NCBI GenBank assembly: GCA_029762535.1
Contig: JARVGK010000010.1
Location: forward strand, 4,602 to 68,601
Length of the DNA: 64,000 nucleotides
Source of the DNA: Thermoplasmatota archaeon
GTDB lineage: Archaea > Thermoplasmatota > Penumbrarchaeia > Penumbrarchaeales > Penumbrarchaeaceae
Direction: 5' to 3'
In this document: positions 1-64,000 of the stretch, one piece after another
How positions within the stretch are numbered: the first letter of the stretch is position 1
Layout of the letters: every line of letters starts with the position of its first letter
Notes under the pieces: model-generated
What the model was told of the DNA's origin: nothing
Seen by the model: the letters and a program-made list of their open reading frames with translations, nothing else
The model's database searches: none
Made by a program: the position numbers and the translations under genes

Positions 1-1
1 A

Positions 2-3000
2 GGTTTATCGGACGCGTTCGTCATGAAGATGGATACGACAACGGGAGATCTCATCTATTCCACCCTGATAGGAGGCGATCTTTGGGACGGGATACACGAT
101 ATGATCGTTGACGAGCAAGGCTGGGTGTACGTCTGCGGCGGGACCTACTCCTCGAACTTCCCGACCACTCCGGGGGCATACTCCCGTTCACGAAAAGGGG
201 AGACGGACGCATTCGTCCTGATCCTGAACGAAAACGGCAGCGACATCATCCACTCGACATTGGTGGGAGGATCGACGCATGACCGCTTCTACGGTATCCG
301 CAGGAACAGGGAGGGTAATGTCATCGTTTCGGGACACGCCGAGGACAGCGATTATCCGACAACGCCCGGAGCCTTCGACCGGACCTATGCGGGAGGGGGA
401 GATATCGTCGTTACCATCCTGGACCCCGAGCTTTCGAGCATCCTCTTCTCCACCTACGCCGGGGGCGCCGGCCGGGAAGCCGTCGAGGCGATCGATATCG
501 ACTCCCTGGGGAACATATACCTCTGCGGTTTCACCGATTCCGACGATCTGCCGACGACCTACGGGGAATACGATACCTACGGCGGGAACCGGGACGCCTT
601 CTTCATGGTCTTCGAACCCGATCTTGGCTCGCTCAAGAGGTCGACCTACATCGGCGGATCCGACATCGATGAGGCAAAGCATGTGGCGCTGGACGGATAC
701 GGCTCGGTGATGGTATCCGGGATCACGCAGTCATCTGATTTTCCCGTTACGGGATCGGGTTTCGGCCCCGGCGGAGGACGGGACCTCTTCCTGAGTGTAT
801 TCAGGGACGAGATAGGCACGAATCCCATCAGGTTCGATCCCGCCATCCCCCGAACGGGAGAAGAGCTCAGGATCTCCCTGGATGCAGTGGACATCGATCC
901 GGATACCGCCCTGTTCCACTACAGCGTCGATGACGGTCCGCTCAGTACGATCGAGGCGATCAAGGTCGGAGAGGGCCGGTTCCGCCTCCGCTTCGACGTT
1001 CCCAATGATGCCGTTCTCATTGACCATTATCACGAGTACCTGATAGCCGGAAATGTCGTGAGGCGCTCCTCGGTCGAAATGCTGCCGGTTATTGACGATG
1101 AGCCTCCCATCCTCGTCGCCGATCGATCGGACCGGATCGCGAGCATGGGCTCACACTACGCTTTCGAGTTCACCGTATCCGACAACGTTGGGATCTCGTC
1201 CGCCAGCGTCGAATACAATCTGGACGATGGGACGCCAAAGACGATGGCCCTGACGGGAAAGAACGACCTTTCCGGCAGCATAACGATACCCTATGCCGCA
1301 AGGACCCTCGCCTATCGTTTGATCGCATCGGACGCCTGGGGCAATCATGCCCGGGTCGATACCATTCGTGTTGAGGTCGTGCCCCCCAGCTACGAGCTTA
1401 TCTATTCGGCGTACATGGATGATGATCCCGAATGGCGCAGGGAGGGTGACGGCTTCTTCTGGAGCGGAAGCTCATACCGAATTGAGGGCGGATACGGCTA
1501 TGCCGGCGCCGATGTGGATGGCATCGAGGGATCGTTCGTCCTCGAGTACGATATCGGGATCGATGTCCTGGAGATGGGCTCATCGCTTTCTTTCGGGCTG
1601 CGGGACGCAGATATGAGCGGGGCCGGCCAGATGGCGGAGATCGCCTTCGGTTCCGGATCCTTCACGGACTACGTCGAGCTGAGAACGATCGACGTGAATG
1701 GGAAGTCAAAGGAGGTGCGTGCGGCTCTGGACATCCCTGAAGGGGAGCTCTACAGGTGCAGGATACGATACGACCCCCAAGTCGAGGCGGTGTATGGTAC
1801 CGTGATAAAGCTCGATGGCTTTACGGAGGCTTCGTCCTTGGTTATTGAGGACGTGAAGGCTTTCGATGACCTGTCCACCGTATGTTCCTCGAACCTCGGA
1901 TCCGATGCCACAGGAGAATCGTCCGGTCGGATCGACGACGTACTGTTGTTCAAGGAGCGAAGGACCGCCCTTATAGCGAGGGACCTCGGCCCGGATAACG
2001 CGACCACTGGCGACCCCGTGTACCTCTCTGCGCTGCTATCCGATCCCGCGAGGATCTCCTCCGCAGTATTGGAATACGGTTTCGATGACGGAACACCGAT
2101 GAGGACTGCGCTCGTCGTCGATCAGGTGGTCGGCCTGCATGTCGCGGTTCCTCCCAACGCCTTGGAGATAAGCTACCGCTTCCTTGTCACGGACCTTTAC
2201 GGGATCGGTGACGCCTCAGCTCTCAGGGCCATACCCGTCATGGACAACGATCCACCCGAGATAATTGAGGACAGGACCGCGGAGATGGCCCAAGCGGGTG
2301 CGAACCTCAGCATATCCGTGATGGTCGAGGACAACATAGGCGTGGAGGAGGTATGGGTCGAATACAGCATCGACGGTTCAGCTCCTTCAATTGTGGCTCT
2401 CTCCGGAGATCGCGAGTTCTATGGGCAGATCCGGGTCCAGGGCGGATCGCTTCTCCGATACGGTATCCATGCCAGGGATACATCGGGTAACGTCGGGAAG
2501 GGGCCGCTGCGCACACTCGAGATCATCGATGCGCATCCACCGTTCCTTTCAAGGGACAGAACACCTGTAAAAGGAGTTGTCGGGGAGGTCTTCAGGTTCG
2601 AGATCGAGGCGAACGACAACAGCGGGGCCTTCACCGCCTGGGTCGATCTCAGCCTCGGAGGAAGGGACAGGCAACGCATCATCATGGATGGTGAGGGCGG
2701 GATCCGCTATGCGGAAGTATCTATATATGCATCCCTCGCCCGATCGATCAACTACACGATATTCATATCGGATATGAGCGGCAACTCGATCTCGATCGGA
2801 CCGAAGTTCGCGACATTGGAGAACCCTTTCATCAACGCCCTGCCTTCGGGTTCGGTCATGCTTTACGAGGGGGAGAACTTAGAGGACCTGATGCGCCTGC
2901 CGCCCTTCGTCGTGACATCCTCCCTCTCGCACATTAGAGGAGGGCGCATTGTCCAGGGCGTGCCGTCGGATCCCGGGTTATATACGATGCATGTAAGATT

Positions 3001-3697
3001 GACCGACGTGTACGGGATCGAACACTCTTTCTCTCTTCAAATGACGCTGCTCCCCGAGGAGCATGATTCGGACGGGGACGGTATGCCCGACCTGTGGGAG
3101 AGGCGATACGGCCTGGATCCCCTTGACCCCCTTGACGGTTCGGAGGACTCCGACGAGGACGATCTGACCAACTATCAGGAATACCTCAACGGGACCGATC
3201 CCTTCGATCCGGACACGGACAAAGACGGCATGCCCGACGGTTGGGAGGTCAGGTACGGGCTGGACCCGCTTCGGTTCTCCGCCCTGGACGATACGGACGG
3301 GGACGGCAGAACGGATCTCGAGGAGTACCTTTCAGGGTCGGATCCCACGGTCAAGGACGTCGCAAGGTCCAGAGGTATCAGGATCTCATTTGCCGTCGTC
3401 GTTATCGTGGCATTGCTATTCCTCATCCTCATCGCTGTAGTGATGTCGCTCGCCATGAGCCTTGGAAAGGTCAGCAGGAGGATAGTTGATCCGAACGGTG
3501 AAGGGGAAATGGACATCAAGAACGGGGACAACGGGATCGCTCAAAACGGGGTCAGATACATGGATCCCATGGACCCCATGAACATGGGTATCCCGATCCC
3601 CGACGTCGAGGAGAAGGCGATCCAATCTGATGTAAAGGACGGCGAGGTAAATGGGAGAAAGCCACCTCAGAAGAGATACCCCGTCTATGTCCTTTGA
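2..3697 (+). CDS. Giant surface protein, 5'-truncated at window edge. Contains beta-propeller (SBBP-like) repeats with recurring NFPTTPGAY / DAFV motifs, two thrombospondin type-3-like Ca-binding modules (DxDGDGMPDxWExRYGLDP...EYLxGTDP), a C-terminal TM anchor and a ~80 aa cytoplasmic tail.
   Basis: The reading frame is open back to nt 2 (GLSDAFV matches the internal repeat motif), so the gene starts upstream of the window. Recurring repeat motifs, an Asp-rich TSP3-like module, and a hydrophobic stretch FAVVVIVALLFLILIAVVMSLAM near the C-terminus. Confidence 0.7.
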   Translation, partial: GLSDAFVMKMDTTTGDLIYSTLIGGDLWDGIHDMIVDEQGWVYVCGGTYSSNFPTTPGAYSRSRKGETDAFVLILNENGSDIIHSTLVGGSTHDRFYGIRRNREGNVIVSGHAEDSDYPTTPGAFDRTYAGGGDIVVTILDPELSSILFSTYAGGAGREAVEAIDIDSLGNIYLCGFTDSDDLPTTYGEYDTYGGNRDAFFMVFEPDLGSLKRSTYIGGSDIDEAKHVALDGYGSVMVSGITQSSDFPVTGSGFGPGGGRDLFLSVFRDEIGTNPIRFDPAIPRTGEELRISLDAVDIDPDTALFHYSVDDGPLSTIEAIKVGEGRFRLRFDVPNDAVLIDHYHEYLIAGNVVRRSSVEMLPVIDDEPPILVADRSDRIASMGSHYAFEFTVSDNVGISSASVEYNLDDGTPKTMALTGKNDLSGSITIPYAARTLAYRLIASDAWGNHARVDTIRVEVVPPSYELIYSAYMDDDPEWRREGDGFFWSGSSYRIEGGYGYAGADVDGIEGSFVLEYDIGIDVLEMGSSLSFGLRDADMSGAGQMAEIAFGSGSFTDYVELRTIDVNGKSKEVRAALDIPEGELYRCRIRYDPQVEAVYGTVIKLDGFTEASSLVIEDVKAFDDLSTVCSSNLGSDATGESSGRIDDVLLFKERRTALIARDLGPDNATTGDPVYLSALLSDPARISSAVLEYGFDDGTPMRTALVVDQVVGLHVAVPPNALEISYRFLVTDLYGIGDASALRAIPVMDNDPPEIIEDRTAEMAQAGANLSISVMVEDNIGVEEVWVEYSIDGSAPSIVALSGDREFYGQIRVQGGSLLRYGIHARDTSGNVGKGPLRTLEIIDAHPPFLSRDRTPVKGVVGEVFRFEIEANDNSGAFTAWVDLSLGGRDRQRIIMDGEGGIRYAEVSIYASLARSINYTIFISDMSGNSISIGPKFATLENPFINALPSGSVMLYEGENLEDLMRLPPFVVTSSLSHIRGGRIVQGVPSDPGLYTMHVRLTDVYGIEHSFSLQMTLLPEEHDSDGDGMPDLWERRYGLDPLDPLDGSEDSDEDDLTNYQEYLNGTDPFDPDTDKDGMPDGWEVRYGLDPLRFSALDDTDGDGRTDLEEYLSGSDPTVKDVARSRGIRISFAVVVIVALLFLILIAVVMSLAMSLGKVSRRIVDPNGEGEMDIKNGDNGIAQNGVRYMDPMDPMNMGIPIPDVEEKAIQSDVKDGEVNGRKPPQKRYPVYVL

Positions 3698-3802
3698 TCG
3701 CTCCCAGGTGCGACAGGGAACAGGCAATATCCCTGAAATACTTCAGGTGTGATACCACGGATCACCATGCGATTGATATATCGAAGGGACATATCAGGTG
3801 AG

Positions 3803-4420
3803 ATGGCCCCGAAGAAGTACTACGTCGTGTGGATCGGGAGATCCCCCGGGATCTACGCTACCTGGAGCGAATGCCGGGAGCAGGTCCATAACTACAAGGA
3901 TGCCAGATACAAGGCCTTTCTGGGCCTTGAAGAGGCACGAGAGGCGTTCTCCGAAGGTTGGCAGAAACACTACCGACGGGGATCGAATGTCAAAAAGATG
4001 CCCTTGACGGGCAGCGGACCCGTTCCCGACAGCATCTCGGTGGATGCGGCCTGTTCCGGGAATCCTGGGCCTACCGAGTACAGAGGAGTGCATACTAAAA
4101 GCGGGGATCCCCTCTTCGAGGGGAGGTTGAGATTCGCGACGAACAACATCGGGGAGTTCCTCGCCATTGTAGAAGCGCTGAGGATCCTCAAAGGGAAGAG
4201 ATCGGATATGCCGATATATTCCGATTCGGGAACCGCCATAACATGGGTCCGGAAGAAAAGGTGCAACACCGCCCTGAGGGGATCCGCTTCGACTAAGGAG
4301 GCCTTCGAAAGGATCGAGGGGGCCGAGAGATGGCTCGAGGAGAACGACTACCCCAACCCGATCCTGAAATGGGACACCCGGCGCTGGGGGGAGATCCCCG
4401 CGGACTATGGGAGGAAATGA
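3803..4420 (+). CDS. rnhA: Ribonuclease HI with an N-terminal hybrid-binding (caulimovirus viroplasmin-like) domain.
   Basis: N-terminal YYVVWIGRSPGIYATWSECREQVHNYKDARYKAF matches the HBD/Cauli_VI domain. It is followed by an RNase H core (ISVDAACSGNPGP...EFLAIVEAL...SDSG). A GGTGA RBS-like motif lies just 5' of the ATG at 3803; the ORF track start at 3749 is probably too long. Confidence 0.75.
   Translation: MAPKKYYVVWIGRSPGIYATWSECREQVHNYKDARYKAFLGLEEAREAFSEGWQKHYRRGSNVKKMPLTGSGPVPDSISVDAACSGNPGPTEYRGVHTKSGDPLFEGRLRFATNNIGEFLAIVEALRILKGKRSDMPIYSDSGTAITWVRKKRCNTALRGSASTKEAFERIEGAERWLEENDYPNPILKWDTRRWGEIPADYGRK
4388..4419. repeat. Left copy of a 32-bp direct repeat GGGGAGATCCCCGCGGAYTATGGGAGGAAATG; it forms the last codons of rnhA.
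   Basis: 31/32 identical to 5904-5935. The two copies flank the ATPase gene. Confidence 0.85.
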
Positions 4421-4490
4421 TCGCATGTCGATCCATCCCCCCCTTCTATCCCAGCGGGATCTCTCCTTCGGATCATTCGTTATTCCTGTG

Positions 4491-4520
4491 GGAAAAATAA
4501 TATACCATATCGGTTATAAA
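4491..4520 (+). promoter_or_regulatory. AT-rich BRE/TATA-like element (aaaaataatata...ttataaa) 16-45 nt upstream of the ATPase ATG; fits a leaderless archaeal promoter.
   Basis: TTATAAA at 4514-4520 and AAAATAATATA at 4494-4504 in an otherwise GC-rich region, immediately 5' of the ATG at 4536. Confidence 0.4.
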
Positions 4521-4535
4521 CCATAATGGTGTAAT

Positions 4536-5900
4536 ATGTCGTTCTTCGACAGATCGGACGAATTGGAGATAATTGGAAAGGCCCTTAAACGCCCATATTG
4601 TTTCGTCGTAATTACTGGAAGAAGGCGTATCGGCAAGACCAGGCTCGTGCGGGAGGCCCTCGCCGGGACCGATCACATCGAGCTGTTCATCCCCAGGAAG
4701 AGGAGGAGCCAGGTCCTTGAACAGCTGAGGTCATCCATAGCAGAGCAGACCGGATTCTCCCCGGACTTTTCCGATCTCGGGACACTCCTGGAATATCTTT
4801 TCAGAAAGGAGAAAAGACCGGTCTTCATCGACGAGATCTCGAATGTACAAAAGGTGGATCCTGGATCGTTCTCCGACATACAGAGGATATACGACCGTTA
4901 CAAGGAGGAATGCGGAATACACCTCATAGTCGACGGATCGTATGTTGGCGTTATGAAGAGGATATTCCAGGACAGGAAGGAGCCACTCTTCGGCAGGGCG
5001 ACGGATGTCATACAGTTGAGGCCGCTGCCCATAAAGGATTCCATTGGAATGGCCATGGAGCAGGGTTTCGGTCCCGTCGATTCCCTCGAGGCCCGATCCA
5101 TCCTCGGGGGAGTACCTCGTTACCTCGAACTGATCCACGGATACAGGGACATGAGGGATCTCAAGGAGAGGGTATTCGATCAGGGTTCCATCTTTCCAAC
5201 CGAACCGGAGAACATTCTCATTCAGGAGTTCGGAGCATCCTGGGAGACGTATTTCTCCATACTCGAGGTGATAGCCGCAGGCGCGACCGGGCCCTCGGCG
5301 ATCGCCAACGAGCTCGATATGAACGCACAGATGGTGCCGAAGTACCTGAACAGGCTCATCGGGATCGGGATATTGATGAAGGAGAAGCCGCTATTCGGAA
5401 AGAAGAAACAGGTCCGATATTCTATATGCGACCCCTATCTTGATATCTGGTTCGGGGTTTACTATCCGAGGATAGAACTCTACAGGGAGGGGGTGTCCAG
5501 GGTTCCGCTGGAAACGATCGATTCTGCCATCGGCCGGGCCATGGAGCGAACGATAAGGGAGATCGTCTCATTAGGTGGGGTTGTGCCTTTTAATATCGAC
5601 GGGATCGGATCATGGTGGAATCGCTCAGGAGATGAGATAGATATCGTGGCCTTCAACAGGAAAGGGAGCCATATTGCCTTCGGGGAGGTGAAATGGGGAT
5701 CGCACATTGTAGGACCCGATGTCGTATCCAAGCTGATCGAGAGATCGGCGATGGTGCAATGGAATCAGAAGAAGAGGAGCGAAACGTTGTTCATCGTCTC
5801 CAGGTCCGGTTTCAACAAGAAAGCGATGGAATTGATGGAGCAACACGGTATAGCCGGCATGGATACGGCTCGATTGATGAGGATCGTGCTTAATCCGTAG
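4536..5900 (+). CDS. Archaeal ATPase family protein (AAA-like P-loop NTPase with a C-terminal DUF234-type domain).
   Basis: Walker A motif VVITGRRRIGKTRLV, a Walker B-like region VFIDEISNV, and a C-terminal region typical of DUF234-containing archaeal ATPases. The gene sits between the 32-bp direct repeats. Confidence 0.7.
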   Translation: MSFFDRSDELEIIGKALKRPYCFVVITGRRRIGKTRLVREALAGTDHIELFIPRKRRSQVLEQLRSSIAEQTGFSPDFSDLGTLLEYLFRKEKRPVFIDEISNVQKVDPGSFSDIQRIYDRYKEECGIHLIVDGSYVGVMKRIFQDRKEPLFGRATDVIQLRPLPIKDSIGMAMEQGFGPVDSLEARSILGGVPRYLELIHGYRDMRDLKERVFDQGSIFPTEPENILIQEFGASWETYFSILEVIAAGATGPSAIANELDMNAQMVPKYLNRLIGIGILMKEKPLFGKKKQVRYSICDPYLDIWFGVYYPRIELYREGVSRVPLETIDSAIGRAMERTIREIVSLGGVVPFNIDGIGSWWNRSGDEIDIVAFNRKGSHIAFGEVKWGSHIVGPDVVSKLIERSAMVQWNQKKRSETLFIVSRSGFNKKAMELMEQHGIAGMDTARLMRIVLNP

Positions 5901-5903
5901 GGC

Positions 5904-5935
5904 GGGGAGATCCCCGCGGATTATGGGAGGAAATG
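5904..5935. repeat. Right copy of the 32-bp direct repeat. In the rnhA frame it would encode GEIPADYGRK and then continue WGE-stop (ending ~5945), i.e. a plausible ancestral rnhA C-terminus.
   Basis: Read directly at 5901-5945: ggcGGGGAGATCCCCGCGGATTATGGGAGGAAATGgggggaatga. Confidence 0.85.
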
Positions 5936-6014
5936 GGGGGAATGAAAATTGTATTTTCCTTCGTTGCATACCCAACAGTCACGATTTAATATATCCTCGC
6001 GTTGAGGGGGGTCA

Positions 6015-7379
6015 ATGGCGGATCCCGTCTTCGCGATACTGTTGATATCATATCTTTTAGTCCTTCTGTTCATAGGATACAGGAGCCGGACGAAGAGCGG
6101 GGACGCCCACTTCTTCATCGCCGACAGGAAGCTGGACCGAAGGTCGGTGGCGTTCACATTAGGGGCGACCGTCGTAGGAGGATCCGCCGTCATCGTGACG
6201 GGATCCCTCGTCTTCGAGCACGGGACCTCCGGGCTATGGTACGATATCGGTGGGATCCTGGGGCTTATCTTTCTGGGCATCTTCGTCGCCCCGAGGATCA
6301 GGAGGACCAGAGCCCACTCCCTACCGGACCTCATCGGGATCCACTACGGCGAAACGGGGAAGGTCGCCTCGTCCTTGGTCCTGGTCCTTGTGGAGATCGG
6401 ATGGATCGCGCTGCTCCTGCAGGCGTCCAGATATGTCCTCTCAGAGGCGGCGGGAATATCCCCCGAGATCGCACTGCCCCTGGCAGCGGCGGTGTTCATA
6501 GCATATACCATTATGGGGGGGCAGAGGGCCGTCGTGATGACGGACAAGGTGCAGATAGTATTGTCCATTCTCGCATTGATATTGATATTCTTCGGCATGG
6601 CATCCCGGGGCGGCGGGATCGATCCCTCATCGCTCTCATTCCCAGTATCCAAGGGGATCGGACCAACGCTTGCGATCTCGGCGTTCCTCATAATGTTCCT
6701 GTCGCACGCGGTGGGACCGGACATCTACTCGAAAGTATTCTCCTCCCGTTCAGGGACCGAGGCGCGCTGGGGCGTCATAGGAGGTGGGCTCCTGAAGCTG
6801 TTCGCCTCGGTACTGGTGGCCTCCATCGCCCTTCTGGGGATCTCCATGTACGGGGATTCGATCTCCGGCGGGGCTCTTATACCGACCGCTGCGAAGGATG
6901 TGCTGCCTGGGGCCCTGTTCTATGTCGCTATGATCGGCCTTCTATCCGTTATGCTATCCTCCGCCGATTCCTGTCTGTTATCCGGGGCCACGTTCATATC
7001 CTGGGACCTCCTGAAGGCAAAGGACGGCAGATGGACCCGCTCCATATCCATAGCAGTCCTGGGGATCGTCTCATACATTGTGGCTTTTCACAGCCCCGGC
7101 ATATTGGAGACCCTCACTTTGACATATACCTTCTTCTCGGCCAGCATGGTCCCCTCCGTGATCGCGATCCCCTGGAAGGATAGGCTGGGGATCGACAGGA
7201 AGGGTGCGATCTCCTCCTTCATCGTTGGTGGAGGAGGAGTCCTCCTCTTGTATATCTTGACAACTATGGAGATCTGGAGCGGAAGCCTTCTGTTCCTCCC
7301 GCTGACACTCTCCTTCCTGATTCTCTTTGCTGTGTCGAGGATCCCGACAGGGAACCACGGGATCGGAAATTCTATCTGA
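6015..7379 (+). CDS. Sodium:solute symporter family (SSF) transporter.
   Basis: Polytopic membrane protein. The N-terminal region (FFIADRKLDRRSVAFTLGATVVGGSAVIVTGSLVF) and overall architecture are typical of SSF (PutP/PanF-like). The overlapping 6002-7183 ORF in another frame is Arg/Pro-rich and judged spurious. Confidence 0.7.
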   Translation: MADPVFAILLISYLLVLLFIGYRSRTKSGDAHFFIADRKLDRRSVAFTLGATVVGGSAVIVTGSLVFEHGTSGLWYDIGGILGLIFLGIFVAPRIRRTRAHSLPDLIGIHYGETGKVASSLVLVLVEIGWIALLLQASRYVLSEAAGISPEIALPLAAAVFIAYTIMGGQRAVVMTDKVQIVLSILALILIFFGMASRGGGIDPSSLSFPVSKGIGPTLAISAFLIMFLSHAVGPDIYSKVFSSRSGTEARWGVIGGGLLKLFASVLVASIALLGISMYGDSISGGALIPTAAKDVLPGALFYVAMIGLLSVMLSSADSCLLSGATFISWDLLKAKDGRWTRSISIAVLGIVSYIVAFHSPGILETLTLTYTFFSASMVPSVIAIPWKDRLGIDRKGAISSFIVGGGGVLLLYILTTMEIWSGSLLFLPLTLSFLILFAVSRIPTGNHGIGNSI

Positions 7380-7399
7380 GCAACTCATTTCTGCGTTGT

Positions 7400-10258
7400 T
7401 CATTCCTCGGCTTCCCATTCGGAGGATCCCTTAGATCTCCTAATGACGAACATTATAAGGACAAGGATAGCCAGGATGACCATCACCGCAGCGAGTATCA
7501 CGAAAGCTATCCATGGATCGCTGCTCTCTTTCTTGTCCGACACTCCCGGATCCGTCCCTTTCAGATACTCCTCCAGATTGGTGTATCCATCCCCGTCGGG
7601 ATCGAGACCTGCATCGTCGGGATCGGAATCGGATAACCCGTATCTCTCCTCCCAATCCATGGGGATCCCGTCGCCGTCGTGGTCCTTCGTTCTATCGATC
7701 CCCACAAGAATGGTCCAGTTCAACACCGTTATGCCACCCTCCCCGTCATCTGCGCTGAGGGTTATGAAATAGGAACCGGCCTCGTCGAAGATCATCGAGA
7801 ACCCCTCATCGGTCCTGGTGACCTGCGCTCCCTCGGCGGATATGGAGACCTCTACCTCATCCGAAGGGTCAGAAGCCTCATCTATCTTCACTAGAAGCGT
7901 CTGGTCCTCGAGCATGGTCCCATCGGAGTTTGGATAGACGAGAGACGCCCTGAGAGTCGGTTCGACGTTATAGGCGATCAACGTGAGGTTGGAGTAGGTC
8001 ATGCCTCCGTCATCATCCCTCACCGCTGCATGAACCGTATAGTTCCCATCGTTCGGGAGAACGAATGCATACGAAGAATTCTCCAATGTCAGGTTCGACC
8101 ACTCCGAGAACACACCATCCAATGACCATGATATCATCATCGGATCGTGAGGAGCATCGGTCGCTTCCACGCTGATGATGACAGTATCGCCCTCGTTCAC
8201 CTCGACCGCGCTCGCCTCGATCGACACCACGGGTGCCCTGTTGAGGACCGAAACGATCGCATTATATGAGACGGTCCTTCCGAACCCGTCATTTACCGTT
8301 ACGGAAACGTTGTATTCCCCGTCATCCATGAATGTGTGTTCGATAGATGAGGACGATGTGTTGATACCCGAACCGTCGATCATCCAGGAGAACTCATAAG
8401 TGTTGTCCGGGATATGGTCGAGTATGTTGGATGTGAACATCGCGCTCTCGTTCTCGAATATGGTTTCCGGGCCCGTGAAGTTAACTGTGAGCTCATCCTT
8501 GTAAAAGACCAATGTCACGAACTCCCCTGTTACATCATCGTCGGGGTCCGGGTCCTGTCCGGGCATCATGGTAACGGTCCCGTTCTCATAGGAGACAGTG
8601 ACGTTCTCGGCTTCATATCCCGTCATCATCCACCCTCCCGGTATTACTGCGCTGCCTATTGTTTCCTCGAACATATCATCGTATGTCATATTGAATACAA
8701 GGGAGCGTAATGCCGAGTCATCCAAGGTTCCGTTCAGCACATATCTACCGCCGACCCTCAACTCCATCGGGACCATGAGGTCCACAGGGCCCGTGAGGTT
8801 AATGAAATCGAAATATCCATCGACCCTGTCATAGTAAAGGCCGTCAAGGGTGATGTTCCCGGTGGTATTGAAGCCGAAAGGTGCCGATGCCATCTCATCG
8901 TCATCCTCCATGGCCATCGCGAGGAAATCCTCCAATTCCTGATCGTTGAGAACCTGATCACCATCCCCCATCATTAGGTCCATGAACAGCCTCATGTACC
9001 TGGTGGAGTTGACGTGAGTTTTCATCACACCATCCACTTCGAACGCCTCCCAGCCATCGAAGGATATGATGTTGGTGGCCGTGCTGTTCTTCGAATCCCT
9101 CAAAGAAATCTCGAGTTCCATGTCCTCATCAACGGTAATGGGTGCGAAATACGTCTCGTACTCCCAGCCATCGAACGGGTCCTCCCCGCCGATGATGAGA
9201 TGGCCCGGCACGTCGGACACGATCATGGAAAAGTGTCCCTTATCATCCGTCCTTAATGCGTTCTGGTCCGGGAAAACCTTCGATTGAATGAAGTTCACAG
9301 CGATGTCCTCGAGCGGATCCCCGGCTTGGTCCGTTAAGGCCCCCGACAGTTCATACTGCCTGTATCCAAGTGTGATATTGTACCAGAATACCCCCCCTTC
9401 CGGGATATCGACCCTGGAGAAGTGGAAATCATAGTCATCCGACATGGTGATGATCATATGCATCCCTTCCCAGAACTCGAACTCGTAATATCCAGCCTCA
9501 TCGACCATGGCCATGAGCTGGAAATCCAGGTACTGGTCGAATATTATGACGAGTATCTCCTCAAGCGCTGAGGCCCCGTCGGTGACGTATCCTTTGACCG
9601 TTGTCCTCATCTCCGGGATCATGGGGATCCCTATGTCGAGTTCATAGGGGCTCATCTCCTCCTCGAAGGATGAGTATTCCTCATGAACGATCAGTCCCCT
9701 GAAAAAAAGGCGGAAAGAGTAGAATGCCGGGAATATCTCAAGGGAGAACTCTCCCGATGCATCGGTCATGGCCTCGTATTCGTAATGGTCGGATCCTGAG
9801 AAAGAGGCGTATTCGAGAACGACCCTGACCCCCTGGGCGTCATCCCCGCCCTGGACGAAATGAACGTGTCCATTGATCTCCACGGTCTCGTTCGGGCGGT
9901 TGGACAAAGTGACGTTGTGAACGTTGGTCCCAACATCCAGTATCAGGCCCTTGCTCCGATAGAGCAGGTAGCCGTCCTTCACAACCTCGACGATGACGTG
10001 GCTCGTCATATCGAGGTAGAACGAGTAATGGCCGGTCCCGTTCGTGATCGTGCTGTTGAGGAATTCCATGTCGGTACTCATGACCCTTACAGAAGCTCCC
10101 TCAACAGGCGCTTCGGAGGCGTAAGTGATGTAACCTTCGATCCAGTATTGGGGTTTTCTTGTATATCCCTCCGCTTCCGAAGATGCGAAAAGGGGGAACA
10201 ACAAGGCCAAGGCGATCGCTATACCGATGGTTGATCTGAGGATAGAATTCCCATACAT
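7400..10258 (-). CDS. Giant surface protein with signal peptide, carboxypeptidase-regulatory-like/PKD beta-sandwich domains, one thrombospondin type-3-like module, a C-terminal TM anchor and a short tail ending EWEAEE.
   Basis: N-terminal hydrophobic signal [20 protein letters not shown]-like block ([11 protein letters not shown]...[10 protein letters not shown]). [47 protein letters not shown]-terminus [37 protein letters not shown]. Confidence 0.7.
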
Positions 10259-10385
10259 GGAGGGGAGCAGTTTTTCTACCTTTATTTATCTTTATTGCGG
10301 TCCTTTCTATTTAATAAAATTCATGGACGATCCCCGGATCGATCCATATCCTTTAGAATCGTGTATCCAACCCCTTATCCTCAGG

Positions 10386-13300
10386 TTACTCTTCCCATAC
10401 CTCGTTGGTCCTATCCGTTCTCTTGTTCCGATTAAATATAAGGATTATCATAGCTGCGATGATGATGATCAAGAGAATGATCGATGCGAGGGCAATAAAG
10501 GGCATCATACTGTGACCTTTATCATATGCCGAGATATCGAAGCGAATGGATCGGTTCACATGCTCGGAGGAGGCCTCAAAGATCAGAACATGGATCCCGG
10601 CCTCCCCCTGGGGGACCTCCACCTCGATGATGACCGATTCGGTCCCACCCGGCAGGATCTCGAGCCGCTCGACGCTCAGACCGCACCAGGAAGGGGGCAG
10701 GCCATTTATCTCCAGCTCCACGACGATGGGGATGTTGCCCTTATTCGTCACATTGACGATGAACTCGAACTTCTCCCCCGTTCTGACCCTGCTCTTGTTC
10801 TCCGAAGGGCTCAGATCAAAGTCGTATAGAGTGAGGACGGTCACATTCACGGATCTTGAGATCACCAGCTTCCCGTCGTTCATATCGACCTCGAACAAGA
10901 GCGTATCGACGACCCCCGGAGGGATCCCCTCCGGGATCCTGATTGATATGCCCATGGCAGCGCTCCTACTGGATCCTATCCAGCCCCTTTCACCGCTCAA
11001 TATCCTTATGGATAGGTCCACGGATGATGATGCGCTGAGGCGATAGTCGAACGGCATGTTCCCGGCGTTGATCAACTCGAGGTCCAACGTCATTTCCTTA
11101 CCGGGCGGACCGGAAACGATCATCGGATAGAGCAGGTCCGCTCTAAGAATTTCCAGGATATTCAGATCTATCGACAAGGAGGCCGAAGCGTTGTTCAACG
11201 ACATGGCCCTCAGAATGAACGCAACGGATGAGGGAGGCAGGGCCTCGTTCAAAGCTACGTTCAAGGTAGCTGTCCTCTCCTCGAACGGCGCCATACGAGA
11301 ACCGTTGAAGGATATACCGAACTCCCACTGACCAACGGGCTCGACCGTATCGAAGACCACATCGTCAATGATGTTGCCCGTGTTCCGCACCGATACGCTG
11401 ATCGTGATCGTGGAATACGGCTCGATCCCGACCTCCTCCTCGGGCCCTTTCAGAGATATACCGTGGATCGATCTCGCTATCAATGTCAGGTTGATCGTGT
11501 CCAGAAGCCCCTCTGACGTGAAGGCACCGAGGACAACGCTGCACCATTCTCCGGCGAGAGTCGTTGGCGGGGCGGTCATTTTGAACGATATGGAGGCCTC
11601 CTCACCATACTGTACCTGTGTGCTGTTGACGAAAGAATGGTCCCAGATCGTTCCTTGTACGGACAGGACCTCGATCGACGTATTCAACATCACATTGCCC
11701 GTGTTCCTCAACAGAACTGTGAAAGGGATCTCCTCCCCCGGATCGGCGTGAAGCGTCACGACCTCCGATATGAACTCGGCCCTGAGGACGTTCCCAACCA
11801 ATACCGCAGCCTCCGTTTCAGCTGATATATATGGATCCCTCAAGGAGAACGCAGTGATGATGAGGTCGTATGCATTTCCCCCTGAAGCGTTCTCGGGAAC
11901 TATGAAATGCAAGAGGGCCCATCTTTTCTCATTCGCGATCATCTTAGAGCCGTTGAACTCGATCGTGATGGGAGACTTCAAGGATCCGCATACGGCCTGG
12001 ATGCTGATATCATCGAGGTCGTTCCCGGTATTGGTGATGTTAACATCGATCAAAGTACGCTCGCCAGGGTCATAGGATGATCCCCGAACCGTCGCATCGA
12101 TGAGGATCCCTCTTACCGTCGATGCGATGGTTTCGACCTCGATCTCGGTGAATATCGAGGGATCGCCTTCCATCTCTAATCTTACCAGCAACACCATGAT
12201 GTCTCCGGATAGGGCATCATCGGGAACAATGACGCTCAGTGATAGATCCCTCTTGATGCCGGGTTCGATCCCTGTCCCGTCGAAGGAGGCGTTCCATACC
12301 CATGACGGATCGTCCGATGCGATGATGACATCGAGATCCGATTCTGAGCTTCCATGGAACAATACATCGATCAGATATCCGACGCTCTCTCCGGGATCGG
12401 CGTATCCGATCCGGTTCCCCCCCGGGACCTCTATTCTATCCGGGGGGGTCCAATGCTCGGACATCCCTATCAGGAACTGCCCGATCCCGGCCGCCCCCCA
12501 GTACCATCCGGGGCAGTATTCGGCGGTATCATCGATATCCTCCTTGTAATTCCATCTCCTGACCCCGGGAGAGATCTCCTCCGACATGTTCATGACCCAG
12601 TTCGCGGACCTTACGGCGTGGTCAAGATAGGTCTCGTTGCCGGCCATCTCATAAGATGTCATGAAGGCGTATCCTATGCCGGAATTGCCCATGAGAAGCC
12701 CGGTAATGTATTCGCTTCCTCCTATAAGGTGCGGCCATTTGAGCTCGTCCTCGTTCACCTCGACCCGCTGGTATATTATCCAATTCATTATCCTCTCGGC
12801 CGCATCAAGGTATTTCGGATCACTCGTTGCCTTATGGAGCGAGAACAGAACGATGGCATGGCTGGGATCCCCGTGGCAGAGGATATTGGTATGATCTATG
12901 CTCATCATCCCCTCCCCCATCATCGTCCCCTGACCTACGGTCCAATTGGCCCCGGCCATGGCATTCTCGAGGTATGTCGAGTTACCGGTAGCCTCCCACA
13001 TTCGAATGAAGAACTGGACGATCCCGATGGTGCCCCCGCACCAGGACCGGTCCGGGTCCGGATCCCCCTCCACTCTCACCCACGCCTTCTCCCCCGGACC
13101 CATGTCCATTCCCATCGAGATGAGCCATCCGGCGCCTCCAAGGGCGTAGTCGAGATAAGCCGTGTTTTGAGTGTCCGAGTGGATCTCCATAAGGACATGG
13201 GACAGCCCAGCCGTGCCGTGGTACCATCCCGTCATGTTGTGATCTATCGTCGAGAACGACTTCCATTTGTAACCCCCTGGCGCGGGCACGGCCTGATCAA

Positions 13301-13841
13301 CGAGCCAGTTGGCGCCTTTTACCGCATAGTCAAGATATGTGGAGTTCCCGGTGGAGCGATACAGCATCGAGAGGTATTCCATCGTCGAGCCTATGCCCCC
13401 TAAATAGTCGGGGTCGTATATGCCCCATCCCTCATATTTGGACCATCTGCATGAGTTCGGACCAACCCCCTCGGCAATGGATATGAGCCATCTGCCCGTT
13501 CCTTCGGCAAACTCCAGATATGTCCCGTTCCCGGTGGCATGATAGAGCTCCAGGAAGAACTTGCCCACACCGACCGCGCCCATGGACTGCTCTGTCATGA
13601 AACGATCGCTCTCGAGATCGGAATTGTACCACTTGTACTGCCCGGGAGCGGGCTCCATCGCGATCGACATCAGCCATCTGGCCGCGGATTCGGCATGGTT
13701 TAGGTATGGATTGTCGTAGGGTTCGAGAGCTGGCGCGTCCCTGGTCGGCTCGACCCATCCGGAAGGCACCTGGATATGGAGCGTGAAGATCAATGAAAGA
13801 ACAACAAGAGAGGTGGCCCATCTCACGTTCATTCCTCCCAT
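10386..13841 (-). CDS. Giant surface protein with signal peptide, an N-terminal LanC-like (lanthionine synthetase C-like, alpha/alpha-toroid) domain, multiple CARDB/NEW3-like beta-sandwich domains, a C-terminal TM anchor and a tail ending VWEE.
   Basis: About seven ~55-aa repeats with G-x-A/G-G and GN-x-TYL-x-x-A-x-x-x-x-W-L signatures. The LanC zinc-ligand triad is in order: HG (GWYHGTAGL), WC-x-G (SWCGGTIGIVQFF), CHG (ILCHGDPSHAI). Downstream there are NTGN-type beta-sandwich repeats. C-terminus FIALASIILLIIIIAAMIILIFNRNKRTDRTNEVWEE. The start may instead be Met4 (13832), giving an ATGA overlap with the upstream gene's stop. Confidence 0.65.
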   Translation of the reverse strand: MGGMNVRWATSLVVLSLIFTLHIQVPSGWVEPTRDAPALEPYDNPYLNHAESAARWLMSIAMEPAPGQYKWYNSDLESDRFMTEQSMGAVGVGKFFLELYHATGNGTYLEFAEGTGRWLISIAEGVGPNSCRWSKYEGWGIYDPDYLGGIGSTMEYLSMLYRSTGNSTYLDYAVKGANWLVDQAVPAPGGYKWKSFSTIDHNMTGWYHGTAGLSHVLMEIHSDTQNTAYLDYALGGAGWLISMGMDMGPGEKAWVRVEGDPDPDRSWCGGTIGIVQFFIRMWEATGNSTYLENAMAGANWTVGQGTMMGEGMMSIDHTNILCHGDPSHAIVLFSLHKATSDPKYLDAAERIMNWIIYQRVEVNEDELKWPHLIGGSEYITGLLMGNSGIGYAFMTSYEMAGNETYLDHAVRSANWVMNMSEEISPGVRRWNYKEDIDDTAEYCPGWYWGAAGIGQFLIGMSEHWTPPDRIEVPGGNRIGYADPGESVGYLIDVLFHGSSESDLDVIIASDDPSWVWNASFDGTGIEPGIKRDLSLSVIVPDDALSGDIMVLLVRLEMEGDPSIFTEIEVETIASTVRGILIDATVRGSSYDPGERTLIDVNITNTGNDLDDISIQAVCGSLKSPITIEFNGSKMIANEKRWALLHFIVPENASGGNAYDLIITAFSLRDPYISAETEAAVLVGNVLRAEFISEVVTLHADPGEEIPFTVLLRNTGNVMLNTSIEVLSVQGTIWDHSFVNSTQVQYGEEASISFKMTAPPTTLAGEWCSVVLGAFTSEGLLDTINLTLIARSIHGISLKGPEEEVGIEPYSTITISVSVRNTGNIIDDVVFDTVEPVGQWEFGISFNGSRMAPFEERTATLNVALNEALPPSSVAFILRAMSLNNASASLSIDLNILEILRADLLYPMIVSGPPGKEMTLDLELINAGNMPFDYRLSASSSVDLSIRILSGERGWIGSSRSAAMGISIRIPEGIPPGVVDTLLFEVDMNDGKLVISRSVNVTVLTLYDFDLSPSENKSRVRTGEKFEFIVNVTNKGNIPIVVELEINGLPPSWCGLSVERLEILPGGTESVIIEVEVPQGEAGIHVLIFEASSEHVNRSIRFDISAYDKGHSMMPFIALASIILLIIIIAAMIILIFNRNKRTDRTNEVWEE

Positions 13842-16800
13842 ATCGAGGTCTCCTGCCTCCGTTTAAGGACGAATGCGGCACCTGCGATGATCACAGCGAG
13901 CACGAGGATGATCGCTATGACCACCAGAACGGGCGATAGCCCCCTCTGGTTCGAGTCCCGTTCGACAACGTTGAGCTTCAGGAGGATCGTGCTGGTGGAG
14001 GACCCGTCCGATGCGCTGACCTGTATCGTATGAGGGCCGGGGGCGAGGTCCTGGGTCGGCACCGAGAGCGTCAGGTCCCTTGATGAGTAGGGGCCCATAT
14101 CTACCGGGGACGGAGGGTCCACCTCGCATTCGATCCCTGCGTATACCGAGGCGGATACAACGCCGTTCCCCGCATTCTCAAGGATCAGCCTGAATACGGC
14201 AATGGAGCCGCTCTTGACTTCCACATCGGTGTTATCGCAGGTCAATTCCAGATCGGAGACCCTCTCCGGGGACACCTTCATGGACAGGTATGTCGCCGGA
14301 CCGCCGTCCACAACGGACACCGCCCTCAGCATGACCGCCTCTTCGGACCCCAAGAGCATCGATCGCGGCAATTTGACCTGGAATATGTGCCATTTGGTTT
14401 CCCCGGGACCGATCCGGACCGTCGAGTTCGGGGACAGTATAACCAGAGCGCTCCCGGATGAGACATTGACGGAGATCTCGTCCAATCCGTTACCCGTGTT
14501 CACTATCTCCACCTCGACCTCGACCGTCGATCCGGGGAGCGCCGAGATGTTAGAGGGGAGGTGGCACTCGAATCCAGGCATCCGGTCCACGGTGATGTGT
14601 ATGCCGAGATCGGATCGGCTCGACGGATCCCCCGCGGATATGCAGCTGACGTTGATCTGCTCGGTATCCCCCTCGAGGGAATCAACAGGGACCGAGATGT
14701 TAAGGTGGAGCATCCAGCTCTCTCCCGGGAGGACGCTCGCGCCCTCCGTGAAAAGGACTGCCTCCCAACCCGATCGGTTCTTCAACACGAGTTCCAGTTC
14801 GTCGGGGGCGTTCCCGGTGTTGACCACGGGGATGGCAAAGGATAGCATCTCTCCGGGTTTGGCGAAGGCGCGCACCTCGTCGTGGACCACGGTCAGCGAA
14901 TGGAGAGCCCCGACGCTAATGCGGACCTCGAGCGGGTCCGAGGCGTTCCCTGAGGATGATGCCATCAATGAGACGAGGTCCGTTTCGCCGAACGCAGCAT
15001 CGTCCGGGACAAGTAAGGTCACCGCTCCCGCCCTTTTCTCTGCCGGCACCATGCCCGTCCCGTTGAAATCGATATCACCGCTCCAGTTCACGAATGCGGC
15101 ATCCAGTGTGATGTCGTCCATGCCGTTGCCCGAGTTCTCCACGGTGATCATTATTTCCACGATATCGCCGGGTAGGGCATTCCGGTGAACATCATCCTCA
15201 AGTATCCTCACGCCGAAAAGGTGCCCCACTTCTGTCTCTATCGCGACCGTGACGCTCTTTTCGGGATCGCTCGCGGAGGTGAAGGACAAGAGAGCGGTGA
15301 ACGTCTCGTGATGCATGGAACCGTTCGGCGTCCTCACGATGACCTCAACCGCTCTGCTCCCTCCCGGTGGGACATCGGACCCGTCAAGGTCAAGGCTCAG
15401 ATCCCATCCTTGGGGAGGCGTGGCGTGTTCGAGGACTATGTCATCCACGATATCGCCGGTGTTGAACACATCGAATGAGTAAGAGGCGCTCTCCCCGGGA
15501 AGGGCGATCCCTTTGAGTTCCGATGCGGAGGATCCCACGCCAAAGGTAGGGTTCCGCGTCAATCTGATGGTCAGATTGTAATATGTCACATCGTACATCG
15601 ATACCTCAGGGAGGCTGGCCTGGATGTGGAGCCTGGTCTCGCCGTCGAAGCGCTCCAGCACGTGAAAGACCCCGAGCGAGGGCTGCTCCTCAAAAACCAA
15701 CTCAACGCTGAGCGGATCGGTGTAATCGTGAGGCAGGACGATGGGCTCGTAGAACAGGTCCTCTCCATGATGGTACATATCCCAGTTGGGGAACCACGTG
15801 TCCACGGAAGGCGGCCGATGGTAGCTGATGTTGAGCTCCATGGTCGCCCCATCGACCCTTTCGAACTCTACCCTTGTCAGGTTCAGCCCAGGGTCATGAT
15901 CGTTCCTGAAAGGGTCGTGCATAGGATCCCCATAATAGACCCTATTGGATTTACCCCCAAGCATGGCGGCCGCGGAAGGCCATTCCACGGGATCGAAATC
16001 CCCGGAGGGCAGTATGTCCGGAAGGTAGGCGCTCTCCCCCTCATTGTAAAGGCGTAGGTTCGGGCTGTTTCCCATGAACCCCATCACGACCTGGTCCAGG
16101 GATCTCTTGTATATGTCGCCCATGGGCTCATGGTATCTAAGAGCGTTCCACTGGTCGAAATAGCTGTTGTATCCGTGGTTCGCCCCGATGGGTGCAAAAT
16201 ATCCCGTGGCGTTGTCACCCAAAATCCTGTTGAAGAAAGCGAAATCATCTGACATCTCGTAGAATCTCACAACCCCTTCCGTGTTGCCGAAGGTCGCTGC
16301 GATATCCCCCTCGACCAGGGCCCTCTTGGGCACTCCTGAATGGCATGTCCCCGCGAACACGACCGCGGGGTAGAGATCTATCCCGCTCAGGTTCTCGGGT
16401 GTCAATCCCATCCGGGCATGGGCGGGATCCTCGATCTTCGCAGGGTCGTAGGTCCATACGGGCGGGTCAGGGTCGAGGTTCCCTCCTTTGAATAGCCATG
16501 TCATATGTGGATCCCCGTCCCCGCTGATGGTAACCATCCTCGATCCTTCGAGGTCCGCCGCGTTATCGAGGAAGAAGTCCCTTCCGGAACCAGTGTCGTT
16601 GACCTCCATATACAGGTGGACCTCCGAGTCCCTCACGATCTTGTGGAAGCTGTTCGAGCCGGTCACCCTCCAGTTCAGGGAGCTTGCGGAATATCCGGAC
16701 ACTTTCATAGGGAGCAGATGAGCCTCTTCCTCCTCCGCCCTGATGATGTTCTCGACGAAGGAGAGGGCGTCAGCGGGCGTCGCCCCGGTTATGTATCCCC

Positions 16801-17188
16801 ATGAGAAGTCAGGGAAGGGATCGTCGTCCAGCGTTGTCGAGTTCATGACGAAGGACCTGTGGAAGTTGATGTCCATCTCCAGGGGTCTGACGACCACGGC
16901 GACGTATCTGGCATCCATCTCCTTCAGGCCCTCCATGAGAGATGGGAGATCGTCCACGGAGAACTCGATCACGGTCCCGCCCCTGAATAGCGCCAATGCC
17001 TCGGCGGCATCCCTGTAGGGATCCGTCGAGTTCGCCGTTGTCGCAATGACGTACGTCGATGGCACATCCAACACATTAGGCGTCCCTTCGACGTTACCGC
17101 CTGAGATAAATGAATAAGGAAAAGAGGGGCCTGCTATGAGGAGAAGGACGACGATCGAGATCATACCAGGAACGTTTAGAGAATGCAT
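13829..17188 (-). CDS. Giant surface protein with signal peptide, an N-terminal clan-CD peptidase C25 (gingipain)-like domain, at least five CARDB-like domains, a TM anchor and a tail ending SIWEE.
   Basis: The N-terminal region (YVIATTANSTDPYRDAAEALALFRGGTVIEFSVDDL ... SGDGDPH ... AVVFAGTCHSG) resembles the C25 propeptide/catalytic region, with a His-then-Cys order. CARDB-like repeats: FDVFNTGDIVDDIVLE, VENSGNGMDDITLD, VVNTGNAPDELELV, IVNTGNGLDEISVN, ILENAGNGVVSASV. C-terminus VLVVIAIILVLAVIIAGAAFVLKRRQETSIWEE. Confidence 0.6.
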   Translation of the reverse strand: MHSLNVPGMISIVVLLLIAGPSFPYSFISGGNVEGTPNVLDVPSTYVIATTANSTDPYRDAAEALALFRGGTVIEFSVDDLPSLMEGLKEMDARYVAVVVRPLEMDINFHRSFVMNSTTLDDDPFPDFSWGYITGATPADALSFVENIIRAEEEEAHLLPMKVSGYSASSLNWRVTGSNSFHKIVRDSEVHLYMEVNDTGSGRDFFLDNAADLEGSRMVTISGDGDPHMTWLFKGGNLDPDPPVWTYDPAKIEDPAHARMGLTPENLSGIDLYPAVVFAGTCHSGVPKRALVEGDIAATFGNTEGVVRFYEMSDDFAFFNRILGDNATGYFAPIGANHGYNSYFDQWNALRYHEPMGDIYKRSLDQVVMGFMGNSPNLRLYNEGESAYLPDILPSGDFDPVEWPSAAAMLGGKSNRVYYGDPMHDPFRNDHDPGLNLTRVEFERVDGATMELNISYHRPPSVDTWFPNWDMYHHGEDLFYEPIVLPHDYTDPLSVELVFEEQPSLGVFHVLERFDGETRLHIQASLPEVSMYDVTYYNLTIRLTRNPTFGVGSSASELKGIALPGESASYSFDVFNTGDIVDDIVLEHATPPQGWDLSLDLDGSDVPPGGSRAVEVIVRTPNGSMHHETFTALLSFTSASDPEKSVTVAIETEVGHLFGVRILEDDVHRNALPGDIVEIMITVENSGNGMDDITLDAAFVNWSGDIDFNGTGMVPAEKRAGAVTLLVPDDAAFGETDLVSLMASSSGNASDPLEVRISVGALHSLTVVHDEVRAFAKPGEMLSFAIPVVNTGNAPDELELVLKNRSGWEAVLFTEGASVLPGESWMLHLNISVPVDSLEGDTEQINVSCISAGDPSSRSDLGIHITVDRMPGFECHLPSNISALPGSTVEVEVEIVNTGNGLDEISVNVSSGSALVILSPNSTVRIGPGETKWHIFQVKLPRSMLLGSEEAVMLRAVSVVDGGPATYLSMKVSPERVSDLELTCDNTDVEVKSGSIAVFRLILENAGNGVVSASVYAGIECEVDPPSPVDMGPYSSRDLTLSVPTQDLAPGPHTIQVSASDGSSTSTILLKLNVVERDSNQRGLSPVLVVIAIILVLAVIIAGAAFVLKRRQETSIWEE

Positions 17189-17414
17189 CGAATGAGAACA
17201 ACACGTTAGAGATACTAATATTATTCTCGATAGATATCGCTGGGACGGACTGGTACGGATGTGAGATATGGGGTCGATTCAGCCCATACTCGGCCATTGT
17301 ATGGATACCTGACCTCTTGCCGATCCTGCTCCGATCGATCGAATCTTGCTATGCTATGGATCTGAGAACGAAGGAGGTTGAAAAACCTTTAGGCAGGCAC
17401 GACCTATTGTCGTT

Positions 17415-18920
17415 TCACCTGTTCCTCATCATCGAGTAATACCCGATCACGTCACCGTCATATCCAAGCCTGTTGAGGATCTCCCCCTTCAGCTCGAGCG
17501 ACCTCTTGAAGAAAATGAAGTTATCAAGGATCCAACCCGCTGCTGACTCCGTCAGGCCTCCCTGAAGCCATCTTTTTAGGAAGAATCCTTTCGATGTCAG
17601 ATAATATTTGTAGTACTTCTCGGCCTCCTTCCTCTTCCCTGGGGTGGAATACAGCATCATGGTGAGATTGATGTAGCTCTCGGGATAGTCCGGGTTCCTG
17701 TTTATCGCCTCCAGAAAGGCCTTGATCGCTTCAGGGTACTTCCCTTGAGAGGCGAGTACCTTCCCTCTCTCGTTGAAGGCGATCTCGTATTCCCCCGGTT
17801 CAAAGATGATCTCCCTGAGGGACCTTCCACGATCCATTTTAAAGAGGATGTTGTCAGAACCGCTGGACATCCCGAACCCGTTCACTGGATTCAATTCGAT
17901 GGCACGATCCACTTGTTGCAATGCATAGTGATCCTTACCGCTCCTGTGCATATCATCCGCCCTGATCAACGCTCTGCTGACCGCTTTGAGTTCGTGCTGC
18001 ATCTTCAGGTCCAGCGATCTCAAGGATACGATCGACCCCATGCCAGCAATGAGCAATAGAATTCCTGCCGCAGCGGAGATCTCGAACACCCTTATCGGAC
18101 CTACAATTCGAAGAGTGCACAAAGATACCGCTGAAACCAAGACCCCTGAGGACCAGATAAGAGAGGGCATCGATCTCCTCAAGGGGAACGCCGAAGAGCT
18201 CATATTTATCGCCATGATCGAGAAGGTCATCACCATCCCGATCAATAATAGGGTCTCATTTCGGAGCATCCAGTGATCGACGATGTCGGGTTTATCCAAC
18301 ATTATACGTGTGAGCCCGAAAAAAGAAGGCATGAATCCCAAAACGGGCAGAAAGAGACGATCTATCCGCACCTTCTTTATACCCAGGGCCGAAGCTATGA
18401 CCGCGGCCAAGCCCGATATGAGAAAGATTATGGCGATGGTCGAACTATCGGCCCGCGGCTTCGCGTTCAAAACATAGGATAGCGATGACGATACGACAAG
18501 CATGCCCATGATGAAGGAGAGAGTGAGCATAGGCTCCTTTCCAAAAGAAAGGGCCCTCGTCTGATAGATGATCGCTCCCGAACCCAGTAGGGAGAGGAAT
18601 AGCATAGGGAACACCATCCATGATGACCTCTCCATCGTCTCCGAATAGTGATCTCCCATTATCGGACCCGACGCATGGATGAAAAGAGATATCGCCATAC
18701 AGAATGTGGCGATCAGGAAGATCGTGTTGATGCTCGTCAGGTCATCCCTGGGAAATTTCCCCACACACCCCTCGCAAACAGGTCCGGAAGGGCTACTTGA
18801 ACCGCACATAAGGCATCCTCCTCCCTCCTCAAAGGGGGGATCCTTACGCGATGTCCTGCCGCCCTCCATTGTACGCTCCTTCAAGAGGTTCAATGGACCA
18901 CCACCCTTCGATGACCCCAC
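17415..18920 (-). CDS. Polytopic membrane protein with an N-terminal Cys4 zinc ribbon, ~8 hydrophobic segments and C-terminal TPR repeats.
   Basis: CLMCGSSSPSGPVCEGCVG near the N-terminus. About eight hydrophobic stretches counted by eye. The C-terminal ~180 aa carry TPR-like repeats (ALQQVDRAIELNP..., AIKAFLEAINRNPDYPESYINLTMMLY..., EAEKYYKYYL). Confidence 0.55.
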   Translation of the reverse strand: MGSSKGGGPLNLLKERTMEGGRTSRKDPPFEEGGGCLMCGSSSPSGPVCEGCVGKFPRDDLTSINTIFLIATFCMAISLFIHASGPIMGDHYSETMERSSWMVFPMLFLSLLGSGAIIYQTRALSFGKEPMLTLSFIMGMLVVSSSLSYVLNAKPRADSSTIAIIFLISGLAAVIASALGIKKVRIDRLFLPVLGFMPSFFGLTRIMLDKPDIVDHWMLRNETLLLIGMVMTFSIMAINMSSSAFPLRRSMPSLIWSSGVLVSAVSLCTLRIVGPIRVFEISAAAGILLLIAGMGSIVSLRSLDLKMQHELKAVSRALIRADDMHRSGKDHYALQQVDRAIELNPVNGFGMSSGSDNILFKMDRGRSLREIIFEPGEYEIAFNERGKVLASQGKYPEAIKAFLEAINRNPDYPESYINLTMMLYSTPGKRKEAEKYYKYYLTSKGFFLKRWLQGGLTESAAGWILDNFIFFKRSLELKGEILNRLGYDGDVIGYYSMMRNR

Positions 18921-20269
18921 CGCAGCTCGATCCCCCTGCGAGTAACGTACATGAAATATAGATATGCAGTGTGGAATCCATTGATCAGATCGTAAACGGT
19001 CTTAAGTGGCAGATACTGGACGAGGCCCCTAGTCTCTTTATACTGGACGAGGATCAAGACCCTCATAAGGAAATAGAACGCTACGAGAATGACGCTCCGC
19101 AATGCGATGAACTCGAGGAGCGAGTGATAGGACAAACCCGTAAAAAGCAACGTTATGGTAAGTAAGAACGATACAAGGAAAATAAGGGCGGACAATGTCG
19201 TGGAGATCCATGTGAAATAAGTGTACAACGCCCAGGGATTTCGCCAGAGATGCCATTTGTTCTCCCTCCACGCCTGGAACTGACCGAAAATCCATCTCCT
19301 TCTCTGATTGAACCATCCGGTCCATGAGACCGGCGCTTCGGTATACGACCTGGCACCCGGTGCGGCCCTCGTCGTATATCCGGTGGACAGGATCGACATG
19401 GTCAGGTCGCAATCCTCAACGACCGTTCTATCCAAAGGCGGATACATACGAGCAAGGTCCGTTCTCATGCCGAATATCGGGCCAGGGGCTATAAGGACGG
19501 ACCCATCCTCGCTCTGGCACGTCCTTATCACATGCTGGGTGATTATGTATTCGAGCTGCTGAAGCTTCGTTAGGGTTCCGGCAAAGGTGTTCCTTATCGT
19601 CACGAAACCGCCAACAATCCCGGCGTCCGGGTATGCCCTGAAGGTCTCTACTATCTCGGAGACGGCGTTCTTGTCCATCGTGCTGTCCCCGTCGGTCATA
19701 AGTACGATAGGCCCCGTGGCTTTTTGGATCCCGTAGGTGAGGGCCGAGGCCTTGCCCCCGTTCTCTTTATGATATATCTTAAGGTCCCTGCGTCCCGATC
19801 CGCCCTTGAATATACTGGATACAGACCATGTATTGTCCCTGGACCCATCGTCGATCACCAATACCTCTATCTCTCCCCGATAGGTCTGATCGTAACAGTT
19901 CAGTATCGCCCTGCCCACGTTGAGCCCTTCGTTGTAGCAGGGAATGATGATTGATACCTTTGGATATCTCGATCGGGCGAAGGGATCCGGTCCTGAACCC
20001 GTTCCTGTCCTCTTTCGGAACTTCCCGGAAAACGCCTTTGAAATGGTCGAACGTACCGCCAGATATGTGAACGGGAAGACGTTCGCTAGAATGAAGAACG
20101 TGTAGTATAGGTCCAAAATGAGATAGAGGGGGCCCCCTTGATGGATCTCCTCGGCGTCAAGGACCAATTTTCCGTTGCCTATGGAAAGACCCAGATGTGC
20201 GGGGATAGCGATAAGGGGCAGTGTCAATACCATTGCAAGCATTAGGCATACAACGATGGATATCCTCAT
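18890..20269 (-). CDS. Membrane-integrated processive family-2 glycosyltransferase (cellulose/chitin/PNAG-synthase-like).
   Basis: GT2 signatures: IIIPCYNEG, VLVIDDGSRDNT, MTDGDSTMD, and the processivity motif Q-x-x-R-W (NQRRRWIFGQ). TM segments flank the catalytic domain. The start is probably Met9 at 20269 (MRISIVV...), which gives an ATGA overlap with the stop of the upstream GHL10-like gene. The ORF-track start is 20293. Confidence 0.75.
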   Translation of the reverse strand: MRISIVVCLMLAMVLTLPLIAIPAHLGLSIGNGKLVLDAEEIHQGGPLYLILDLYYTFFILANVFPFTYLAVRSTISKAFSGKFRKRTGTGSGPDPFARSRYPKVSIIIPCYNEGLNVGRAILNCYDQTYRGEIEVLVIDDGSRDNTWSVSSIFKGGSGRRDLKIYHKENGGKASALTYGIQKATGPIVLMTDGDSTMDKNAVSEIVETFRAYPDAGIVGGFVTIRNTFAGTLTKLQQLEYIITQHVIRTCQSEDGSVLIAPGPIFGMRTDLARMYPPLDRTVVEDCDLTMSILSTGYTTRAAPGARSYTEAPVSWTGWFNQRRRWIFGQFQAWRENKWHLWRNPWALYTYFTWISTTLSALIFLVSFLLTITLLFTGLSYHSLLEFIALRSVILVAFYFLMRVLILVQYKETRGLVQYLPLKTVYDLINGFHTAYLYFMYVTRRGIELRWGHRRVVVH

Positions 20270-23200
20270 GGAAGGACCACCCCGTCCGACCATTCGATAT
20301 CCTCCTCGAGTAACTCCTCGAACTCCACTTCTTCGTCCCAGATGATCTCCTCTTCCAGCTTCGGGGCCAGCTCATCGGGCGTGTCGATCATGTCCATGAC
20401 GGGATCGTCCACATCTTCCGGGGCGGATATCATGGACACGTATTCGTCCAGGTCCTCGTCCATCTCCATAACATCCTCGTAGAGAGAGCCGTGTATCGTT
20501 CGATGCGAACTGCCATCGTTCACGCGAGGGACGCTCATCGAAGGGTATCTCGACATCAAAGGAAGGGGTCCGCCGCCCATGTTACTGGAGAGGATCCTGA
20601 GCCTACTGCCCATATCCGCAGTCCCGGATGGGTACAGATCACCACATGTATCGATGCAGAATTCATCATCTTCTGCGTCGGCAGGGTTCTTGGGCCCTCT
20701 CCTATATCTTATGATCAGGATCGCGATCGATGCTGCCGTGACAAGGAATGACATTACCAAAAGGGAGAATATGGAGGCCAGTAAGAGGGACGAGGCGGTC
20801 TGTACCTCCTCGATAGAGGTCCGGTTGGCATCATCGGGCGGTGCGATTATTACGACCTGGGTCACCGTAACGTTCTCTATCGGCGGAAGGAATACATCCA
20901 CTTTGGAGAGGTCCGTGAGATCCCTTGCCAATCCGGTGTTGAGGTCCGTCGAAACGGTCGCATGCGTCTCCGCGTAGGAGAAAATGCCGTGATCGTCGCT
21001 TACCCAAAGACCGATCCGATAATGACCCGGATCAAGGGTGAGCGAGATCGATGGAAGGTTCGAGATGTTCACACCATCCAGGGACCATGTCGTTCCCATC
21101 ACCCATCCGTCCGCATCGAACGAACCAGAGGATGAGAGTTCTAAGGATCCCCCACGATAACAATCGATATTACCCGTGATCACGGGGATAGGGGCCATGT
21201 TGCTCGATGATATCTCAGCGGAGAAGCCCCCGACATGCCCAGCCCTATCCACGGCCCTAACTTTTATACTGATGGTGCGTCCGGGGTCCCTTCTCATCCA
21301 GGTCCAGTTCCGATCGGTCGTTCCCGTCATTTCCCAATACGGACCTCTGAGGGACCATACCTCGTAATGGTCTATGCCGGAACCGGGGAGGTCCATGGAC
21401 CGCTTCCAACTTATGTTGTATTCGAGGTTGGTATTATTCCTCACCGATATCATGGTTTGAGATGGGGCGGTCGGGGCATTGAGGTCCACCAATACTGGAA
21501 CGCTATCCTCTTCTGTGCTCAGACCCGCGTTGCTCTCAACGGTTAGCTTCAATGTGTATCGGCATCCCTCGGTCAGTGACCCCTGGTAGGTAAAAGATGT
21601 GCCGTTGACCATAATATTTTTGAAGACCACGCCTCTGTTTCCGTTACCCGCATCGTATAACAGTGTCGCGAGGGAACCCTTGATCCCCGAAACCGGAACG
21701 AAGGTCTCCTTCCATCTCCATGTGATTTGTTCCTGAGTGATGATGGAGGATCCCGCATCTGGCGTGGATATCCTTGGATTGGACCTGTCAAGGCACAGTT
21801 CGACCCGCCCGAACTCGCTTCGCGAACCGAACTCATCCACCGCTCTAACCTCGATCAAGTGTTCTCCTTCAACGAGTCCCTCCATCGTAAGGACTGTCGA
21901 ATCTGTGACGGATATATCCCCCCCGTTCAACCTCCATTCGTAGAACGAGATCCCCGCCAGACCCTCGATCGGATCCCAGATGATATCGACCGGATCCGAG
22001 GAGGTCCAACCTTCAGGTGCACCATACGGCTGCGGAGTTGATGGAGGCGGTATATCGCTGTGATATCGAAGGTCCTCGACCGTCCTGTTATTCTGTGTGG
22101 TGAACCGGAGGAAGAATGACATGTCGTGATCGAGCACCACGATCTTCAGCAGCACCCTGTTGATGCCATGCTTCAAACTCACCATTGTGGTGTTCTGGTC
22201 CGGTCCGACATCCCGTTCTTCATCGATGACAAGTGCGACCTCTCCGTTGATCCACACTTTGATCGCATCCGAGCTCCCTATCCTCATTTGGACATCCATA
22301 TCACGAGGGGATATGACGAACATATGGGAATACGCGACCGAATAAGATGTGTGACCGTACACAAGGTCCAGGTCGATGAGGTCCCTGTCCATGGTGGCGT
22401 CGGTCCACGGCCTTCCTCCGGTTATCGTTCCCGCTCGGGGCACTATTTCCGCCTCGTTCTCGAAGAACGTCCTTTCGAGAAGGCCCTTGGAATGACCTGT
22501 AAAGAACGTTCCTGCGGAAAGCCATGTCCTGACGCTGTAAGGCATCCATGAAAGGTGTATGGACCCAATGGTTATGTTCGATGCATCTTCGAACCTGGGG
22601 ACCACCCGGATGTATCTTATGTTCCCCAACCATTCGGGATGATCGTCGAGATGGATCGAAACTATGCCCCACCTGGCCTCCTTCATGACCTCTGTACGGA
22701 CCATCATCGGCTCCGAAAAACGCGTATGATCGTTGGACCAGTAGACATCGATGAAACAACTCTCATCATCTATGGCCGCGTCGATCTCGATAACGTTGAT
22801 ATCCTTCGCATTGATGCCCAATAGCGGCGACATAAGCCCGGCTTCCTTGGAATTCGCTATCGTCCATCTACCGCCTCGGGGGTAATGATGGCCCGAATCG
22901 GTAAGCCTCCAACCTTCCCTGTCTTGGTCATGCTCGAAATCCCATTTCAGATCGGTCACTGCCGTGGTCTGGTTCTTGAGCGGACAACTGGCATATTCCT
23001 CAAAGGGGTCTCCGACGAGGGCCTGACCATAGGACGGATAGCTCCTGAGGAACTTGTAAGAGAAGAGACATACGCCCAATGCGTTGCTGGACAGTGCGTA
23101 GTTGACCTGCGCGTTCATGGTCTCGATCCCGACGGTCTCGTTCGGGACCGAGCCATGGGCGGTGTTCCCAGGCACATATACGTAAGTGCCAGCAACGACC

Positions 23201-24138
23201 GGGCAGGAATGTTGATCGATGTTGAGATCGATCAACTGTCTATAGGTATCAAAAGAGGTCGTATATGTCATGGGGGTCACGAAATCGACCAAGCCCGTCT
23301 GCGACCAAAGCTCAGAATCCTGAAAGATGGAGTACTGCCTGCTGTAGCTGTTGGTGAATATGTCGGCTCCTATCCAAGCATAAGGACGAACCTCATTTAT
23401 CGCGTCGGATATTGCCATCATGCACTCCGTTATCTGCTGCCTTCTGAAAGCGTTGAAATCCGTCCAATTCTCCTCGTAGTAGATCTGGATGGAATACTCA
23501 TCGTAGCCGTAGTTCGATCCGGGATAACGGATCGTATCCAATTTTATCCCATCCAAGGGGTAATCGGCCATGAGCTGTCCGGTGACGTTTGCGAGATAAC
23601 TCTGGACCTCGGGCAGGGTGGGATTGAGCCACGAGGGGCTCCGATAACCGCTGCTGCTGACGCATCCCCATTCCGGGTGTTCTCTCAAGACTATGGGATC
23701 GATCAAGGTATGGAACCAGGGCATCACATGTATACCGTACTTGTGAGCCTCTCTTATGAGGTCCATGAGAGGATCGAAATCCCAGGCGAGCTCGCTGAAC
23801 CTCGGGTGATAGGACGAATTGTAGAAGACACCGAGATAGTTGCCGTTTATCAAGGGGCTCAGGCAGTTCACGTTGGAGCTTCTGGCGGTTTCGACGACCT
23901 TCAATACCTCGGAATGGTTGATGATCTGATATCCCTCGAGCCACATGGACCGATACTGGAACAGCCTTGTATCGTTCCCGCCGTCCTGCTGGCCGTAGCC
24001 TCCCGGGGAGAAGGTATCGTGGACGGGTTCGTCCCTTTCTGCATCGGCGAGTGATGTGAAGGGGCCGATGAGCGAGGACAATGACAACAATACGATCGTG
24101 AACTGAAAGCACATCGCCCCCCTCATTCTATCTCTCAT
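20266..24138 (-). CDS. Giant membrane-anchored protein with an N-terminal GHL10-type (family-10-like TIM-barrel glycosidase-like, DUF187-type) domain. This is followed by lectin/ConA-like, FN3/PKD-like beta-sandwich domains, a TM anchor and a ~200-aa acidic cytoplasmic tail.
   Basis: N-terminal region (YRSMWLEGYQ...FDPLMDLIREAHKYGIHVMPWFHTL...DGIKLDTIRYP) resembles GHL10/YngK-like hydrolases. Hydrophobic anchor LLLASIFSLLVMSFLVTAASIAILII followed by an Asp/Glu-rich tail ending EELLEEDIEWSDGVVLP. Confidence 0.5.
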   Translation of the reverse strand: MRDRMRGAMCFQFTIVLLSLSSLIGPFTSLADAERDEPVHDTFSPGGYGQQDGGNDTRLFQYRSMWLEGYQIINHSEVLKVVETARSSNVNCLSPLINGNYLGVFYNSSYHPRFSELAWDFDPLMDLIREAHKYGIHVMPWFHTLIDPIVLREHPEWGCVSSSGYRSPSWLNPTLPEVQSYLANVTGQLMADYPLDGIKLDTIRYPGSNYGYDEYSIQIYYEENWTDFNAFRRQQITECMMAISDAINEVRPYAWIGADIFTNSYSRQYSIFQDSELWSQTGLVDFVTPMTYTTSFDTYRQLIDLNIDQHSCPVVAGTYVYVPGNTAHGSVPNETVGIETMNAQVNYALSSNALGVCLFSYKFLRSYPSYGQALVGDPFEEYASCPLKNQTTAVTDLKWDFEHDQDREGWRLTDSGHHYPRGGRWTIANSKEAGLMSPLLGINAKDINVIEIDAAIDDESCFIDVYWSNDHTRFSEPMMVRTEVMKEARWGIVSIHLDDHPEWLGNIRYIRVVPRFEDASNITIGSIHLSWMPYSVRTWLSAGTFFTGHSKGLLERTFFENEAEIVPRAGTITGGRPWTDATMDRDLIDLDLVYGHTSYSVAYSHMFVISPRDMDVQMRIGSSDAIKVWINGEVALVIDEERDVGPDQNTTMVSLKHGINRVLLKIVVLDHDMSFFLRFTTQNNRTVEDLRYHSDIPPPSTPQPYGAPEGWTSSDPVDIIWDPIEGLAGISFYEWRLNGGDISVTDSTVLTMEGLVEGEHLIEVRAVDEFGSRSEFGRVELCLDRSNPRISTPDAGSSIITQEQITWRWKETFVPVSGIKGSLATLLYDAGNGNRGVVFKNIMVNGTSFTYQGSLTEGCRYTLKLTVESNAGLSTEEDSVPVLVDLNAPTAPSQTMISVRNNTNLEYNISWKRSMDLPGSGIDHYEVWSLRGPYWEMTGTTDRNWTWMRRDPGRTISIKVRAVDRAGHVGGFSAEISSSNMAPIPVITGNIDCYRGGSLELSSSGSFDADGWVMGTTWSLDGVNISNLPSISLTLDPGHYRIGLWVSDDHGIFSYAETHATVSTDLNTGLARDLTDLSKVDVFLPPIENVTVTQVVIIAPPDDANRTSIEEVQTASSLLLASIFSLLVMSFLVTAASIAILIIRYRRGPKNPADAEDDEFCIDTCGDLYPSGTADMGSRLRILSSNMGGGPLPLMSRYPSMSVPRVNDGSSHRTIHGSLYEDVMEMDEDLDEYVSMISAPEDVDDPVMDMIDTPDELAPKLEEEIIWDEEVEFEELLEEDIEWSDGVVLP

Positions 24139-26923
24139 TCGCTACCCCCTCCTCCATGACGGCTTTGTCGTTCCTCCTCCTCCTTTTGATAAGGGTCACG
24201 GTCTCCGCAATGGCGATCAGGACAATGACGACGACACAGGCGGACATCGCATAAGGCAGCCAACCCCAGTCCTTTCCCTCCGGCTCAACGGTCACGTTCT
24301 CCTCGTAAGGCACGGTGACGTTCTCGATGATCTGGATGTCCTCATATGTCCGATGTTCGATGATCACCGTCTCAAAGGTGGGAAGGACAACGATCGATAT
24401 TTCCTGTACCATGATGTTCCCCCAAACATCGGTGATGGTCAGGACCACCTTGTAAACACCGACGGACCCGTAACTGTGATAGACAGACTCGCCCTCGGCG
24501 CGACAGCCGTCCCCGAACGACCATGAGATGCCGAAAATTCCGGAATCGTCATTTATATCGCATGCGGAAAACCTTATTGTCTCGTTAACGAGATAGCACC
24601 CTATCAGATCGTCGGGGATCGACATCCTATCGAGCAATTCCGTCCCCGCCAGATACGTCTCGTTGAGGGGGAGCGGATCGGGATCGTATGATATCGAACA
24701 CGTAGGGGGGGTGATATCGAGTACGTCGACATGGACGGTCGTGGAGTTCGAGTTTCCCTCGAGATCGAATAACTCCAATGTGAAATAGTGCCTTCTTGCC
24801 CGAGGCTCCCCGATGACCAGGACGCTCTCTCCGATAACCAACGTGTCATCATCCAGATGCCACAGTATCCGGTCCAGACCGACATTGTCGCAGGATGCGG
24901 AGGCATCAAGGACGATATCCTCACCCAGAACGATACTGTTCTCGTATTCGATCATCAGGACCGGAGCGGTCCTGTCCCTGACGGTGACGTTCACGACATC
25001 GAAACCCCGGTTCCCGGACCTGTCGGTCACCGTGAGATGAACCGGGTAGAACCCCGGGTCCTCGAAAACGTATCTGAGATACATCCCGTAAAGTGTCCTC
25101 TCCTCTACCCTCCAGGTGTAGTTAAGGCCGAGATCGTTATCGTGGCTTTTCGATGCGTCCAGATAGACGATGCTGTCCTCCCATACGATCATATCCTCTC
25201 CACCGATGGCGACCGGGGGCATATCGTCCTTGATCACGACCTGCATTTCTGAAATGTCGCAAAAACCCAGGCTGTTGATGACGGTCAGGGTCACCTTGTA
25301 GATCCCGGGATAGAGATAAGTGTGCTCGGCGATCGGCGTGTGATGGAACAGATATGTCCCGTCGCCGAAGTCCCATGAATAGGAGACGATCCCGTGAATA
25401 TCCCAGGATCCCGATCCGTCGAACGTTATCGGCTCACCCTCCATCGCCTGAATGGTGCCCGAAAGCGATGAGAACGGAGCGACCCTTACGGTCTTCGTCC
25501 TCATCACGACCGATCCTGCGTCATCGGTGACCTTGAGGGATACGTTGTAATATCCGCCCCTCTCATAGACATGCAACGGGTCGATCTCATTGGAATGGGA
25601 TCCGTCCATTAGGTCCCAATCTATGGAGGCGATATGTCCATCGATATCGTAGATATATGCTGGCCCAATCCTAATAGCGGTCCCTATCATGCCCTGGACA
25701 TCGTCACCGATCCTCACGAAGGGGGGGAGATCGCCCACGGGCCCATCCCTGACCAGATCCACGTAGGATCGGGACAGGGGGTCGTCCTCTCCGAGCCTCC
25801 ATATGCTTATCCCGCCGATCATATGCCTCCTGACGATATCCATCTGATGGAGAAGGCTCTCCGAATCGGTGTAATGATGGGCCCTCAGGGACCCGGACCT
25901 GTCCCTGTACACGAAGTAGGGCGTTCTCGATGTCACGTTCCACGATCGCTCGATATCAAATTCCCGAATCAAGTTGCGCGTCGATCTGTATGTGTGGTTC
26001 TCCGCCGTTCCGGTAGTGGTCCCGTCGTTATTTATGGGCCAATCATAGCCGAACTGCGCTATGCCGAGTATCAGTTTTTCCGGGTCGATAACGGAAGCGG
26101 CATAGGAAACGACCTGGTCCATCCATTCGTAGGAGGTCACCGGGCCCGACACCTCACATGTGGACCAGTGCAGGTTGTAGGCCATCAATCGGATGAAATC
26201 CGCCCTCTCCCCCAGACCCGGATAATCGTATCCGGCAGGACCGTATCGATCATCGGACCCTGAGGTCTTCGGGAAGACCGAAACGTGAAGGACCTTGCCA
26301 TAGATGTGCATGGCCTCCGTCAGGTTGCCTATGAAATCGACAAATGCGTCGCGGTCCTCGGTGTAGAGGGATTCGTAGTTGATCTCGAGTCCGGAGTAAC
26401 CATTTTCCAGGGTGAGCCGGACCAGATCGTCTATGTGGGCCGTCCGTATCGATGCGTTCCTGACGATGTTTCGGACCGTTTCGGGATCGTGCAGGTTCGA
26501 GACCAGGGGGATCACTTCGATATCGTTCTCATCACAGAGGTCCATGTATGCTTCGTGATGTGACGGGGTGAAGACCCGAACGATGCTACCGTCCTGCATT
26601 GTCCGATACCAGAAAGGGGACAGGGAATCCAGAGTGTCCGCCCATTCCTCCATTCCCGACCAGGACGATGCCTCCCATGGAATGGTCCATCCGGATACCG
26701 TGAATGGGGGATCCCCGGCCCTTGTCAACAATTCATTTTGATCTTCATTTAGACCGGTGACATCCACCATGGACGATATGAGGATCAAGGCGAGCAAGGT
26801 ATATGTCAGGGATAGGACGACTTTCTCTCTTTCTCTGAAATTCTTCAGGAGTCGGATTCGGGACATATACCCTCGTAATTTTATAGCTCTGGGTATGTAT
26901 ATAAGAGTGCCGTCCTCTTTCAA
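24128..26923 (-). CDS. Membrane-anchored protein with an N-terminal GH18-like (chitinase/YaaH-type TIM-barrel) domain, several PKD domains and a C-terminal TM anchor.
   Basis: GH18-like catalytic block ENGYSGLEINYE, a variant of DGxDxDWE with the terminal Glu retained. Classic PKD domain SYSWDFGDGTY...YKVTLTVINSLG plus at least three more PKD-like repeats. N-terminal TM/signal VVLSLTYTLLALILISSMV and C-terminal anchor MSACVVVIVLIAIAETVTLIKRRRRN. Confidence 0.55.
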   Translation of the reverse strand: MKEDGTLIYIPRAIKLRGYMSRIRLLKNFREREKVVLSLTYTLLALILISSMVDVTGLNEDQNELLTRAGDPPFTVSGWTIPWEASSWSGMEEWADTLDSLSPFWYRTMQDGSIVRVFTPSHHEAYMDLCDENDIEVIPLVSNLHDPETVRNIVRNASIRTAHIDDLVRLTLENGYSGLEINYESLYTEDRDAFVDFIGNLTEAMHIYGKVLHVSVFPKTSGSDDRYGPAGYDYPGLGERADFIRLMAYNLHWSTCEVSGPVTSYEWMDQVVSYAASVIDPEKLILGIAQFGYDWPINNDGTTTGTAENHTYRSTRNLIREFDIERSWNVTSRTPYFVYRDRSGSLRAHHYTDSESLLHQMDIVRRHMIGGISIWRLGEDDPLSRSYVDLVRDGPVGDLPPFVRIGDDVQGMIGTAIRIGPAYIYDIDGHIASIDWDLMDGSHSNEIDPLHVYERGGYYNVSLKVTDDAGSVVMRTKTVRVAPFSSLSGTIQAMEGEPITFDGSGSWDIHGIVSYSWDFGDGTYLFHHTPIAEHTYLYPGIYKVTLTVINSLGFCDISEMQVVIKDDMPPVAIGGEDMIVWEDSIVYLDASKSHDNDLGLNYTWRVEERTLYGMYLRYVFEDPGFYPVHLTVTDRSGNRGFDVVNVTVRDRTAPVLMIEYENSIVLGEDIVLDASASCDNVGLDRILWHLDDDTLVIGESVLVIGEPRARRHYFTLELFDLEGNSNSTTVHVDVLDITPPTCSISYDPDPLPLNETYLAGTELLDRMSIPDDLIGCYLVNETIRFSACDINDDSGIFGISWSFGDGCRAEGESVYHSYGSVGVYKVVLTITDVWGNIMVQEISIVVLPTFETVIIEHRTYEDIQIIENVTVPYEENVTVEPEGKDWGWLPYAMSACVVVIVLIAIAETVTLIKRRRRNDKAVMEEGVANER

Positions 26924-27068
26924 CCCTTTATATAATAATAATAATCAAAGCATCACGTTCCCTTGATGCGGGATTGTATAGGGATCGGACGCTTGCCGAT
27001 GAAATACCCTCCGGCCGCCTGGAGGATCACCAGAAGGATGACCAACAACGATCGTTCATTTTACAGGG

Positions 27069-28532
27069 CTACTTCCTCTCCGGGGGAGGGATCTCCTCCT
27101 TGATGTTGGCGACCTTCCTCGCCAGAGCTATCAGCGACTCTATGTCCGATGTCGATCCAATCACCAATTTGGCCCCGTCGGGGGATCCTCCTCCGTGCAT
27201 GCACCCCGGGACACCCGCCCCTATTGTGAGCCACTCGATGAGCCTCGCGATCCTGGCCCGGGTCTCACCGGAGCATTTGGCGCTGAGGTATTTCTGCAAG
27301 AGCTCCCCGTAAACGGGGGAGTGGATGTCCTCGCAGGAGGGCATGCACCCCGTCTCTGCGATCCCTCCGGCGATGTCCTGGGCGAGCCTCTTGGTCTCGT
27401 AGGGCAGTGTCGCGACATGCACCTTGTTCACGTTCGAGAGCTTCCCGTCGGGGATCCAAACCCCGGAGGGGTGGAGCTTTCCAAGTACCGAGGCGGCGAT
27501 CCCCATGCCGAAGGTGGTCTCGTTGTTTATCGTCATCTTGGTCAGCTTATCTCGAAAGACCTTCTCGCTCAGGCCATTGGCTCTGGCCATAAGGGCGGAC
27601 GCGCCCATTATCACATCGCCCTGGCCGGCGACGCATCCTCCGATCGCTGAACGGTACGGGGCTATGAAGTTCAACACCGCCTTCATGGAGTATTTCCACT
27701 CACCGGCCATGAACACCCTGTCCGCCGGGATATGCACGTCCTGGAACAGCAGGTATCCCTGGGTTATGCCCCCGTAGTCCACCGGGTTGTCGAAACCGCA
27801 TTCCGCGTCTCGTCCGTCGGAGGGATGCCTGGCCTCGATCACGGTGAGGCCCTCGATGTCCCGCGGCACTGCAAAAGATAGGGCGTAGTCCGCATCCGGC
27901 TCCTTATAGCCGGTCCCCGGAAGTATGAACACCTCGTTCGCGGCGGCGACGCCCGCTATCATCACCTTCGCCCCCCTGACCACTACCGATCCGTCGTCGT
28001 TCCTCTTGACGATGCGCAGGGACAGGTCTGGATCACTTTGTTCGGAGGGTCGCTTGGACCTGTCCCCTTTGGGATCCGTCAGCGCCCCGGCCACGGTTAT
28101 ATCCTCCTTCTGGGCTTTCCTGAGCCATTCGGTAAGCCTTTGATGATATTTCGTCCCGAATTCCGCGTCCATGTCGTAGGTGGTGGCCCACATGGAGTTC
28201 AGGGCATTGAAACCGACGCATCTCCCACCCGTGCACGTGCCGGTTATGTTGAACATCAATCTCTTCATCCTGACATTCTTGACCATGTCCTCGGCGGATC
28301 CGACGATGGAGAGGTAGCGGGAGATCCTCTCCCCGCTCAGATGCGAAGTCGTCGTTAGAAGGTCCTTGTGCTCCTCGGTCCGGGCGGCGTCGAAGATCTG
28401 GGCGTGGCCCTCCACCGTCCTTCTGGTGGACGGATGCATCGTGACGTCCTCTATCAGCTCGCCGAACTTGTAGACGTTCGGCCTCATTTTCCTCAGGCTT
28501 TCCCTGTAATCTTCAGATGTCCTCAATATCAT
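27069..28532 (-). CDS. abfD: 4-hydroxybutyryl-CoA dehydratase / vinylacetyl-CoA delta-isomerase (AbfD, HpaB superfamily).
   Basis: Close similarity along the full length to Clostridium AbfD as recalled from memory. Examples: SEDYRESLRKMRPNVYKFGELIEDVTMHP; TDPKGDRSKRPSEQSDPDLSLRIVKRNDDGSVVVRGAK; YAxSFAVP. Start chosen at Met12 (28532), which forms an ATGA overlap with the upstream gene's stop. The ORF-track start is 28565. Confidence 0.8.
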   Translation of the reverse strand: MILRTSEDYRESLRKMRPNVYKFGELIEDVTMHPSTRRTVEGHAQIFDAARTEEHKDLLTTTSHLSGERISRYLSIVGSAEDMVKNVRMKRLMFNITGTCTGGRCVGFNALNSMWATTYDMDAEFGTKYHQRLTEWLRKAQKEDITVAGALTDPKGDRSKRPSEQSDPDLSLRIVKRNDDGSVVVRGAKVMIAGVAAANEVFILPGTGYKEPDADYALSFAVPRDIEGLTVIEARHPSDGRDAECGFDNPVDYGGITQGYLLFQDVHIPADRVFMAGEWKYSMKAVLNFIAPYRSAIGGCVAGQGDVIMGASALMARANGLSEKVFRDKLTKMTINNETTFGMGIAASVLGKLHPSGVWIPDGKLSNVNKVHVATLPYETKRLAQDIAGGIAETGCMPSCEDIHSPVYGELLQKYLSAKCSGETRARIARLIEWLTIGAGVPGCMHGGGSPDGAKLVIGSTSDIESLIALARKVANIKEEIPPPERK

Positions 28533-29134
28533 ACCTCCCTCATCCTGAAGACCCATTCGCACCATTTGCCTTCCTCGAGATCGTCAGGAGGACACTGGAT
28601 GCAGTCCACGACTATGTCCTCCGAGAACTCCTTCGCGAAGGATTTGAGGAATCCGTAGCGGACCTTCTTGCATGGGAACACCGGGAGATCGTCTTTTTGG
28701 CGGGTGTTCTGCACCCTGCATTCCACGTTCCGGAGAAGGACCCTTCCGGGATGGTATTCCCATTCCTTGTCCTCTAGGTCCATTGCCCATCCGGACATTT
28801 TCAATCCCCTCACCATATCATCCAGGGATCCCGCGAGGCCGAATAGCTTCTTGATCTTGCGGGCCTCTATCTTGCCCATCACTCGCCATACGTTCGCGTC
28901 GATCTCGGTGGCGGCCTCGGTCCCGAACCTCTCCTCGATCCCGAGATAGTACAATCCATCAACGGCCCACATGTTCCGAAGATGCATGAACATCAGATCG
29001 GCACGGCGTTCATCGTCCATTCCCGAAAGCATATCCCTTTCCTCCTGGCGATCGATCATGAAGACACCCTTGTCGGGGGTATCGCGTGATGGACCATAAT
29101 GTTTTTCACGGGATCCCCCCTCCAGTTCATTCAA
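28529..29134 (-). CDS. Conserved hypothetical Cys-containing cytoplasmic protein, translationally coupled to abfD.
   Basis: The ORF-track start at 29134 is a TTG, so the real start may be the ATG near 29059 (MIDRQEERD...). Several Cys residues are present (CRVQ, CKKV, CIQCPPDD, CEW). No family was confidently recognised. Confidence 0.45.
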   Translation of the reverse strand: MNELEGGSREKHYGPSRDTPDKGVFMIDRQEERDMLSGMDDERRADLMFMHLRNMWAVDGLYYLGIEERFGTEAATEIDANVWRVMGKIEARKIKKLFGLAGSLDDMVRGLKMSGWAMDLEDKEWEYHPGRVLLRNVECRVQNTRQKDDLPVFPCKKVRYGFLKSFAKEFSEDIVVDCIQCPPDDLEEGKWCEWVFRMREV

Positions 29135-29142
29135 TGAACTGG
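29122..29142. promoter_or_regulatory. Perfect 10-bp inverted repeat CCAGTTCATT-c-AATGAACTGG in the divergent intergenic/5' region; candidate operator.
   Basis: Read directly in the sequence. It lies between the divergent genes 28529-29134 (-) and 29199-30512 (+), whose operon ends with a wHTH regulator. Confidence 0.4.
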
Positions 29143-29198
29143 AAAGTTTTTATACGAGTGCAGGGCCTAACACCCTTATCGGGTATGGTGGTATCAAA

Positions 29199-30512
29199 AT
29201 GGAATTGAAAGGATCGATCCACGGGATCCCCCTGATATTGATATTGATATTGATATTCTCGAATATTGGATCCCTGGCGAACGGCACCATCGAGGCGAAT
29301 TTCACAGGTACATGGACCGAATCCCTCGAGGACCGGGACGGGGACGGATCGGCGGAAGCTCTTGTCATAGGGGTCGATATCGACGTTTACGTCCCCGGGT
29401 CCTACGGCATTTTCGGGTCCGTGAACGACGGCGAGATCGTATCGAACTCGGGACTGGTCTCTCTGGGATTGGGAAGGCATCGGATCGATCTCAAGTTCCC
29501 CGGCGCCGATATCATCACCAGAGGCACCTCCGGACAGTACGACATCAAGCTCGAGCTCTACACCTCCGATCCCGGCTCCAACGCCCGGAGCAGGGAGATA
29601 AAGACGAAGGAAAGCTACGACCCGACCGATTTCGAAAGGGGTGAGGGCTTCCCCGGCACGTCCGTCACTGTCGAGGGCCCCGAGGTCCTGATCAACAACC
29701 CCCTGGTCGAGATAAGGATCAACACCACCAGGCCCCTTCTCGTCTTCTCGTATCCCGGCGAGCTCTCGAAAACGACGAGGGCCGCCCTCGAGTGCATCAG
29801 CCTTGTAGCGTACGACGATCAGGACGGGAACACGGCCTACGACCCCGGGGTGGACACCGTGAAGTACAGTACCGATCTGGCCCGGGACGTGGACTGGAAA
29901 ATGAACCTGGACCTCTCCAGGGGGTTCAGGATCGACCTCCAGGGCATGGCCCCGATGCGCAGGACCGGTTCCCCATCCCTCGTCGCCTGGGCGTCCCTGA
30001 CCATCACCATGGACTCGACGACGATAGATCCCCAGGGAAGCTCTCAGAAGTTCGACATAGACATAGAGCTGTTCCAGCCACTCGACTCCGACGGGATCGC
30101 CATAGTCCAGGAGCTCCGCGACGAGAGCGGCGGCCATGAGTTCCAGTATTCGGAATCCGATCCCTACAAGACCATCTCCCTCGTGGACCCATCGGGCAAG
30201 GTCAACGGCATGTACACCTGGGTGGACGAGATACTCATAGGGGAGGCGTCGGCGGACACCCTTTCATCCGCCAAAACTGGCCACAGGCTCGATGAGGACA
30301 CCGCCATGGTCGTTTTCAGCTATCCGCTCAACGGGGACACGCTGCAGGTGTTCCACGATCCAAGGGTGGGCATGGACCCTAAGATGCCCGAAATACGGGG
30401 CGAGGACCCGTTCCTCTCGAACAGGCCATTGCTGATGGGCGCGGGCTTTCTGTTGGGGGCCTCTCTGGTCATAGGGGCCGTAATCATAACACGATTGCGG
30501 AGGAGGTGGTGA
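29199..30512 (+). CDS. Secreted/membrane-anchored hypothetical protein with an N-terminal signal peptide and a C-terminal TM anchor.
   Basis: N-terminus MELKGSIHGIPLILILILIFSNIGSLANG. C-terminus PLLMGAGFLLGASLVIGAVIITRLRRRW. No recognised catalytic motifs. Confidence 0.55.
   Translation: MELKGSIHGIPLILILILIFSNIGSLANGTIEANFTGTWTESLEDRDGDGSAEALVIGVDIDVYVPGSYGIFGSVNDGEIVSNSGLVSLGLGRHRIDLKFPGADIITRGTSGQYDIKLELYTSDPGSNARSREIKTKESYDPTDFERGEGFPGTSVTVEGPEVLINNPLVEIRINTTRPLLVFSYPGELSKTTRAALECISLVAYDDQDGNTAYDPGVDTVKYSTDLARDVDWKMNLDLSRGFRIDLQGMAPMRRTGSPSLVAWASLTITMDSTTIDPQGSSQKFDIDIELFQPLDSDGIAIVQELRDESGGHEFQYSESDPYKTISLVDPSGKVNGMYTWVDEILIGEASADTLSSAKTGHRLDEDTAMVVFSYPLNGDTLQVFHDPRVGMDPKMPEIRGEDPFLSNRPLLMGAGFLLGASLVIGAVIITRLRRRW
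29234..29257. repeat. Hexanucleotide microsatellite (TGATAT)x4 inside the signal-peptide coding region; it encodes LILILILI.
   Basis: cctgatattgatattgatattgatattctc read directly in the sequence. Confidence 0.8.
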
Positions 30513-30515
30513 GAC

Positions 30516-30821
30516 TTGGACTGGGTGGAGACCGCATCCATACTCAAGGACGTCCTCGTGGGGATACTGATCATTCTCTCCATGGCCCTGACGACGATAG
30601 GAGCCCTGGCATGGAGGAGGAAAAGGGCGACGAGGCTTCTCTGGGTCACGATCGCCTTCGCGCTGTTCCTGGTCAAGGGGGTCTCCCTTGCCCTTGGGTT
30701 GTACGTGCTGGGGATGATCTCGGTCCCCAGGGGTTTCGCGGGGACCTTCGACCTGATGCTGATCCTCGATGTGCTGATACTGGTGATACTCTACCTCGCC
30801 CTCTTCAGGAGGACGGGCTGA
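30516..30821 (+). CDS. Small integral membrane protein with three predicted TM helices.
   Basis: Three hydrophobic segments. There is a 3-nt gap to the upstream gene and a 18-nt gap to the downstream regulator, which suggests an operon. Confidence 0.5.
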   Translation: MDWVETASILKDVLVGILIILSMALTTIGALAWRRKRATRLLWVTIAFALFLVKGVSLALGLYVLGMISVPRGFAGTFDLMLILDVLILVILYLALFRRTG

Positions 30822-30839
30822 AAAAGGGCCGGACTGATC

Positions 30840-31361
30840 GTGATGCGGGAAAAGGACCCGGACCTGGACATGAAGAAGAGGATCTTCGACCTCATCTCCC
30901 AGAGCCCGGGCGTTCACTTCAGGGAGATCTCGCGAAGGCTCGATGCCCCCACCGGCGCCCTGGAATACCATCTGCATCAGATGGAGAAGCGCGATATGAT
31001 AGTCGCGAAGCAGGAGGGCAAGTACAAGAGGTACTACGCCGAGGGCAAGGTGGGGTCCGCCGAGAAGCGCCTGCTGTCCTATCTGAGGAAGGACATACCG
31101 AGAGGGATACTCATCCATCTGATGCTGCACCCGGGAGCGAGGCATCGCGATATCAAGGAAGCCCTCTCTGTCGGTGGGCCCATACTCTCCTTCCACCTGC
31201 GCAAGATGGTCAGGGACGGGCTGGTTAGGGAGGTGGATGAAGGCACGAAGAGGCTCTTTGTCGCGGACCCTGACGCGGTCTCGAAGAGCCTGATAATGTA
31301 TAAGAGGTCCTTCATGGACGATCTGGTGGACTCCTTCGCCGACACATGGCTCGACATGTGA
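30840..31361 (+). CDS. Transcriptional regulator with tandem winged-helix (ArsR/TrmB-like wHTH) domains.
   Basis: Two wHTH-like blocks: KKRIFDLISQSPGVHFREISRRLDAPTGALEYHLHQMEKRDMIV and RGILIHLMLHPGARHRDIKEALSVGGPILSFHLRKMVRDGLV. Confidence 0.6.
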   Translation: MMREKDPDLDMKKRIFDLISQSPGVHFREISRRLDAPTGALEYHLHQMEKRDMIVAKQEGKYKRYYAEGKVGSAEKRLLSYLRKDIPRGILIHLMLHPGARHRDIKEALSVGGPILSFHLRKMVRDGLVREVDEGTKRLFVADPDAVSKSLIMYKRSFMDDLVDSFADTWLDM

Positions 31362-31363
31362 GC

Positions 31364-31825
31364 TCATTCGCGGCCGAGCTTCTTCATGGTCCTGTTCACG
31401 CTCTTTGACACATCGTCCTTCGTCGATCCCGTCCCATTGAAGAAACGCTCCCAGGTCGGCGTGTCCCAGTAAGGGCTGTCGAGCGGGTCCCTGTCAAGGG
31501 CATCCAACATGTCTTTAACCTTTTGGGCGCCACCCTCCCCGAATCGAAGCCTGAATATGGACCTGAACGTCGAGCCGCCGGCCCATACCGCCTCCATGTT
31601 CAGCTCGATCTCACCCTTCAACCTGGCGTTCCACGGATACGGCAGCCTTACGTCCCTCAGTTCTATATCTCCTCCGTCATTCAGGTGAGGGACTATCAGG
31701 GCCTCGCCGACATCTGTGAGGTTGAGGCGGTCCAGCCCGTTAAGTGGCCTCTTTACGCTCCCCTTCCTCAGCATCTCGTAGGACACCACGGGAGCGACCC
31801 TCAGGGGCATTATCCACATTGTCAT
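31364..31825 (-). CDS. Hypothetical protein downstream of nadE.
   Basis: 153-aa ORF with a 12-nt gap to nadE on the same strand. No recognised motifs. Confidence 0.4.
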   Translation of the reverse strand: MTMWIMPLRVAPVVSYEMLRKGSVKRPLNGLDRLNLTDVGEALIVPHLNDGGDIELRDVRLPYPWNARLKGEIELNMEAVWAGGSTFRSIFRLRFGEGGAQKVKDMLDALDRDPLDSPYWDTPTWERFFNGTGSTKDDVSKSVNRTMKKLGRE

Positions 31826-31837
31826 CTCGCCCAGATC

Positions 31838-32698
31838 TCACCACCTCTCCCTGAGATCGATCCCCACGGTCCAGGCCCCCACTTTGGGTATTATCAGCGG
31901 GTCCCTCTTGTGCCTTGAACCCTCGATCATCGAGAAGATCCGCTCGACGGAGTCCAGGGTTAATCCGCCGGGGCCGCCCGATGCATCGTCCTCCAATTCC
32001 CCTTCCATCATATCGAACACCTTCCGGGGCGCATACCCGGTGAGATACCCAATGACGACCCGATCGATGAGGGGATATGGAAGGCCTATGTCGCCCTCGT
32101 CGGTCTGGCCCGGGATGAGGCCTGCGGTCGGGACCCTGTCGATCAACGGCCTGGGCACTCCCAGTTCCGACGCGAGCGCCCTGACCTGGGTCTTGTAAAG
32201 GTCGCCGATGGGGCAGATATCGGAGCCTCCGTCGCCGTGCTTGGTGAAATATCCCAGCATTATCTCGGTCTTGTTCGAGGTTCCGAGGACCAGCAGGTCC
32301 TCCTCGTTGGCTATCGCGTAAAGCACCGCCATCCTCATCCGGGCCTGCAGGTTCGCGTTGGCGGACCTGCCCAACTCGAAGGGGAACGCCTCGATTAGAG
32401 GTGATATGTCGTGCTCCCTGAGATCACAGCCCGCGTCCCGGGCCGACATCGATGCGAGATCCCTATCCGGGGATGATAGTTCACCGTAGGGTAGGAAAAC
32501 AGGAAGCACACGGTCGCTGCCAAGGGCGATGGAGGATAATTTCAGGACGAGCGCGGAGTCCAGGCCTCCGGAGAGCCCCAGGACACAGCCCCTGCAGCCC
32601 GATGATGCGAACCTCTCCCTGATGAACTCCGATATTATCGTGCCCGTCTCGGGCCTCAGGCGAGGAACGGCCATCATCTGCACACCCCGAAGGTTCAA
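31838..32698 (-). CDS. nadE: NH3-dependent NAD+ synthetase.
   Basis: PP-loop motif SGGLDSALV. Overall NadE-like length and composition. Confidence 0.8.
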   Translation of the reverse strand: MNLRGVQMMAVPRLRPETGTIISEFIRERFASSGCRGCVLGLSGGLDSALVLKLSSIALGSDRVLPVFLPYGELSSPDRDLASMSARDAGCDLREHDISPLIEAFPFELGRSANANLQARMRMAVLYAIANEEDLLVLGTSNKTEIMLGYFTKHGDGGSDICPIGDLYKTQVRALASELGVPRPLIDRVPTAGLIPGQTDEGDIGLPYPLIDRVVIGYLTGYAPRKVFDMMEGELEDDASGGPGGLTLDSVERIFSMIEGSRHKRDPLIIPKVGAWTVGIDLRERW

Positions 32699-32732
32699 GG
32701 TTGATTATCTTTGAAGGTAACGGTCGGCAAAA

Positions 32733-32743
32733 GATTAAATTAT
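32733..32743 (+). promoter_or_regulatory. TATA-like box (GATTAAATTAT) ~24 nt upstream of ATG 32762; consistent with a leaderless transcript.
   Basis: AT-rich element preceded by AAAA (BRE-like). The ATG at 32762 is the first ATG downstream; the ORF-track start at 32711 is a TTG. Confidence 0.45.
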
Positions 32744-32761
32744 CCCCGGCCCACTCAAGTC

Positions 32762-33127
32762 ATGGGTATCATCTTGATCAGCTACAAGATAGAGAACATA
32801 ATCGCCTCGGCGAAGATCAACACACCCATAGACCTGGATGCTCTTGCGGCCAAGCTCGAGAACGTCGAGTACAAACCGGAGAACTTCCAGGCGGCCATAT
32901 GGAGGCCCTCGAACAGCTACGGGGTGGCCCTGGTCTTCAGCGACGGGAGGCTCATGTGCACCAACATGAGAAGCGTCCAGGACGTCGAGAACATATTCAA
33001 GAAGCTTGTCAAGAGGCTCGAGGAGCTCGAGATGATCAACCCCAGGGTGGCTTGCCCGCACTGCGGCGCCGCCATAGATACCGAGGATATGGTCTGTATC
33101 GAATGCGGCGGCCTCATAAACAAATAG
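32762..33127 (+). CDS. Single-repeat TBP-fold (TATA-binding-protein-like half domain) protein with a C-terminal C4 zinc ribbon.
   Basis: IENIIASAKINTPIDLDALAAKLENVEYKPENFQAAIWRPSNSYGVALVFSDGRLMCTNMRSVQDVENIFKKLVKRL aligns with one TBP repeat (IENIVASVDL...LDLE...KYNPEEFPGII...VALLIFSSGKLVVTGAKS...). It is followed by CPHCG...CIECGG. Confidence 0.6.
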   Translation: MGIILISYKIENIIASAKINTPIDLDALAAKLENVEYKPENFQAAIWRPSNSYGVALVFSDGRLMCTNMRSVQDVENIFKKLVKRLEELEMINPRVACPHCGAAIDTEDMVCIECGGLINK

Positions 33128-33133
33128 GCCCTT

Positions 33134-34459
33134 TCACAGGTCCTCGAGGACCCTCGATGCGGCATCGCGGACCGGTGCCACCTTCTCCTCGGGGCAGGAT
33201 ATCATCATGCACCAGGGGACCGTGGGCCTGTGCTGCAGGCTCCTGGCTATCGATGAGAGCTTGGACAAGGGGGTCGGCCTCTCCGACATAACCTTTATAT
33301 CCGTCCTCTTGAGCCTCGGCTCCGAGAGCGTGAGAGCCGGATCGGGGACGTCGATTATCACCTGTCCCTCCTTGACCCCTGCCCTTCTGGCTATCCTGTC
33401 CTCCATTACCGTCCTCGCCCTGTCGTCGGATGCCTCCCGGACGATCTCCCTGGTCCTCAATGAAAGCTCGTCATCCCCCAGGGCGTCCTCGGATTCGATC
33501 CGGAACGCGGCCTTGAAGAGCCTTCTCATCCTCAGCCTTCTTACGATATCTCCGGTCAGGCCCTCCTCCTTCCTCAGGGTGAACAGGACCTCGGCGTCCG
33601 AGAGGTTCCAGATCCCGAGGAGCCTGTCATCGTTCAATCCCGAGACCGCCCTGCAGAGCATGGATTCCGCAATTCGGGCCGTCTTGTGGAAGTACACGGA
33701 CGAATACATCAGTGATCGCGCCACGAGCATGCCCTCAAGGGCGGAGATCCCCCTCTTGTGGATCATAAGCTCGCCGTTTACGAGGACCGCCGTCTGGACG
33801 ATCCTGTCGATGTCTATGGTCCCGTGGGCGGCCCCCGTGTAATGGGAGTCCCTGAGAAGGAAGTCCAGCTGGTCCGCGTCCAGGGCCGAGTGGATTATCT
33901 GGCGCATGTACTGCGGCGTATCATCCCCCGCCTCCACCTCAAGAGGGAGCCTCAGTTCCACAATGCCCCCGTTCTTCTCCTGGCATACGAGAGAGGCGAT
34001 GTATCCGGGGTCCAGCCCGTGCCTCTCGAGTATGTCCGGGATCCTCCGCGCCTCCCAGGACGGGTCCGTCCACTCGCTGAGGTCCAGGTCCACCATGCCT
34101 GTTATCAGGTCCCGGGTCAGCTCCATGTGGTCGAGCCCGATCCTGTCGTGGAATATGCCCTCCAGAGTGTGCGAGAAGGGGCCGTGGCCCACGTCGTGTA
34201 GCAGTCCAGCCGCCCTGAGTATCGCGGCCTCCTCCTCGCCAAGGCCCAGCTCCCTAGCGAGCAGCCCGGCGACGAAGGATACGCCCATGGAATGCTCCAA
34301 TCGCGTGTGCTGTGCCCCCGGAAACACCAGATAGGCCAATCCCAGCTGCTTTATCTGGTTCAGCCGGATGATCTGAGGGGATCCCAGAAGCTCGAGAAGG
34401 GCTCCCTCGAACCTGATCGTCCCGTGGACCGGGTCGTTTATGGTCTTGATCTCTCCCAT
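33134..34459 (-). CDS. HD-domain dNTP triphosphohydrolase (dGTPase/SAMHD1-like).
   Basis: HD motifs RLEHSMGV and LLHDVGHGPFSH. Length and overall organisation are typical of dGTPase-family triphosphohydrolases. Confidence 0.7.
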   Translation of the reverse strand: MGEIKTINDPVHGTIRFEGALLELLGSPQIIRLNQIKQLGLAYLVFPGAQHTRLEHSMGVSFVAGLLARELGLGEEEAAILRAAGLLHDVGHGPFSHTLEGIFHDRIGLDHMELTRDLITGMVDLDLSEWTDPSWEARRIPDILERHGLDPGYIASLVCQEKNGGIVELRLPLEVEAGDDTPQYMRQIIHSALDADQLDFLLRDSHYTGAAHGTIDIDRIVQTAVLVNGELMIHKRGISALEGMLVARSLMYSSVYFHKTARIAESMLCRAVSGLNDDRLLGIWNLSDAEVLFTLRKEEGLTGDIVRRLRMRRLFKAAFRIESEDALGDDELSLRTREIVREASDDRARTVMEDRIARRAGVKEGQVIIDVPDPALTLSEPRLKRTDIKVMSERPTPLSKLSSIARSLQHRPTVPWCMMISCPEEKVAPVRDAASRVLEDL

Positions 34460-34526
34460 GGAAAGGGGTCATGCGACGGAAGGGTATATGATTTTTCACT
34501 TCAGGTCGCAAGATCGAAGACCGCGT

Positions 34527-35735
34527 TCATATGGACCCGAACTCGATCGCTATCTTTTTGCCGTATCCCCTGCATTCTTCGAGGGAGGCCTCATCGGGGT
34601 TCCAGAGGGCCTTGACGCCGTCGTCGATCACTTCGAGACCAGCATTCTCAAGAAGGCCCTTGAGCATCGACGGGGATTCCCCGCTCCATCCGTAGCAGCC
34701 GAACACGGCCGCCTTCTTCCCCTTGAAGCCAAGGCCGCGTACCTCCTCCATTATCCCGGCGACCGCGGTGAGGATCCCCCTGTTGATGGTCGGGGATCCC
34801 ACAACGACCCCCTTGGACCTGAAGATCTCGGTTATCACGTCGTTCTTGTCGCTCTGGGAGAGGTTGAACAGCTTCACCACAACCTCCGGGTCCTCCAACG
34901 TCGCTCCCTTGGCGATCTCCTCGGCCATCCTTCGGGTCCCGCCCCACATGGTGTCGTACAGGATGGTTATCTGGTCCTCTTTGTAGGCCTGGGACCATTC
35001 CATGTATCTATTGACGATCTGTATCGGGTCCTTCCTCCAGATCACCCCGTGGCTGGTGCATATCATATCGAGGGGGACGTTCAGAGATACGAACTCCTCG
35101 ATCTTCCTCTTGACAAGGGCGGAGAAGGGCGTGAGTATGTTGGCGTAGTATTTCATGCACTCCGTCCACAGCTCGCAGGGGTCAACGAGATCGTTGAACA
35201 TCTTCTCCGAGGCGTAGTGCTGGCCGAAGGCATCGTTGCTGAAAAGAACGTTGTCCTCCGTCATATAACAGAACATGCTGTCGGGCCAGTGCAGCATCGG
35301 GGCCTCGATGAAGATGAGCTTCTTCCCGTTGCCCAGATCGAGGGTGTCCCCGGTCTTGACCGGATGGAAGTCCCAGTCCTTGTGATAATGACCCTTAATC
35401 GATCTGATCCCGTTCGCAGTGCAGTATATCGGGACGTCGGGGATCTCCTCCATGAGCCGGGGTAATGCCCCGGAGTGGTCTATCTCCGCGTGGTTGGCTA
35501 TGATATGATCTATCCTCGAGAGATCGATCTCCTTCTTCAGGTTCTCTACATACTCATCGGCAAAAGGAGCCCATACCGTATCGATGATCGCCACCTTCTC
35601 CTCCTCTATCAGGTAGGAGTTGTAGGTGGATCCCTTGTGGGTAGAATATTCGTCACCGTGGAACTTCCTGAGCTCCCAGTCTATCTTCCCGATCCAGCTT
35701 ATGTTGTTCTTTACCTTGAGCCTCATTTCGGCCAC
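34527..35735 (-). CDS. fprA: Flavodiiron protein (FprA-type O2/NO reductase) with a metallo-beta-lactamase-like domain and a flavodoxin domain.
   Basis: Diiron-site motif region HAEIDHSGALP and a C-terminal flavodoxin fold (AAVFGCYGWSGES). The start could be GTG 35735 or ATG 35726. An AT-rich element lies ~20-30 nt upstream. Confidence 0.75.
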   Translation of the reverse strand: MAEMRLKVKNNISWIGKIDWELRKFHGDEYSTHKGSTYNSYLIEEEKVAIIDTVWAPFADEYVENLKKEIDLSRIDHIIANHAEIDHSGALPRLMEEIPDVPIYCTANGIRSIKGHYHKDWDFHPVKTGDTLDLGNGKKLIFIEAPMLHWPDSMFCYMTEDNVLFSNDAFGQHYASEKMFNDLVDPCELWTECMKYYANILTPFSALVKRKIEEFVSLNVPLDMICTSHGVIWRKDPIQIVNRYMEWSQAYKEDQITILYDTMWGGTRRMAEEIAKGATLEDPEVVVKLFNLSQSDKNDVITEIFRSKGVVVGSPTINRGILTAVAGIMEEVRGLGFKGKKAAVFGCYGWSGESPSMLKGLLENAGLEVIDDGVKALWNPDEASLEECRGYGKKIAIEFGSI

Positions 35736-35744
35736 CTTCTGATC

Positions 35745-35777
35745 AAAGGTATATATTTTATACTATATCACATGTGG
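35745..35777. promoter_or_regulatory. AT-rich near-palindromic element (aaaggtatatattttatactatatcac) in the divergent intergenic region; candidate bidirectional TATA/BRE region for fprA and the FN3 surface-protein gene.
   Basis: It is the only AT-rich stretch in the 287-nt divergent spacer. Confidence 0.35.
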
Positions 35778-36022
35778 AGTTTCAAATTGTATAGCGAGGG
35801 CCGGATAAGATAGCATTTGGCCTTGATCCCGGCGCTCCCAAAGCATGGAGAGGATATGGCGGGGTAGGAAGCACTTCTTCTTTACAGTGATCCGATCGAT
35901 CTTCCGTGATGTCCGTACTTCTATGGATCCCTCGTAAAGTTAATTACGGTGTAAAGGGCCTTAAGGTAGTGTTCCTATAGGGAACATGACAGCTCGGAAG
36001 CGGGCCTTGAGGAGGCAGAAAA

Positions 36023-39000
36023 ATGGGATCGTCGTATGCCAGGGCATTGATGGCCGCGATAGCGATGACGCTGTTCTTCGTCCCATCGGGGATGATCAGC
36101 GGCTCGGAGGATGATGTGTACGAGGCGCCCTTTGATGTTATCCAACTTACCATCGAAGGCGGCCTCGATGCGGTCTTCATCGAGAACAGGGGACAGTGGG
36201 ATCCCGAGGTCATGTTCGTGGCGAGGACGGGATATGGCCAGGTCGGATTCACGAAAGACGGAATATACCACAACGTTGTGATTGTCGAGAGGACCGAGCC
36301 TGAACGAAGGGGCATGACCGGGGCGGCCTCGGCCGACTCATGCCTGGTTGGCATCGGGTTCTCGGGATCCAACCCCGCGACCCCAGTGGGCGTCGATGTT
36401 CTCCCGACCGAATACAATTACTTCCTCGGGTCCGATCCCTCAAGATGGGCCTCGGGGGTAAGCGCCTACTCGTCCATTGTTTACAGGGATCTCTGGGACG
36501 GGATCGATCTGATATACAAAGGGGGTCCGGACGGCCTCAAGTACGACATCGTCCTTCGCCCGGGGGCGGATCCCGACTCCGTCCGGTTCGAGGTGGATGA
36601 TTCGACCCTCCTCTCGGTCCGGGGAGATTCCCTCCACATAGGTACCCCTCTCGGAATGGACCTCGTCGATGGCGGGCTCAGGACATTCTACATGGACACC
36701 ATGGAGCCGATCCCTTCCTCATTTTCGTTGGATGGGGGCCTCTTCGGATTCTCGCTCTCATCCTATGATAAGGACAGGAGCGTCGTCATCGATCCGACCG
36801 TGAACCTCCTGGCCCTGAACTTCTCCACGTTCATCGGAGGAAGTAGTAGCGACTACCCTTACGAGATGGACGTGGACGCATCGGGGAACGTCTTCGTGTG
36901 CGGAGCGACATACTCTACGAACTTCCCCACCATCAGGGGGCAGTCTTACCAGGAGAGGATCAATGGATACGGCGACGCCTTCGTACTCAAGCTCGATTCC
37001 GCCGGCAGGAGCCTGCTCATCTGCACCTACATCGGAGGCTCCAGCTCTGATGAGGCCACGAGCATCAAGGTCGATGATAACGGCGACTGCTACGTCGCCG
37101 GTGTCACGACCTCGGAGGACTTCCCCACGACGAAGGACGCCTACAACGACACCCTCTACAGCAGTTCACTGGACCTATTCATACTCAAGCTCAACAGCAG
37201 GGGCAGCGATCTCATTTACTCCACGTATCTGGGCGGAGCGGATTATGATTATTTTCCCAGGATCGATATCGATGATTCCGGGAACGTCTACCTTGCAGCC
37301 TCGACAATATCCGATAATTTTCCCATTACCTCAAATGCTTATCAGAACACGCTCATCCCCGACCCGTGGGGGGGGTGGGCCTGGGACATGGTGTTCCTCA
37401 AGATGGACCTCTCGAAAATGGATCTGATCTATTCCTCTTACCTCGGTGGCGAAGGTTCCGACATCTCCACTTCGATACGATACGACGATGCCGGCAGCGT
37501 GTACATGGGTGGCTACACGGATTCCTCGGACTTCAATGTTACCAGCGGAGCTTATCAGGGAACAATTAATGGAAGGACGGACGGATTCGTCTTCAAGTTC
37601 GACATGACGGCAAAAAGCATGACCTACTGCACCTACTTCGGAGGGACCAGCGGTAGTACATACATCAGCGACATGGACATCGACGAGTCGGGAAACGTCT
37701 ATGCATGTGGTGAGACAGATTCTCAAAACCTCCCCGTTACCATCGGTGCGTACGACGCCCAGATGGACGGAGGGGCTGACGCGTTCGTCATGCGCCTCAA
37801 CTCCGCAGGGAGCGGGCTAGTATTCTGCACCTTCGCCGGCGGTTCGGGATACGAAAGCTTCCAGGGCATAAGCCTGGACGATGAACTGGACATCCATCTC
37901 TCGGGGTATATCTACGACACCTTCGATTTCCCCATGCCGAACGGCGTGTTCCAGCCTTCGGCCGGTGGCGGATTGCAGGAGGGTGTGTACATGAAGCTCT
38001 CGAACGACGGCAGCGAGAACCTCTACTCAACGTACGTCGGGGGGGTCAGCTATGATGAATGCACGGATGTGGTAGTGTGCCCGAACAGCCAGGAGCCGAT
38101 CGTACTCGGGTCCACATCTTCCTCCGACTTCCCGACCAAGGGCGGGTCCTACGACACCACCCACAACGGGGCCGACGATATCTTCGTGCTCAAGCTCATA
38201 CTCTCCCTGCCCCCGGACCCGCCGGGGACCCCTGTCGCGTCAGCGGGCGATTCCTTCGTCAACCTCTCATGGGATCCCCCCGCCATCGACGGAGGGGCTC
38301 CTGTCACCGATTACGAGGTGCATCGAGGGACCAAGTCCGGATCCCTCTCGAGGATCGCCTTCACGGAAGGGAACAGCTCGTACAACGATACCTCCGTCAC
38401 CAACGGGATCAAGTACTACTATGCCGTCCTCGCCGTTAACAGGATGGGGCCGGGAAAGCTCTCCGACGAGATCATTGCCCTGCCGGCGACCGTTCCCACG
38501 CCTCCCCGTAACGTCGTGGCAAGATACAGCAACAGGTTCGTCAACCTGACGTGGATCGCTCCGGAGGACGACGGAGGCCTCGTGCTTCAGGGCTTTTATC
38601 TCTACAAGTTCACCGGGTCATCGCAGACCCCCGAGGTCTCCACGATAGAGCCCTACATCAAGACCTATTCCGACGAATCGGTCACGAACGGCATCAACTA
38701 CCGCTATTTCCTCACCGCCTTCAATACCATGGGGGAATCCCCGCCCTCGATCGAGGTAAACGCGACCCCGAGGACAAGGCCGGGGATGGTGGAGGACGTG
38801 GTCATAAGTACGGGACCTGAGTTCATCAGCCTGAGATGGAGCGCCCCTGAATGGGACGGCGGCAGCCCGATCCTGAACTACACCATATTCAGGGCGGTCC
38901 AGAGCGGGTCCTTCGCGAGATACGTCACCCTCCCGGCGATGCCGAGGATCTTCAACGACACGGGGCTGGAGAACGGCCTCAGATATCGATACAAGCTCAT

Positions 39001-40657
39001 AGCCCTCAACTCGGAAGGGTCGGGCGATCCCACGGACGAGGTCTCGGCCGTTCCTCTTGATCGGCCCTCCATGCCAACGAACTTCGAGGTGGAGGCGTTC
39101 TCCAACTCCGTCAAGATAACGTGGGGGCAGCCGTTGAGGGATGGTGGCACCCCGGTGCTGGGCTTCAACATCTACCGCGCGGAAAAGAGCATGATATGGA
39201 GCAACATTCGAGAGCTAGACGTACTGGACGAGTCCTACACGGACAACAGCGTCATCAACGGAAGGACGTACATCTACAGGATGACGGCCCTAAACGATGT
39301 GGGCGAATCGGAACACACCGAAGAGATCAACGTAACGCCCCTCGGCAGGCCCGGATCGCCGATGGGTTACAACATAGAGGCCGGGGACAGGTTCGTTATC
39401 CTGAGCTGGGAGACGCCCCTCGACCACGGAGGGACCCCCGTCACCGGATTCAAGGTGTTCAGGGGCGAGTCCTCGCAGGAGATGGGGCTATACGCAACCA
39501 TTGAAGGCCCGGAACACACCTACAACGACACAAAGGTCAAGAACGGCCTCACATATTATTACAAGGTAGCGGCGACGAACGCCGTTGGCGACGGGCCCTT
39601 CACGGAAGCGAAGAGCGCAAGGCCCGCTTGGGTCCCGTCCCCTCCGTCGAACGTTCAGGTGACACCAGGGGACGGATTCGTGGACATATCCTGGGGACCT
39701 CCCATGAACGACGGCGGTGACCCGGTCACCGAGCTCAGGATTTTCAGGGGAACTGACCCGAACTCAAGCGTCCCCCTCCTTACATCCAGCGTCCTAACCG
39801 GATCCTACAGGGACACGACGGTGACCAACGGTGTGGAGTATTATTACAGCATGTCCTCATCTAATTCCATAGGGGAGAGCATCAGGACCACTCCGGCTCC
39901 CGCGATGCCCTCGGGCAAACCCACTGCGCCCAGGAACGTCATCTCGACCGCAGGTTCCGGGTCAGTTAGGGTGACCTGGGATGCGCCATCCAGCACGGGC
40001 GGTCTTCCCCTCACTGGCTACAATATATACAGGACATCGACCACGAAAGGCAGCATTCTCATCGGGGACGTCGGCCCGGATGTTCTGGAGTACAGCGACC
40101 GCAACGTTGTCTCCGGTGGGACGTATCTTTACAGGATCTCCGCGGTGAATGCGAACGGCGAGGGCCCGCAGTCAGAGTCCGTAGAGGCCTACATCACCGA
40201 AAAAGCGGACCACACTCTGGTCATCGTCGTCGCTTCCATGATCGTCCTGGTAATGATCATACTCGCCATCGCGCTCGCGGTCTTCCTATCGAGGAAAAAG
40301 AAGAAACAACAGCAGATGCCGCAGCAGGCCCCTGCCCCTGGCATGATGGCGCCTCCGCCTTACCCGCTCGCCGCGGGCCAGGCGTACCCGGGGATGATGA
40401 TGCCCGCCCCGTCCACGCCCCTCCCGCCCGGCACCCCGCAGGAAGGGCTGCCTCCCAGCGAACCGCGGGTATCCCTGCCCGTGTATCAAAATGAGGAGGC
40501 CCCGGTGGAGGACGAGCCTGAGAAGAGCGATCCCGGGGAACATGTCCAACAGGAAGAGAACGAGGGAACATCCGTCGAACCTCCGATCGATGCATCGCCA
40601 GAGCCCGAGGTCCAGGACGACGACCCGTTGAAGGGTTTCTACAACGAGGAGCAATAA
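36023..40657 (+). CDS. Giant surface protein (1544 aa) with signal peptide, SBBP-like beta-propeller repeats and about seven fibronectin type-III domains. It also has a TM anchor and a Pro-rich/acidic cytoplasmic tail.
   Basis: Signal peptide AMAAIAMTLFFVPSGMISG. Recurring NFPTIRG / DFPTTKDAY / NFPITSNAYQ motifs as in ORF 2-3697. Repeated FN3 signatures (P-x-x-P-x-N...S-V-x-L-x-W-x-x-P...DGG-x-P-I-x-x-Y). TM anchor LVIVVASMIVLVMIILAIALAVF followed by KKKKQQQMPQQAPAPGMM.... Confidence 0.75.
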   Translation: MGSSYARALMAAIAMTLFFVPSGMISGSEDDVYEAPFDVIQLTIEGGLDAVFIENRGQWDPEVMFVARTGYGQVGFTKDGIYHNVVIVERTEPERRGMTGAASADSCLVGIGFSGSNPATPVGVDVLPTEYNYFLGSDPSRWASGVSAYSSIVYRDLWDGIDLIYKGGPDGLKYDIVLRPGADPDSVRFEVDDSTLLSVRGDSLHIGTPLGMDLVDGGLRTFYMDTMEPIPSSFSLDGGLFGFSLSSYDKDRSVVIDPTVNLLALNFSTFIGGSSSDYPYEMDVDASGNVFVCGATYSTNFPTIRGQSYQERINGYGDAFVLKLDSAGRSLLICTYIGGSSSDEATSIKVDDNGDCYVAGVTTSEDFPTTKDAYNDTLYSSSLDLFILKLNSRGSDLIYSTYLGGADYDYFPRIDIDDSGNVYLAASTISDNFPITSNAYQNTLIPDPWGGWAWDMVFLKMDLSKMDLIYSSYLGGEGSDISTSIRYDDAGSVYMGGYTDSSDFNVTSGAYQGTINGRTDGFVFKFDMTAKSMTYCTYFGGTSGSTYISDMDIDESGNVYACGETDSQNLPVTIGAYDAQMDGGADAFVMRLNSAGSGLVFCTFAGGSGYESFQGISLDDELDIHLSGYIYDTFDFPMPNGVFQPSAGGGLQEGVYMKLSNDGSENLYSTYVGGVSYDECTDVVVCPNSQEPIVLGSTSSSDFPTKGGSYDTTHNGADDIFVLKLILSLPPDPPGTPVASAGDSFVNLSWDPPAIDGGAPVTDYEVHRGTKSGSLSRIAFTEGNSSYNDTSVTNGIKYYYAVLAVNRMGPGKLSDEIIALPATVPTPPRNVVARYSNRFVNLTWIAPEDDGGLVLQGFYLYKFTGSSQTPEVSTIEPYIKTYSDESVTNGINYRYFLTAFNTMGESPPSIEVNATPRTRPGMVEDVVISTGPEFISLRWSAPEWDGGSPILNYTIFRAVQSGSFARYVTLPAMPRIFNDTGLENGLRYRYKLIALNSEGSGDPTDEVSAVPLDRPSMPTNFEVEAFSNSVKITWGQPLRDGGTPVLGFNIYRAEKSMIWSNIRELDVLDESYTDNSVINGRTYIYRMTALNDVGESEHTEEINVTPLGRPGSPMGYNIEAGDRFVILSWETPLDHGGTPVTGFKVFRGESSQEMGLYATIEGPEHTYNDTKVKNGLTYYYKVAATNAVGDGPFTEAKSARPAWVPSPPSNVQVTPGDGFVDISWGPPMNDGGDPVTELRIFRGTDPNSSVPLLTSSVLTGSYRDTTVTNGVEYYYSMSSSNSIGESIRTTPAPAMPSGKPTAPRNVISTAGSGSVRVTWDAPSSTGGLPLTGYNIYRTSTTKGSILIGDVGPDVLEYSDRNVVSGGTYLYRISAVNANGEGPQSESVEAYITEKADHTLVIVVASMIVLVMIILAIALAVFLSRKKKKQQQMPQQAPAPGMMAPPPYPLAAGQAYPGMMMPAPSTPLPPGTPQEGLPPSEPRVSLPVYQNEEAPVEDEPEKSDPGEHVQQEENEGTSVEPPIDASPEPEVQDDDPLKGFYNEEQ

Positions 40658-40683
40658 GGGCTTCCTCCATCTATTTATCCGAA

Positions 40684-41568
40684 ATGGGCCATACATGTGC
40701 CATGACGGACCTGACCGATGAGGAGCGAACCCTGCTCCGCTCCTATCTGACATACGATTCCGGCCGAGGGGATCCCTCGACGATGCCCCTTGAAGGCCTC
40801 TCGGGAAAGGCGATGGTCCTGGCCGAGGGTGACTGCTTGCTCTCTGGGCTGGAGGCGGCCGTTCACCTCTTCGAGATCTCGGGCTGCGAGGTCATTGTTC
40901 CAGAAGGCATGGAAAGCGGCGGAAAGGTGGTCGATGGGTGGACGGTCCTCGAGGTGAGGGGGCCACTGCCGGGGATGCTCCGGTGCGAACGGACGGCGCT
41001 AAACGTCCTTTCCAGGATGTCATCCATAGCGACATACGCCTCCGAGCTGGTCGATATGGTCCGTTCCTCTGGGTCCGACTGCCGCCTGGCTGGAACGAGG
41101 AAGACCACCCCGGGCTTCGGACCATTCGAGAAGCGCGCCCTCATCGACGGCGGTGCACTGCCGCACAGGATGACCCTCTCCGATGCGTGCATGTTCAAGG
41201 ACAATCACATTGCGTCCCTCAAAGTGAACGGTTCGAGCCTGAAGGAAGCTTTGGAGGCCGTTCGAAAAATGCGGGGTCCCTATCTTCTCATCGAGGCGGA
41301 GGCCGAGGATGGGGAAACGGCCATGGAGGCTCTCACATCCGGTGCGGACGTTATCATGATAGACAACGCCACTATTGCGTCCTTCACAGACCTGGCAATG
41401 GAACTAAGGCAGAGGGCGCGCGAACTCGGAAGGAGCATCGTCATCGAGGCATCGGGAGGGATCGATGCTTCGAACCTGCTGGAATATACCCCCCACGCCG
41501 ATGTCGTTTCAATGGGCGCCCTAACCTATCCCCCGGTCCATGTCTCGTTCAGAATGGAGATCATCTGA
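40684..41568 (+). CDS. nadC: Nicotinate-nucleotide pyrophosphorylase (quinolinate phosphoribosyltransferase).
   Basis: QPRTase motifs ERTALNVLSRMSSIAT and LAGTRKTTPGF...KDNHIA. The precise start is uncertain (Met1 vs Met7). Confidence 0.75.
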   Translation: MGHTCAMTDLTDEERTLLRSYLTYDSGRGDPSTMPLEGLSGKAMVLAEGDCLLSGLEAAVHLFEISGCEVIVPEGMESGGKVVDGWTVLEVRGPLPGMLRCERTALNVLSRMSSIATYASELVDMVRSSGSDCRLAGTRKTTPGFGPFEKRALIDGGALPHRMTLSDACMFKDNHIASLKVNGSSLKEALEAVRKMRGPYLLIEAEAEDGETAMEALTSGADVIMIDNATIASFTDLAMELRQRARELGRSIVIEASGGIDASNLLEYTPHADVVSMGALTYPPVHVSFRMEII

Positions 41569-41683
41569 GCGCTCATGTGCACAAAAGTATTATTAAACAG
41601 TGCGTACATATTTCATCAGCGGCGGAGCGCAGAATGACTTCTTCATCCCCCAGAACCCCCCCTAATCACCCGCGCTCCGTCAA

Positions 41684-41705
41684 GGCGGGGAGAGGTCTCC
41701 CCGCC
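41684..41705. other. Perfect GC-rich hairpin GGCGGGGAGA-GG-TCTCCCCGCC between nadC and the flavodoxin gene. A T-rich tract (GTTTTTAT) lies ~25 nt downstream.
   Basis: Read directly in the sequence. Could be a transcript 3'-end or regulatory stem-loop. Confidence 0.4.
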
Positions 41706-41761
41706 GTACCCTCCTCTTGGCAAGGGTTAAGTTTTTATGCCTTTTCGCTTTGGGCGGGCAT

Positions 41762-42259
41762 GTGAAGGCACTCGTCGTCTATTACACCCGAACGGGAAGG
41801 ACCCAAGCAGCTGCGAGACAGGTCTCCGAGATCCTCAAATGCGATGTCGAAGGCATCAGGGAGGGTATGTCAAGAAAAGGGCTTCTCGGCTATCTTCGCT
41901 CGGGGATCGACGGCCTGTTGAAGAGGCGCTCACCGATAATCCCTCCCAGAAAGGACCCCTCCAAATACGATCTTCTGATACTCGGGACCCCACTCTGGGC
42001 GGGAAGGATATCCTCCCCGGCCCGCTCGTATCTGGCGGGATTCGCCAGGTCCCTACCCCCTACGATACTTCTGTGCACATCCTCGGGGACAGCGACGAAG
42101 GATGTATCCAGCGATTTCGAGGCGGAGGCCGGGAACGAACCTCTCGACGTCCATTTCGTAAGCGAGGAAGAGGCATCGGATCCAAGGACCATCGTCGGGT
42201 TGAGGATATTCCTCGACCGGGTCCTCGAAAGGTTCTCCACTGGTACGATGCCGGCATGA
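41762..42259 (+). CDS. Flavodoxin-like (FMN-binding) protein.
   Basis: N-terminal KALVVYYTRTGRTQAAARQVSE is a typical flavodoxin phosphate-binding loop. GTG 41762 is proposed as the start; the track start 41717 is a TTG. The overlapping 41737-42708 ORF in another frame is spurious upstream of 42307. Confidence 0.55.
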   Translation: MKALVVYYTRTGRTQAAARQVSEILKCDVEGIREGMSRKGLLGYLRSGIDGLLKRRSPIIPPRKDPSKYDLLILGTPLWAGRISSPARSYLAGFARSLPPTILLCTSSGTATKDVSSDFEAEAGNEPLDVHFVSEEEASDPRTIVGLRIFLDRVLERFSTGTMPA

Positions 42260-42306
42260 TAAGGTTTATCACCCAACAGGGCCTTCATGAGACCCGGGGG
42301 AATCAA

Positions 42307-42708
42307 ATGGCCAGGAGACGGACGTTCGGAAATTTCTTCACGTTCAGATGGATGATCACTCCGGGGATCATCAGAATATTCTACGTCATAGGACTGATAC
42401 TTGACAATCTGCTTCTGCTCGCGGCCACGATCGGAGGCATAGCCGCGATGATAATCATCGGAAGGGACCTGGAACTGGATACGCTCATCATCGTCGGTTC
42501 CATCGTTGGCATCCTGGTGCTGTCCCTCATCACGTTCATCATTATGAACCTGTTATGGAGGATGTTCTGCGAGCAGATCATACTCTTCTTCTCGTTGCAC
42601 GAGATGCTATCGACCATCGAGGGGGATGTCAGGGAGCGGATCAAGGAGCGTAAGAGAAAGGAGAAGGAGGAAAAAGAAGAAGAGGTCGCCTCCTCCGACG
42701 AAGAATGA
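42307..42708 (+). CDS. Small membrane protein (DUF4282-like) with a Lys/Glu-rich C-terminus.
   Basis: MARRRTFGNFFTFRWMITPGIIRIFYVIGLIL... with two or three TM segments, followed by a charged KERKRKEKEEKEEE tail. Confidence 0.5.
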   Translation: MARRRTFGNFFTFRWMITPGIIRIFYVIGLILDNLLLLAATIGGIAAMIIIGRDLELDTLIIVGSIVGILVLSLITFIIMNLLWRMFCEQIILFFSLHEMLSTIEGDVRERIKERKRKEKEEKEEEVASSDEE

Positions 42709-42784
42709 ACGCCCTTCGCTTGCAAAAAAGGTTTTAACGGGCTTATCTTCACCCCATGGTACCGCTCGTCAAAGGTGATATGAG

Positions 42785-45682
42785 ATGGACGATCTCGATT
42801 CCGCCGCATTGGAGGCAAAATGGCAGAGGATATGGGAGGAACGCTCCGCCTTCAGTCCTAGGGGGCCCAACCCAGATGCCAATGGCAAGTTCTTCATGAT
42901 ATTCGCCTATCCAGGGATCTCCGGTTACCTCCACGTCGGTCACATGAGGGGGTTCACCTACACCGATGTGATGACGCGTTACAAGCGTTCCAGTGGCTAT
43001 GACGTCCTTTTCCCGGTAGGTTTCCACGCTAGCGGGATCCCCGCCATATCTCTGGCCAAACGCATCGAGAGGGGCGATGAGAGAACGATGGAGTACATGG
43101 TCAAGAACGGCGCCCCCAAAGACATCATCCCCACGCTTTCCGATGTCGATAATTTGATCGGTTTCTTCTCTAAGGTCTATATTGAAGATTACTGGAAGCG
43201 CTTCGGGTTCGGGATGGACTTCACCAGGTGCATGAGCACGATCTCCCCCGGCTACAACAGGTTCATCTCCTGGCAGTTCCGCAAGCTCAGGGACAGGGGC
43301 CTTCTCGTGACAAAGCCACATTATGCCCCTTACTGCCCGAGCTGCGGCCCCGTCGCAGTGGATGCCTCCATGACGGACATCCAATCCGGCGGTGGCGCGG
43401 AGATCCTGGACTTCACCGTTCTCAAATTTCGCCTCGAGGACGGCACCGTCCTCCCCGCCGCGACCCTGAGGCCCGAGACAGTTTACGGTGTCACGAACAT
43501 GTGGCTGCACCCCTATGTCGATTACGTTCTCGCCTCCGTCGGCCCCGAGAAATGGCTGATGTCGCGGGAGGGCATGGAGAAGCTTCTCCATCAGACCAAA
43601 GGGGAGATGGATGTCCGATCCATCTCAAGAGGCAAGGGCTCCGACCTGATCGGAAGAACATGCACGACGCCGCTTGGAAGGGAAGTGCCCATTCTTCCCG
43701 GGGATTTCGTCGATCCGGCCGTGGCGACGGGGGTCGTCATGTCCGTTCCGGCCCACGCCCCCTTCGACTGGATCGCCCTGAAGGACCTTCAGGGCACGGA
43801 CGTTGCGATCCCTGGCATATCGAGAGAGGAATTGGAGGGTATCCGGCCCGTCACCCTCATTAGGTCGGGGGCAAAGGCCCTCGAGGATCCCGCAGGGGTC
43901 CTGTGCCGGGAGATGGGCGTCCAGACCCAGCATGACTCCGGGAAGCTCGAGGAGGCCACCAAGCGCATCTACAAGGACGAGTTCCATTCCGGGATTCTCC
44001 TCGATATATGCGGCGAATACTCAGGCATGAAGGTGTCCCTTGCCAAGGACGCCCTCAGGTCCGACATGATCGCAAAAGGCGATGCCTCCGGGTTCCAGGA
44101 GTTCTCCGAGCCCGTCATATGCCGCTGCGGAGCGAAGGTGGTAATATCCAGGATACCCGACCAGTGGTTCATTCGCTACTCGGACGCTGATCTGACGCGA
44201 AAGGCCGTGGAGCACGCCTCCGAGATGGAGATCCTTCCGGATGAGTACAGGAAGGAGCTCCCATCCGTCCTGGAGTGGTTCGGCGACAGGGCCTGCATAA
44301 GACAGGGTTCCTGGCAGGGAACCGAGTTCCCATTCAAGAAGGGCTGGATAATCGAGCCCATATCCGATTCCACCCTGTATCCGGCCTACTACATCATATC
44401 CCCCTACGTCAATGACGGCTCCCTGCCGCTCGAGGACATGGACGACGACTTCTTCGACCATGTCCTTCTGGGGATCCCGCCCGGCAAGGACATCGATCCC
44501 CGGAGAAGGGAGCTTCAGGAGAAGATAAGGAAGGATTTCCTCTACTGGTATCCACTGGACTTCAACTTAGGGGGCAAGGAGCACAAGACAGTGCATTTCC
44601 CCGTGTTCCTGATGAACCACGTCGCCATCATGGATAGGGCGCACTGGCCCCGCGGGATCTACGTCCACTGGTGGGTCACTATGGGGGGCGGGGACAAGAT
44701 CTCCAAGACCAAGGGAGGCGCGGAGCCCATACCCGAGGCGATCGCCAAGTACGGCGTGGACGCGATGAGGCTATACTACTGCCACGTTGGATCGTCCAAT
44801 ATGGACGTGGAATGGGTCGAGGAGACCGTCTCCCATTACAGGGCGAGGACGAGAAGGATATTCGAACAGTTCCAGGACCTGCTTCGCCTCAAGGGGGGCC
44901 CGTCAACAATGGACGGGTACCTCAAAGCCGCGATGTCGAGAAGGACACAGGAGATCACCGCTTCCATGGAGAAGGGGGCCTTCAGGGACGCTTCCAACAG
45001 CGCCTATTTCGCGATCCCCGCAGACATGAGATGGTATGTCAGAAGGGGAGGGAACGACCCCGAGGCCGTGAGGGAGGCCCTCTCCGTATGGGCCAGGCTG
45101 TTACAGCCCGTCACCCCGCATATGGCGGAGGAGCTGTGGGAGATGATAGGGGGAGAGGGGCTGGTGTCGCTCGCTCCCTGGCCGGAGCCCTCTGACGGCC
45201 CGGAACTCGAAACGGCCTGGCTGAGGGAAGGTTACGTGTCCCAGCTGTTGGAGGACGCATCCAATATAATGAAGATGACGGGGATCGAAGCAAAACGCGT
45301 CTGCCTCTACGCTGCGCCCGATTGGAGATGGTATATGCTATCGGAGATGGTAGCGAAGGCGAGGGAGGGGGACGGGAGGCTCAACGTCGGCGACGTGATC
45401 AAGCATCTCATGGGCATCGAGACGATGAGGGCTCATGCCAAGGAGATCCCCAAGCTGGTGCAGAGGCTGGTAAAGGACGTGGTCAAGATGGGCGATGCCG
45501 AGTTCAGGAGGATAGAGCTCCTGCGCGACGAGGTCTCCCTCCTCAAGGGCATCGCGCCTTTCATGTCCGGGGAACTCGGCTGCCCCGTATCCGTCTTCGG
45601 CGAGGACGACCCGGACATATACGACCCCACGGGCAAGGTCAGGGGGGCCATCCCCCTCAAACCGGCCATCTACATGGAGTGA
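42785..45682 (+). CDS. leuS: Leucyl-tRNA synthetase (archaeal/eukaryotic type).
   Basis: Class I aaRS motifs HVGH (YLHVGHMRGF) and KISKTKG (KMSKS), a CP1 editing-domain region, and archaeal-type length (965 aa). Confidence 0.9.
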   Translation: MDDLDSAALEAKWQRIWEERSAFSPRGPNPDANGKFFMIFAYPGISGYLHVGHMRGFTYTDVMTRYKRSSGYDVLFPVGFHASGIPAISLAKRIERGDERTMEYMVKNGAPKDIIPTLSDVDNLIGFFSKVYIEDYWKRFGFGMDFTRCMSTISPGYNRFISWQFRKLRDRGLLVTKPHYAPYCPSCGPVAVDASMTDIQSGGGAEILDFTVLKFRLEDGTVLPAATLRPETVYGVTNMWLHPYVDYVLASVGPEKWLMSREGMEKLLHQTKGEMDVRSISRGKGSDLIGRTCTTPLGREVPILPGDFVDPAVATGVVMSVPAHAPFDWIALKDLQGTDVAIPGISREELEGIRPVTLIRSGAKALEDPAGVLCREMGVQTQHDSGKLEEATKRIYKDEFHSGILLDICGEYSGMKVSLAKDALRSDMIAKGDASGFQEFSEPVICRCGAKVVISRIPDQWFIRYSDADLTRKAVEHASEMEILPDEYRKELPSVLEWFGDRACIRQGSWQGTEFPFKKGWIIEPISDSTLYPAYYIISPYVNDGSLPLEDMDDDFFDHVLLGIPPGKDIDPRRRELQEKIRKDFLYWYPLDFNLGGKEHKTVHFPVFLMNHVAIMDRAHWPRGIYVHWWVTMGGGDKISKTKGGAEPIPEAIAKYGVDAMRLYYCHVGSSNMDVEWVEETVSHYRARTRRIFEQFQDLLRLKGGPSTMDGYLKAAMSRRTQEITASMEKGAFRDASNSAYFAIPADMRWYVRRGGNDPEAVREALSVWARLLQPVTPHMAEELWEMIGGEGLVSLAPWPEPSDGPELETAWLREGYVSQLLEDASNIMKMTGIEAKRVCLYAAPDWRWYMLSEMVAKAREGDGRLNVGDVIKHLMGIETMRAHAKEIPKLVQRLVKDVVKMGDAEFRRIELLRDEVSLLKGIAPFMSGELGCPVSVFGEDDPDIYDPTGKVRGAIPLKPAIYME

Positions 45683-45728
45683 TAGGAGCGCGGAGAACGG
45701 CCCAAATTTAATATGCGCAGGCATCCTT

Positions 45729-48245
45729 ATGGAGCCCATGCGGGACAGGGGCTCCGGATCCTTCAAAAAGTTCTGTATCGCGTTATATGCCCTGCTGCTG
45801 ATCGTCACCAGCCTGCCTTTTGAGAGCGGGGCCGAGCCCGAGGCCGCCTGGTCGTATCATACGTCCTACGAGATCGATTCGATACTCACCGACCTGGCAT
45901 CGAGCAGGCCTGACATCGCCATGAAAACGACTGCCTGGGAGCTTCTAGGGATCCCGGACGCCGAGGGAGGGCGCTCGATCCCCATACTGTTCATAGGCAA
46001 CATGTCGGACCCCTCTCGATCGAACCTGATGTTCATCGGGGCCCATCACGGCAACGAGCCCGACTCCGCCGAGGCGGTCCTGGCCTTCGCGAGCTACATC
46101 CTAGAAGGCGAGAACGACAGGGTCCGCTACGTCACATCAAGGCTGAACCTGATCGTCCTCCCGGTCGTCAACCCCTACGGTCTGGACATGGGCACCCGAT
46201 ACGATGAAACTGGCGAGGACCCGAACAGGGACTACCCGTTCATGGCCTCATCTTCCTCGGCATACTCGGACGGTATCCCCCTCAACACCGCCGGTGCGAG
46301 GACCGTCCATGAACTTGCGAGGATGTATCCAACGGATATCGCCCTGAGCTTCCATACGGGCTCCTTCGGAATATTCACGCCGTGGGGAGCGGCCTCCACC
46401 GGGAACATGACCCCGGACCATGTATGCTTCATGGAGCTCGCCTCCGCCATTTCCAGGGCGTCGGGCCTGAACATGCCCTACGGCCCAGCGAACGATTTCA
46501 AGGGCGTATCCTACCTGATGGGTGCCTTCGACGACCATCTCTACGGTTCATCCGTGTTCCCTGACCGCCTCTATTCCCAGGACATGATATTACCCTGGTC
46601 CTCGGCTTCCTTCACGGTGGAGCTCCGCACGGGTCTGGGAGAGGAGCCGGAAGGGCTCGGAACGCTTCATGGCGTGGACTCGGAACCCCCCTCGCTTCAG
46701 GTGATCCCCTCGGCCGTGAGGATGTGCCTGGCCGCGTGCATGATGGCGCGGGTCGATGCCTCCTATGATCTGGAGGTCACCGCGGGCGGGTCGACGGCGT
46801 CCTTCGAGGTGCGCGGCGTATCATCCATCGATGGATTGAACCTCGGGACGGACGAGGGCGAGGCCCTCGACCCGGACGATCTCAGGACCCATCCCAGGTA
46901 CCCGGAGATATCATTAAGCGCCACGCCTCCGGAGGGCGCGAAGGGTGTGAGGCTGTTCGGCGATCCGCGCGCCTCCTGGAGGGCCCACCTCGAGGGTTCA
47001 TACCCCAACGTATCCCCCAGATCGCTCCTGTCCGCGAGCTCGGTCGGCGGCATCGACGCTTGGGTCGGGCTCCCGTCGAGGGAAGAGGAAGCCCATATCG
47101 AGATAGTTGGCATAGATCCCATGATCGCGCAGGTCGGGAGCGGGGTCGAGGTCACGGTGATCATAGAGATGCCGGAGGGCGAACACATCAGCGGTCTTGA
47201 CCTCGTGACCATATCCAATGGCTTCGAGATGGCCCTTCCCTACACGGCTTGGGAGATAGTGAGCGGCGAGAACGTCCTTGAGGCATCCGCTGGCATCGTG
47301 GAGGGGTCGACCCGGCTCGAGGCGAGACTGCATACCAACAAGGGCACACATGTCAGGAGAGCGGCGTTTCACACGGCCCCCTGGATAGCTGTATCGGCGG
47401 AACACTATCCTGTCGATCACTCTCTCAAAGTGATCATGGGCCTCGAGGGTGCGAGGAAGCCCGCCTACGCCCATTTGACGCTATCCCCCGCCGGCGGCTG
47501 GGAAGGCCCCGTACTTGGGCCCTTCACCAGGCTCCTTCCCCAAGACGGTATAGAGATGTTCGAGATCGATGTATCCATGCTCGATGGAGAATACGAAATG
47601 CTCTCATGGACCGGAACTTTCGAGCCACGACCATACGACCGGTTCTTCTTCTATCCCCGTATTAGGGCATCGGAGCTGCCCCTGCGGATCGTCGGCACGA
47701 CGCTGATATTGGGCCCCCTCACGGTCTTTGAGGGGGATAGATGCGTGGAACACCAGGGAGCCGTCAGAGCGGTCGTTGTCCGACCCGACGGCTTCGAGAC
47801 ATGGATCGATATGCCTTTCGTCCCGTTCGAATCTTTGAACCCGGAGGACGCCCTGATAGCCCTGAACCAGGCCTCGAGGGCGGGTGTCACTGGCGAGATC
47901 GCGGGAGCCTACCTCCTCGCGATCGACCTGCCGTGGCCTGGAACATACGAGGTTATGGGATATGTTACCGGTCCCAACGGCCCTGTTCCATTCGGATCGG
48001 GGATCACGCCTCCGCAGATGGAGGCGCTCCGTTACGGCTCGTTCGAGGTCATGGAGACCAAAGAGCAGGAAAGGGGCTTCCCCTTCGCGCTCATAGCTCT
48101 TTTCACCGTTCTCATAATCATAATATCCGTTGTTACGTATCTCAGGTATCCGGCCAGGATGAGGCAGATAGCCGAAAGTATGTCCGAGAGACCAGATGGG
48201 CGTTCGAGAACGGCTTACGAAAAAAGAAGAGGTGGGAGGAGATGA
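45729..48245 (+). CDS. Membrane-anchored surface protein with an N-terminal M14 zinc-carboxypeptidase-like domain.
   Basis: Signal peptide FCIALYALLLIVTSLPF. HxxE zinc motif in FIGAHHGNEPDSAEAVLAF and a second His region LSFHTGSFGIFTPWG. C-terminal anchor FALIALFTVLIIIISVVTYL followed by a basic tail. Confidence 0.5.
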   Translation: MEPMRDRGSGSFKKFCIALYALLLIVTSLPFESGAEPEAAWSYHTSYEIDSILTDLASSRPDIAMKTTAWELLGIPDAEGGRSIPILFIGNMSDPSRSNLMFIGAHHGNEPDSAEAVLAFASYILEGENDRVRYVTSRLNLIVLPVVNPYGLDMGTRYDETGEDPNRDYPFMASSSSAYSDGIPLNTAGARTVHELARMYPTDIALSFHTGSFGIFTPWGAASTGNMTPDHVCFMELASAISRASGLNMPYGPANDFKGVSYLMGAFDDHLYGSSVFPDRLYSQDMILPWSSASFTVELRTGLGEEPEGLGTLHGVDSEPPSLQVIPSAVRMCLAACMMARVDASYDLEVTAGGSTASFEVRGVSSIDGLNLGTDEGEALDPDDLRTHPRYPEISLSATPPEGAKGVRLFGDPRASWRAHLEGSYPNVSPRSLLSASSVGGIDAWVGLPSREEEAHIEIVGIDPMIAQVGSGVEVTVIIEMPEGEHISGLDLVTISNGFEMALPYTAWEIVSGENVLEASAGIVEGSTRLEARLHTNKGTHVRRAAFHTAPWIAVSAEHYPVDHSLKVIMGLEGARKPAYAHLTLSPAGGWEGPVLGPFTRLLPQDGIEMFEIDVSMLDGEYEMLSWTGTFEPRPYDRFFFYPRIRASELPLRIVGTTLILGPLTVFEGDRCVEHQGAVRAVVVRPDGFETWIDMPFVPFESLNPEDALIALNQASRAGVTGEIAGAYLLAIDLPWPGTYEVMGYVTGPNGPVPFGSGITPPQMEALRYGSFEVMETKEQERGFPFALIALFTVLIIIISVVTYLRYPARMRQIAESMSERPDGRSRTAYEKRRGGRR

Positions 48246-48925
48246 TCAGGATAGCCCCGTCGATACTGTCGGCGAACATGTGCAGGCTGGAGGAGGACGT
48301 GAAGAGGGCCCTGTCCGCGGGGGCCGACATGGTGCACGTGGACGTGATGGACGGGCATTTCGTCCCCAACATAACGATCGGCATCCCCGTGGTCAGATCG
48401 CTCAGGGAATGCTGCGATGCGGAGTTGGATGTGCATCTGATGATAAGGGATGCCGAGAGGTACGCGCCATCCTTCGTCGAGGCGGGGGCCGACATCGTGA
48501 CCGTGCATGTCGAGGCCGCACCGCATCTGAACAGGGTACTGACATCCATACGCGAATCCGGGGGCCAGTGCGGCGTTGTCCTCAACCCGGCGACCCCTAT
48601 CTCATCGGTGAGCGAGGCATTGGAGATATCCGACATGGTCCTCCTGATGAGCGTGAACCCCGGGTTCGGTGGTCAGCGGTTCATAGGCCGTTCACTTGAG
48701 AGGATCTCGAAACTCAAGATGATGATCGAGGAGAGGGGTCTTGACATCCCGATCGAGATAGACGGGGGCATAGACCCGGGCAACGCGGCCGAGGTCGTCG
48801 AGGCTGGCGCGGACGTGCTCGTCGCCGGGTCATCGGTCTTCACCGCCAACGGAGGCGATGTGGAGAACAATATCGCGGCACTGAGGTCGGCGGCTATGCT
48901 GGGATCACAACGTAGGGGCCGATGA
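48242..48925 (+). CDS. rpe: Ribulose-phosphate 3-epimerase.
   Basis: MIRIAPSILSANMCRLEEDV...VHVDVMDGHFVPNITIG...VNPGFGGQ is a canonical Rpe sequence. The ATG at 48242 overlaps the TGA of the upstream gene (ATGA). Confidence 0.85.
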   Translation: MIRIAPSILSANMCRLEEDVKRALSAGADMVHVDVMDGHFVPNITIGIPVVRSLRECCDAELDVHLMIRDAERYAPSFVEAGADIVTVHVEAAPHLNRVLTSIRESGGQCGVVLNPATPISSVSEALEISDMVLLMSVNPGFGGQRFIGRSLERISKLKMMIEERGLDIPIEIDGGIDPGNAAEVVEAGADVLVAGSSVFTANGGDVENNIAALRSAAMLGSQRRGR

Positions 48926-50516
48926 GGGCCGTGTAATGTCCCGATGCTGTGAGTATCGAGAGCACTCTTCCGTTCGTCCCGTCCACAACGACGGCATGGA
49001 CCGTCTTGGGATCCCTCGCATCGTTGACGGAGGAGACGAAGAGGTCCGCGCCCTGGGCCCTGCTCAAGCCCAGAACGTTGAAGAGGAGGACCGAGGTCAC
49101 GTTCGCTCCGAGGCTGCGGGAAACGACCCTTAGCTCGTATGATGCGGCGTACTGTCCGCCTGCGAAGAACCTGCTCGAGTGAGGCGATGATCGAAGGACG
49201 GATTCATGGTCCTTGAGCGATATCAGGTCCCTTCCCCGGACCCCGTATTCGTTGGATGTGTGCCTGGCCGCAGATAGCAGACCGAGCCTTTTCATATCAA
49301 GACGGTCCCCGCCTGCTTGAGAGGCGACCTCGAAATTCACGGCGGGATGGTGATAGCCCGTATCCCTTCCGGAGGTAAGGGTGATGTTCCAGATCATCGA
49401 TCCGGAGGGACCGCGGCTCTCGTTGCGGTAATATCTCATATCGGTGAACGTCACGCCGGGCTCGTCCCGGACGAAGGCATCGATGAGGGGGCTGTTGGAC
49501 CTGGCGTGCTCAAGGGTTTCTTTTGGCGTGAACCTCAGGGAGGTCTCACCTCCGTCCCTGGGCACCTCAGCGACGGGGAGCGGGACCGTTGCCGTTGGGC
49601 GATCATCCCTTACGCTGGTTATCGTAGAGAAGCCAACGGGCGCCCCCTGACCAACGGTCCAATCGATGAGCCTTGTTCGCAGGGTCATATGAAAGCTCAG
49701 TTCACCCTCCGTGCTGGGATACGCACCGCTGCATTCCAGGTAATACTCCTCGGGCCATGGGGCCTTCTCCGTGAAGGCCGCGCTCATCACAAGGTGTAAG
49801 TTCGTATGGTTGGCCTTGGTACTGAACAGGATACTAGGGACGGGGCCTTCATAGGAGGTCCGGACCGAGTACTCCAACCTCGCGTCCTTTATGTTCAGCC
49901 CCAATTCGTCCAGGGACAGGTCCATATCGGTCTCGCCTGATACCCAGGACCCATCCCCCGAGTATAGTTCCGCCATCCTCATCCATATCATATCGGTCCA
50001 GAGCCCTCCGTGGTCCAGCAGTTCCAGATGTACCGATGATGCCGGGTAGGAACCAGAACCTGGCCGGTCCACGCTGACCTTCGTGTCCAATGTGGTGCCT
50101 TGAAGCGACGCTTCAGGATAACTTATCAGCCTCGACCTCTCTATGGACCCCGACAGGGGTTGTGAGGGTTTGGAGGAGGTTTCGTATCTGGTCTTGAAGG
50201 TGCCCGAGAGCGTCTGTTTGTATGCGTCACCGTATACCATATTGGTGGCCCTGGCATCCATCGAATACGATCCCGAGCTCGTTGTATCGGCCCTGCCGAT
50301 ATCAAGAGTTAGATTTTGCTCGGCTATGAAAAGCGATCCCGCCCTGAGATGGGGTATCTGAGGGAGATAAGGACCTCCATCTGGCATGCTTCCCTCCATC
50401 CAGGGTGGGACCGGGCCCTCGGTCAGATCGTTCTCGTACAGGGTCAGGGCTGCGTTTATCAGCACCGCGGCCGAAAGGAGTGCGTATATGGCGACCCTGG
50501 TTTCCAGTAGGACCAA
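48894..50516 (-). CDS. Secreted hypothetical protein (N-terminal signal/TM, no C-terminal anchor).
   Basis: N-terminal hydrophobic segment VAIYALLSAAVLINAALTLY. No recognised domain. Confidence 0.45.
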   Translation of the reverse strand: MVLLETRVAIYALLSAAVLINAALTLYENDLTEGPVPPWMEGSMPDGGPYLPQIPHLRAGSLFIAEQNLTLDIGRADTTSSGSYSMDARATNMVYGDAYKQTLSGTFKTRYETSSKPSQPLSGSIERSRLISYPEASLQGTTLDTKVSVDRPGSGSYPASSVHLELLDHGGLWTDMIWMRMAELYSGDGSWVSGETDMDLSLDELGLNIKDARLEYSVRTSYEGPVPSILFSTKANHTNLHLVMSAAFTEKAPWPEEYYLECSGAYPSTEGELSFHMTLRTRLIDWTVGQGAPVGFSTITSVRDDRPTATVPLPVAEVPRDGGETSLRFTPKETLEHARSNSPLIDAFVRDEPGVTFTDMRYYRNESRGPSGSMIWNITLTSGRDTGYHHPAVNFEVASQAGGDRLDMKRLGLLSAARHTSNEYGVRGRDLISLKDHESVLRSSPHSSRFFAGGQYAASYELRVVSRSLGANVTSVLLFNVLGLSRAQGADLFVSSVNDARDPKTVHAVVVDGTNGRVLSILTASGHYTALIGPYVVIPA

Positions 50517-50551
50517 CTCCTTGAGTGAAGATGCATATCATTTATTATTAA

Positions 50552-52342
50552 CTATCCTCCGAATACAGCTGCGAGCTGCGAACCCTCAACGGATGTGACG
50601 TAGAGCAGCTGCCCCGTGTTCGCGTCCACGGCCGCGGAGAAGGTCGATCCCGTGGTCCATACCTCGCCGTACTGCATCCCGAAGGCGTTGTCCGCCCCGG
50701 GGGTGGTGATGCCGAGTATCTGTTCGACCAGGGCAAGGGACGGTATCGCGTTCCGGGAGATCCCTACTATGCCGTAGTAGTACTTGACCCCCTCGTTGAG
50801 GGTGTTCCCCGTATAGGCGTTGGCCCTGACATCGGCATCGAGCTTGATGATCCTCTCAGAGGCGGTGAGCGTCAGGATCTCCCTGTCCAGGTTCATGCTG
50901 TCTATATCCAGGTAACCCCTGGTCCTGCCGTGCCTTTCATCGCCCTCGTCCCTTGAGATGAACGTCGATACAACGCTCCCCGAGAGCTTCTGGTCCACGG
51001 AGCGGGCAACGAGTATCCTGTACCTCCACTCGGGCCACTCCTCGGTCTCACGATAATGGTCCCTGGCCTCTTCCCCGGATGCTACCAGGGAGAACGTGAG
51101 GTTCCACCACTGCGTGGTGTTCCTGCCGAGCCTGTCCTCCTTGGAGATGTTGAATACGGAATCCTCTATGACGATCGATCCCTTGGACCCGTACTCGTCC
51201 ATGAAGGCGTTCAGTTCCACAGAGCGGTCCAATGCGAAATCCATCGCCTGGTTCAATGTCCATCCGCTGAACGATGAGCGGTCCACGGCGGACCCGTCCC
51301 GGGGAGCGATATCCCATTCGGCGAACTCCCCACCTCCGTGCCTGTCGACATACCCTTCATCGTTCGATGCGTCGCCCCATGATATGGCTCTGTCCCCTCT
51401 TATGAGTGACCGATCCCCCGGATAGAGGTCCATCCCGAATTCGAGAACGATGTAGAAGGTCTCGTCCTCGTCGCTGAAGCTGGTGTTGCTCCTGGTATTT
51501 CCCTTGATGTAGAATGGCGAATCACCGGAGACGTAGATCGATCTCTCGAAGTTGAAGAAATCCCAGAATCGGGTGGTGACGTTGATGAGGTATGTGTCGT
51601 GTTCGCCCACCCTGTACGCCCCGTCCACCTGCCAGTCGTATATCCAGGAGGTCTCCTGGGAGCTGGCTGGAGGTATATACTGGCCTTTGGAGCTCTTGTA
51701 CAATACCTGCCCGCTGCCGTATATGGCGTCGTCCATTGATACCGCAGCATCTGCATTCGGGTCAGGATACGTCCTGAGGTCGGCTATATACGAGACGTCG
51801 GCCGGGATATTTCCGAACGAGGACCCGAGGCCATTGATGCTCAGGGAGCCGCTGTTCGTCGCCATAAGCTGATGCCCGTCGAGCAGGTTGACGAAATCCG
51901 ATCGGTCCACCTCGATGTTCCCGGGTATGACCACGGTGTCCTTGTCGTTGCCCTCTATCCTCATCTGGAAATTCGCCCTCGTGGAATAAACGGTCTTTAT
52001 GGACATATGCGACTTGAGGAACCCGTCCTTGACGGTTTCCGGTTCGTCGATATACTGTAGGAACTCCCCCTCGCCCGTTAACGTGTACCGCTGCCACTCG
52101 CCGCTGGTGCGGTTCTCGTAGAACATCTGAGCGAATAGCTTGTAGGTGTACTTGGCCTGGTCGCCTATCATCATTTCCGGCACGGTAAGTGAGGAGGGCC
52201 CTTCTATGCTCACGATGGAATCCCCGCCTCCGCCACCGGGCCCGTTCCCGTGATCATCTCCGAATATCACAACGCCTGTCAGAACTATCCCCAGGTTAGC
52301 AAAAAGGGCTATGATCGCGACGATGATGGCCAGGAACCTCAT
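50552..52342 (-). CDS. Secreted hypothetical protein (N-terminal TM/signal followed by a Gly-rich linker).
   Basis: N-terminus MRFLAIIVAIIALFANLGIVLTGVVIFG then GNGPGGGGGDS. No recognised domain. Confidence 0.45.
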   Translation of the reverse strand: MRFLAIIVAIIALFANLGIVLTGVVIFGDDHGNGPGGGGGDSIVSIEGPSSLTVPEMMIGDQAKYTYKLFAQMFYENRTSGEWQRYTLTGEGEFLQYIDEPETVKDGFLKSHMSIKTVYSTRANFQMRIEGNDKDTVVIPGNIEVDRSDFVNLLDGHQLMATNSGSLSINGLGSSFGNIPADVSYIADLRTYPDPNADAAVSMDDAIYGSGQVLYKSSKGQYIPPASSQETSWIYDWQVDGAYRVGEHDTYLINVTTRFWDFFNFERSIYVSGDSPFYIKGNTRSNTSFSDEDETFYIVLEFGMDLYPGDRSLIRGDRAISWGDASNDEGYVDRHGGGEFAEWDIAPRDGSAVDRSSFSGWTLNQAMDFALDRSVELNAFMDEYGSKGSIVIEDSVFNISKEDRLGRNTTQWWNLTFSLVASGEEARDHYRETEEWPEWRYRILVARSVDQKLSGSVVSTFISRDEGDERHGRTRGYLDIDSMNLDREILTLTASERIIKLDADVRANAYTGNTLNEGVKYYYGIVGISRNAIPSLALVEQILGITTPGADNAFGMQYGEVWTTGSTFSAAVDANTGQLLYVTSVEGSQLAAVFGG

Positions 52343-52488
52343 TCTTTATCACCAATGGCTTTCATAAGGTTCCATTATTATATGATATTTTAGGGTGAAA
52401 TGTGATGTTCTATCCCGTTGAGCGTCCATCAACTGTTCGGGAAACCATATATCTACGTTCATTTCTCTCCCCCTGAAAAGGTGATGAG

Positions 52489-53412
52489 ATGACACAGGAA
52501 TTCGATCTCGCGATAATCGGGGGAGGACCGGCCGGTATGACCGCCGCCATATATGCGGGCAGGTCGGGGTTGAGGGCGGCGGTCCTGGAAAAGGCGATGG
52601 CCGGGGGCCAGATTGCGCTTTCGTATCTTATCGAGAACTGGCCAGGGGACGCCGAGATCTCCGGAGCGGACCTTAGCGCCAGGATGAGGGGCCATGCGGA
52701 GCGATACGCCTCCATCATCGAGTTCTCGGAGATCACCTCGATAGAAAAGGAGGATGTGTTCGTGATAGATACTCCCGAGGGGAAGCTGAGGGCGAGGGCG
52801 GTCCTTATCGCCACCGGGGCGGAGCACAGGAAGCTTGGGGTTCCGGGCGAGGAGGGGCTTGGCGGAAGGGGGGTAAGCTACTGTGCCACCTGCGACGGGT
52901 TCTTCTTCAAAGGGAAGAGGGTGCTCGTTGTCGGAGGCGGCAACACCGCCGTCGAATACGCCATATATCTGCACAACATCGGATGCGACGTGTCCCTGGT
53001 CCACCGCAGGGGCGAGCTCAGGGCCGAGATGAAGATGCAGGAGGAGCTCGGAAAGAGGGATATCCAGGTCATATGGAACAGCGTTGTCCTCGAGTTCAGA
53101 GGCGATGGAACTCTGAAGGAGGTCCTGCTCAGGGACAAGTTATCTGGCGTGGAGAGGACCGTTGAGGCGGACGGGGTGTTCGTAGCCGTAGGTGAGGTCC
53201 CCAACAACGAGATCCCGAAGAGGCTGGGTCTCGACCTCGACCCTGATGGATACGTGATCGTGGACAGGATGATGAGGACATCGATCCCGGGGATATACGC
53301 TGCAGGCGATGTTACCGGGGGATTGAAGCAGGTCGTGGTCGCCGCCGGGGAGGGGGCCATAGCCGCAACGACGGCCTTCGAGGACCTCAGGGAGCCTTAC
53401 TGGATAGGATGA
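52489..53412 (+). CDS. trxB: Thioredoxin-disulfide reductase.
   Basis: FAD motif FDLAIIGGGPAGMTAAIYAGRSG, redox-active CATCDG, and NAD(P) motif VVGGGNTAVEYAIYL. Confidence 0.85.
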   Translation: MTQEFDLAIIGGGPAGMTAAIYAGRSGLRAAVLEKAMAGGQIALSYLIENWPGDAEISGADLSARMRGHAERYASIIEFSEITSIEKEDVFVIDTPEGKLRARAVLIATGAEHRKLGVPGEEGLGGRGVSYCATCDGFFFKGKRVLVVGGGNTAVEYAIYLHNIGCDVSLVHRRGELRAEMKMQEELGKRDIQVIWNSVVLEFRGDGTLKEVLLRDKLSGVERTVEADGVFVAVGEVPNNEIPKRLGLDLDPDGYVIVDRMMRTSIPGIYAAGDVTGGLKQVVVAAGEGAIAATTAFEDLREPYWIG

Positions 53413-53745
53413 TCATTCCTCGTCCTCTTTGCCGCCGTCCATGAGGCGCTCGCCGAAGGCGATGGTCTCCAGCGTCCTTGCGACCCAAAGCCTGTTGGAA
53501 TGCCGGTCCACATCCTCCCTCATGCGTATCTCGGACTCGATCTGCATCCGCACCAGATGGTATCTGTACTTCTCGATCTCGGTATCCTCGACGATCTCCT
53601 CGACCATCATCGGAAGCGAATGCGGATCGTCCATGACCCGCGCTATCTTCTGAAGCAGGGGAGGGATCTTGGATGGTACCTCGCCTGCGCACAGGACCCG
53701 CAGGGTCCCGTCCTCGTTGGACCTCTTTCTTGACTGGGCATCCAT
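53413..53745 (-). CDS. Small hypothetical protein (110 aa) convergent with trxB.
   Basis: Non-repetitive composition, unlike the overlapping Arg/Pro-rich alternative frames. No recognised motif. Confidence 0.3.
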   Translation of the reverse strand: MDAQSRKRSNEDGTLRVLCAGEVPSKIPPLLQKIARVMDDPHSLPMMVEEIVEDTEIEKYRYHLVRMQIESEIRMREDVDRHSNRLWVARTLETIAFGERLMDGGKEDEE

Positions 53746-54734
53746 GTCATATCACCCGGGAACCATGTAATGAAAAGGTCGTATAACATACTTGGCATGG
53801 ACCCATTTGCCGGCTTGTAAAACATCGCCTCGGCCCTCCCGGAAAAGGCCGAAAAATCAATAGGAATAAATATGCGAACCCCCGCATTTCCGATGGAGAC
53901 GCCGTCCTCCCAAGTGCCCTTCGCGCTCGGATAGGACCCTGGACTTGGACCAACCCTTCCTCATACTGGCTGCGGTGTATGATGCGGCGATCCCCCTGAT
54001 ATGGAACATGGTTTCCATTTCCATTGGAACATCCGAAGAACCGTTATATAGCACCGGTTCCTCTACCATCTTTGCCTGGGACGGGTGAACTCCAACGGTC
54101 CACGTTGTCCGGATCGGAGCGACCCAACCCAACGCTATCAGGCACCCATCCGACCGGATCCCTTGGGGTCCAAACCGATGGGATGCGAAGCATACCAAAG
54201 ACCTGGGCTTCTGTCCTTGTCCAAGGTGATGCGAGGAAGTGCAGGGCCCCTTCGAAGCGCCCGCAAAATGATGCCTTCGGGCAACCTGATGCGAAGCCCT
54301 TCGATACCTTCCCTCCGGGGAAGGAGGCGCTGCCGCAGAGGCATGATCCCTCCGGGATCATTTCCCCCCCTGGGAAATGGTCACCACCGGAGATCCTCCC
54401 CGCAAGGGACGGATCACGGGATCCAAAGCGACCCAAAAGGAAGGAAACCTCGGTTTCCCGGACCTGGATCGAAAAGAAATGCAGGAAAGGTCGGCCCCGC
54501 CGATCCTCCTCTCTCCAACGATCCATCTTCGCGGGCCTTAAAAACCCGAACCCTATGGAAAGCTCGGATCCCTACGGGTGAAATACCTCATCCCGCATTC
54601 GCTTTCGCTTCCAGACCCCGTCTGGAACGCCTGGGGCTGTTCACACGGCCCGGAGCGTAGGGAGACCAGGCCGTTGGGGGAGGCGTCCTCGGACCCTCCC
54701 CCAACGTCATTTTTGGACGTTTTTCCTTGAACAT

Positions 54735-54750
54735 CTATTAATATATAATC
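54735..54750 (+). promoter_or_regulatory. TATA-like element (CTATTAATATATAATC) 15-30 nt upstream of the GTG start of the aminotransferase gene.
   Basis: AT-rich block read directly in the sequence; the only such element at the end of the 1-kb gap. Confidence 0.4.
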
Positions 54751-54764
54751 ATGATACATGCCCG

Positions 54765-55934
54765 GTGATCTCGACGTTCTCCAAGAGGATCCGGGAGCTC
54801 GCTCCCTCCGGTACCGTGATGCTTGCGAACAGGATTAAGAAGCTCAAATCCAAGGGAGTGGACATAATCTCCTTTAACCTGGGCGAGCCGGATTTCGACA
54901 CGCCACCCAAAGTGGTGGAGGCCGCGAAGCATGCTCTGGACCGCGGCGATACACATTACACGCCCTCCCTCGGGACAAACGAGCTGAGGTCCGCGGTGGC
55001 GGACCATGTATGGAACAAGAACGGGATCCCGGCAAAAGTTGACAATGTCATGATAATGCCGGCCAAGTTCGCCCTTTACGCGGCACTGCAGGCGCTTGTG
55101 GACGTCGGTGACGAGGTCATATACCCCGACCCTGGTTGGGTATCGTACGGCCCCATGGTGCAGCTGGCGGGAGGCGTCTGCCGTCCGGTCAGAATGATAA
55201 ACGACGGATATTGGCACTGGAGGCCAAAGGACATCGAGGACGCCATAAACGACCGGACCAGGGCCATCATCATCAACACGCCCTCGAACCCAACGGGCAG
55301 TGTGATGTCCTTGAAGGACCTGGAGCAGATAGCGGCCATCGCCAAGGACCACGACCTCTACGTCATATCCGATGAGATATACGAGGACCTGATCTACGAT
55401 GGCAAGCACTGCTCCATCGCATCTCTGTTCGGTATGGCCGATCGGACCCTCACCGTATCGGGTCTTTCGAAAAGCTATGCCATGACGGGTTGGAGGTTGG
55501 GGTGGCTCATCGCCGACAGGGAGATCATAAAGATGGTGAACAAACTGCAGCAGCATTCCCTCACTTGCCTTCCCGGATTCATCCAGCAGGCGGCGGTGAC
55601 CGCCCTTTCGGAGAGCGAGAGCGTGGAGGCCATGCGAAAGGAGTTCATGGAGAGGAGGGACATGCTCGTGCCGCTCATCAACTCGATACCCGGCCTCTCA
55701 TGCGAGACCCCCCAGGGCGCCTTCTACGCCTTCTTCAAGGCGGACCTCGGATACGATTCCATGACGCTCTCCGAGATGCTGATAGACAGGGCCAACGTCG
55801 CCCTTACGCCCGGATCCGCCTTCGGAGAGGGAGGGGAGGGTTACCTGCGCATGTCCTATGCCGCCAGCCGCGAGGACATAGCGGAGGGAATGAGGCGTAT
55901 CAAGGAGGTCGCTGAAGGTATAATGTCCGCTTGA
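54765..55934 (+). CDS. Aspartate/aromatic aminotransferase (class I/II PLP-dependent).
   Basis: ISFNLGEPDFDTP, the PLP-lysine region SKSYAMTGWRLGW, and an NTPSNPTG-type motif. GTG start at 54765. Confidence 0.8.
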   Translation: MISTFSKRIRELAPSGTVMLANRIKKLKSKGVDIISFNLGEPDFDTPPKVVEAAKHALDRGDTHYTPSLGTNELRSAVADHVWNKNGIPAKVDNVMIMPAKFALYAALQALVDVGDEVIYPDPGWVSYGPMVQLAGGVCRPVRMINDGYWHWRPKDIEDAINDRTRAIIINTPSNPTGSVMSLKDLEQIAAIAKDHDLYVISDEIYEDLIYDGKHCSIASLFGMADRTLTVSGLSKSYAMTGWRLGWLIADREIIKMVNKLQQHSLTCLPGFIQQAAVTALSESESVEAMRKEFMERRDMLVPLINSIPGLSCETPQGAFYAFFKADLGYDSMTLSEMLIDRANVALTPGSAFGEGGEGYLRMSYAASREDIAEGMRRIKEVAEGIMSA

Positions 55935-55936
55935 CC

Positions 55937-58900
55937 TCAATCGATCTCGTATGCCTCGACCGAAGCCCGATCCGCTGTATCCCTCTCCCTCCTCCTGATG
56001 ATGAAGAAGGCGGCGGAAGCGGCGGATGCTAATAAAAGGACCCCTGCCAGGACGAATATCCAAACCCGGCACTGTACCGAGAACGTCACGGATGCGGTTT
56101 CACGGTTCCCGGCGGCATCCCTCGCCTCCACCGTGAGATAATGCTTTCCTGTCCCTGCCTCGATCGTCCTTTCGGTCGCCGGCGACCAGTCGGAGAGGAC
56201 ACGTCCACCTTCGACCACCCTGTATTCCACGGGGAAAGCGTCATCGGTCCCGGCCATTGAGAGTATTAAGACGTTTCGCCCGACGCGGGACGTCTTCACC
56301 TCGAGTCGGGGCGCTAACACATCGTAGCGTATCTCCGAAAGACCTACCTCGCCCGCGTTCCCGGCCAGGTCCACAGCGAAATAGTTCAATAGGTATATTC
56401 CCTCCTCCCCTGGCATCGGGACGCTGCCTTCATAACGAACGGGATCCCCTCCGAAGTAGTAGAACAGTTCCACGTCCTCATCCGAGGACAAGGAAATGAC
56501 TGGTGCGGTCCTGAATATGCCGTTGGTCATATCCCCTGAAAGCTCCATTATAGCAATCGGGGGGTTCGTATCGACCTTGAGGGTGCGCCGGAACATCGGG
56601 CTTTGCCAACCCGCCGGATCGACGGCGTAGGCCTCCAGCTCGTGCTCGCCCTCATCGATACGTATGGAGGAGAAATATCCGGTCCAGGGGCCCTGATCGA
56701 TGCGGTACCGGACCTCGGAGGCGATGTTGTCGTAAGCCTTCATCTCGACTCTCGGGGAGGTGACGTGTATCCCGTTCCTGCCGTCCGGTTCGTCCGGATG
56801 GACGAATGCCTCCAGAACTGGCGGGGATGCGTCCACGAGAACGGGATAGGTGTGGACCAATCCGATGTTCCCTGCAGCGTCGAAAGCCCTGTATTGCAGC
56901 GTGTGGGAGCCTTCCGGCAGCCTTATGGGCGCAGAATACGGCTCGAAATCCGATCTCGGATCTAGCCTGAACTGAACTGAAGCCCCATCCTCCGAGCTCT
57001 CGAGGACCAGCAGGGGCCTCGTCCTGTACCAGCTGTCGAGGCCGTCCGGTGAGACGGGGGACAGCAGATGCGATGCCTCGGGCGGCGTGGAATCGATCAG
57101 GAAGGAGGTCTCGGTGACGTTCGATGACCTCCCCGAACCATCGACAGCATAAACCCTCAGGACATGGGACCCATCCGGTACGTAGAACGGACCGTCATAT
57201 TCTCGGTAAGGCCCCCCGTCAAGGGAGTGTAACGCCGCCACGGGCGCCCCCTCGTCATAAACCGGAGTTATCGTTATCATGGGCTCGGAGATATAATGTC
57301 CTCCCTTACCGTCCGGGGTCTCGGGGCTTGTATACATCTCGAAGGCGGGATCCTTCAGATCAATCCTTATCGTGTGATGGCGCTCCTGTTCCAGGTTCTT
57401 AGCTATGTCCTCCGCGAAGTAGTGCACCTGGAACTCACCCTCCTCCTCCAGAGTGAACGTGAAATCGTTCGTCTCGTTGAGCTCTATCGTCGTTCCAGCG
57501 CCTATCCTGGCATGGACCACCCCCTTCTCGTCGGGGGCGATCCTGACCGAGACAGGGGAATGGAACCATCCGTTCTCCCCTTCCGGTTCAGAGGGATCGG
57601 TCGTAAGGAACGATGTGGGAGGGATCGTGTCCGCCACTCTGAATGCCGTGACAACTGGCCTGTGATCGTGCTTGCGTGCGCTCACGTTGATCTCGCAGAA
57701 CCAGCGGATGGACAGGTCGAACGCCGCCTCCCCGAACTGATCGGTCACTCCGTTCGCGAATACCCCCATCTGGAAGTTCTCCAGCGTCACGTTCACGCCT
57801 GGTACGGGAAGGTTATCCCGGTCCCTGACCTCTACTATGACGTGAGGGTCCAGGTCGTTCTCGTGCCTGATCTCGACATCGAACGAATTTACCGGCCCGG
57901 TCCATAGCTCGAGTGCGGTCTCACCGAGCATGTTGTACTCGAGCCAGCACATCGACACCTCTGAGTTGCCGCTGTTCTTGAACTGTCCCCCCCAGACCTC
58001 GGCGTAATGACCCTTGGCGTCCTTGAACGCCCTGCCCATAACGTACTCGCCAAGGCTTCCGACCTGCCTCGCGAGATCCTCCTGCAGCCCGTTGACGTAG
58101 GGAAGATACCTGTTCATACCTATGATGCCCACCGAGGTCCTCGATGACCCGGCGTAACCCGCGGCCCCTCCGCGGACGTTCTCTGTAAAGGATTCACCTA
58201 TGCATTCCCCGAACCACTGGTCGCTGCCGGAGCTGTCGTCGAACCAGGTCGTCAGACATGCCAATGTGGAGACCAGGGGCATCATCGCATCGTTCTCGAG
58301 CTTCGAGGCGTCACGGTCCCTGTATATCACTCCAGAACCGTAATTGTCGCACCAGACCGTCGGTCCACCGTGGTCGATGAACTGCACGAAACCCGCCCCG
58401 GGAGCGAGCGCTGAGTCCACTGCATTGATGGTGAGGTCCATATCGCTCTCGTATAGCTCGACCTTGTCGCCGTAGTGCCCTGATAGATGTTTGTTCCAGA
58501 GGTATTCGGAATGTGCGGGCCCGTCACCCTCGCTGTGGGTGTGTGCCGCGATGAGTACGGCCCTATCGGACCATGCCAGATCGCCAGGCCCCATCTCGTA
58601 CTCGATGATCTGCTCCACCTTGGCCTCCCATACTGATCCCTCGTTGATCGCGAGCCTGGACACGGATATGTCCGGGACTATGTCCTCGAGATCGCCGATC
58701 TCCGCGAATATCCCGTCCCCGTCCAGGTCCCAGGTCCCGTCCAGGCATGCAAAGTAGAAGTCCGCCGGAAGGTATCCGTCGTCCCAACCCGGATAAGGGT
58801 TGGCATCCTGGACCCTCTTTGTCGGGACGATGTCCCAGTCCCCGGCCAGAAGGACGTGCTCCAGCACCCCCCATCCGTAGTGAACGTCGCGAAGGTATTC

Positions 58901-59755
58901 CCTTATCGCGTCGGCGGGATCCTCTCGTCCGGGATACGCTACAAGTATGTCCTCGACGGCTATTATCGAGGTCGGCAGGCCCCTGCCGCTCCTCCACCGG
59001 GCGAGAGGCTCGAGGGAACCTCTCAGGTACTCGCCGGTGACTATGATGTATGACGGAGGGACCTCCATATATGGGGTGACGGAAACGGTCCCGGGGACCC
59101 CCTCCGGGGACCCGGAGGACCGGGCCGGGATCGGGTCCTCTTCCCAGTCGATGTGTACCTCTGTCGTTGGGTGCGCCGTCGCCTCGCCGGACGAAGAAAG
59201 TGTCATCGGGCATATCCAGAGGGAATAGACGCTGAGGAGACGCCCCCCTTTCAATCGGTGACCGATATGGGAGAGGCGCAGCGGATCCGCGGGATAGGTT
59301 CCACTGCCTCTCCACGGTAGAATGGGATCCGCCTCCTCGTAGGGGGAGACGGCCCTGATCATTCCCATCACCGGGCGATCGAGCATCACTGTCCTGCCCG
59401 GGCCCCTTTCGAGCCTGATCGATCGTATGTGTCCCGGCACAGTGATGACCGTTGCGATCCAGTCCATCATGGGCGAACCTTCCTCAGGGTCCCTCACTAT
59501 GATGTGATCGTCCCCGGTCAAGAGGCCTACGGATATGTCGTTCCCCAATAGTTCCAGATCGGCCCGTACGACGTTCGTTCCATCGAACGACACCCGAACG
59601 GCGATGGTCGATGATGATAGCTCCTCGTTCTCCCCTTCTCCGGGCAGGGGCACGAGAAGGAGCAAGAGTATGACGGCCAAGTATCGCCATGAATTGGGCA
59701 TCTGACCGGGTATGAGGACATTCATTATTAATCTTGAGCGGTCATATGTCCGCAT
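55937..59755 (-). CDS. Giant surface protein (1272 aa) with signal peptide, a peptidase C25 (gingipain)-like clan-CD domain, multiple Ig-like domains and a C-terminal TM anchor.
   Basis: C25 hallmarks: SYIIVTGEYL...WRSGRGLPTSIIAVEDI; catalytic-like His-Gly FIDHGGPTVW; then Ala-Cys LVSTLACLTTWFDD ~45 aa later; DFYFACLDGTWDLDGDGIFAE. C-terminus VWIFVLAGVLLLASAASAAFFIIRRRERD. Confidence 0.65.
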   Translation of the reverse strand: MRTYDRSRLIMNVLIPGQMPNSWRYLAVILLLLLVPLPGEGENEELSSSTIAVRVSFDGTNVVRADLELLGNDISVGLLTGDDHIIVRDPEEGSPMMDWIATVITVPGHIRSIRLERGPGRTVMLDRPVMGMIRAVSPYEEADPILPWRGSGTYPADPLRLSHIGHRLKGGRLLSVYSLWICPMTLSSSGEATAHPTTEVHIDWEEDPIPARSSGSPEGVPGTVSVTPYMEVPPSYIIVTGEYLRGSLEPLARWRSGRGLPTSIIAVEDILVAYPGREDPADAIREYLRDVHYGWGVLEHVLLAGDWDIVPTKRVQDANPYPGWDDGYLPADFYFACLDGTWDLDGDGIFAEIGDLEDIVPDISVSRLAINEGSVWEAKVEQIIEYEMGPGDLAWSDRAVLIAAHTHSEGDGPAHSEYLWNKHLSGHYGDKVELYESDMDLTINAVDSALAPGAGFVQFIDHGGPTVWCDNYGSGVIYRDRDASKLENDAMMPLVSTLACLTTWFDDSSGSDQWFGECIGESFTENVRGGAAGYAGSSRTSVGIIGMNRYLPYVNGLQEDLARQVGSLGEYVMGRAFKDAKGHYAEVWGGQFKNSGNSEVSMCWLEYNMLGETALELWTGPVNSFDVEIRHENDLDPHVIVEVRDRDNLPVPGVNVTLENFQMGVFANGVTDQFGEAAFDLSIRWFCEINVSARKHDHRPVVTAFRVADTIPPTSFLTTDPSEPEGENGWFHSPVSVRIAPDEKGVVHARIGAGTTIELNETNDFTFTLEEEGEFQVHYFAEDIAKNLEQERHHTIRIDLKDPAFEMYTSPETPDGKGGHYISEPMITITPVYDEGAPVAALHSLDGGPYREYDGPFYVPDGSHVLRVYAVDGSGRSSNVTETSFLIDSTPPEASHLLSPVSPDGLDSWYRTRPLLVLESSEDGASVQFRLDPRSDFEPYSAPIRLPEGSHTLQYRAFDAAGNIGLVHTYPVLVDASPPVLEAFVHPDEPDGRNGIHVTSPRVEMKAYDNIASEVRYRIDQGPWTGYFSSIRIDEGEHELEAYAVDPAGWQSPMFRRTLKVDTNPPIAIMELSGDMTNGIFRTAPVISLSSDEDVELFYYFGGDPVRYEGSVPMPGEEGIYLLNYFAVDLAGNAGEVGLSEIRYDVLAPRLEVKTSRVGRNVLILSMAGTDDAFPVEYRVVEGGRVLSDWSPATERTIEAGTGKHYLTVEARDAAGNRETASVTFSVQCRVWIFVLAGVLLLASAASAAFFIIRRRERDTADRASVEAYEID

Positions 59756-59758
59756 ATC

Positions 59759-61708
59759 TCACGGCATATGGGGATCCTGCATCGCGAACGATTCGGCCGG
59801 GCACGGTCCGAGGCACGATCCGCAATGACGGCATTTCGCTCTATCGAGCCTGACGCGCCCATCACCGTCAATGGACAGCGCCCCGTGCGGACATCTTCCC
59901 ACGCACACCCCGCACCCGACGCATCCCTGCGCCCTCATCGCAATGGAGACGACGTTCCTGGACATCCTCCTGAGCTCTGGCTCGTCCCTGCCCCTGACGA
60001 TCAGCGCCCCGTCCCTGAAGGCCTCGAGGGCGCTTTTTCTCCATTCCCATCCATCGGGAAAGACATCGACGCCGGACCCGTCATTGATCTTGATCGTTTC
60101 CCCCAGAACGTTTAGGAGCTCCTCGAAGGCCTCCCAAGGGACGTTAGTGGAGATGGTGCCCTCCCTGGAGGATCCGGAGTCGCATGTGTTGTGCCCGTCC
60201 ACCAGCGAAACGGAGGCACTCCCGATGCGCCCTCGGCCGAACTCGATCCCCAGGGCCTGTTCGAGGTCTATCATGTACTGCGGAAGCCGCTTGAAACGGT
60301 GGAAACCGTATTTGGACCATTCGACGGGGTATCCGCTTTGGACCCTGTGCTCCTCAAGGAAGGAACTCCAATCCGAGATATCCAGCTCCGTCCCCTCCAT
60401 CAGGTCCCTCTCGTGGAGGTCGGTGGATGGGCAGAGGTAGCATCCTATCCTCGCGAACCCTTTGCCGTAGAGCGGATTGTACGGAACGCTGCTTCTGAAA
60501 ATGTAGAGCCAAACGTCAAGGGCGGTCCAATCCTGGATCGGGGACGCGCCCACCTGACCCGGCACCCACGGGTTCTTCCAGACCGCGCCCTTCCTCTCCC
60601 GTATGTCTGACTCGTACCTCCTCTGGCCGATGAATGTCAGCACGCCTTCGGGGAACATACCGCTTATGAGACGGGTCATCGGCCCCAGTTTGCATGTCTT
60701 GCAGCACCATCTGAAATCCCTGCCGGGCGGCCCGAACCTGCGCGCGTCCTCGAAGAAGGACGATGTCGGACGGGCCGTATGCAGTTCGAGGTCCATCTCC
60801 CGGGCGAGATCGGTCACGTAGGCCAGCGTCTCCGGGAACTCGATCCCGGTATCAACGAAGAGCACCGGGGGTCGGATCCCCGCGGCATGGACCAAAAGGA
60901 GCGTGGCGAGGGAGTCCTTGCCCCCCGAGAAGGAGACCGCCGTCGGCAGCCCATGACCCTCGTCCACTTCCTTTATGAAATCCACAGCGGATGCCTCCAG
61001 TGACGATATCGTATCCTCGTTCATTGTGACGGTCCTTTCCCAGGCCTCGGTCCATGAGGCCTGAGGGACATCGGGTGCGCTGTCCTCCAGAGAGCACCAT
61101 CTTACCTTGACCCCCATCCCTTTGGTCCCCACCATCTCCTGAGTGCTCTTCCTGGACAGGCCCGCACCTACTATTCCGTCCTCCTCCGTCGTGACGATGA
61201 TCTCGTCCCCGGGCCGTATGCCATCGCTTGCGCTTAAGATCCCCGGGGATAGGAGGCTCGCTCCTTCCAGCAGGAAGGGGAGCGCGCTCCTGTCGGATAC
61301 GACGAAACCTCTGCTCGGGAGAAAACCGGCCCTCCTGAGACGGGATCCTCCTTCTTTCTTGAGAATGAGCACGTCCTTGAGGTCCTCCAGCCGGAACGCG
61401 GCGGAGGCAACGGGCCTGCCCCCTACGATGATCTCGTCCATTCTATCAGGGGACGGCGCCGGATTGACGAGATGCGGGCCCCCGGAGGGGACCAAGGCCT
61501 CTCCTGCGCCTTCCCCCCACTGGGCATCGGCCATTCTACGGACCCCCTCCACATCGTGCGGGAAGGCGGGGCGCATGTCCCCCGGAGGTGTATGCTCTAT
61601 CCTCCTTGCTCCGGACCCGCATTCGGGGCATATGGATATCCTGATGAGAGGTACGGAGCAGGTATCGCACCAGAATATGTTCACCCGGCCGTGCCTCACT
61701 ATCGCCAT
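59759..61708 (-). CDS. PAPS-reductase-like PP-loop ATPase fused to an N-terminal zinc ribbon + PUA-like domain and a C-terminal 2x[4Fe-4S] ferredoxin domain.
   Basis: N-terminal CDTCSVP...CPECGS. PUA-like block GFVVSDRSALPFLLEGASLLSPGIL...GDEIIVTTEEDGIVGAGLS. PP-loop SFSGGKDSLATLLL. C-terminal CVGCGVCVGRCP...CRHCGSCLGPCP. Confidence 0.6.
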   Translation of the reverse strand: MAIVRHGRVNIFWCDTCSVPLIRISICPECGSGARRIEHTPPGDMRPAFPHDVEGVRRMADAQWGEGAGEALVPSGGPHLVNPAPSPDRMDEIIVGGRPVASAAFRLEDLKDVLILKKEGGSRLRRAGFLPSRGFVVSDRSALPFLLEGASLLSPGILSASDGIRPGDEIIVTTEEDGIVGAGLSRKSTQEMVGTKGMGVKVRWCSLEDSAPDVPQASWTEAWERTVTMNEDTISSLEASAVDFIKEVDEGHGLPTAVSFSGGKDSLATLLLVHAAGIRPPVLFVDTGIEFPETLAYVTDLAREMDLELHTARPTSSFFEDARRFGPPGRDFRWCCKTCKLGPMTRLISGMFPEGVLTFIGQRRYESDIRERKGAVWKNPWVPGQVGASPIQDWTALDVWLYIFRSSVPYNPLYGKGFARIGCYLCPSTDLHERDLMEGTELDISDWSSFLEEHRVQSGYPVEWSKYGFHRFKRLPQYMIDLEQALGIEFGRGRIGSASVSLVDGHNTCDSGSSREGTISTNVPWEAFEELLNVLGETIKINDGSGVDVFPDGWEWRKSALEAFRDGALIVRGRDEPELRRMSRNVVSIAMRAQGCVGCGVCVGRCPHGALSIDGDGRVRLDRAKCRHCGSCLGPCPAESFAMQDPHMP

Positions 61709-61788
61709 AGGGGCGGGTGACCCTTCCCTGACGATATATTGCTTGCGGTGGATACGGTTATATCGTATGTTTTCGATGCGGCCGAGTA

Positions 61789-63138
61789 GTGAAGGACTTG
61801 AGAACGCTCGATCTGTTCGTCCCGTACGAGTTCAGGGACCCGGTCACAAGGAGGTGGCTGGCCTCCCCGGGAACCCTCCTGCTCCTGATGGCGTGCGCGG
61901 CTGTCATCGTTATATGGGTGCTTCAAAAGCCCGCATCGCTCTCCGATCCCTGGAGGGCTCTGGCCAAGTTCAGCGCGTTCAACGCGATATCGCTTTTATC
62001 ACTCAACTTCGTGCTGTCGGTGAGGGCGCGATGGATGGAGAGGCTCTTCAACGGAATGGACAGACAGTATATAGTCCACCGCCTGACCGGAAGGGCGGCG
62101 GTGCTGTTCATGCTGCTTCACCCTATCTTCCTGCTCGCCCACAATTCCTTCTCCCTGGAAGCGCTCAGGACCTACCTCGTTCCGGGAGTCGATTGGCCGG
62201 TATCTCTGGGCACTTTGTCCTTCGTCATCGTATGCGTGCTGATCGCATTGACGATGATGTTCAGGATCCCTTATCACATCTGGTTCATCACCCACAGGTT
62301 CATGATTTTCGTCCTCGTCCTATCCTTCGTCCATGCCGTGCTTTCCGGATCCGACGTCGGAGCGTACCCCGTTATGATGGGAGCACTATCCATCCTCTTC
62401 GCCATGGGAGTGACCTCCGACCTGTACATGGCCTTTTTTTACAGACCTCTGAACTCGCGAAAGGTCAAGGTGCTGAGAAAAAGCTCGTTCTCGGACATAC
62501 TGGAGCTGAAGCTTATGAGGCCTCACGGGTTCAACATGGAGCCGGGACAGTTCATTTTCGTCCAGTTCCCGAAAGTGGCGAGATGCGAGTTCTTTCCCTT
62601 CTCGATATCCTCCGACCAGTACGAGGACCACATACGCATCTCGATCAAGGCGGCCGGGGATACGACTTCCAGGCTCAAGGACGCTGTGAGAAAAGATGAC
62701 GTTTTGAGGATATTGGGCCCCTACGGCATGTTCGGAAAGAATTACATGTCCCACGACAGGGACATGATATGGGTGGCGGGAGGGATCGGCATCACCCCCT
62801 TTTTGTCCATGGCGATGAACGAGTCGATACATCCCACTGGAAGGAGGATAGACCTGATCTACGCGATGAGGGGCATGGACGATGCACATTACGATCGCGA
62901 ATTGCACAGGGAATCATCCATAAATCGGCTTTTCAATTACATGCATTGGCTTTCGATGGAGCGTGGAAGGATATCGGCCGAAGGTATCGTAAGGGAGATC
63001 GAAGGGGACGTTCGCGACAGGGTCGTTATGATCTGCGGTCCGCCGGCGATGATGGAGGCGCTCTCCAGCCAGTTCAGGAAGCTCGGTGTCCCCACTCGCA
63101 ACATCATATACGAGGACTTCAATCTGCTGGGGCACTGA
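61789..63138 (+). CDS. Ferric-reductase/NOX-like membrane oxidoreductase (heme-binding TM domain + FAD/NAD(P)H-binding FNR-like domain).
   Basis: TM region with paired His (HRLTGRAAVLFMLLHP; ITHRFMIFVLVLSFVHAV). FAD motif region FPFSISS. NAD(P)H-binding GGIGITPF and CGPPAMM. GTG start. Confidence 0.6.
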   Translation: MKDLRTLDLFVPYEFRDPVTRRWLASPGTLLLLMACAAVIVIWVLQKPASLSDPWRALAKFSAFNAISLLSLNFVLSVRARWMERLFNGMDRQYIVHRLTGRAAVLFMLLHPIFLLAHNSFSLEALRTYLVPGVDWPVSLGTLSFVIVCVLIALTMMFRIPYHIWFITHRFMIFVLVLSFVHAVLSGSDVGAYPVMMGALSILFAMGVTSDLYMAFFYRPLNSRKVKVLRKSSFSDILELKLMRPHGFNMEPGQFIFVQFPKVARCEFFPFSISSDQYEDHIRISIKAAGDTTSRLKDAVRKDDVLRILGPYGMFGKNYMSHDRDMIWVAGGIGITPFLSMAMNESIHPTGRRIDLIYAMRGMDDAHYDRELHRESSINRLFNYMHWLSMERGRISAEGIVREIEGDVRDRVVMICGPPAMMEALSSQFRKLGVPTRNIIYEDFNLLGH

Positions 63139-63222
63139 TCGGGCGGACCGATGCGAATACCGGTGATAACTATACATACTAGTTCCGATTAGCTCAGCCC
63201 AATAACGATCGGAGCAAGTATA

Positions 63223-64000
63223 ATGGAATTCAAGGAATTGGGATTGAATGACAGGCTCGTTGCTACAGTCAAGGGCCTCGGATACACATCCCCAACGCAG
63301 ATCCAGGAACAGGCGATACCCATCGTGCTTCAGGGCAAGGACGTCCTGGGACAGGCACAGACGGGGACAGGGAAGACGGCGGCCTTCGCGCTGCCCATAC
63401 TTGATAGGCTTATGGAAGGTCCGCGCGGCAGGGTCCGCGCGCTGATCATCGCCCCCACCAGGGAGCTTTCGGAACAGATAGACTCAGCGATAAGGGAACT
63501 ATCCTCTGGGACCGGTCTGAGGTCAACGACGGTCTACGGCGGGGTAAGCATGGAAGGACAGGTCGCCCGACTCAGGGCAAGACCCGACATCGTCGTGGCC
63601 TGTCCGGGAAGGCTCTTGGACCACATGAACAGGGGCACCATAGACCTGAGAGGGATAGAGGTCCTTGTCCTCGACGAGGCGGACAGGATGCTCGACATGG
63701 GTTTCCTCCAGGATATTCGCAGGATAATGAGATCGCTGCCGGTAAAGAGGCAGACCATGCTCTTCTCGGCCACGATACCAGGGGACATCAAGAGGCTGTC
63801 CTTCGAGTTCATGAAGGACCCCGTCAGCGTGGAGATAGGGCACAGCGCTCCTGTCGAGTCGGTATCCCATGCCATATATCCGGTCCCTCATCACCTTAAA
63901 ACGAGCCTTCTGATGTCCATACTGAAGGGATGCGGATCGGGATCCGTTATCATATTCACCAGGACAAAGCACAGGGCCAAAAGGCTGGCATATCAGCTCC
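63223..64000 (+). CDS. DEAD-box ATP-dependent RNA helicase, 3'-truncated at the window end; not present in the supplied ORF track.
   Basis: ATG at 63223. Q-motif region GYTSPTQIQEQAIP, Walker A AQTGTGKT, PTRELA-like APTRELS, DEAD (VLDEADRML) and SAT. The frame is open to nt 64000. Confidence 0.85.
   Translation, partial: MEFKELGLNDRLVATVKGLGYTSPTQIQEQAIPIVLQGKDVLGQAQTGTGKTAAFALPILDRLMEGPRGRVRALIIAPTRELSEQIDSAIRELSSGTGLRSTTVYGGVSMEGQVARLRARPDIVVACPGRLLDHMNRGTIDLRGIEVLVLDEADRMLDMGFLQDIRRIMRSLPVKRQTMLFSATIPGDIKRLSFEFMKDPVSVEIGHSAPVESVSHAIYPVPHHLKTSLLMSILKGCGSGSVIIFTRTKHRAKRLAYQL

What the first reader, a model, noticed from the sequence alone, without database searches (positions are those of the whole stretch)
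4388..5945. Single-gene ATPase insertion into the 3' end of rnhA flanked by 32-bp direct repeats
The last 32 nt of rnhA (GGGGAGATCCCCGCGGACTATGGGAGGAAATG, 4388-4419) recur with one mismatch immediately after the stop codon of the ATPase gene (5904-5935). The downstream copy continues in the rnhA reading frame as ...GEIPADYGRKWGE-stop (to ~5945). This suggests that the ancestral rnhA ended ...RKWGE and that a 1.48-kb segment was inserted with duplication of a 32-bp target/att core. The segment carries its own AT-rich promoter and a DUF234-type archaeal ATPase gene. 32 bp is too long for a typical transposase TSD and no integrase or IS is present. It therefore looks like a cassette-type or site-specific insertion, or a remnant whose partner genes were lost. 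DUF234/Arch_ATPase genes are known to be highly variable in copy number in archaeal genomes. This gives a rare, clean footprint of how one moved.
Basis: seen in the sequence. Interest (0 to 1): 0.6.

Follow-up and report, generated by a model that had tools for sequence, protein, structure and literature searches.

The report
ATPase insertion scar beside RNase H
A 1.5-kb, single-gene insertion (a putative anti-virus ATPase) behind an archaeal RNase H gene is real, and a sister population holds the empty site, but its 32-base flanking repeat looks like a scar of ordinary recombination between two alternative gene arrangements, not the footprint of a new kind of mobile cassette.

Summary
The 32-nt repeats lie at 4388-4419 and 5904-5935 with one mismatch. 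They occur only twice in the window and nowhere in the two public collections scanned. An independent assembly reproduces both junctions.

A sister population (ZHEN22 metagenomes) carries two alleles on near-identical upstream flanks:
- B, the empty site: rnhA, stop TAA, then the symporter.
- A: rnhA, the same left junction, a full-length 462-aa ATPase, then a different gene, with no clean second repeat.

The window is a chimera of A on the left and B on the right. Its right junction lies inside the ATPase's own 3' end, so 8 codons are lost. The junction falls on an 8-nt microhomology, GGGGAGAT, shared with the rnhA tail.

The ATPase is less diverged from the sister population (dS about 0.1) than either flanking gene (0.23-0.33).

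There are no terminal inverted repeats and no tRNA gene. No integrase or transposase domain was found among the window's large ORFs.

The ancestral rnhA did not end in RKWGE: 117 of 120 homologues end GRK-stop.

Best reading: homology-facilitated illegitimate recombination brought in a defence-candidate gene (PADLOC PDC-S27-like). How rnhA and the ATPase first became neighbours is unresolved. Interest is modest.

The parts
3803..4420 (+). rnhA: an RNase H1-type gene with a hybrid-binding domain plus an RNase H domain, 205 aa, with an intact canonical C-terminus ...WGEIPADYGRK followed by a TGA stop
   Evidence: Pfam Cauli_VI (E 1.9e-18) and RNase_H. It is 100% identical to P0001, an NCBI MAG protein from a Ca. 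Thermoplasmatota archaeon. 117 of 120 homologues end GRK.
4388..4419 (+). Direct repeat copy 1: the functional 3' end of rnhA (codons GEIPADYGRK plus the TG of the stop codon). It carries C at 4405.
   Evidence: The C allele is shared with the A-type contig L012. From 4367 to the stop there are no differences from L012.
4421..4535 (+). 5' non-coding part of the insert. It holds an AT-rich archaeal-type promoter region and two ACC-N5-GGT palindromes (4504-4514 and 4520-4530) just upstream of the ATPase start codon.
   Evidence: GC content dips to 0.445. The last ~55 nt are conserved upstream of ATPase orthologues of 55-64% aa identity that sit in a different genomic context (alignment A2). This region is 87% identical to the A-type contigs. 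The promoter and operator roles are inferred.
4536..5900 (+). ATPase gene, 454 aa: AAA-type ATPase_2, a winged helix-turn-helix, and a DUF234 PD-(D/E)XK nuclease-like domain. It resembles the PADLOC candidate defence gene PDC-S27. It is 8 codons shorter than the 462-aa sister alleles.
   Evidence: Pfam. PADLOC PDC-S27, E 6e-33. 96% aa identity to P0121 and P0242. dN/dS is 0.16-0.18, so the gene is under purifying selection. The Walker A motif GRRRIGKT and the E367, D369 and E384-x-K386 residues are conserved.
5898..5900 (+). TAG stop of the ATPase. The A-type alleles have GAG or GAT here and read on for 8 more codons.
   Evidence: Compare.
5904..5911 (+). Recombination joint: GGGGAGAT. This microhomology is shared by the ATPase 3' end (L012: GGCGGGGAGATTTCC) and the rnhA tail (GGGGGGAGATCCCC).
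   Evidence: Three-way comparison of the window, L003 or L012 (A-type) and L001 (B-type). The window matches A-type up to this point and B-type from this point on. The rnhA tail matches this ATPase site better than any of 260 internal ATPase windows.
5904..5935 (+). Direct repeat copy 2: a detached rnhA tail that no longer belongs to any gene. It carries T at 5921, as do the B-type allele L001 and the A-type contigs L003 and L011.
   Evidence: It shows 0 differences in 31 nt from the sister-population rnhA tails, while the adjoining intergenic DNA is markedly more diverged: the 212-nt alignment that includes copy 2 (5904-6115) is 90.6% identical, and the spacer differs at roughly 1 base in 6 by eye. 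This points to a young duplication.
5936..6014 (+). Original rnhA-symporter spacer, colinear with the empty-site allele. GG replaces the AA of the B-type TAA stop.
   Evidence: L001 10586-10797 aligns to window 5904-6115 at 90.6% identity.
6015..7379 (+). Sodium:solute symporter gene, the native downstream neighbour of rnhA
   Evidence: Pfam SSF. It directly follows rnhA in L001. dS against the sister-population copy L013 is 0.225.

Best explanation
The 32-nt direct repeat is a by-product of recombination between two alternative arrangements of the same chromosomal locus. It is not a target-site duplication or an att core.

One arrangement (A) reads rnhA, ATPase of 462 aa, then another gene. 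The other (B) reads rnhA then symporter. A lineage with the B arrangement acquired the ATPase from an A-type relative.

On the left, the exchange ran through ordinary homology in the conserved rnhA 3' end. On the right, the incoming strand joined the recipient at an 8-nt microhomology, GGGGAGAT. This sequence sits within a 16-of-20-nt homeologous patch between the ATPase's last codons and the recipient's own rnhA tail.

The donor segment already carried a complete rnhA tail, so the product has two tails. Copy 1 (donor-derived) keeps rnhA intact. Copy 2 (the recipient's) is stranded behind an ATPase that lost its last 8 codons.

Mechanistically this is homology-facilitated illegitimate recombination. 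Equivalent routes are a break in the rnhA tail repaired from an A-type template with microhomology capture, or single-crossover integration of a circularised fragment.

Shown here: the three allele structures, the position of the joint, the truncation, and the unequal divergence. Inferred: the direction of transfer and the molecular route.

The cargo is a PDC-S27-like candidate defence gene with its own promoter, which fits its strain-level presence or absence.
For: 1. The empty-site allele B exists. In L001 rnhA ends in a TAA stop and the same spacer and symporter follow directly.

2. The occupied allele A exists in the same samples. L011 carries the same upstream genes and is 99.4-99.7% identical to L001. 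It ends at an rnhA TGA stop and overlaps L006 by exactly k = 55 nt. L003, L004, L005, L006 and L012 continue with the identical left junction (AAATGATCG), a 462-aa ATPase, 170 nt of spacer and then a DUF7948-like gene. They have no symporter.

3. The window matches A-type (95.8%) from 4364 to 5923. It matches B-type from 5904 onward. The overlap is GGGGAGAT.

4. The ATPase is truncated exactly at the joint.

5. The rnhA tail matches this ATPase site better than any of 260 other ATPase windows.

6. Synonymous divergence from the sister population differs by gene. It is 0.087-0.128 for the ATPase, 0.30-0.33 for rnhA and 0.225 for the symporter. Fisher p values are 5e-7 to 1e-3 against rnhA and 3e-5 to 8e-3 against the symporter. 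The ATPase therefore arrived later than its flanks diverged.

7. Copy 1 carries the C allele seen in A-type L012. Copy 2 carries the T seen in the B-type allele L001 and in the A-type contigs L003 and L011.

8. Copy 2 shows 0 of 31 differences from the sister rnhA tails. The spacer next to it is markedly more diverged, roughly 1 base in 6 by eye. Copy 2 was therefore under coding selection until recently.

9. The insert ends have no terminal inverted repeats. The window has no tRNA gene. No integrase or transposase domain was found among its ORFs of 200 aa or more. The gene family gave no hit on viral contigs.

10. Homology-facilitated illegitimate recombination, and circularisation followed by a single crossover, are documented routes (PMC3240628).
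Against: - The right-hand context of allele A is known for only about 2 kb. A larger island with a distal rnhA-tail copy cannot be excluded.
- The direction of change (A plus B giving the window type, or the window type giving A) is inferred from parsimony, one SNP and the freshness of copy 2. It was not observed.
- The A-type ATPase tail resembles the rnhA tail slightly more than chance (p about 0.006 by shuffling, 0.02-0.04 against genomic background). The whole rnhA-adjacent clade has also lost the Trp-containing C-terminal tail conserved in 17 orthologues. An older repeat-forming event at the same spot is therefore possible, and the model does not explain its origin.
- The left crossover is only weakly localised. 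The run of 54 nt without differences has P = 0.02, and a 60-nt run occurs elsewhere in the gene.
- The region is a general mosaic: 90-92%, then 97.5%, then 88% identity moving along the upstream flank. Divergence contrasts alone are therefore not decisive.
Confidence: 0.6

Rival explanations
1. A discrete single-gene cassette inserted site-specifically into the rnhA 3' end. The 32 nt are a duplicated target or att core, made by a recombinase acting in trans.
For: - The repeat is near-perfect and brackets exactly one gene plus its promoter.
- An empty site exists.
- The target is an extremely conserved coding motif, the kind of site integrative elements prefer.
- The ATPase travels with a conserved promoter-operator module.
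Against: - The right boundary cuts 8 codons off the cargo gene relative to its 96%-identical alleles.
- The other occupied allele has the same left junction but no matching right repeat and a different right flank.
- There are no terminal inverted repeats. The repeat has no attC-like hairpin beyond a 4-bp stem.
- No integrase, transposase or tRNA was found in the 64-kb window or in the 10 kb upstream in relatives.
- Orthologues at another locus, after an aldehyde dehydrogenase gene, have no flanking repeats.
- 32 nt is outside known target-site-duplication sizes, apart from Cas1-type integrases. No Cas1 domain was seen among the ORFs scanned.
Confidence: 0.12
2. The window holds the remnant of a larger integrated island. 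An element carrying the ATPase, the DUF7948-like gene and more integrated at the rnhA tail, leaving tail copies at both ends. Allele A would be the intact island. In the window's lineage, an internal deletion between the ATPase 3' end and the distal tail copy removed everything except the ATPase.
For: - Allele A continues into other genes to the right of the ATPase.
- The joint sits at a microhomology, as expected for a deletion.
- The sister-population contigs break near the symporter start, which could mark a second polymorphism boundary.
Against: - No distal tail copy or island end has been seen.
- The gene following the ATPase belongs to a chromosomal paralogue family of large secreted proteins. 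It shares 43.5% identity with window 36119-38059 and 32% with the gene upstream of rnhA. It is not typical mobile-element cargo.
- No integrase was found.
- The model needs two events where one is enough.
Confidence: 0.13
3. The window-type arrangement is the older one. The ATPase would have inserted into a B-type site with a 32-nt duplication by an unknown mechanism. Allele A would derive from it by a later rearrangement to the right of GGGGAGAT. Alternatively, allele A's tail is a decayed copy 2 and the window's copy 2 was refreshed by gene conversion.
For: - The A-type tail plus 9 nt aligns with the rnhA tail plus its stop codon (TGGCGGGGAGATTTCCTCCGATTA-AAATGGAAATGAT), in the same reading frame. 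The shuffle p is about 0.006.
- Both the A-type and window ATPases lack the Trp-containing tail conserved in 17 orthologues.
Against: - Against real genomic background the similarity reaches only p = 0.02-0.04.
- The model requires an unseen third allele or gene conversion.
- The C/T polymorphism pattern fits a donor-derived copy 1 better.
- Copy 2's 0 of 31 differences, beside a spacer that differs at roughly 1 base in 6, argues that it is young.
Confidence: 0.1
4. The structure is an assembly artefact: a chimeric contig that joins A-type and B-type strains through the repeat.
For: The sister-population assemblies do break at the rnhA tail.
Against: - Two independent assemblies give the identical sequence across both junctions.
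- The ATPase tail and the rnhA tail share only 8 nt, too short to mislead a de Bruijn assembler.
- The junction carries private substitutions (TAG; TGG in place of the stop codon).
Confidence: 0.02

Closest known systems
Homology-facilitated illegitimate recombination (HFIR), described for natural transformation in Acinetobacter, Streptococcus and Pseudomonas and for conjugation in E. coli (PMC3240628)
   Same: Foreign DNA is anchored by homology on one side and joined by a short microhomology on the other. No element-encoded recombinase is needed. The cargo can be truncated at the joint. A related route is circularisation followed by a single crossover, which leaves the homologous segment duplicated.
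   Different: This is a natural event in an uncultivated Thermoplasmatota archaeon, inferred from three alleles and not from an experiment. The illegitimate joint lies upstream of the end of the anchor, so the outcome is a 32-nt duplication and not the usual deletion. The DNA uptake route is unknown.
Integrative elements that target the 3' ends of conserved genes (usually tRNA genes) and carry a copy of the gene's end, giving attL and attR direct repeats
   Same: The direct repeat equals the 3' end of a conserved gene. The target gene stays intact because the incoming DNA supplies a replacement 3' end.
   Different: There is no integrase. There is no defined element terminus, since the right end lies inside the cargo ORF. 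Only one of the two occupied alleles has the repeat.
Integron gene cassettes
   Same: A single-gene unit of about 1.5 kb.
   Different: The unit has its own promoter. It has no attC imperfect palindrome, no IntI or attI, and is not part of an array.
PADLOC PDC-S27 and the archaeal ATPase_2/DUF234 proteins (candidate single-gene defence systems; PMC12988326, PMC3424549)
   Same: The domain architecture matches, and the HMM match has E 6e-33 over residues 2-408. The gene varies at strain level. The family is reported as common in Archaea, including Thermoplasmatota.
   Different: Defence activity is unproven for PDC-S27 in general and for this gene in particular. This copy lacks the C-terminal Trp motif of its closest orthologues.

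Membership tests
Transposon or IS insertion with target-site duplication | Terminal inverted repeats, or other defined ends, at both insert boundaries | tested here: not met
   The best alignment of the left 80 nt against the reverse complement of the right 80 nt scores 8. 62% of shuffles score as well. No terminal pair appears in the repeat finder.
Transposon or IS insertion with target-site duplication | A transposase gene in the element or nearby, and multiple copies of the element | tested here: not met
   The only ORF is the ATPase. No transposase domain was found among the window ORFs of 200 aa or more. The window holds a single copy.
Integrase-mediated integrative element (attL/attR) | A tyrosine or serine recombinase gene in or next to the element | tested here: not met
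   None was found in the window or in the 10 kb upstream in relatives.
Integrase-mediated integrative element (attL/attR) | The same att core at both ends in every occupied allele, with element ends outside cargo genes | tested here: not met
   The A-type allele has the left junction but only a 15-16 of 20 nt resemblance on the right. The window's right end removes 8 ATPase codons.
Integron gene cassette | An attC site (imperfect inverted repeat) at the cassette's 3' end, a promoterless ORF, and an array next to intI/attI | tested here: not met
   The repeat folds only into a 4-bp stem. The gene has its own conserved promoter region. There is no array and no IntI.
Casposon or Cas1-type integration (long staggered duplication) | A Cas1 integrase, terminal inverted repeats, and a target-site duplication of fixed length | tested here: not met
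   No terminal inverted repeats. No Cas1 domain among the ORFs scanned.
Homology-facilitated illegitimate recombination | One junction lies in extended homology shared by donor and recipient | tested here: met
   rnhA is shared by the A-type, B-type and window alleles. The window is identical to A-type L012 over the last 54 nt of rnhA and shares its left junction.
Homology-facilitated illegitimate recombination | The other junction lies at a short microhomology with no extended homology | tested here: met
   GGGGAGAT (8 nt) is the only overlap between the A-type and B-type sequences at 5904-5911.
Homology-facilitated illegitimate recombination | Plausible donor and recipient alleles exist, and the cargo is younger than its flanks | tested here: met
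   Both alleles coexist in one metagenome. ATPase dS is 0.09-0.13, against 0.23-0.33 for the flanks.
Homology-facilitated illegitimate recombination | Direct observation of the event, or of its dependence on host recombination functions | not testable with these tools
   This needs genetics or time-series data.
PADLOC PDC-S27 (candidate defence gene) | A significant full-length match to the PDC-S27 HMM | tested here: met
   PDLC04985: E 6.1e-33, residues 2-408 matched to profile positions 5-439 of 484.
PADLOC PDC-S27 (candidate defence gene) | Protection against viruses | not testable with these tools
Pfam ATPase_2 / DUF234 architecture | Matches above the Pfam gathering scores, a Walker A motif, and a PD-(D/E)XK motif | tested here: met
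   ATPase_2 scores 48.6 bits against a cut-off of 33.2. DUF234 scores 43.7 bits against 22.5. GRRRIGKT, D99-E100, D369 and E384-x-K386 are conserved.
RNase H1 with N-terminal hybrid-binding domain | Cauli_VI plus RNase_H domains and the canonical C-terminus | tested here: met
   NCBIfam RNaseH_Halikb scores 260 bits, below its equivalog cut-off of 320. The GRK-stop ending matches 117 of 120 homologues.

The most novel reading that the evidence does not exclude
The ATPase together with the rnhA tail may form a self-propagating single-gene unit. There are two versions of this idea:

1. Its own PD-(D/E)XK nuclease domain cuts the highly conserved rnhA 3' end in empty alleles. Repair then copies the gene in from an occupied allele, in a homing-like process.
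2. The unit loops out as a 1.5-kb circle by recombination between its two tail copies. It re-enters any genome through 32-55 nt of 'portable homology' to a universally conserved coding motif.

The weak resemblance of the A-type ATPase tail to the rnhA tail would then be the decayed scar of an earlier round.
Probability: 0.08. Interest if true: 0.7.

Novelty: new member of a known kind. Interest (0 to 1): 0.3.

Why it matters
The donor-like, recipient-like and recombinant alleles are all captured in public data. That makes this a clean natural example of how an uncultivated archaeon gained a candidate defence gene without any mobile-element machinery. One side used homology in a conserved housekeeping gene, and the other used eight bases of microhomology.

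It is also a caution. A long, near-perfect direct repeat around a single gene can be mistaken for a target-site duplication or an att site. Comparing alleles is what separated the two readings here.

It does not reveal a new class of element.

Tried and rejected
- **Generic repeat.** Rejected: only two copies in the window, and none in the GTDB genomes or JGI contigs.
- **Terminal inverted repeats, attC-like hairpin, known RNA family.** None found.
- **tRNA gene, or integrase or transposase domain among the window's ORFs of 200 aa or more.** None found.
- **Genome-collection scan with the ATPase.** No relatives found, so neither the window's species nor an A-type genome could be retrieved from that collection with this query.
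- **Viral contigs and PHROGs.** No match. Phage and plasmid records hold only relatives of about 30% identity or less.
- **Is rnhA-ATPase or rnhA-symporter adjacency conserved in more distant relatives?** No. ATPase orthologues of 58-60% identity follow an aldehyde dehydrogenase gene and have no flanking repeats. Symporter orthologues of 57-58% identity follow a PKD-domain gene.
- **Do ATPase family members in general carry flanking direct repeats?** Of 70 usable JGI loci, 7 scored above the null maximum. On inspection these are multi-copy palindromic intergenic repeats, tandem paralogues or paralogue remnants. They lie on AT-rich contigs (28-41% GC) whose ATPases are only about 30% identical. 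This is a different phenomenon.
- **Is the A-type ATPase tail a decayed rnhA tail?** Only weakly supported: p 0.006 by shuffling and 0.02-0.04 against genomic background.
- **Locating the left crossover.** Suggestive only.
- **Extending the A-type right flank.** Not possible. All five contigs that carry the ATPase are 3.7 kb or shorter, and the downstream protein could not be submitted to the look-up tools.
Full report
**Observation**

The window carries GGGGAGATCCCCGCGGACTATGGGAGGAAATG at 4388-4419. The same 32 nt, with one mismatch (C4405 versus T5921), lie at 5904-5935. With up to three mismatches allowed, these are the only two matches in 64 kb, against none expected in shuffles. The motif has no exact match in the GTDB representative genomes or the JGI metagenome contigs.

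Copy 1 is the end of a 205-aa RNase H1 gene at 3803-4420, which matches Cauli_VI and RNase_H. Between the copies lie 115 nt of AT-rich non-coding DNA and a 454-aa ORF at 4536-5900. That ORF has ATPase_2, winged helix-turn-helix and DUF234 domains. A sodium:solute symporter gene follows at 6015.

An independent Logan assembly of SRR24067139 is 100% identical over window 1536-8900. The structure is therefore not a MAG assembly artefact.

**The empty site exists**

The closest rnhA homologue, P0002 (85% aa identity), lies on a 66-kb ENA scaffold, L001, from the ZHEN22 metagenomes. Its upstream genes are 96% identical to the window. There rnhA ends ...GGAGGAAATAA. It is followed directly by GGGGAATGATAATTG..., the same spacer and the same symporter start as window 5936 onward. 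So, relative to this allele (B), the window has a 1,516-bp insertion.

**rnhA never ended in RKWGE**

Of the top 120 homologues, bacterial and archaeal, 117 end GRK-stop, two end GRKK and one ends GNK. The B allele ends GRK-TAA. The WGE read-through in copy 2 comes from the former stop codon reading TGG in the stranded copy.

**A second occupied allele changes the picture**

The closest ATPase homologues are P0121 and P0242, at 96% aa identity and 462 aa long. They come from the same ZHEN22 samples, on contigs L003-L006 and L012. These contigs begin inside the rnhA tail. L003 and L006 (ENA) share 55 nt of it and L004 and L005 (Logan) share 31 nt, which look like assembler k-mer overlaps; L012 begins a few bases further upstream. 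The assembly graphs therefore appear to branch at ...GGAGGAAAT.

L011 is a 26.6-kb scaffold that is 99.4-99.7% identical to L001. It ends at an rnhA TGA stop and overlaps L006 by 55 nt. Allele A therefore reads: the same upstream genes, rnhA, the same left junction (AAATGATCG), the ATPase, 170 nt of spacer, and then a large DUF7948-like secreted-protein gene. It has no symporter and no clean second repeat. Alleles A and B coexist in one sample, ERZ23498389.

**The right junction**

The window matches allele A at 95.8% from 4364 to 5923. It matches allele B from 5904 onward. The sequences at the joint are:

- A-type L012: ...GATCCGGATGGCGGGGAGATTTCCTCCGATTAA
- rnhA tail: ...CGCTGGGGGGAGATCCCCGCGGATTAT
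- window: ...AATCCGTAGGGCGGGGAGATCCCCGCGGATTAT

The only shared stretch is GGGGAGAT, set in a patch with 16 of 20 matching bases (15 of 20 for L003). No other 70-nt window of the ATPase gene matches the rnhA tail as well (0 of 260). The window's ATPase loses the last 8 codons of the A alleles at exactly this point. It also carries TAG where they have GAG or GAT.

The right end of the 'insert' is therefore a recombination joint inside the cargo gene, not an element terminus.

**Age and direction**

| Gene (window versus ZHEN22 population) | dS |
|---|---|
| Upstream SBBP gene | 0.058 |
| rnhA | 0.30-0.33 |
| ATPase | 0.087-0.128 |
| Symporter | 0.225 |

The ATPase is significantly less diverged than both of its neighbours. 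It is under purifying selection, with dN/dS of 0.16-0.18.

The upstream flank is itself a mosaic: 90-92%, then 97.5%, then 88% identity. Gene flow between these lineages is evidently common.

Copy 2 has 0 differences in 31 nt from the ZHEN22 rnhA tails. The alignment from copy 2 into the symporter start (5904-6115) is only 90.6% identical, and the spacer itself differs at roughly 1 base in 6 by eye. Copy 2 was therefore still under coding constraint until recently.

Copy 1 carries the C allele found in A-type L012. Copy 2 carries the T found in the B-type allele L001 and in the A-type contigs L003 and L011. From 4367 to the stop, the window's rnhA is identical to L012, although the rest of the gene differs at 21% of third codon positions. 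This has P = 0.02 and is suggestive only.

**Mechanism**

The simplest account is that a B-type chromosome acquired the ATPase from an A-type relative. The left side used homology in the conserved rnhA 3' end. The right side used microhomology between the ATPase's last codons and the recipient's own rnhA tail. The donor tract carried a full rnhA tail, so the product has two.

This is homology-facilitated illegitimate recombination (PMC3240628). Two routes would give the same product:
- a break near 4388 repaired from an A-type template, with capture at GGGGAGAT;
- single-crossover integration of a circularised fragment.

The structures, the joint and the divergence pattern are shown by the data. 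The route and the direction are inferred.

**What argues against a dedicated mobile element**

- No terminal inverted repeats.
- The repeat forms only a 4-bp stem.
- No Rfam match.
- No tRNA gene.
- No integrase, transposase or Cas1 domain among the window's ORFs of 200 aa or more, or in the 10 kb upstream in relatives.
- More distant orthologues (58-60% identity) sit after an aldehyde dehydrogenase gene with no flanking repeats.
- No relatives on viral contigs and no PHROG match.

A screen of 70 family loci from JGI metagenomes found seven with flanking repeats above the null. These turned out to be multi-copy palindromic intergenic repeats, tandem paralogues or paralogue remnants, on AT-rich contigs whose ATPases are only about 30% identical.

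**What remains open**

How rnhA and the ATPase first became neighbours (allele A) is not resolved. All 17 orthologues of 47-60% identity end in a tail of about 10-13 aa with a conserved Trp. The rnhA-adjacent clade lacks this tail.

The A-type tail plus 9 nt aligns with the rnhA tail plus its stop codon, in the same frame. The p value is about 0.006 by shuffling but only 0.02-0.04 against genomic background. This could be a decayed scar of an older event of the same kind. It could equally be the chance homeology that later guided the joint.

The A-type right flank is known for only about 2 kb. A larger island whose distal end carries another tail copy therefore cannot be excluded.

**The cargo**

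The ATPase matches the PADLOC candidate defence family PDC-S27 (E 6e-33). That family is a single-gene 'guilt-by-embedding' candidate. It is reported as abundant in Archaea, including Thermoplasmatota, and is still unvalidated (PMC12988326). DUF234 is classed in the PD-(D/E)XK nuclease superfamily (PMC3424549). The Walker A motif and the D...ExK residues are conserved.

About 55 nt upstream of the start codon, including two ACC-N5-GGT palindromes, are conserved across orthologues in different contexts. The gene therefore moves with its own regulatory region.

**Verdict**

The insertion and the empty site are real. The repeat is best read as a recombination scar and not as the footprint of a cassette mechanism. 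This is a tidy natural example of a known process, so interest is modest. A self-propagating, homing-like reading is not excluded, but nothing here supports it directly.

Noticed in passing
window 4504-4514 and 4520-4530; L007 5940-6000; alignment A2: Two or three ACC-N5-GGT palindromes lie directly upstream of the ATPase start codon. They are conserved across orthologues of 55-64% aa identity that sit in a different genomic context. They look like an operator, possibly for the protein's own winged helix-turn-helix domain, and they travel with the gene.
   Followed up: partly
window 3803-4420 (rnhA): Outside the sister population, the nearest homologues of this archaeal RNase H1 that carry an organism name are bacterial: Bacteroidales, Alkaliflexus, Paludibacteraceae and Bacillus, at 52-56% identity. 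Most hits are unnamed. This suggests an inter-domain transfer of the gene.
   Followed up: no
L099 1-9027 versus L001/L011; window 1-7400: Divergence from the ZHEN22 population is strongly mosaic. The Peptidase_M14 gene is 90-92% identical. The next 6.6 kb (a 398-aa gene plus the DUF7948/SBBP gene) is about 97.5% identical. rnhA is 88-89% and the symporter about 94%. This points to frequent recombination between these lineages.
   Followed up: partly
L001 end, L002 end, L011 end, and the starts of L003-L006: The ENA and Logan assemblies of the ZHEN22 samples break at the rnhA tail with overlaps that look like the assembler's k-mer length (55 nt or 31 nt). This marks a within-sample polymorphism between rnhA-symporter and rnhA-ATPase.
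   Followed up: yes
L013 1351-1540 versus window 7350-7540: Homology between the sister-population symporter contig and the window stops near the symporter's 3' end. The downstream flank is unrelated, so there is another rearrangement boundary on that side.
   Followed up: no
L061 (249-384 and 1986-2121, plus further copies), L086 (1865-1944 and 3515-3594), L039 (93-127, 2484-2518, 4088-4122): Distant ATPase family members (about 30% identity) on AT-rich JGI contigs (28-41% GC) are bracketed by multi-copy, internally palindromic intergenic repeats of 35-136 nt. The layout is reminiscent of cassette arrays or REP-like elements.
   Followed up: partly
L075 2773-2840 and 4354-4421 (also L072): A 68-nt direct repeat has a downstream copy that includes the last 27 nt of the ATPase ORF. 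The upstream copy ends in a matching short ORF end. This looks like the remnant of a tandem paralogue.
   Followed up: no
window 36023-40657; L003 1734-3707: The gene that follows the ATPase in allele A is a DUF7948/SBBP-type secreted protein. It shares 43.5% aa identity with window 36119-38059 (within the ORF at 36023-40657) and 32% with the gene upstream of rnhA. This is a large, variable paralogue family.
   Followed up: partly
alignment A1, columns 460-477: The rnhA-adjacent ATPase clade (window, P0121, P0242) has lost the C-terminal Trp-containing tail that is conserved in all 17 other orthologues aligned.
   Followed up: partly

Follow-up and report, generated by a model that had tools for sequence, protein, structure and literature searches.

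Three consecutive surface protein genes

The window analyzed here, a 64,000-nt stretch of a contig from an uncultured Thermoplasmatota archaeon, carries three consecutive minus-strand ORFs, P1 (positions 7400 to 10258), P2 (10386 to 13841), and P3 (13829 to 17188), encoding proteins of 952, 1,151, and 1,119 aa, respectively. At its N terminus, each protein carries a signal-like hydrophobic segment, and a single C-terminal transmembrane (TM) helix precedes a basic cluster; this architecture confirms a preliminary description of this DNA as encoding three neighboring giant surface proteins with single anchors. P1 is a type I surface protein with 23 N-glycosylation sequons, CarboxypepD_reg and PKD domains, and a TSP3-like region that corresponds to an MtsD stretch. 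P2 consists of a LanC-like (alpha/alpha)6-type domain (LANC_like match of 73 bits; cut-off, 23.2), an Ig/CARDB-like stalk, a TM anchor, and a tail, and it also has an Ig/choice-of-anchor-T match. P3 (choice-of-anchor-T match of 81 bits; cut-off, 70) contains a gingipain-like N-domain with a clan CD fold and an invariant Cys282, a stalk that is paralogous to the P2 stalk, a TM anchor, and a tail. The P3 N-domain has no Pfam match, even at an E value of ≤10. Its AF2 model (pLDDT of 91) is closest to the gingipains Kgp and RgpB, the best Foldseek matches (E values of 2e-7 to 3e-5), and the earlier C25-like assignment therefore holds at the fold level; the PKD/TSP3 and LanC-like assignments of P1 and P2 hold as well.

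The three ectodomains had been called unrelated, which is true of P1 but not entirely of P2 and P3, whose C-terminal ~500 aa are collinear through the TM helix and the tail (E value of 5e-17). Because both proteins carry this homologous stalk, anchor, and tail, they are not independent instances of the shared ending. The reported ATGA overlap of the two genes is real (13832 to 13829), with alternative P2 starts at ATG 13841, at ATG 13832 (the ATGA, overlapping the P3 stop), and at GTG 13826, 7 nt past a GGAGG. Overlap of the P2 and P3 genes is seen in the window and also in loci L002, L091, and L010, and P0043 and P0047 are fusions of the P2 and P3 domains. P2 and P3 are a functional pair, which may be an old one in which a gingipain-like fold and a LanC-like barrel are borne on paralogous stalk-anchor-tail modules. 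P1 would be an adhesin-like protein unrelated to P2 and P3, and all three are predicted to be N-glycosylatable type I surface proteins. No close orthologue of P1 was found; its distant homologue P0050 terminates in a signal resembling PGF-CTERM. In Bacteroidota, homologues of the P3 domain carry a T9SS tail.

Trp-acidic cytoplasmic tails and their retention in relatives

The cytoplasmic tail of P1 (7403 to 7441, minus strand; TM helix, 7442 to 7513) ends in SEWEAEE, with the Trp-acidic core EWEAEE at 7403 to 7420. The P2 tail NRNKRTDRTNEVWEE (10389 to 10433, minus strand; TM helix, 10434 to 10499) ends in EVWEE, and the P3 tail KRRQETSIWEE (13832 to 13864, minus strand; TM helix, 13865 to 13930) ends in SIWEE. 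The common WEE terminus proposed in the preliminary description is thus present in P2 and P3, and P1 departs from it (WEAEE). Its restriction to three proteins of the window was likewise correct in part: several anchored proteins of the window lack a Trp-acidic motif, but the GHL10 surface protein carries two (IIWDEE and DIEWSD), and two more anchored proteins have aromatic-acidic ends (EAYEID and FYNEEQ). The motif does not always lie at the free C terminus, as seen in P0008, GHL10, and a 571-aa protein of locus L006. A more accurate description of the tag is a Trp with acidic neighbors, located close to or at the C-terminal end of the cytoplasmic tail.

W[DE][DE]-COOH occurs in 0 of 617 control ORFs. 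In the Thermoplasmatota loci, a looser Trp-acidic motif lies within the last 30 aa of 8 of 23 C-anchored proteins versus 2 of 46 other proteins, and it is absent from all 36 anchored control proteins; these counts take in orthologues and paralogues that are not independent, and the related sequence sampled is small (~120 kb) and rich in both, so the enrichment statistics are inflated. Trp makes up 3.5% of tail residues versus 1.6% of the proteome and is mostly located 2 to 5 residues from the end. In long, very acidic tails, the occurrence of Trp with acidic neighbors is near the expectation from composition alone.

Retention was also seen across orthologues. In P3 orthologues with 35 to 56% identity, the Trp-acidic element is kept while the rest of the tail diverges and is unalignable, as in P0008 (DVWDE), P0012 (NIWDPE), and P0009 and P0010 (YEDWGG...SWGEGAE), and the L006 orthologue has a 130-aa acidic linker that ends in DDDWEED. 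Two P3 orthologues at a greater distance are without the acidic context: P0013 has no Trp, and P0014 ends in GGWGQ. The L002 orthologue of P2 ends in YEDWGDNDE. The tag is present on at least three more anchored proteins, unrelated to these, in related Thermoplasmatota; a 111-aa anchor in L002 ends in DVDWEE, and the 571-aa protein of L006 carries HMEWDEEE. The P2 and P3 tails of the same genome resemble each other (EVWEE and SIWEE; YEDWGGD and YEDWGDN) with different synonymous codons, which argues for selection and not for recent gene conversion.

The endings may instead have no specific function and reflect the common descent of the P2 and P3 stalk, anchor, and tail, an acidic proteome (D+E of 13.6%; median pI of 5.4), and a chance Trp in P1. 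The expectation from composition in long acidic tails and the orthologues and neighbors without the motif are in line with this explanation, which is nevertheless rather unlikely: the P2 and P3 stalks are only 20% identical, yet both proteins end in [IV]WEE, the motif persists where the tails are unalignable and where it caps a 130-aa linker, unrelated families carry it as well, the W[DE][DE] end is missing from the control ORFs, and P2 and P3 have changed in parallel within L002 with differing codons. A chance origin of the shared endings is unlikely, and the data support a common cytoplasmic feature under selection.

Selection could also act on the nucleotides. At the P3 end (ATA TGG GAG GAA TGA), the codons TGG GAG GAA double as GGGAGG, a Shine-Dalgarno-like site for P2 that lies 7 nt before GTG 13826 and just upstream of ATG 13832, and the P3/P2 overlap is conserved. 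However, P2 uses TGG GAA GAG ahead of a 127-nt spacer, and the gene after P1 is convergent, so that a ribosome-binding-site constraint can apply to P3 only. In P0008, 14 residues separate the Trp motif from the stop downstream, and the P0012 locus has no downstream P2 gene, yet its P3 orthologue keeps the NIWDPE end. As a general explanation, this constraint is refuted; that it accounts for the WEE codons is extremely improbable, and it would make at most a local contribution in P3.

A third alternative places the tail at the membrane without any protein partner: with its basic cluster, interfacial Trp, and acidic cap, it would fold back onto the membrane surface and hold the single helix in place. 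Trp has a known preference for membrane interfaces, the short tails are nearly net neutral (+0, +0, and -1), and their Trp is 7 to 12 residues past the helix. This explanation is very unlikely, since the element of the P3 orthologue in L006, of the GHL10 proteins, and of the P2 and P3 orthologues in L002 is 25 to 150 residues away from the membrane. Such a placement, at the distal tip of an acidic linker, is more in keeping with a terminal recognition peptide than with an interfacial anchor.

The adjacent GH18-GHL10-GT2-TPR gene set

Upstream of P3 lies a set of four overlapping minus-strand genes whose synteny is kept in locus L001. The first gene, GH18 (24128 to 26923), encodes a chitinase-like surface protein with PKD repeats and a tail without Trp. 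GHL10 (20266 to 24138) is a hydrolase-like type I surface protein whose acidic cytoplasmic tail, 144 aa long, bears IIWDEE (20329 to 20346) and DIEWSD (20284 to 20301); the L001 orthologue conserves both Trp, at aligned positions. GT2 (18890 to 20293) is a processive, PgaC/NodC-like family 2 glycosyltransferase with DGD, VED, and QRRRW motifs. The fourth gene, TPR-TM (17415 to 18920), probably starts at TTG 18893 and overlaps the GT2 stop as TTGA, a coupling that is present in both the window and the only TPR-TM homologue, at whose locus GHL10 and GT2 are the conserved neighbors. The region between TPR-TM and P3 (17189 to 17414, minus strand) contains AT-rich TATA-like boxes and a T run; the T5 run ~30 nt past the TPR-TM stop and the AATAATATTA box ~30 nt before the P3 ATG suggest that P3 belongs to a separate transcription unit.

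The composition given earlier for the TPR-TM protein was accurate for the zinc ribbon (18765 to 18815; CxxC-x9-CxxC) and the eight TM helices (eight hydrophobic segments), but the supposed TPR array amounts to about two canonical repeats (17592 to 17786; match at residues 381 to 441). The best PDB matches of the TPR domain are the OGT TPRs. The membrane domain is related to none of 1.84 billion representatives outside its own 50% cluster, and the protein is an orphan among 5.8 billion clusters as well. Signatures of exosortase, rhombosortase, or CPBP enzymes (conserved Cys, His, or Ser-His) are absent from the 8-TM domain.

In the preliminary description, the TPR domain was proposed as the dedicated receptor of the P1, P2, and P3 tails, through an EEVD-type clamp or, as considered here, a groove like that of the kinesin light chain (KLC), whose TPRs bind W-acidic and C-terminal Y-acidic peptides (PMC6214655). 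The TPR domain, in a protein with an N-terminal zinc ribbon and eight TM helices, is indeed predicted to be cytoplasmic, on the same side as the tails; it is basic (pI of 9.2) amid an acidic proteome, versus a pI of 4.05 to 4.7 for all eight ectodomains; and its operon partner GHL10 has a Trp-acidic tail in both genomes with TPR-TM. A dedicated receptor is nonetheless unlikely. TPR-TM is coupled to GT2 and not to P3, an arrangement that is conserved, and no P1, P2, or P3 homologue occurs in the 2.1 kb downstream of the only, otherwise orphan, homologue. Trp-acidic tails are also found in L002, L004, and L006, from three other Thermoplasmatota MAGs or metagenomes, with no TPR-TM gene within 10 kb. 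The domain has roughly two canonical TPRs, a register-based check of the carboxylate clamp finds Leu/Leu instead of the required Lys/Arg in the third repeat, and the motif is internal in P0008 and GHL10. The AF2 model of TPR-TM (pLDDT of 42) is too poor for the groove to be read from it. TPR-TM is rather the fourth, translationally coupled gene of a synthase-dependent polysaccharide module and would encode a co-polymerase or a scaffold-type accessory subunit. Its basic cytoplasmic TPR domain might bind the tail of GHL10 and, in this genome, perhaps those of P1, P2, and P3 as well. It cannot be the general receptor of Trp-acidic tails, since it is too rare and the tails exist in genomes without it.

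A putative docking motif

We consider it somewhat probable (roughly 0.55) that the Trp-acidic tails are a lineage-specific short linear motif that serves as a docking peptide for a putative internal partner. From the motif, its enrichment in tails, and its retention across orthologues and families, we infer docking as the most likely function. The motif would consist of a Trp flanked by Asp or Glu, usually 2 to 5 residues from the C terminus, on the short cytoplasmic tails of P1, P2, and P3, and would act likewise on the tail of GHL10, encoded in the neighboring exopolysaccharide operon, and on further anchored proteins of related genomes. The Trp may plug a pocket while the acids contact a basic surface, and the putative cytoplasmic or membrane-associated partner may cluster, retain, or position the tagged surface proteins. 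The motif is real, is probably functional, and is apparently undescribed, none being found in the archaeal literature.

Comparison with known systems

Several known systems share features with this locus. The TPR two-carboxylate clamp of Hop, CHIP, and PP5 binds the EEVD-COOH of Hsp70 and Hsp90, and here, too, a TPR domain and an acidic C-terminal peptide are predicted to share a compartment. However, TPR-TM mimics the clamp only in part, with N5/K9 and N6 but L2/L6 in the third repeat, and it is the Trp that is conserved and not the terminal carboxylate, the motif being internal in some proteins.

In eukaryotes, the KLC TPR domain recognizes W-acidic and Y-acidic cargo motifs (PMC6214655). 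As in KLC cargoes, a Trp or Tyr is flanked by Asp/Glu in a disordered cytoplasmic tail, including those of single-pass membrane proteins; KLC recognition is partly electrostatic, through a basic helical-repeat groove, with Y-acidic motifs at the extreme C terminus, and a basic TPR-containing cytoplasmic domain is encoded near P1, P2, and P3. In contrast, the archaeal host has no kinesin, the local domain has about two canonical TPRs versus six in KLC and no sequence relation beyond generic TPR similarity, and the TPR-TM candidate is absent from most motif-bearing genomes.

Synthase-dependent systems combine a synthase, a membrane co-polymerase, a TPR scaffold, and a hydrolase (PMC8892547). The coupling of TPR-TM to a PgaC/NodC-like processive GT2, together with GH18 and GHL10, resembles the Pga, Bcs, Alg, and Pel systems. 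The TPR of TPR-TM, however, is predicted to be cytoplasmic and not extracytoplasmic, the protein has an N-terminal zinc ribbon and an 8-TM orphan domain, and the setting is an archaeal single membrane in which a c-di-GMP module is not evident.

Tripartite sorting signals (PGF-CTERM/archaeosortase, PEP-CTERM/exosortase, LPXTG/sortase, GlyGly-CTERM, and MYXO-CTERM) likewise combine a C-terminal TM helix with a following basic cluster on surface proteins whose ectodomains vary, and the P2 and P3 stalk belongs to a "choice-of-anchor" family. The tails had been judged not to be PGF-CTERM signals, and this view is upheld: P1, P2, and P3 lack a shared signature motif outside the membrane, ahead of the helix, no curated NCBIfam CTERM model reaches its cut-off on them, and their conserved element comes after the basic cluster, in the cytoplasm, a position at which the known signals have nothing.

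Acidic tips with one aromatic residue act as docking peptides in SSB (DDDIPF-COOH) and in the WASP family, whose acidic region has a conserved Trp. Those proteins are soluble and have known partners, whereas the tip described here is on membrane-anchored surface proteins; shared with them is an acidic disordered tail with a single conserved aromatic residue, which in SSB and WASP is a protein-protein hub.

Three adjacent surface proteins and their anchors

An ORF scan placed three large genes side by side on the minus strand, P1 (7400-10258; 952 aa), P2 (10386-13841; 1151 aa), and P3 (13829-17188; 1119 aa), with no other long ORFs on that strand at these positions. P3 is 100% identical to QCI82_04565, which is encoded on an 83,891-bp contig of a 'Candidatus Thermoplasmatota archaeon' metagenome-assembled genome (MAG). 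Each protein begins with a signal-peptide-like hydrophobic segment, carries 18 to 23 N-x-S/T sequons, and ends with a single transmembrane (TM) helix, a basic cluster, and a short tail that extends 7 to 10 residues beyond the basic cluster. The domain labels of the preliminary description were essentially right, as judged by Pfam and NCBIfam matches and by a gingipain-like AF2 fold for P3. In these databases, P1 shows CarboxypepD_reg and PKD domains and a TSP3-like stretch. P2 matches LANC_like (PF05147) with 73 bits against a gathering score of 23.2, and its N-terminal domain gives partial matches to LanM, LanL, and the GH127 catalytic domain (GH127/GH88-like similarity); its predicted extracellular location argues against lanthipeptide synthesis. 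Ig-like 'choice-of-anchor T' repeats are present in P2 and again in P3. The ectodomains had been described as unrelated, which holds for P1 but not wholly for P2 and P3, whose C-terminal ~500 residues are collinear through the TM helix and tail (20% identity; E value of 5e-17). Judged from this alignment, the anchors and tails of P2 and P3 are of common descent, so that within the window only P1 is an independent case. The reported ATGA overlap between P3 and P2 is present at 13832-13829, but it is ATG 13841 that opens the longest P2 ORF. The last P3 codons, TGG GAG GAA TGA, double as a GGGAGG site, with a GTG 7 nt downstream of it at 13826. Scanning the window for tRNAs and Rfam families gave no matches.

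Trp-acidic motifs in cytoplasmic tails

The tails of P1, P2, and P3 contain a Trp flanked by Asp or Glu, in the forms EWEAEE, VWEE, and IWEE, respectively. Identical WEE ends had been claimed for all three; P2 and P3 (tail KRRQETSIWEE) have them, and P1 ends in WEAEE. Several other anchored proteins of the window do lack the motif, but the hydrolase-like protein GHL10 (20266-24138, minus strand) had been overlooked: its TM helix is followed by a 144-aa acidic tail with the Trp-acidic motifs IIWDEE and DIEWSD. Orthologs of P3 in a 5.8-billion-cluster database have tails that are mutually unalignable yet keep Trp among acidic residues. The tail is ...RSKRDVWDEPIEDGFDPEAEE in P0008 (56% identity), ...RRKGKNIWDPE in P0012 (46%), and ...EEEYEDWGG...SGSWGEGAE in P0009 and P0010 (47 to 48%), and the ortholog of the Thermoplasmatota MAG PL23a_bin.128 (35%) has a 130-aa acidic linker ending in ...DPQDDDWEED; two more distant orthologs (33 to 37%) lack the acidic context. 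The P2 ortholog of GCA_964563055.1 ends in ...MDYEDWGDNDE. The motif also occurs on nonhomologous carriers, as in a 111-aa TM anchor protein of the same genome (locus L002, 1332-1667), which ends in ...RRREDVDWEE, and a 571-aa anchored protein of PL23a_bin.128 (locus L006), the tail of which holds ...DDEHMEWDEEE. Both Trp positions of the window GHL10 tail recur in the GHL10 tail of L001, the locus of the only homolog of TPR-TM (a zinc-ribbon/8-TM/TPR protein discussed below), as IIWD/EDWD and EDIEWSD/EDIDWTD, with the rest poorly conserved. Most tails hold the Trp 2 to 5 residues before the C terminus; exceptions with an internal motif are P0008 (14 residues short of the end), the window GHL10 (7 residues), and the L006 571-aa protein. 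The tails of P2 and P3 are alike within a given genome (EVWEE/SIWEE in the window and YEDWGGD/YEDWGDN in L002). Recent gene conversion was excluded as a cause because synonymous codons differ and the P2/P3 duplication predates the genomes; at the sequence level, the likeness points to a common constraint.

Several further proteins have related or atypical ends. The L002 111-aa gene overlaps, by ATGA, the stop of a gene for an anchorless 1202-aa CarboxypepD_reg protein (1664-5272), and the pair could reflect either a split anchor or a frameshift left uncorrected. In the window, the true Peptidase_C25 surface protein (55937-59755, minus strand) has an aromatic-acidic end without Trp, ...VEAYEID, and a DUF7948/fn3/SBBP surface protein (36023-40657, plus strand) has a 118-aa acidic tail ending in ...GFYNEEQ, also without Trp; these ends may represent a relaxed form of the Trp-acidic tag. 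A 437-aa protein (29199-30512, plus strand) with no Pfam match, a signal-like N terminus, and a C-terminal TM helix ends in ...TRLRRRW, with Trp as the last residue and no acidic residues. Two adjacent minus-strand genes encode proteins of 540 aa (48894-50516) and 596 aa (50552-52342) that have N-terminal hydrophobic segments, belong to no Pfam family, and end similarly (...TASGHYTALIGPYVVIPA and ...VTSVEGSQLAAVFGG, respectively); the two could be secreted paralogs.

In the Thermoplasmatota loci, the Trp-acidic motif was present in the last 30 residues of 8 of 23 C-anchored proteins versus 2 of 46 other proteins, and across unrelated metagenome loci totaling 769 kb it was present in 0 of 36 anchored proteins (a class contaminated by GT2 homologs ending in W[GS]TR) and 9 of 581 others, counts that come from a small and phylogenetically nonindependent sample. 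None of the 617 control ORFs has a W[DE][DE] C terminus, and Trp makes up 3.5% of tail residues compared with 1.6% of the proteome. The composition control consisted of 80 metagenome loci from a GT2-pair search that was swamped by the generic VSIIIPCY and returned no close relatives. A Trp in the last six residues is enriched relative to all control ORFs (11/27 versus 56/617) but not clearly relative to the flawed control-anchored class (8/36), and this statistic was not relied on. The genome-contig search with P3 orthologs returned only three loci, one of which is from Bacteroidota, and the homolog search found no close P1 orthologs.

That the tails have no function is unlikely. It would agree with the shared descent of the P2 and P3 tails and with the long acidic tails, in which Trp with acidic neighbors is close to the expectation from composition. 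Since composition nearly explains the long tails, the case for function rests mainly on the short tails, the positional conservation, and the recurrence across families, all of which speak against a functionless tail. A purely interfacial role of the tails is less probable still. With the corrections made here, the tail observation is real and beyond chance. We favor, with a probability of roughly 0.55 and on the basis of few sequences, the reading that the tails of these type I surface proteins carry a lineage-restricted functional Trp-acidic motif that would dock a putative partner on the cytoplasmic side.

Predicted gingipain-like fold of P3 and its probable pairing with P2

The 540-aa N-terminal domain of P3 (15569-17188, minus strand) has no Pfam match even at an E value of ≤10, including the C25 profile PF01364, and a BLASTP comparison with the true C25 protein of the window gave an E value of 0.06. 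An AF2 model based on 42 homologs reached a pLDDT of 91.3, and the top five Foldseek matches in the PDB were the gingipains Kgp and RgpB (E values of 2e-7 to 3e-5; TM-scores of 0.37 to 0.48); from this model, a gingipain-like fold is predicted with confidence. Cys282 is invariant across the 42 sequences. His228 is kept in the archaeal and Bacteroidota groups and replaced in the most distant homologs, and the His of the Bacteroidota 'GH(N)G' motif is Gly or Asp in archaeal P3-type proteins, so that sequence alignment gives no confident assignment of the catalytic His. Many Bacteroidota proteins that carry a T9SS sorting tail also contain the domain, at about 45% identity.

P3 and P2 are encoded by overlapping or abutting genes in the window and in four other loci (L002, L091, L010, and L009), and in P0043 and P0047 a LanC-like domain is fused to a P3-type domain, an arrangement which suggests that P3 and P2 likely act jointly at the cell surface. 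The region defines a conserved surface-protein pair, gingipain fold plus LanC-like, that exists as a single fusion protein in other organisms. Large FG-GAP/Ig surface-type proteins are encoded upstream of the distant P3 orthologs in L009 (2-2782) and L010 (606-3917). Their C-terminal parts match winged-helix domains (MarR/HTH_20/HTH_24), which suggests that these proteins span the membrane and have a DNA-binding domain in the cytoplasm.

A putative polysaccharide synthesis module

Four overlapping minus-strand ORFs (17415-26923) encode a chitinase-like protein (GH18), GHL10, a glycosyltransferase (GT2), and TPR-TM (17415-18920). GT2 carries the DGD, VVEDCD, and NQRRRW motifs, which characterize processive beta-glycan synthases, and it is most similar to PgaC_IcaA (E value of 1e-37, below the equivalog cutoff) and NodC (4e-27). 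Synthase-dependent exopolysaccharide systems typically comprise a synthase, a membrane copolymerase, a TPR scaffold, and a hydrolase (PMC8892547). The operon resembles them in having genes for an accessory membrane/TPR subunit and hydrolases, and the order GHL10-GT2-TPR is kept in L001, where the set is followed by an RRM gene in the opposite orientation and by unrelated genes. By gene content, the four-gene set looks like an archaeal module for synthase-dependent production of a chitin- or PNAG-like exopolysaccharide; the module would bring together GH18, GHL10, GT2, and an orphan Zn-ribbon/8-TM/TPR subunit. A T5 run follows the TPR-TM gene of the window, and the start codons of P3 and P1 are preceded, at a distance of ~30 nt, by AT-rich TATA-like boxes. 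These features suggest that the genes are transcribed as three units, namely, GH18-GHL10-GT2-TPR, P3-P2, and P1.

TPR-TM has a conserved CxxC-x9-CxxC ribbon, eight hydrophobic segments, and a 200-aa soluble C-terminal domain, in which about two canonical TPRs were detected instead of the TPR array described earlier. The eight segments appear as eight long helices in an AF2 model that is otherwise poor (pLDDT of 42 from a two-sequence alignment) and unusable for fold search or groove inspection. The ribbon, the eight helices, and their Lys/Arg-rich flanks give an N-in/C-in prediction, made by hydropathy and the positive-inside rule only. Residues 300-501 have a pI of 9.2 (9.3 in the homolog), compared with 4.05 to 4.7 for all eight ectodomains of the window and 4.9 to 6.6 for cytoplasmic enzymes. 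Topology prediction and basic pI together make it likely that the TPR domain lies on the same side of the membrane as the tails, in agreement with the preliminary description. In synthase-dependent exopolysaccharide systems, the TPR scaffold lies outside the cytoplasmic membrane, whereas that of TPR-TM is predicted to be cytoplasmic. By analogy, TPR-TM is most likely an accessory subunit of an archaeal system of this type, the TPR part of which is, unusually, predicted to be cytoplasmic.

TPR-TM as a candidate receptor of the tails

The proposal that TPR-TM is the dedicated receptor of the tails draws on the predicted same-side topology, the basic TPR domain, and the Trp-acidic tail of its operon partner GHL10. 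Its genomic context speaks against it. The likely TPR-TM start, TTG 18893, overlaps the GT2 stop as TTGA, an arrangement identical in the only homolog (53% identity; L001), and no P1, P2, or P3 homolog occurs within 2.1 kb downstream in L001. No TPR-TM-like gene lies within 10 kb of the Trp-acidic tails in L002, L004, and L006; a word-indexed search with TPR-TM returned one homolog plus generic TPR proteins from a database that includes proteins of at least one of these MAGs (P0010 of GCA_964563055.1). The membrane domain has no relative beyond its own cluster among 1.84 billion representatives (exhaustive phmmer) and no Pfam match at an E value of ≤10.

The binding mode first envisaged fits poorly as well. 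An EEVD-type carboxylate clamp needs a three-TPR unit; TPR-TM has about two canonical TPRs, and a register check found N5/K9 and N6 in the first two repeats but L2/L6 in the third, where Lys/Arg is needed. The clamp reads a free C terminus, whereas the Trp-acidic motif is mostly near the end and internal in some tails. We therefore consider TPR-TM improbable as the tail receptor.

The TPR domain of kinesin light chain (KLC) binds W-acidic and C-terminal Y-acidic peptides (PMC6214655). The tails share with KLC W-acidic ligands a Trp flanked by Asp/Glu in a disordered cytoplasmic segment. KLC is, however, a six-repeat TPR solenoid, and TPR-TM shows only generic TPR similarity; among its 60 best PDB matches, of which OGT is the best, KLC is absent. 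GHL10 has conserved Trp-acidic motifs in both genomes that have TPR-TM, and a restricted form of the receptor proposal, in which the basic cytoplasmic TPR domain would bind the GHL10 tail, is plausible by analogy. A far broader scheme would make the tails a cytoplasmic address code of archaeal type I surface proteins, recognized by basic helical-repeat domains in the manner of eukaryotic cargo-adaptor motifs, with TPR-TM of this genome tethering GHL10, P3, P2, and P1 to the polysaccharide synthase in a membrane-spanning surface-remodeling complex; we regard it as highly speculative.

Comparison with known C-terminal sorting signals

P1, P2, and P3 resemble tripartite signals such as PGF-CTERM in having a hydrophobic helix and then a basic cluster at the C terminus. 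The conserved motif that tripartite signals have just before the TM helix is absent, with the pre-TM sequences SSDPW, HSMMPF, and QRGLSP sharing nothing, and no NCBIfam CTERM model matched the three anchors at its cutoff (the best were GPS-CTERM, 18.2 versus 28, and Loki-CTERM, 10.3 versus 19.9); the earlier view that the tails are not a PGF-CTERM/archaeosortase signal is thus borne out. No archaeosortase, exosortase, or rhombosortase family member was found among the scanned proteins of the 64-kb window. TPR-TM was also considered as a sorting enzyme of the exosortase, rhombosortase, or CPBP type and rejected, its membrane part having no conserved Cys/His. Distant relatives of the ectodomains have other anchors, with a PGF-CTERM-like end in P0050, a distant P1 homolog, and T9SS tails in Bacteroidota homologs of the P3 domain, which fits the 'choice-of-anchor' behavior of the stalk.

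To our knowledge, known prokaryotic C-terminal signals of surface proteins are recognized at the outer face of the membrane and do not extend past the basic cluster. Tripartite signals stop there, whereas in P1, P2, and P3 the conserved part lies beyond it. No description of Trp-acidic or acidic cytoplasmic tails in archaea was found in the literature, and the Trp-acidic tail appears to be an undescribed form of C-terminal membrane anchor that continues into a short linear motif on the cytoplasmic side. Being short and easily tested as a peptide, the motif could serve as bait for the partner in uncultured Thermoplasmatota. The organization of surface proteins by cytoplasmic short linear motifs has, as far as we know, so far been documented mainly in eukaryotes; if the conserved peptide beyond the basic cluster is a recognition element, some archaea would also organize their surface proteins from inside through such motifs.

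What the first reader, a model, noticed from the sequence alone, without database searches (positions are those of the whole stretch)
10386..13841. Extracellular LanC-like domain with intact zinc-ligand triad fused to a CARDB-rich, membrane-anchored surface protein
The N-terminal ~450 aa behind a signal peptide contain the LanC alpha/alpha-toroid repeat pattern (G-x-x-G ... GN-x-TYL-x-x-A ... W-L, about seven times). The three LanC zinc-ligand motifs appear in canonical order: HG (GWYHGTAGL), WC-x-G (SWCGGTIGI), CHG (LCHGDPSH). LanC/LanCL enzymes add thiols to dehydroamino acids or electrophiles and are normally cytoplasmic. An ectodomain version anchored to an archaeal cell surface together with adhesin-like CARDB domains is unusual. 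It could point to thioether chemistry, such as cross-linking or detoxification, at the cell surface.
Basis: partly seen in the sequence, partly recalled or inferred. Interest (0 to 1): 0.7.

Follow-up and report, generated by a model that had tools for sequence, protein, structure and literature searches.

The report
Cell-surface LanC-like enzyme, gingipain-like partner
An uncultured archaeon appears to display on its outer surface a zinc enzyme domain of the kind that normally makes sulfur bridges in peptides inside cells, and it is always encoded with (in some bacteria fused to) a protease-like surface protein, pointing to unexplored peptide sulfur chemistry outside the cell.

Summary

Best reading: an extracytoplasmic LanC-type zinc-thiolate enzyme working with a gingipain-like partner on extracellular peptides or proteins. 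Identity and topology are well supported. The chemistry is inferred. I rate it a new variant of a known kind.

The parts
10386..13841 (-). LanC-like surface protein gene, 1151 aa
   Evidence: ORF list. The exact protein is found on one metagenome contig.
13752..13841 (-). N-terminal leader (res 1-30): R7, a hydrophobic core at res ~9-22, then a low-confidence linker. Either a signal peptide or an N-terminal anchor.
   Evidence: Hydropathy. AF2 gives a helix at 5-22 and a low-confidence linker at 23-40. No dedicated signal-peptide predictor was available.
12459..13709 (-). (alpha/alpha)7 LanC-like toroid, res 45-461
13407..13409 (-). D145, candidate equivalent of the essential LanC active-site Asp (motif D-h-h-G-G-x-G)
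   Evidence: 89% conserved in 37 motif-bearing relatives. Aligns with T-D-I-I-S-G-x-A-G in the fusion proteins. Equivalence to NisC D141 is inferred.
13218..13220 (-). H208 of the HG motif, candidate catalytic acid/base
   Evidence: Aligned with the AHG motif of LanCL2 and GCR2.
13038..13040 (-). C268 of the W-C-G-G motif, candidate zinc ligand 1
   Evidence: Aligned with the WCHG motif of LanCL1, LanCL2 and GCR2.
12873..12878 (-). C322-H323 of the C-H-G motif, candidate zinc ligands 2 and 3
   Evidence: Aligned with the CHG motif of LanCL1, LanCL2 and GCR2. Replaced by C-C-G in the Planctomycetota and fusion clade.
10518..12434 (-). Six Ig-like beta-sandwich modules (res 470-1108), five with an N-x-G-N motif. 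They form the stalk between toroid and membrane.
   Evidence: Motif scan. Only weak Pfam hits to Ig_VWA7, DUF7507, FixG_C and CARDB.
10434..10508 (-). C-terminal transmembrane helix, res 1112-1136
   Evidence: Hydropathy peak of 3.4. Sequence shown.
10389..10433 (-). Predicted cytoplasmic tail NRNKRTDRTNEVWEE: basic, then acidic with one Trp
   Evidence: Positive-inside rule. Similar W-E-E tails occur on both neighbouring surface proteins.
13829..17188 (-). Partner gene, 1119 aa. Its stop codon overlaps the LanC-like start region, so the two genes form a bicistronic unit.
   Evidence: The pair is conserved in L002, L004 and L005, and L003 is consistent.
15569..17056 (-). Gingipain-fold (clan CD) domain plus IgSF-like beta-sandwich of the partner, res 45-540
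16340..16345 (-). C282-H283 (G-T-C-H-S-G) of the partner: the conserved clan-CD Cys position with an adjacent His
   Evidence: C282 is conserved in at least 90% of 31 homologues. The canonical G-H-G His is replaced by G-D-G.
13829..15568 (-). Partner stalk: Ig-like modules (NCBIfam choice-of-anchor T, 81 bits against a cutoff of 70), a TM helix and the tail ...SIWEE

Best explanation
**What it is.** The gene encodes a type I membrane-anchored, probably N-glycosylated surface protein of a Thermoplasmatota archaeon.

**Shown**
- Its N-terminal ectodomain is a LanC-fold (alpha/alpha)7 toroid.
- The toroid keeps the complete LanC catalytic set at sequence level: zinc ligands C268, C322 and H323, the acid/base H208, and probably D145.
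- Six Ig-like modules separate the toroid from a single C-terminal TM helix.
- The gene is translationally coupled to an upstream gene with the same architecture, whose head domain has a gingipain (clan CD) fold.
- The toroid/gingipain-like pairing is conserved across archaea and bacteria, as an operon or as a single fused secreted polypeptide.

**Inferred**
- The two heads work on the same extracellular peptide or protein substrate.
- The LanC-like site uses zinc to activate a cysteine or other thiol for conjugate (Michael-type) addition to a dehydroamino acid or similar electrophile, or catalyses the reverse reaction. Either way, it forms or opens thioether links without ATP.
- The gingipain-like domain binds, cleaves or transpeptidates that substrate.

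It is not a lanthipeptide biosynthetic cyclase. The substrate is unknown. Given the many surface peptidases in this genome, processing of external or cell-surface proteins is the likeliest setting.
For: **Identity of the toroid**
- Pfam LANC_like 73 bits. LanL and LanM cyclase models reach E 1e-33.
- A PDB profile search ranks LanCL2 first at 1.3e-12, followed by CuvL, LanKC and LanCL1.
- The AF2 model has pLDDT 87 and pTM 0.84, with 7 helix pairs.

**Active site**
- H208, C268, C322 and H323 align with LanCL motifs.
- In 37 relatives (median 32% identity to the window) chosen only for those four residues, D145 (89%), R256 (95%) and W267 (92%) are also conserved.
- The bacterial clade has C-C-G in place of C-H-G. 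The same variant occurs in a bona fide LanM, P0246.

**Topology**
- Leader, single C-terminal TM, basic residues after the TM, and 20 sequons.
- Homologues of the partner domain carry T9SS secretion tails.

**Coupling with the partner**
- The stop and start codons overlap.
- The pair is conserved in L002, L004 and L005 while the flanking genes differ.
- The two genes are adjacent in Planctomycetota loci L013 and L014.
- Ten fusion proteins exist, in both domain orders.
- The bacterial toroids match LANC_like nearly end to end, at 140-153 bits.
- In the loci held, every partner-associated toroid keeps its Cys ligands and no ligand-less toroid has the partner.

**Not a lanthipeptide cluster**
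- No LanB, LanM dehydratase, kinase or lyase domain in any of the window's ORFs of 200 aa or more.
Against: - No enzyme activity, metal content or substrate is known for any member of this clade.
- Many leader-bearing relatives, including the Asgard ones, have lost the Cys ligands. The fold can therefore serve a zinc-independent role.
- A zinc-thiolate site and free thiol substrates are hard to maintain outside a cell unless the habitat is reducing. The flavodiiron gene at 34527-35735 only hints at an anaerobic lifestyle.
- No extracellular source of dehydroamino acids is evident.
- The partner lacks the canonical clan-CD catalytic His (G-D-G instead of G-H-G), so it may not be a peptidase.
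- The leader was judged by hydropathy alone.
Confidence: 0.6

Rival explanations
1. Pseudo-enzyme or binding module. The toroid is a non-catalytic peptide- or ligand-binding head on a surface stalk, acting as a receptor, an adhesin or a substrate-presenting subunit for the partner. On this view the LanC motifs are retained for fold stability or structural zinc only.
For: Many leader-bearing relatives lack the Cys ligands yet persist. The partner also lacks its canonical catalytic His. In Planctomycetota the partner domain is fused to anti-sigma (zf-HC2) and BlaR1-type M56 sensor modules, which suggests sensing roles. The archaeal proteins have conserved cytoplasmic tails.
Against: H208, C268, C322-H323 and D145 are all kept across 23-74% identity. 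The CHG-to-CCG switch is between two arrangements that both occur in canonical LanC-type domains (CCG is seen in the LanM P0246) rather than random decay. Every partner-associated toroid examined keeps its ligands.
Confidence: 0.22
2. Glycan-active six-hairpin-type enzyme. The toroid is a divergent glycoside hydrolase or lyase (GH127-, GH76- or GH88-like) acting on surface or environmental polysaccharide, in keeping with the glycan genes nearby.
For: Pfam GH127 (46 bits), GH76 (33) and GH88 (30) all exceed their cutoffs. GH76 reaches E 1.7e-8 in the PDB profile search. GT2, GHL10 and GH18 genes lie upstream.
Confidence: 0.07
3. Misread topology or a classical lanthipeptide cyclase. The N-terminal hydrophobic stretch is not an export signal and the toroid is a cytoplasmic, tail-anchored LanC working on a precursor encoded elsewhere.
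For: No dedicated signal-peptide predictor was run. Archaeal class II lanthipeptide clusters do exist (PMC7268733, read).
Against: Basic residues follow the C-terminal TM, which indicates a cytoplasmic tail. There are 20 sequons and six Ig-like modules. About 70% of the top relatives carry N-terminal leaders. Partner homologues carry T9SS secretion tails. No dehydratase, kinase or lyase domain was found among the window's ORFs of 200 aa or more, and no Cys-bearing small ORF lies on the operon strand in the flanking gaps.
Confidence: 0.04

Closest known systems
Eukaryotic LanC-like proteins LanCL1 and LanCL2 (glutathione S-transferases acting on dehydroamino acids) and plant GCR2
   Different: They are cytosolic or peripheral inner-leaflet proteins (own knowledge). 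They have no leader, Ig stalk or TM anchor and no gingipain-like partner. The glutathione-binding residues were not examined here.
Lanthipeptide cyclases: NisC and MadC (class I), and the cyclase domains of LicM2 and CylM (class II), CuvL and SalKC
   Different: There is no dehydratase, kinase-lyase or precursor gene nearby, and the location is extracytoplasmic. It is therefore not part of a RiPP pathway.
Gingipains RgpB and Kgp, and PorU (peptidase family C25, clan CD), for the partner domain
   Different: There is no Pfam Peptidase_C25 match. The canonical G-H-G histidine is replaced by G-[D/N/C]-G, with a His moved next to the Cys (T-C-H-S-G). The window carries a separate, bona fide C25 gene at 55937-59755.
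GH127 beta-L-arabinofuranosidase (DUF1680) and other six-hairpin glycosidases
   Same: Same Pfam clan-level helical-hairpin architecture, with partial HMM matches. GH127 also uses Cys and zinc (own knowledge).

Membership tests
LanC-like superfamily (Pfam PF05147 LANC_like) | Score above the Pfam gathering threshold | tested here: met
   73 bits against a cutoff of 23.2, E 2e-20, res 139-393 matching profile positions 99-334 of 350. Bacterial partner-associated relatives score 140-153 bits nearly end to end.
LanC-like superfamily (Pfam PF05147 LANC_like) | Double seven-helix (alpha/alpha)7 barrel | tested here: met
LanC-like superfamily (Pfam PF05147 LANC_like) | Zinc ligands Cys (W-C-x-G) and Cys-His (C-H-G) | tested here: met
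   C268 and C322-H323 align with LanCL1, LanCL2 and GCR2. This is a sequence-level test only.
LanC-like superfamily (Pfam PF05147 LANC_like) | Catalytic His of the H-G motif | tested here: met
   H208-G209 aligns with the A-H-G motif of LanCL2 and GCR2.
LanC-like superfamily (Pfam PF05147 LANC_like) | Essential active-site Asp (NisC D141 equivalent) | tested here: inconclusive
   D145 lies in a D-h-h-G-G-x-G motif, is 89% conserved, and aligns with T-D-I-I-S-G in the fusions. No residue-level superposition on NisC was possible.
LanC-like superfamily (Pfam PF05147 LANC_like) | Bound zinc with tetrahedral geometry, and thiol-addition activity | not testable with these tools
Lanthipeptide biosynthetic cyclase (LanC proper, or the LanM, LanKC and LanL cyclase domains) | Dehydratase function (LanB, LanM N-terminal domain, or kinase plus lyase) fused or encoded nearby | tested here: not met
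   No such Pfam family was found in any of the window's ORFs of 200 aa or more, nor around L011, L013 or L014.
Lanthipeptide biosynthetic cyclase (LanC proper, or the LanM, LanKC and LanL cyclase domains) | Cys/Ser/Thr-rich precursor peptide gene nearby | tested here: not met
   On the operon's strand, the two intergenic gaps flanking the pair hold no Cys-containing small ORF. The only Cys-bearing ORFs there lie on the opposite strand, including a 74-aa one running antisense into the LanC-like gene. Small ORFs inside coding regions were not assessed.
Lanthipeptide biosynthetic cyclase (LanC proper, or the LanM, LanKC and LanL cyclase domains) | Cytoplasmic location | tested here: not met
   Leader, C-terminal TM with a basic cytoplasmic flank, and 20 sequons. 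This is an inference from sequence.
GH127 (PF07944) glycoside hydrolase | Full-length catalytic-domain match and an (alpha/alpha)6 barrel | tested here: not met
CARDB (PF07705) | Score above the Pfam gathering threshold | tested here: not met
   19.8 bits against 22.7 on the whole protein, and 13.5 bits on the one module that hits at all.
Peptidase C25 / clan CD (partner protein) | Gingipain-type catalytic fold | tested here: met
Peptidase C25 / clan CD (partner protein) | Pfam Peptidase_C25 match | tested here: not met
   No hit at E <= 1. The window's other C25 gene scores 157 bits.
Peptidase C25 / clan CD (partner protein) | His-Cys catalytic dyad (G-H-G ... A-C-x-x-G) | tested here: inconclusive
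   Cys282 is conserved in at least 90% of homologues. The canonical His position is Asp in the window (S-G-D-G-D-P-H-M). H228 and H283 are nearby alternatives.

The most novel reading that the evidence does not exclude
The LanC-like toroid and the remodelled gingipain-fold domain together form a previously unrecognised, ATP-independent, extracytoplasmic protein-modification module shared by Thermoplasmatota and Planctomycetota. It would install or open thioether (lanthionine-type) cross-links on cell-surface or environmental peptides. The partner's Cys-His(-Cys/Asp) centre would supply or process the substrate. This would be LanC chemistry operating outside the cell and outside RiPP biosynthesis.
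Probability: 0.3. Interest if true: 0.85.

Novelty: new variant of a known kind. Interest (0 to 1): 0.7.

Why it matters
LanC-type enzymes are known as cytoplasmic peptide cyclases and, in eukaryotes, as cytosolic glutathione transferases that repair dehydroamino acids. An exported, membrane-anchored version with an intact catalytic set would place zinc-thiolate conjugate-addition chemistry at the cell surface, where neither a thiol donor nor a dehydroamino-acid source is obvious.

The link to a gingipain-fold domain holds across two domains of life and in two fusion orders. That gives a concrete, testable two-component system, including natural single-chain fusions that are convenient to express.

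Thermoplasmatota of this type carry many surface peptidases. The pair could therefore bear on how cross-linked or otherwise recalcitrant proteins are processed in sediments or sludge, or on how archaeal and planctomycete envelopes are matured. It also shows that the "unclassified" fraction of LANC_like proteins set aside in genome-mining studies (PMC7268733) contains a coherent secreted subfamily.

Tried and rejected
2. **Lanthipeptide gene cluster.** Rejected. No dehydratase, kinase or lyase domain was found among the window's ORFs of 200 aa or more, and no plausible precursor ORF lies in the gaps flanking the pair.
3. **Functional link to the upstream GT2, GHL10, GH18 and TPR genes.** Rejected. 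These are not conserved in related loci.
4. **LanC-like gene next to the Bacteroidota partner homologue.** One representative (P0162) was examined and none was found there.
5. **A conserved third component around the Planctomycetota loci.** None found. The neighbours are unrelated: AbiEii, HEAT repeats, CHAT-cyclase and FolD.
6. **Archaeosortase-type (PGF-CTERM) sorting signal.** No NCBIfam hit.
7. **Word-index homologue search.** It returned only 17 relatives and wrongly suggested rarity. The exhaustive profile search corrected this.
8. **Genome scan with the 18-sequence alignment.** Failed for lack of a conserved stretch. It was redone with the 5-sequence alignment.
9. **Literature.** Six searches and three papers read found no description of exported LanC-like proteins or of the gingipain-like pairing.
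10. **Zinc-site geometry.** Not possible, because model coordinates are not exposed.
Full report
**1. The observation**

The ORF lies exactly at 10386..13841 on the minus strand and encodes 1151 aa. Hydropathy finds only two strongly hydrophobic stretches. One is an N-terminal leader (MGGMNVRWATSLVVLSLIFTL...). The other is a C-terminal helix at residues 1112-1136, followed by NRNKRTDRTNEVWEE. The protein is acidic (pI 4.5), has only seven cysteines, and has 20 N-x-S/T sequons.

The hairpin motif ..TGNxTYLxxAxxxxxW.. occurs seven times, four of them as exact GN.[ST]YL (sequence). GWYHGTAGL (H208), SWCGGTIGI (C268) and LCHGDPSH (C322-H323) are present in that order.

**2. Is the toroid LanC-like or a glycosidase?**

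Sequence evidence:
- Pfam LANC_like scores 73 bits (cutoff 23.2, E 2e-20).
- GH127 (46 bits), GH76 (33) and GH88 (30) also pass their cutoffs, but each covers only about 80-140 residues.
- The NCBIfam LanL and LanM models match their cyclase portions at E about 1e-33.
- Against PDB sequences the best single-sequence hits are LanCL2, GCR2 and LanCL1. The printed alignments place H208, C268 and C322-H323 on the AHG, WCHG and CHG motifs of those proteins.
- A five-sequence profile raises LanCL2 to 1.3e-12 with the same register. GH76 follows at 1.7e-8.

Structural evidence:
- An AlphaFold2 model of residues 1-490, built on an 18-sequence alignment, is confident (pLDDT 87.3, pTM 0.84).
- It has 14 long helices in seven pairs. 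H208, C268 and C322/H323 each sit immediately before the start of consecutive inner helices.
- Foldseek ranks LanCL2, LanCL1, GCR2 and CuvL first, but with modest TM-scores and sugar epimerases close behind.
- The (alpha/alpha)7 GH47 mannosidases follow at 25.7. All (alpha/alpha)6 enzymes score 23.7 or below, and GH127 is not among the top 60.

The exact metal geometry could not be measured because coordinates are not exposed.

**3. The stalk**

Residues 470-1108 form six modules of about 105 residues. Five carry an N-x-G-N motif. Scanned individually, none passes any Pfam threshold, and CARDB reaches only 13.5 bits in one module. On the whole protein CARDB scores 19.8 bits against a cutoff of 22.7. 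"Ig-like beta-sandwich stalk" is accurate. "CARDB-rich adhesin" is not established.

**4. Organism and family**

The identical protein is on one metagenome contig with no taxonomy. A scan of GTDB species genomes finds the closest relatives in Thermoplasmatota or Thermoplasmatales MAGs: L002-L004 at 59-62% identity and L005-L006 at 45-47%. More distant relatives (25-30%) are in Gemmatimonadota, Chloroflexia, Planctomycetota and Promethearchaeota.

The word-index protein search found only 17 relatives, several named "LanC family protein" from Asgard archaea. The exhaustive profile search found far more: 693 cluster representatives at E <= 1e-30 and 13,708 at E <= 1e-3. The larger number certainly includes canonical cyclases.

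I profiled 173 sequences, made up of the top 150 representatives plus earlier hits and locus proteins:
- About 70% (122) have a hydrophobic N-terminal leader, by a crude hydropathy criterion.
- 40 keep H/C/C/H in a single long alignment, and 32 of those have a leader.
- Many others, including the Asgard members, have lost the cysteines.

In 37 sequences chosen only for the four residues (median 32% identity to the window), other positions are also conserved: D145 (89%), R256 (95%), W267 (92%), T204 and W193 (both 100%).

**5. The conserved partner**

The upstream gene (13829..17188, 1119 aa) ends ...TGG GAG GAA TGA, overlapping the LanC-like start region. AT-rich TATA-like boxes lie about 25-35 nt upstream of this gene and of the downstream 952-aa gene. 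That suggests a bicistronic unit, an inference from reading the sequence.

The partner's N-terminal 540 residues have no Pfam or PDB sequence match. The same domain nevertheless lies immediately upstream of the LanC-like gene in L002 (69% identity), L005 (48%) and L004. In L003 the contig starts inside the partner's stalk. The flanking genes differ between loci, and the glycan genes upstream in the window are not conserved.

C282 (G-T-C-H-S-G) is conserved in at least 90% of homologues. The canonical G-H-G histidine is replaced by G-D-G in the window and by G-N-G or G-C-G in most LanC-associated copies. Copies that do have G-H-G lack the His next to the Cys.

**6. Fusions**

Searching the toroid family with the partner domain shows that the two are fused in single polypeptides:
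- P0101 and P0113 have the order partner then toroid.
- P0075 and L011 (Planctomycetota) have the order toroid then partner.
- They are adjacent genes in Planctomycetota loci L013 and L014. In L014 the stop and start codons overlap.
- A search with P0101 added six further fusions. The seventh hit, P0217, is probably the L011 protein. In total there are ten distinct fusion proteins, all with leaders.

These bacterial toroids match LANC_like nearly end to end at 140-153 bits. They read T-D-I-I-S-G-x-A-G, F-S-H-G-T-A-G, G-W-C-H-G-P-A-G and x-C-C-G-A-A-G. The C-C-G variant also occurs in a bona fide LanM found in the same search (P0246, which carries PF13575). From my own knowledge, it corresponds to the ProcM-type three-cysteine zinc site.

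The partner domain is absent from the loci of ligand-less Asgard toroids (L030-L032) and from several ligand-bearing short forms. In the sample held, partner association implies intact ligands, but intact ligands do not imply a partner.

**7. What it is not**

No LanB, LanM dehydratase, kinase or lyase domain was found in any of the window's ORFs of 200 aa or more. None was found near the bacterial loci either. On the operon's strand, the intergenic gaps flanking the pair hold no Cys-containing small ORF. This is therefore a stand-alone LanC-like protein in the sense of LanCL, not a lanthipeptide cyclase.

**8. Mechanism**

Shown:
- The fold and the motif set.
- The topology signals.
- The operon and fusion linkage to a gingipain-fold domain.

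Inferred:
- The ectodomain binds zinc through C268, C322 and H323.
- It activates a thiol for conjugate addition to a dehydroamino acid or related electrophile, or catalyses the reverse reaction.
- It acts on the same extracellular peptide or protein as the partner, which binds, cleaves or transpeptidates it.

The gene-fusion evidence argues for a peptide or protein substrate rather than a glycan. The genome context fits a protein-processing surface. It includes a bona fide C25 peptidase at 55937-59755, an anchored M14 carboxypeptidase at 45729-48245, and a flavodiiron protein that hints at anaerobiosis.

The main rival is a non-catalytic binding or sensing role. It is supported by ligand loss elsewhere in the family, by the missing canonical His in the partner, and by fusions of the partner domain to anti-sigma and BlaR1-type modules in Planctomycetota.

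**9. Novelty**

Relatives of this protein are already labelled "LanC family protein" by some sources. However, six literature searches and three papers read found no description of exported LanC-like proteins or of the pairing with a gingipain-fold domain. The large lanthipeptide genome-mining study discards about 3,000 LANC_like proteins as "unclassified" (PMC7268733).

I rate this a new variant of a known kind: a known enzyme fold in a new compartment with a new, conserved partner.

Noticed in passing
window 7400-10258(-), 10386-13841(-), 13829-17188(-); L002, L003, L005: Three consecutive surface proteins end with a TM helix, a basic stretch and an acidic tail containing one Trp (...SEWEAEE...EVWEE...SIWEE). 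Their relatives end ...SWGEGAE...EDWGDNDE and ...DDDWEED. This may be a conserved cytoplasmic docking or sorting motif.
   Followed up: partly
window 15569-17056(-); P0205-P0245; L013, L014: The gingipain-fold domain comes in two forms. One has the canonical G-H-G ... A-C-[Y/L]-x-G. The other is remodelled to G-[D/N/C]-G-D-P ... T-C-H-[S/C]-G, in which Cys/His/Cys or Asp cluster at the old active site, possibly as a metal site. Most LanC-associated copies are of the second form.
   Followed up: partly
P0159-P0204 (Bacteroidota); P0225-P0245 (Planctomycetota): The archaeal partner domain is 43-49% identical to Bacteroidota proteins carrying T9SS tails, which suggests inter-domain transfer. In Planctomycetota the same domain is fused to zf-HC2 anti-sigma, M56 (BlaR1-type), caspase C14 and beta-propeller modules.
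   Followed up: partly
window 12459-13709(-): The conserved toroid hairpin motif G-N-x-T-Y-L is itself an N-glycosylation sequon in four of the seven repeats. The whole protein has 20 sequons.
   Followed up: no
L032 8001-11020; L030 6871-9509: Leader-bearing Asgard LanC-like toroids that lack the Cys ligands occur as two tandem genes after a cytochrome c assembly gene (Heimdallarchaeota). In Helarchaeota one overlaps a Prenyltrans (PF00432) gene. Neither locus has the gingipain-like partner.
   Followed up: partly
window 55937-59755(-), 45729-48245(+), 20266-24138(-), 24128-26923(-), 23-3697(+), 36023-40657(+): The window is dense in very large surface proteins: a bona fide Peptidase_C25 (157 bits), an M14 carboxypeptidase with a C-terminal TM, a GHL10 protein of 1290 aa, a GH18 with four PKD domains, and two DUF7948/SBBP beta-propeller giants.
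   Followed up: no
window 48894-50516(-), 50552-52342(-): Two adjacent ORFs of 540 and 596 aa have hydrophobic N-termini and no Pfam match at all.
   Followed up: no
L010 6777-9746; L014 5691-9206: Some ligand-bearing LanC-like toroids carry long N-terminal extensions with no Pfam match: about 430 aa in a Thermoplasmata MAG and about 780 aa in a Planctomycetota MAG.
   Followed up: no
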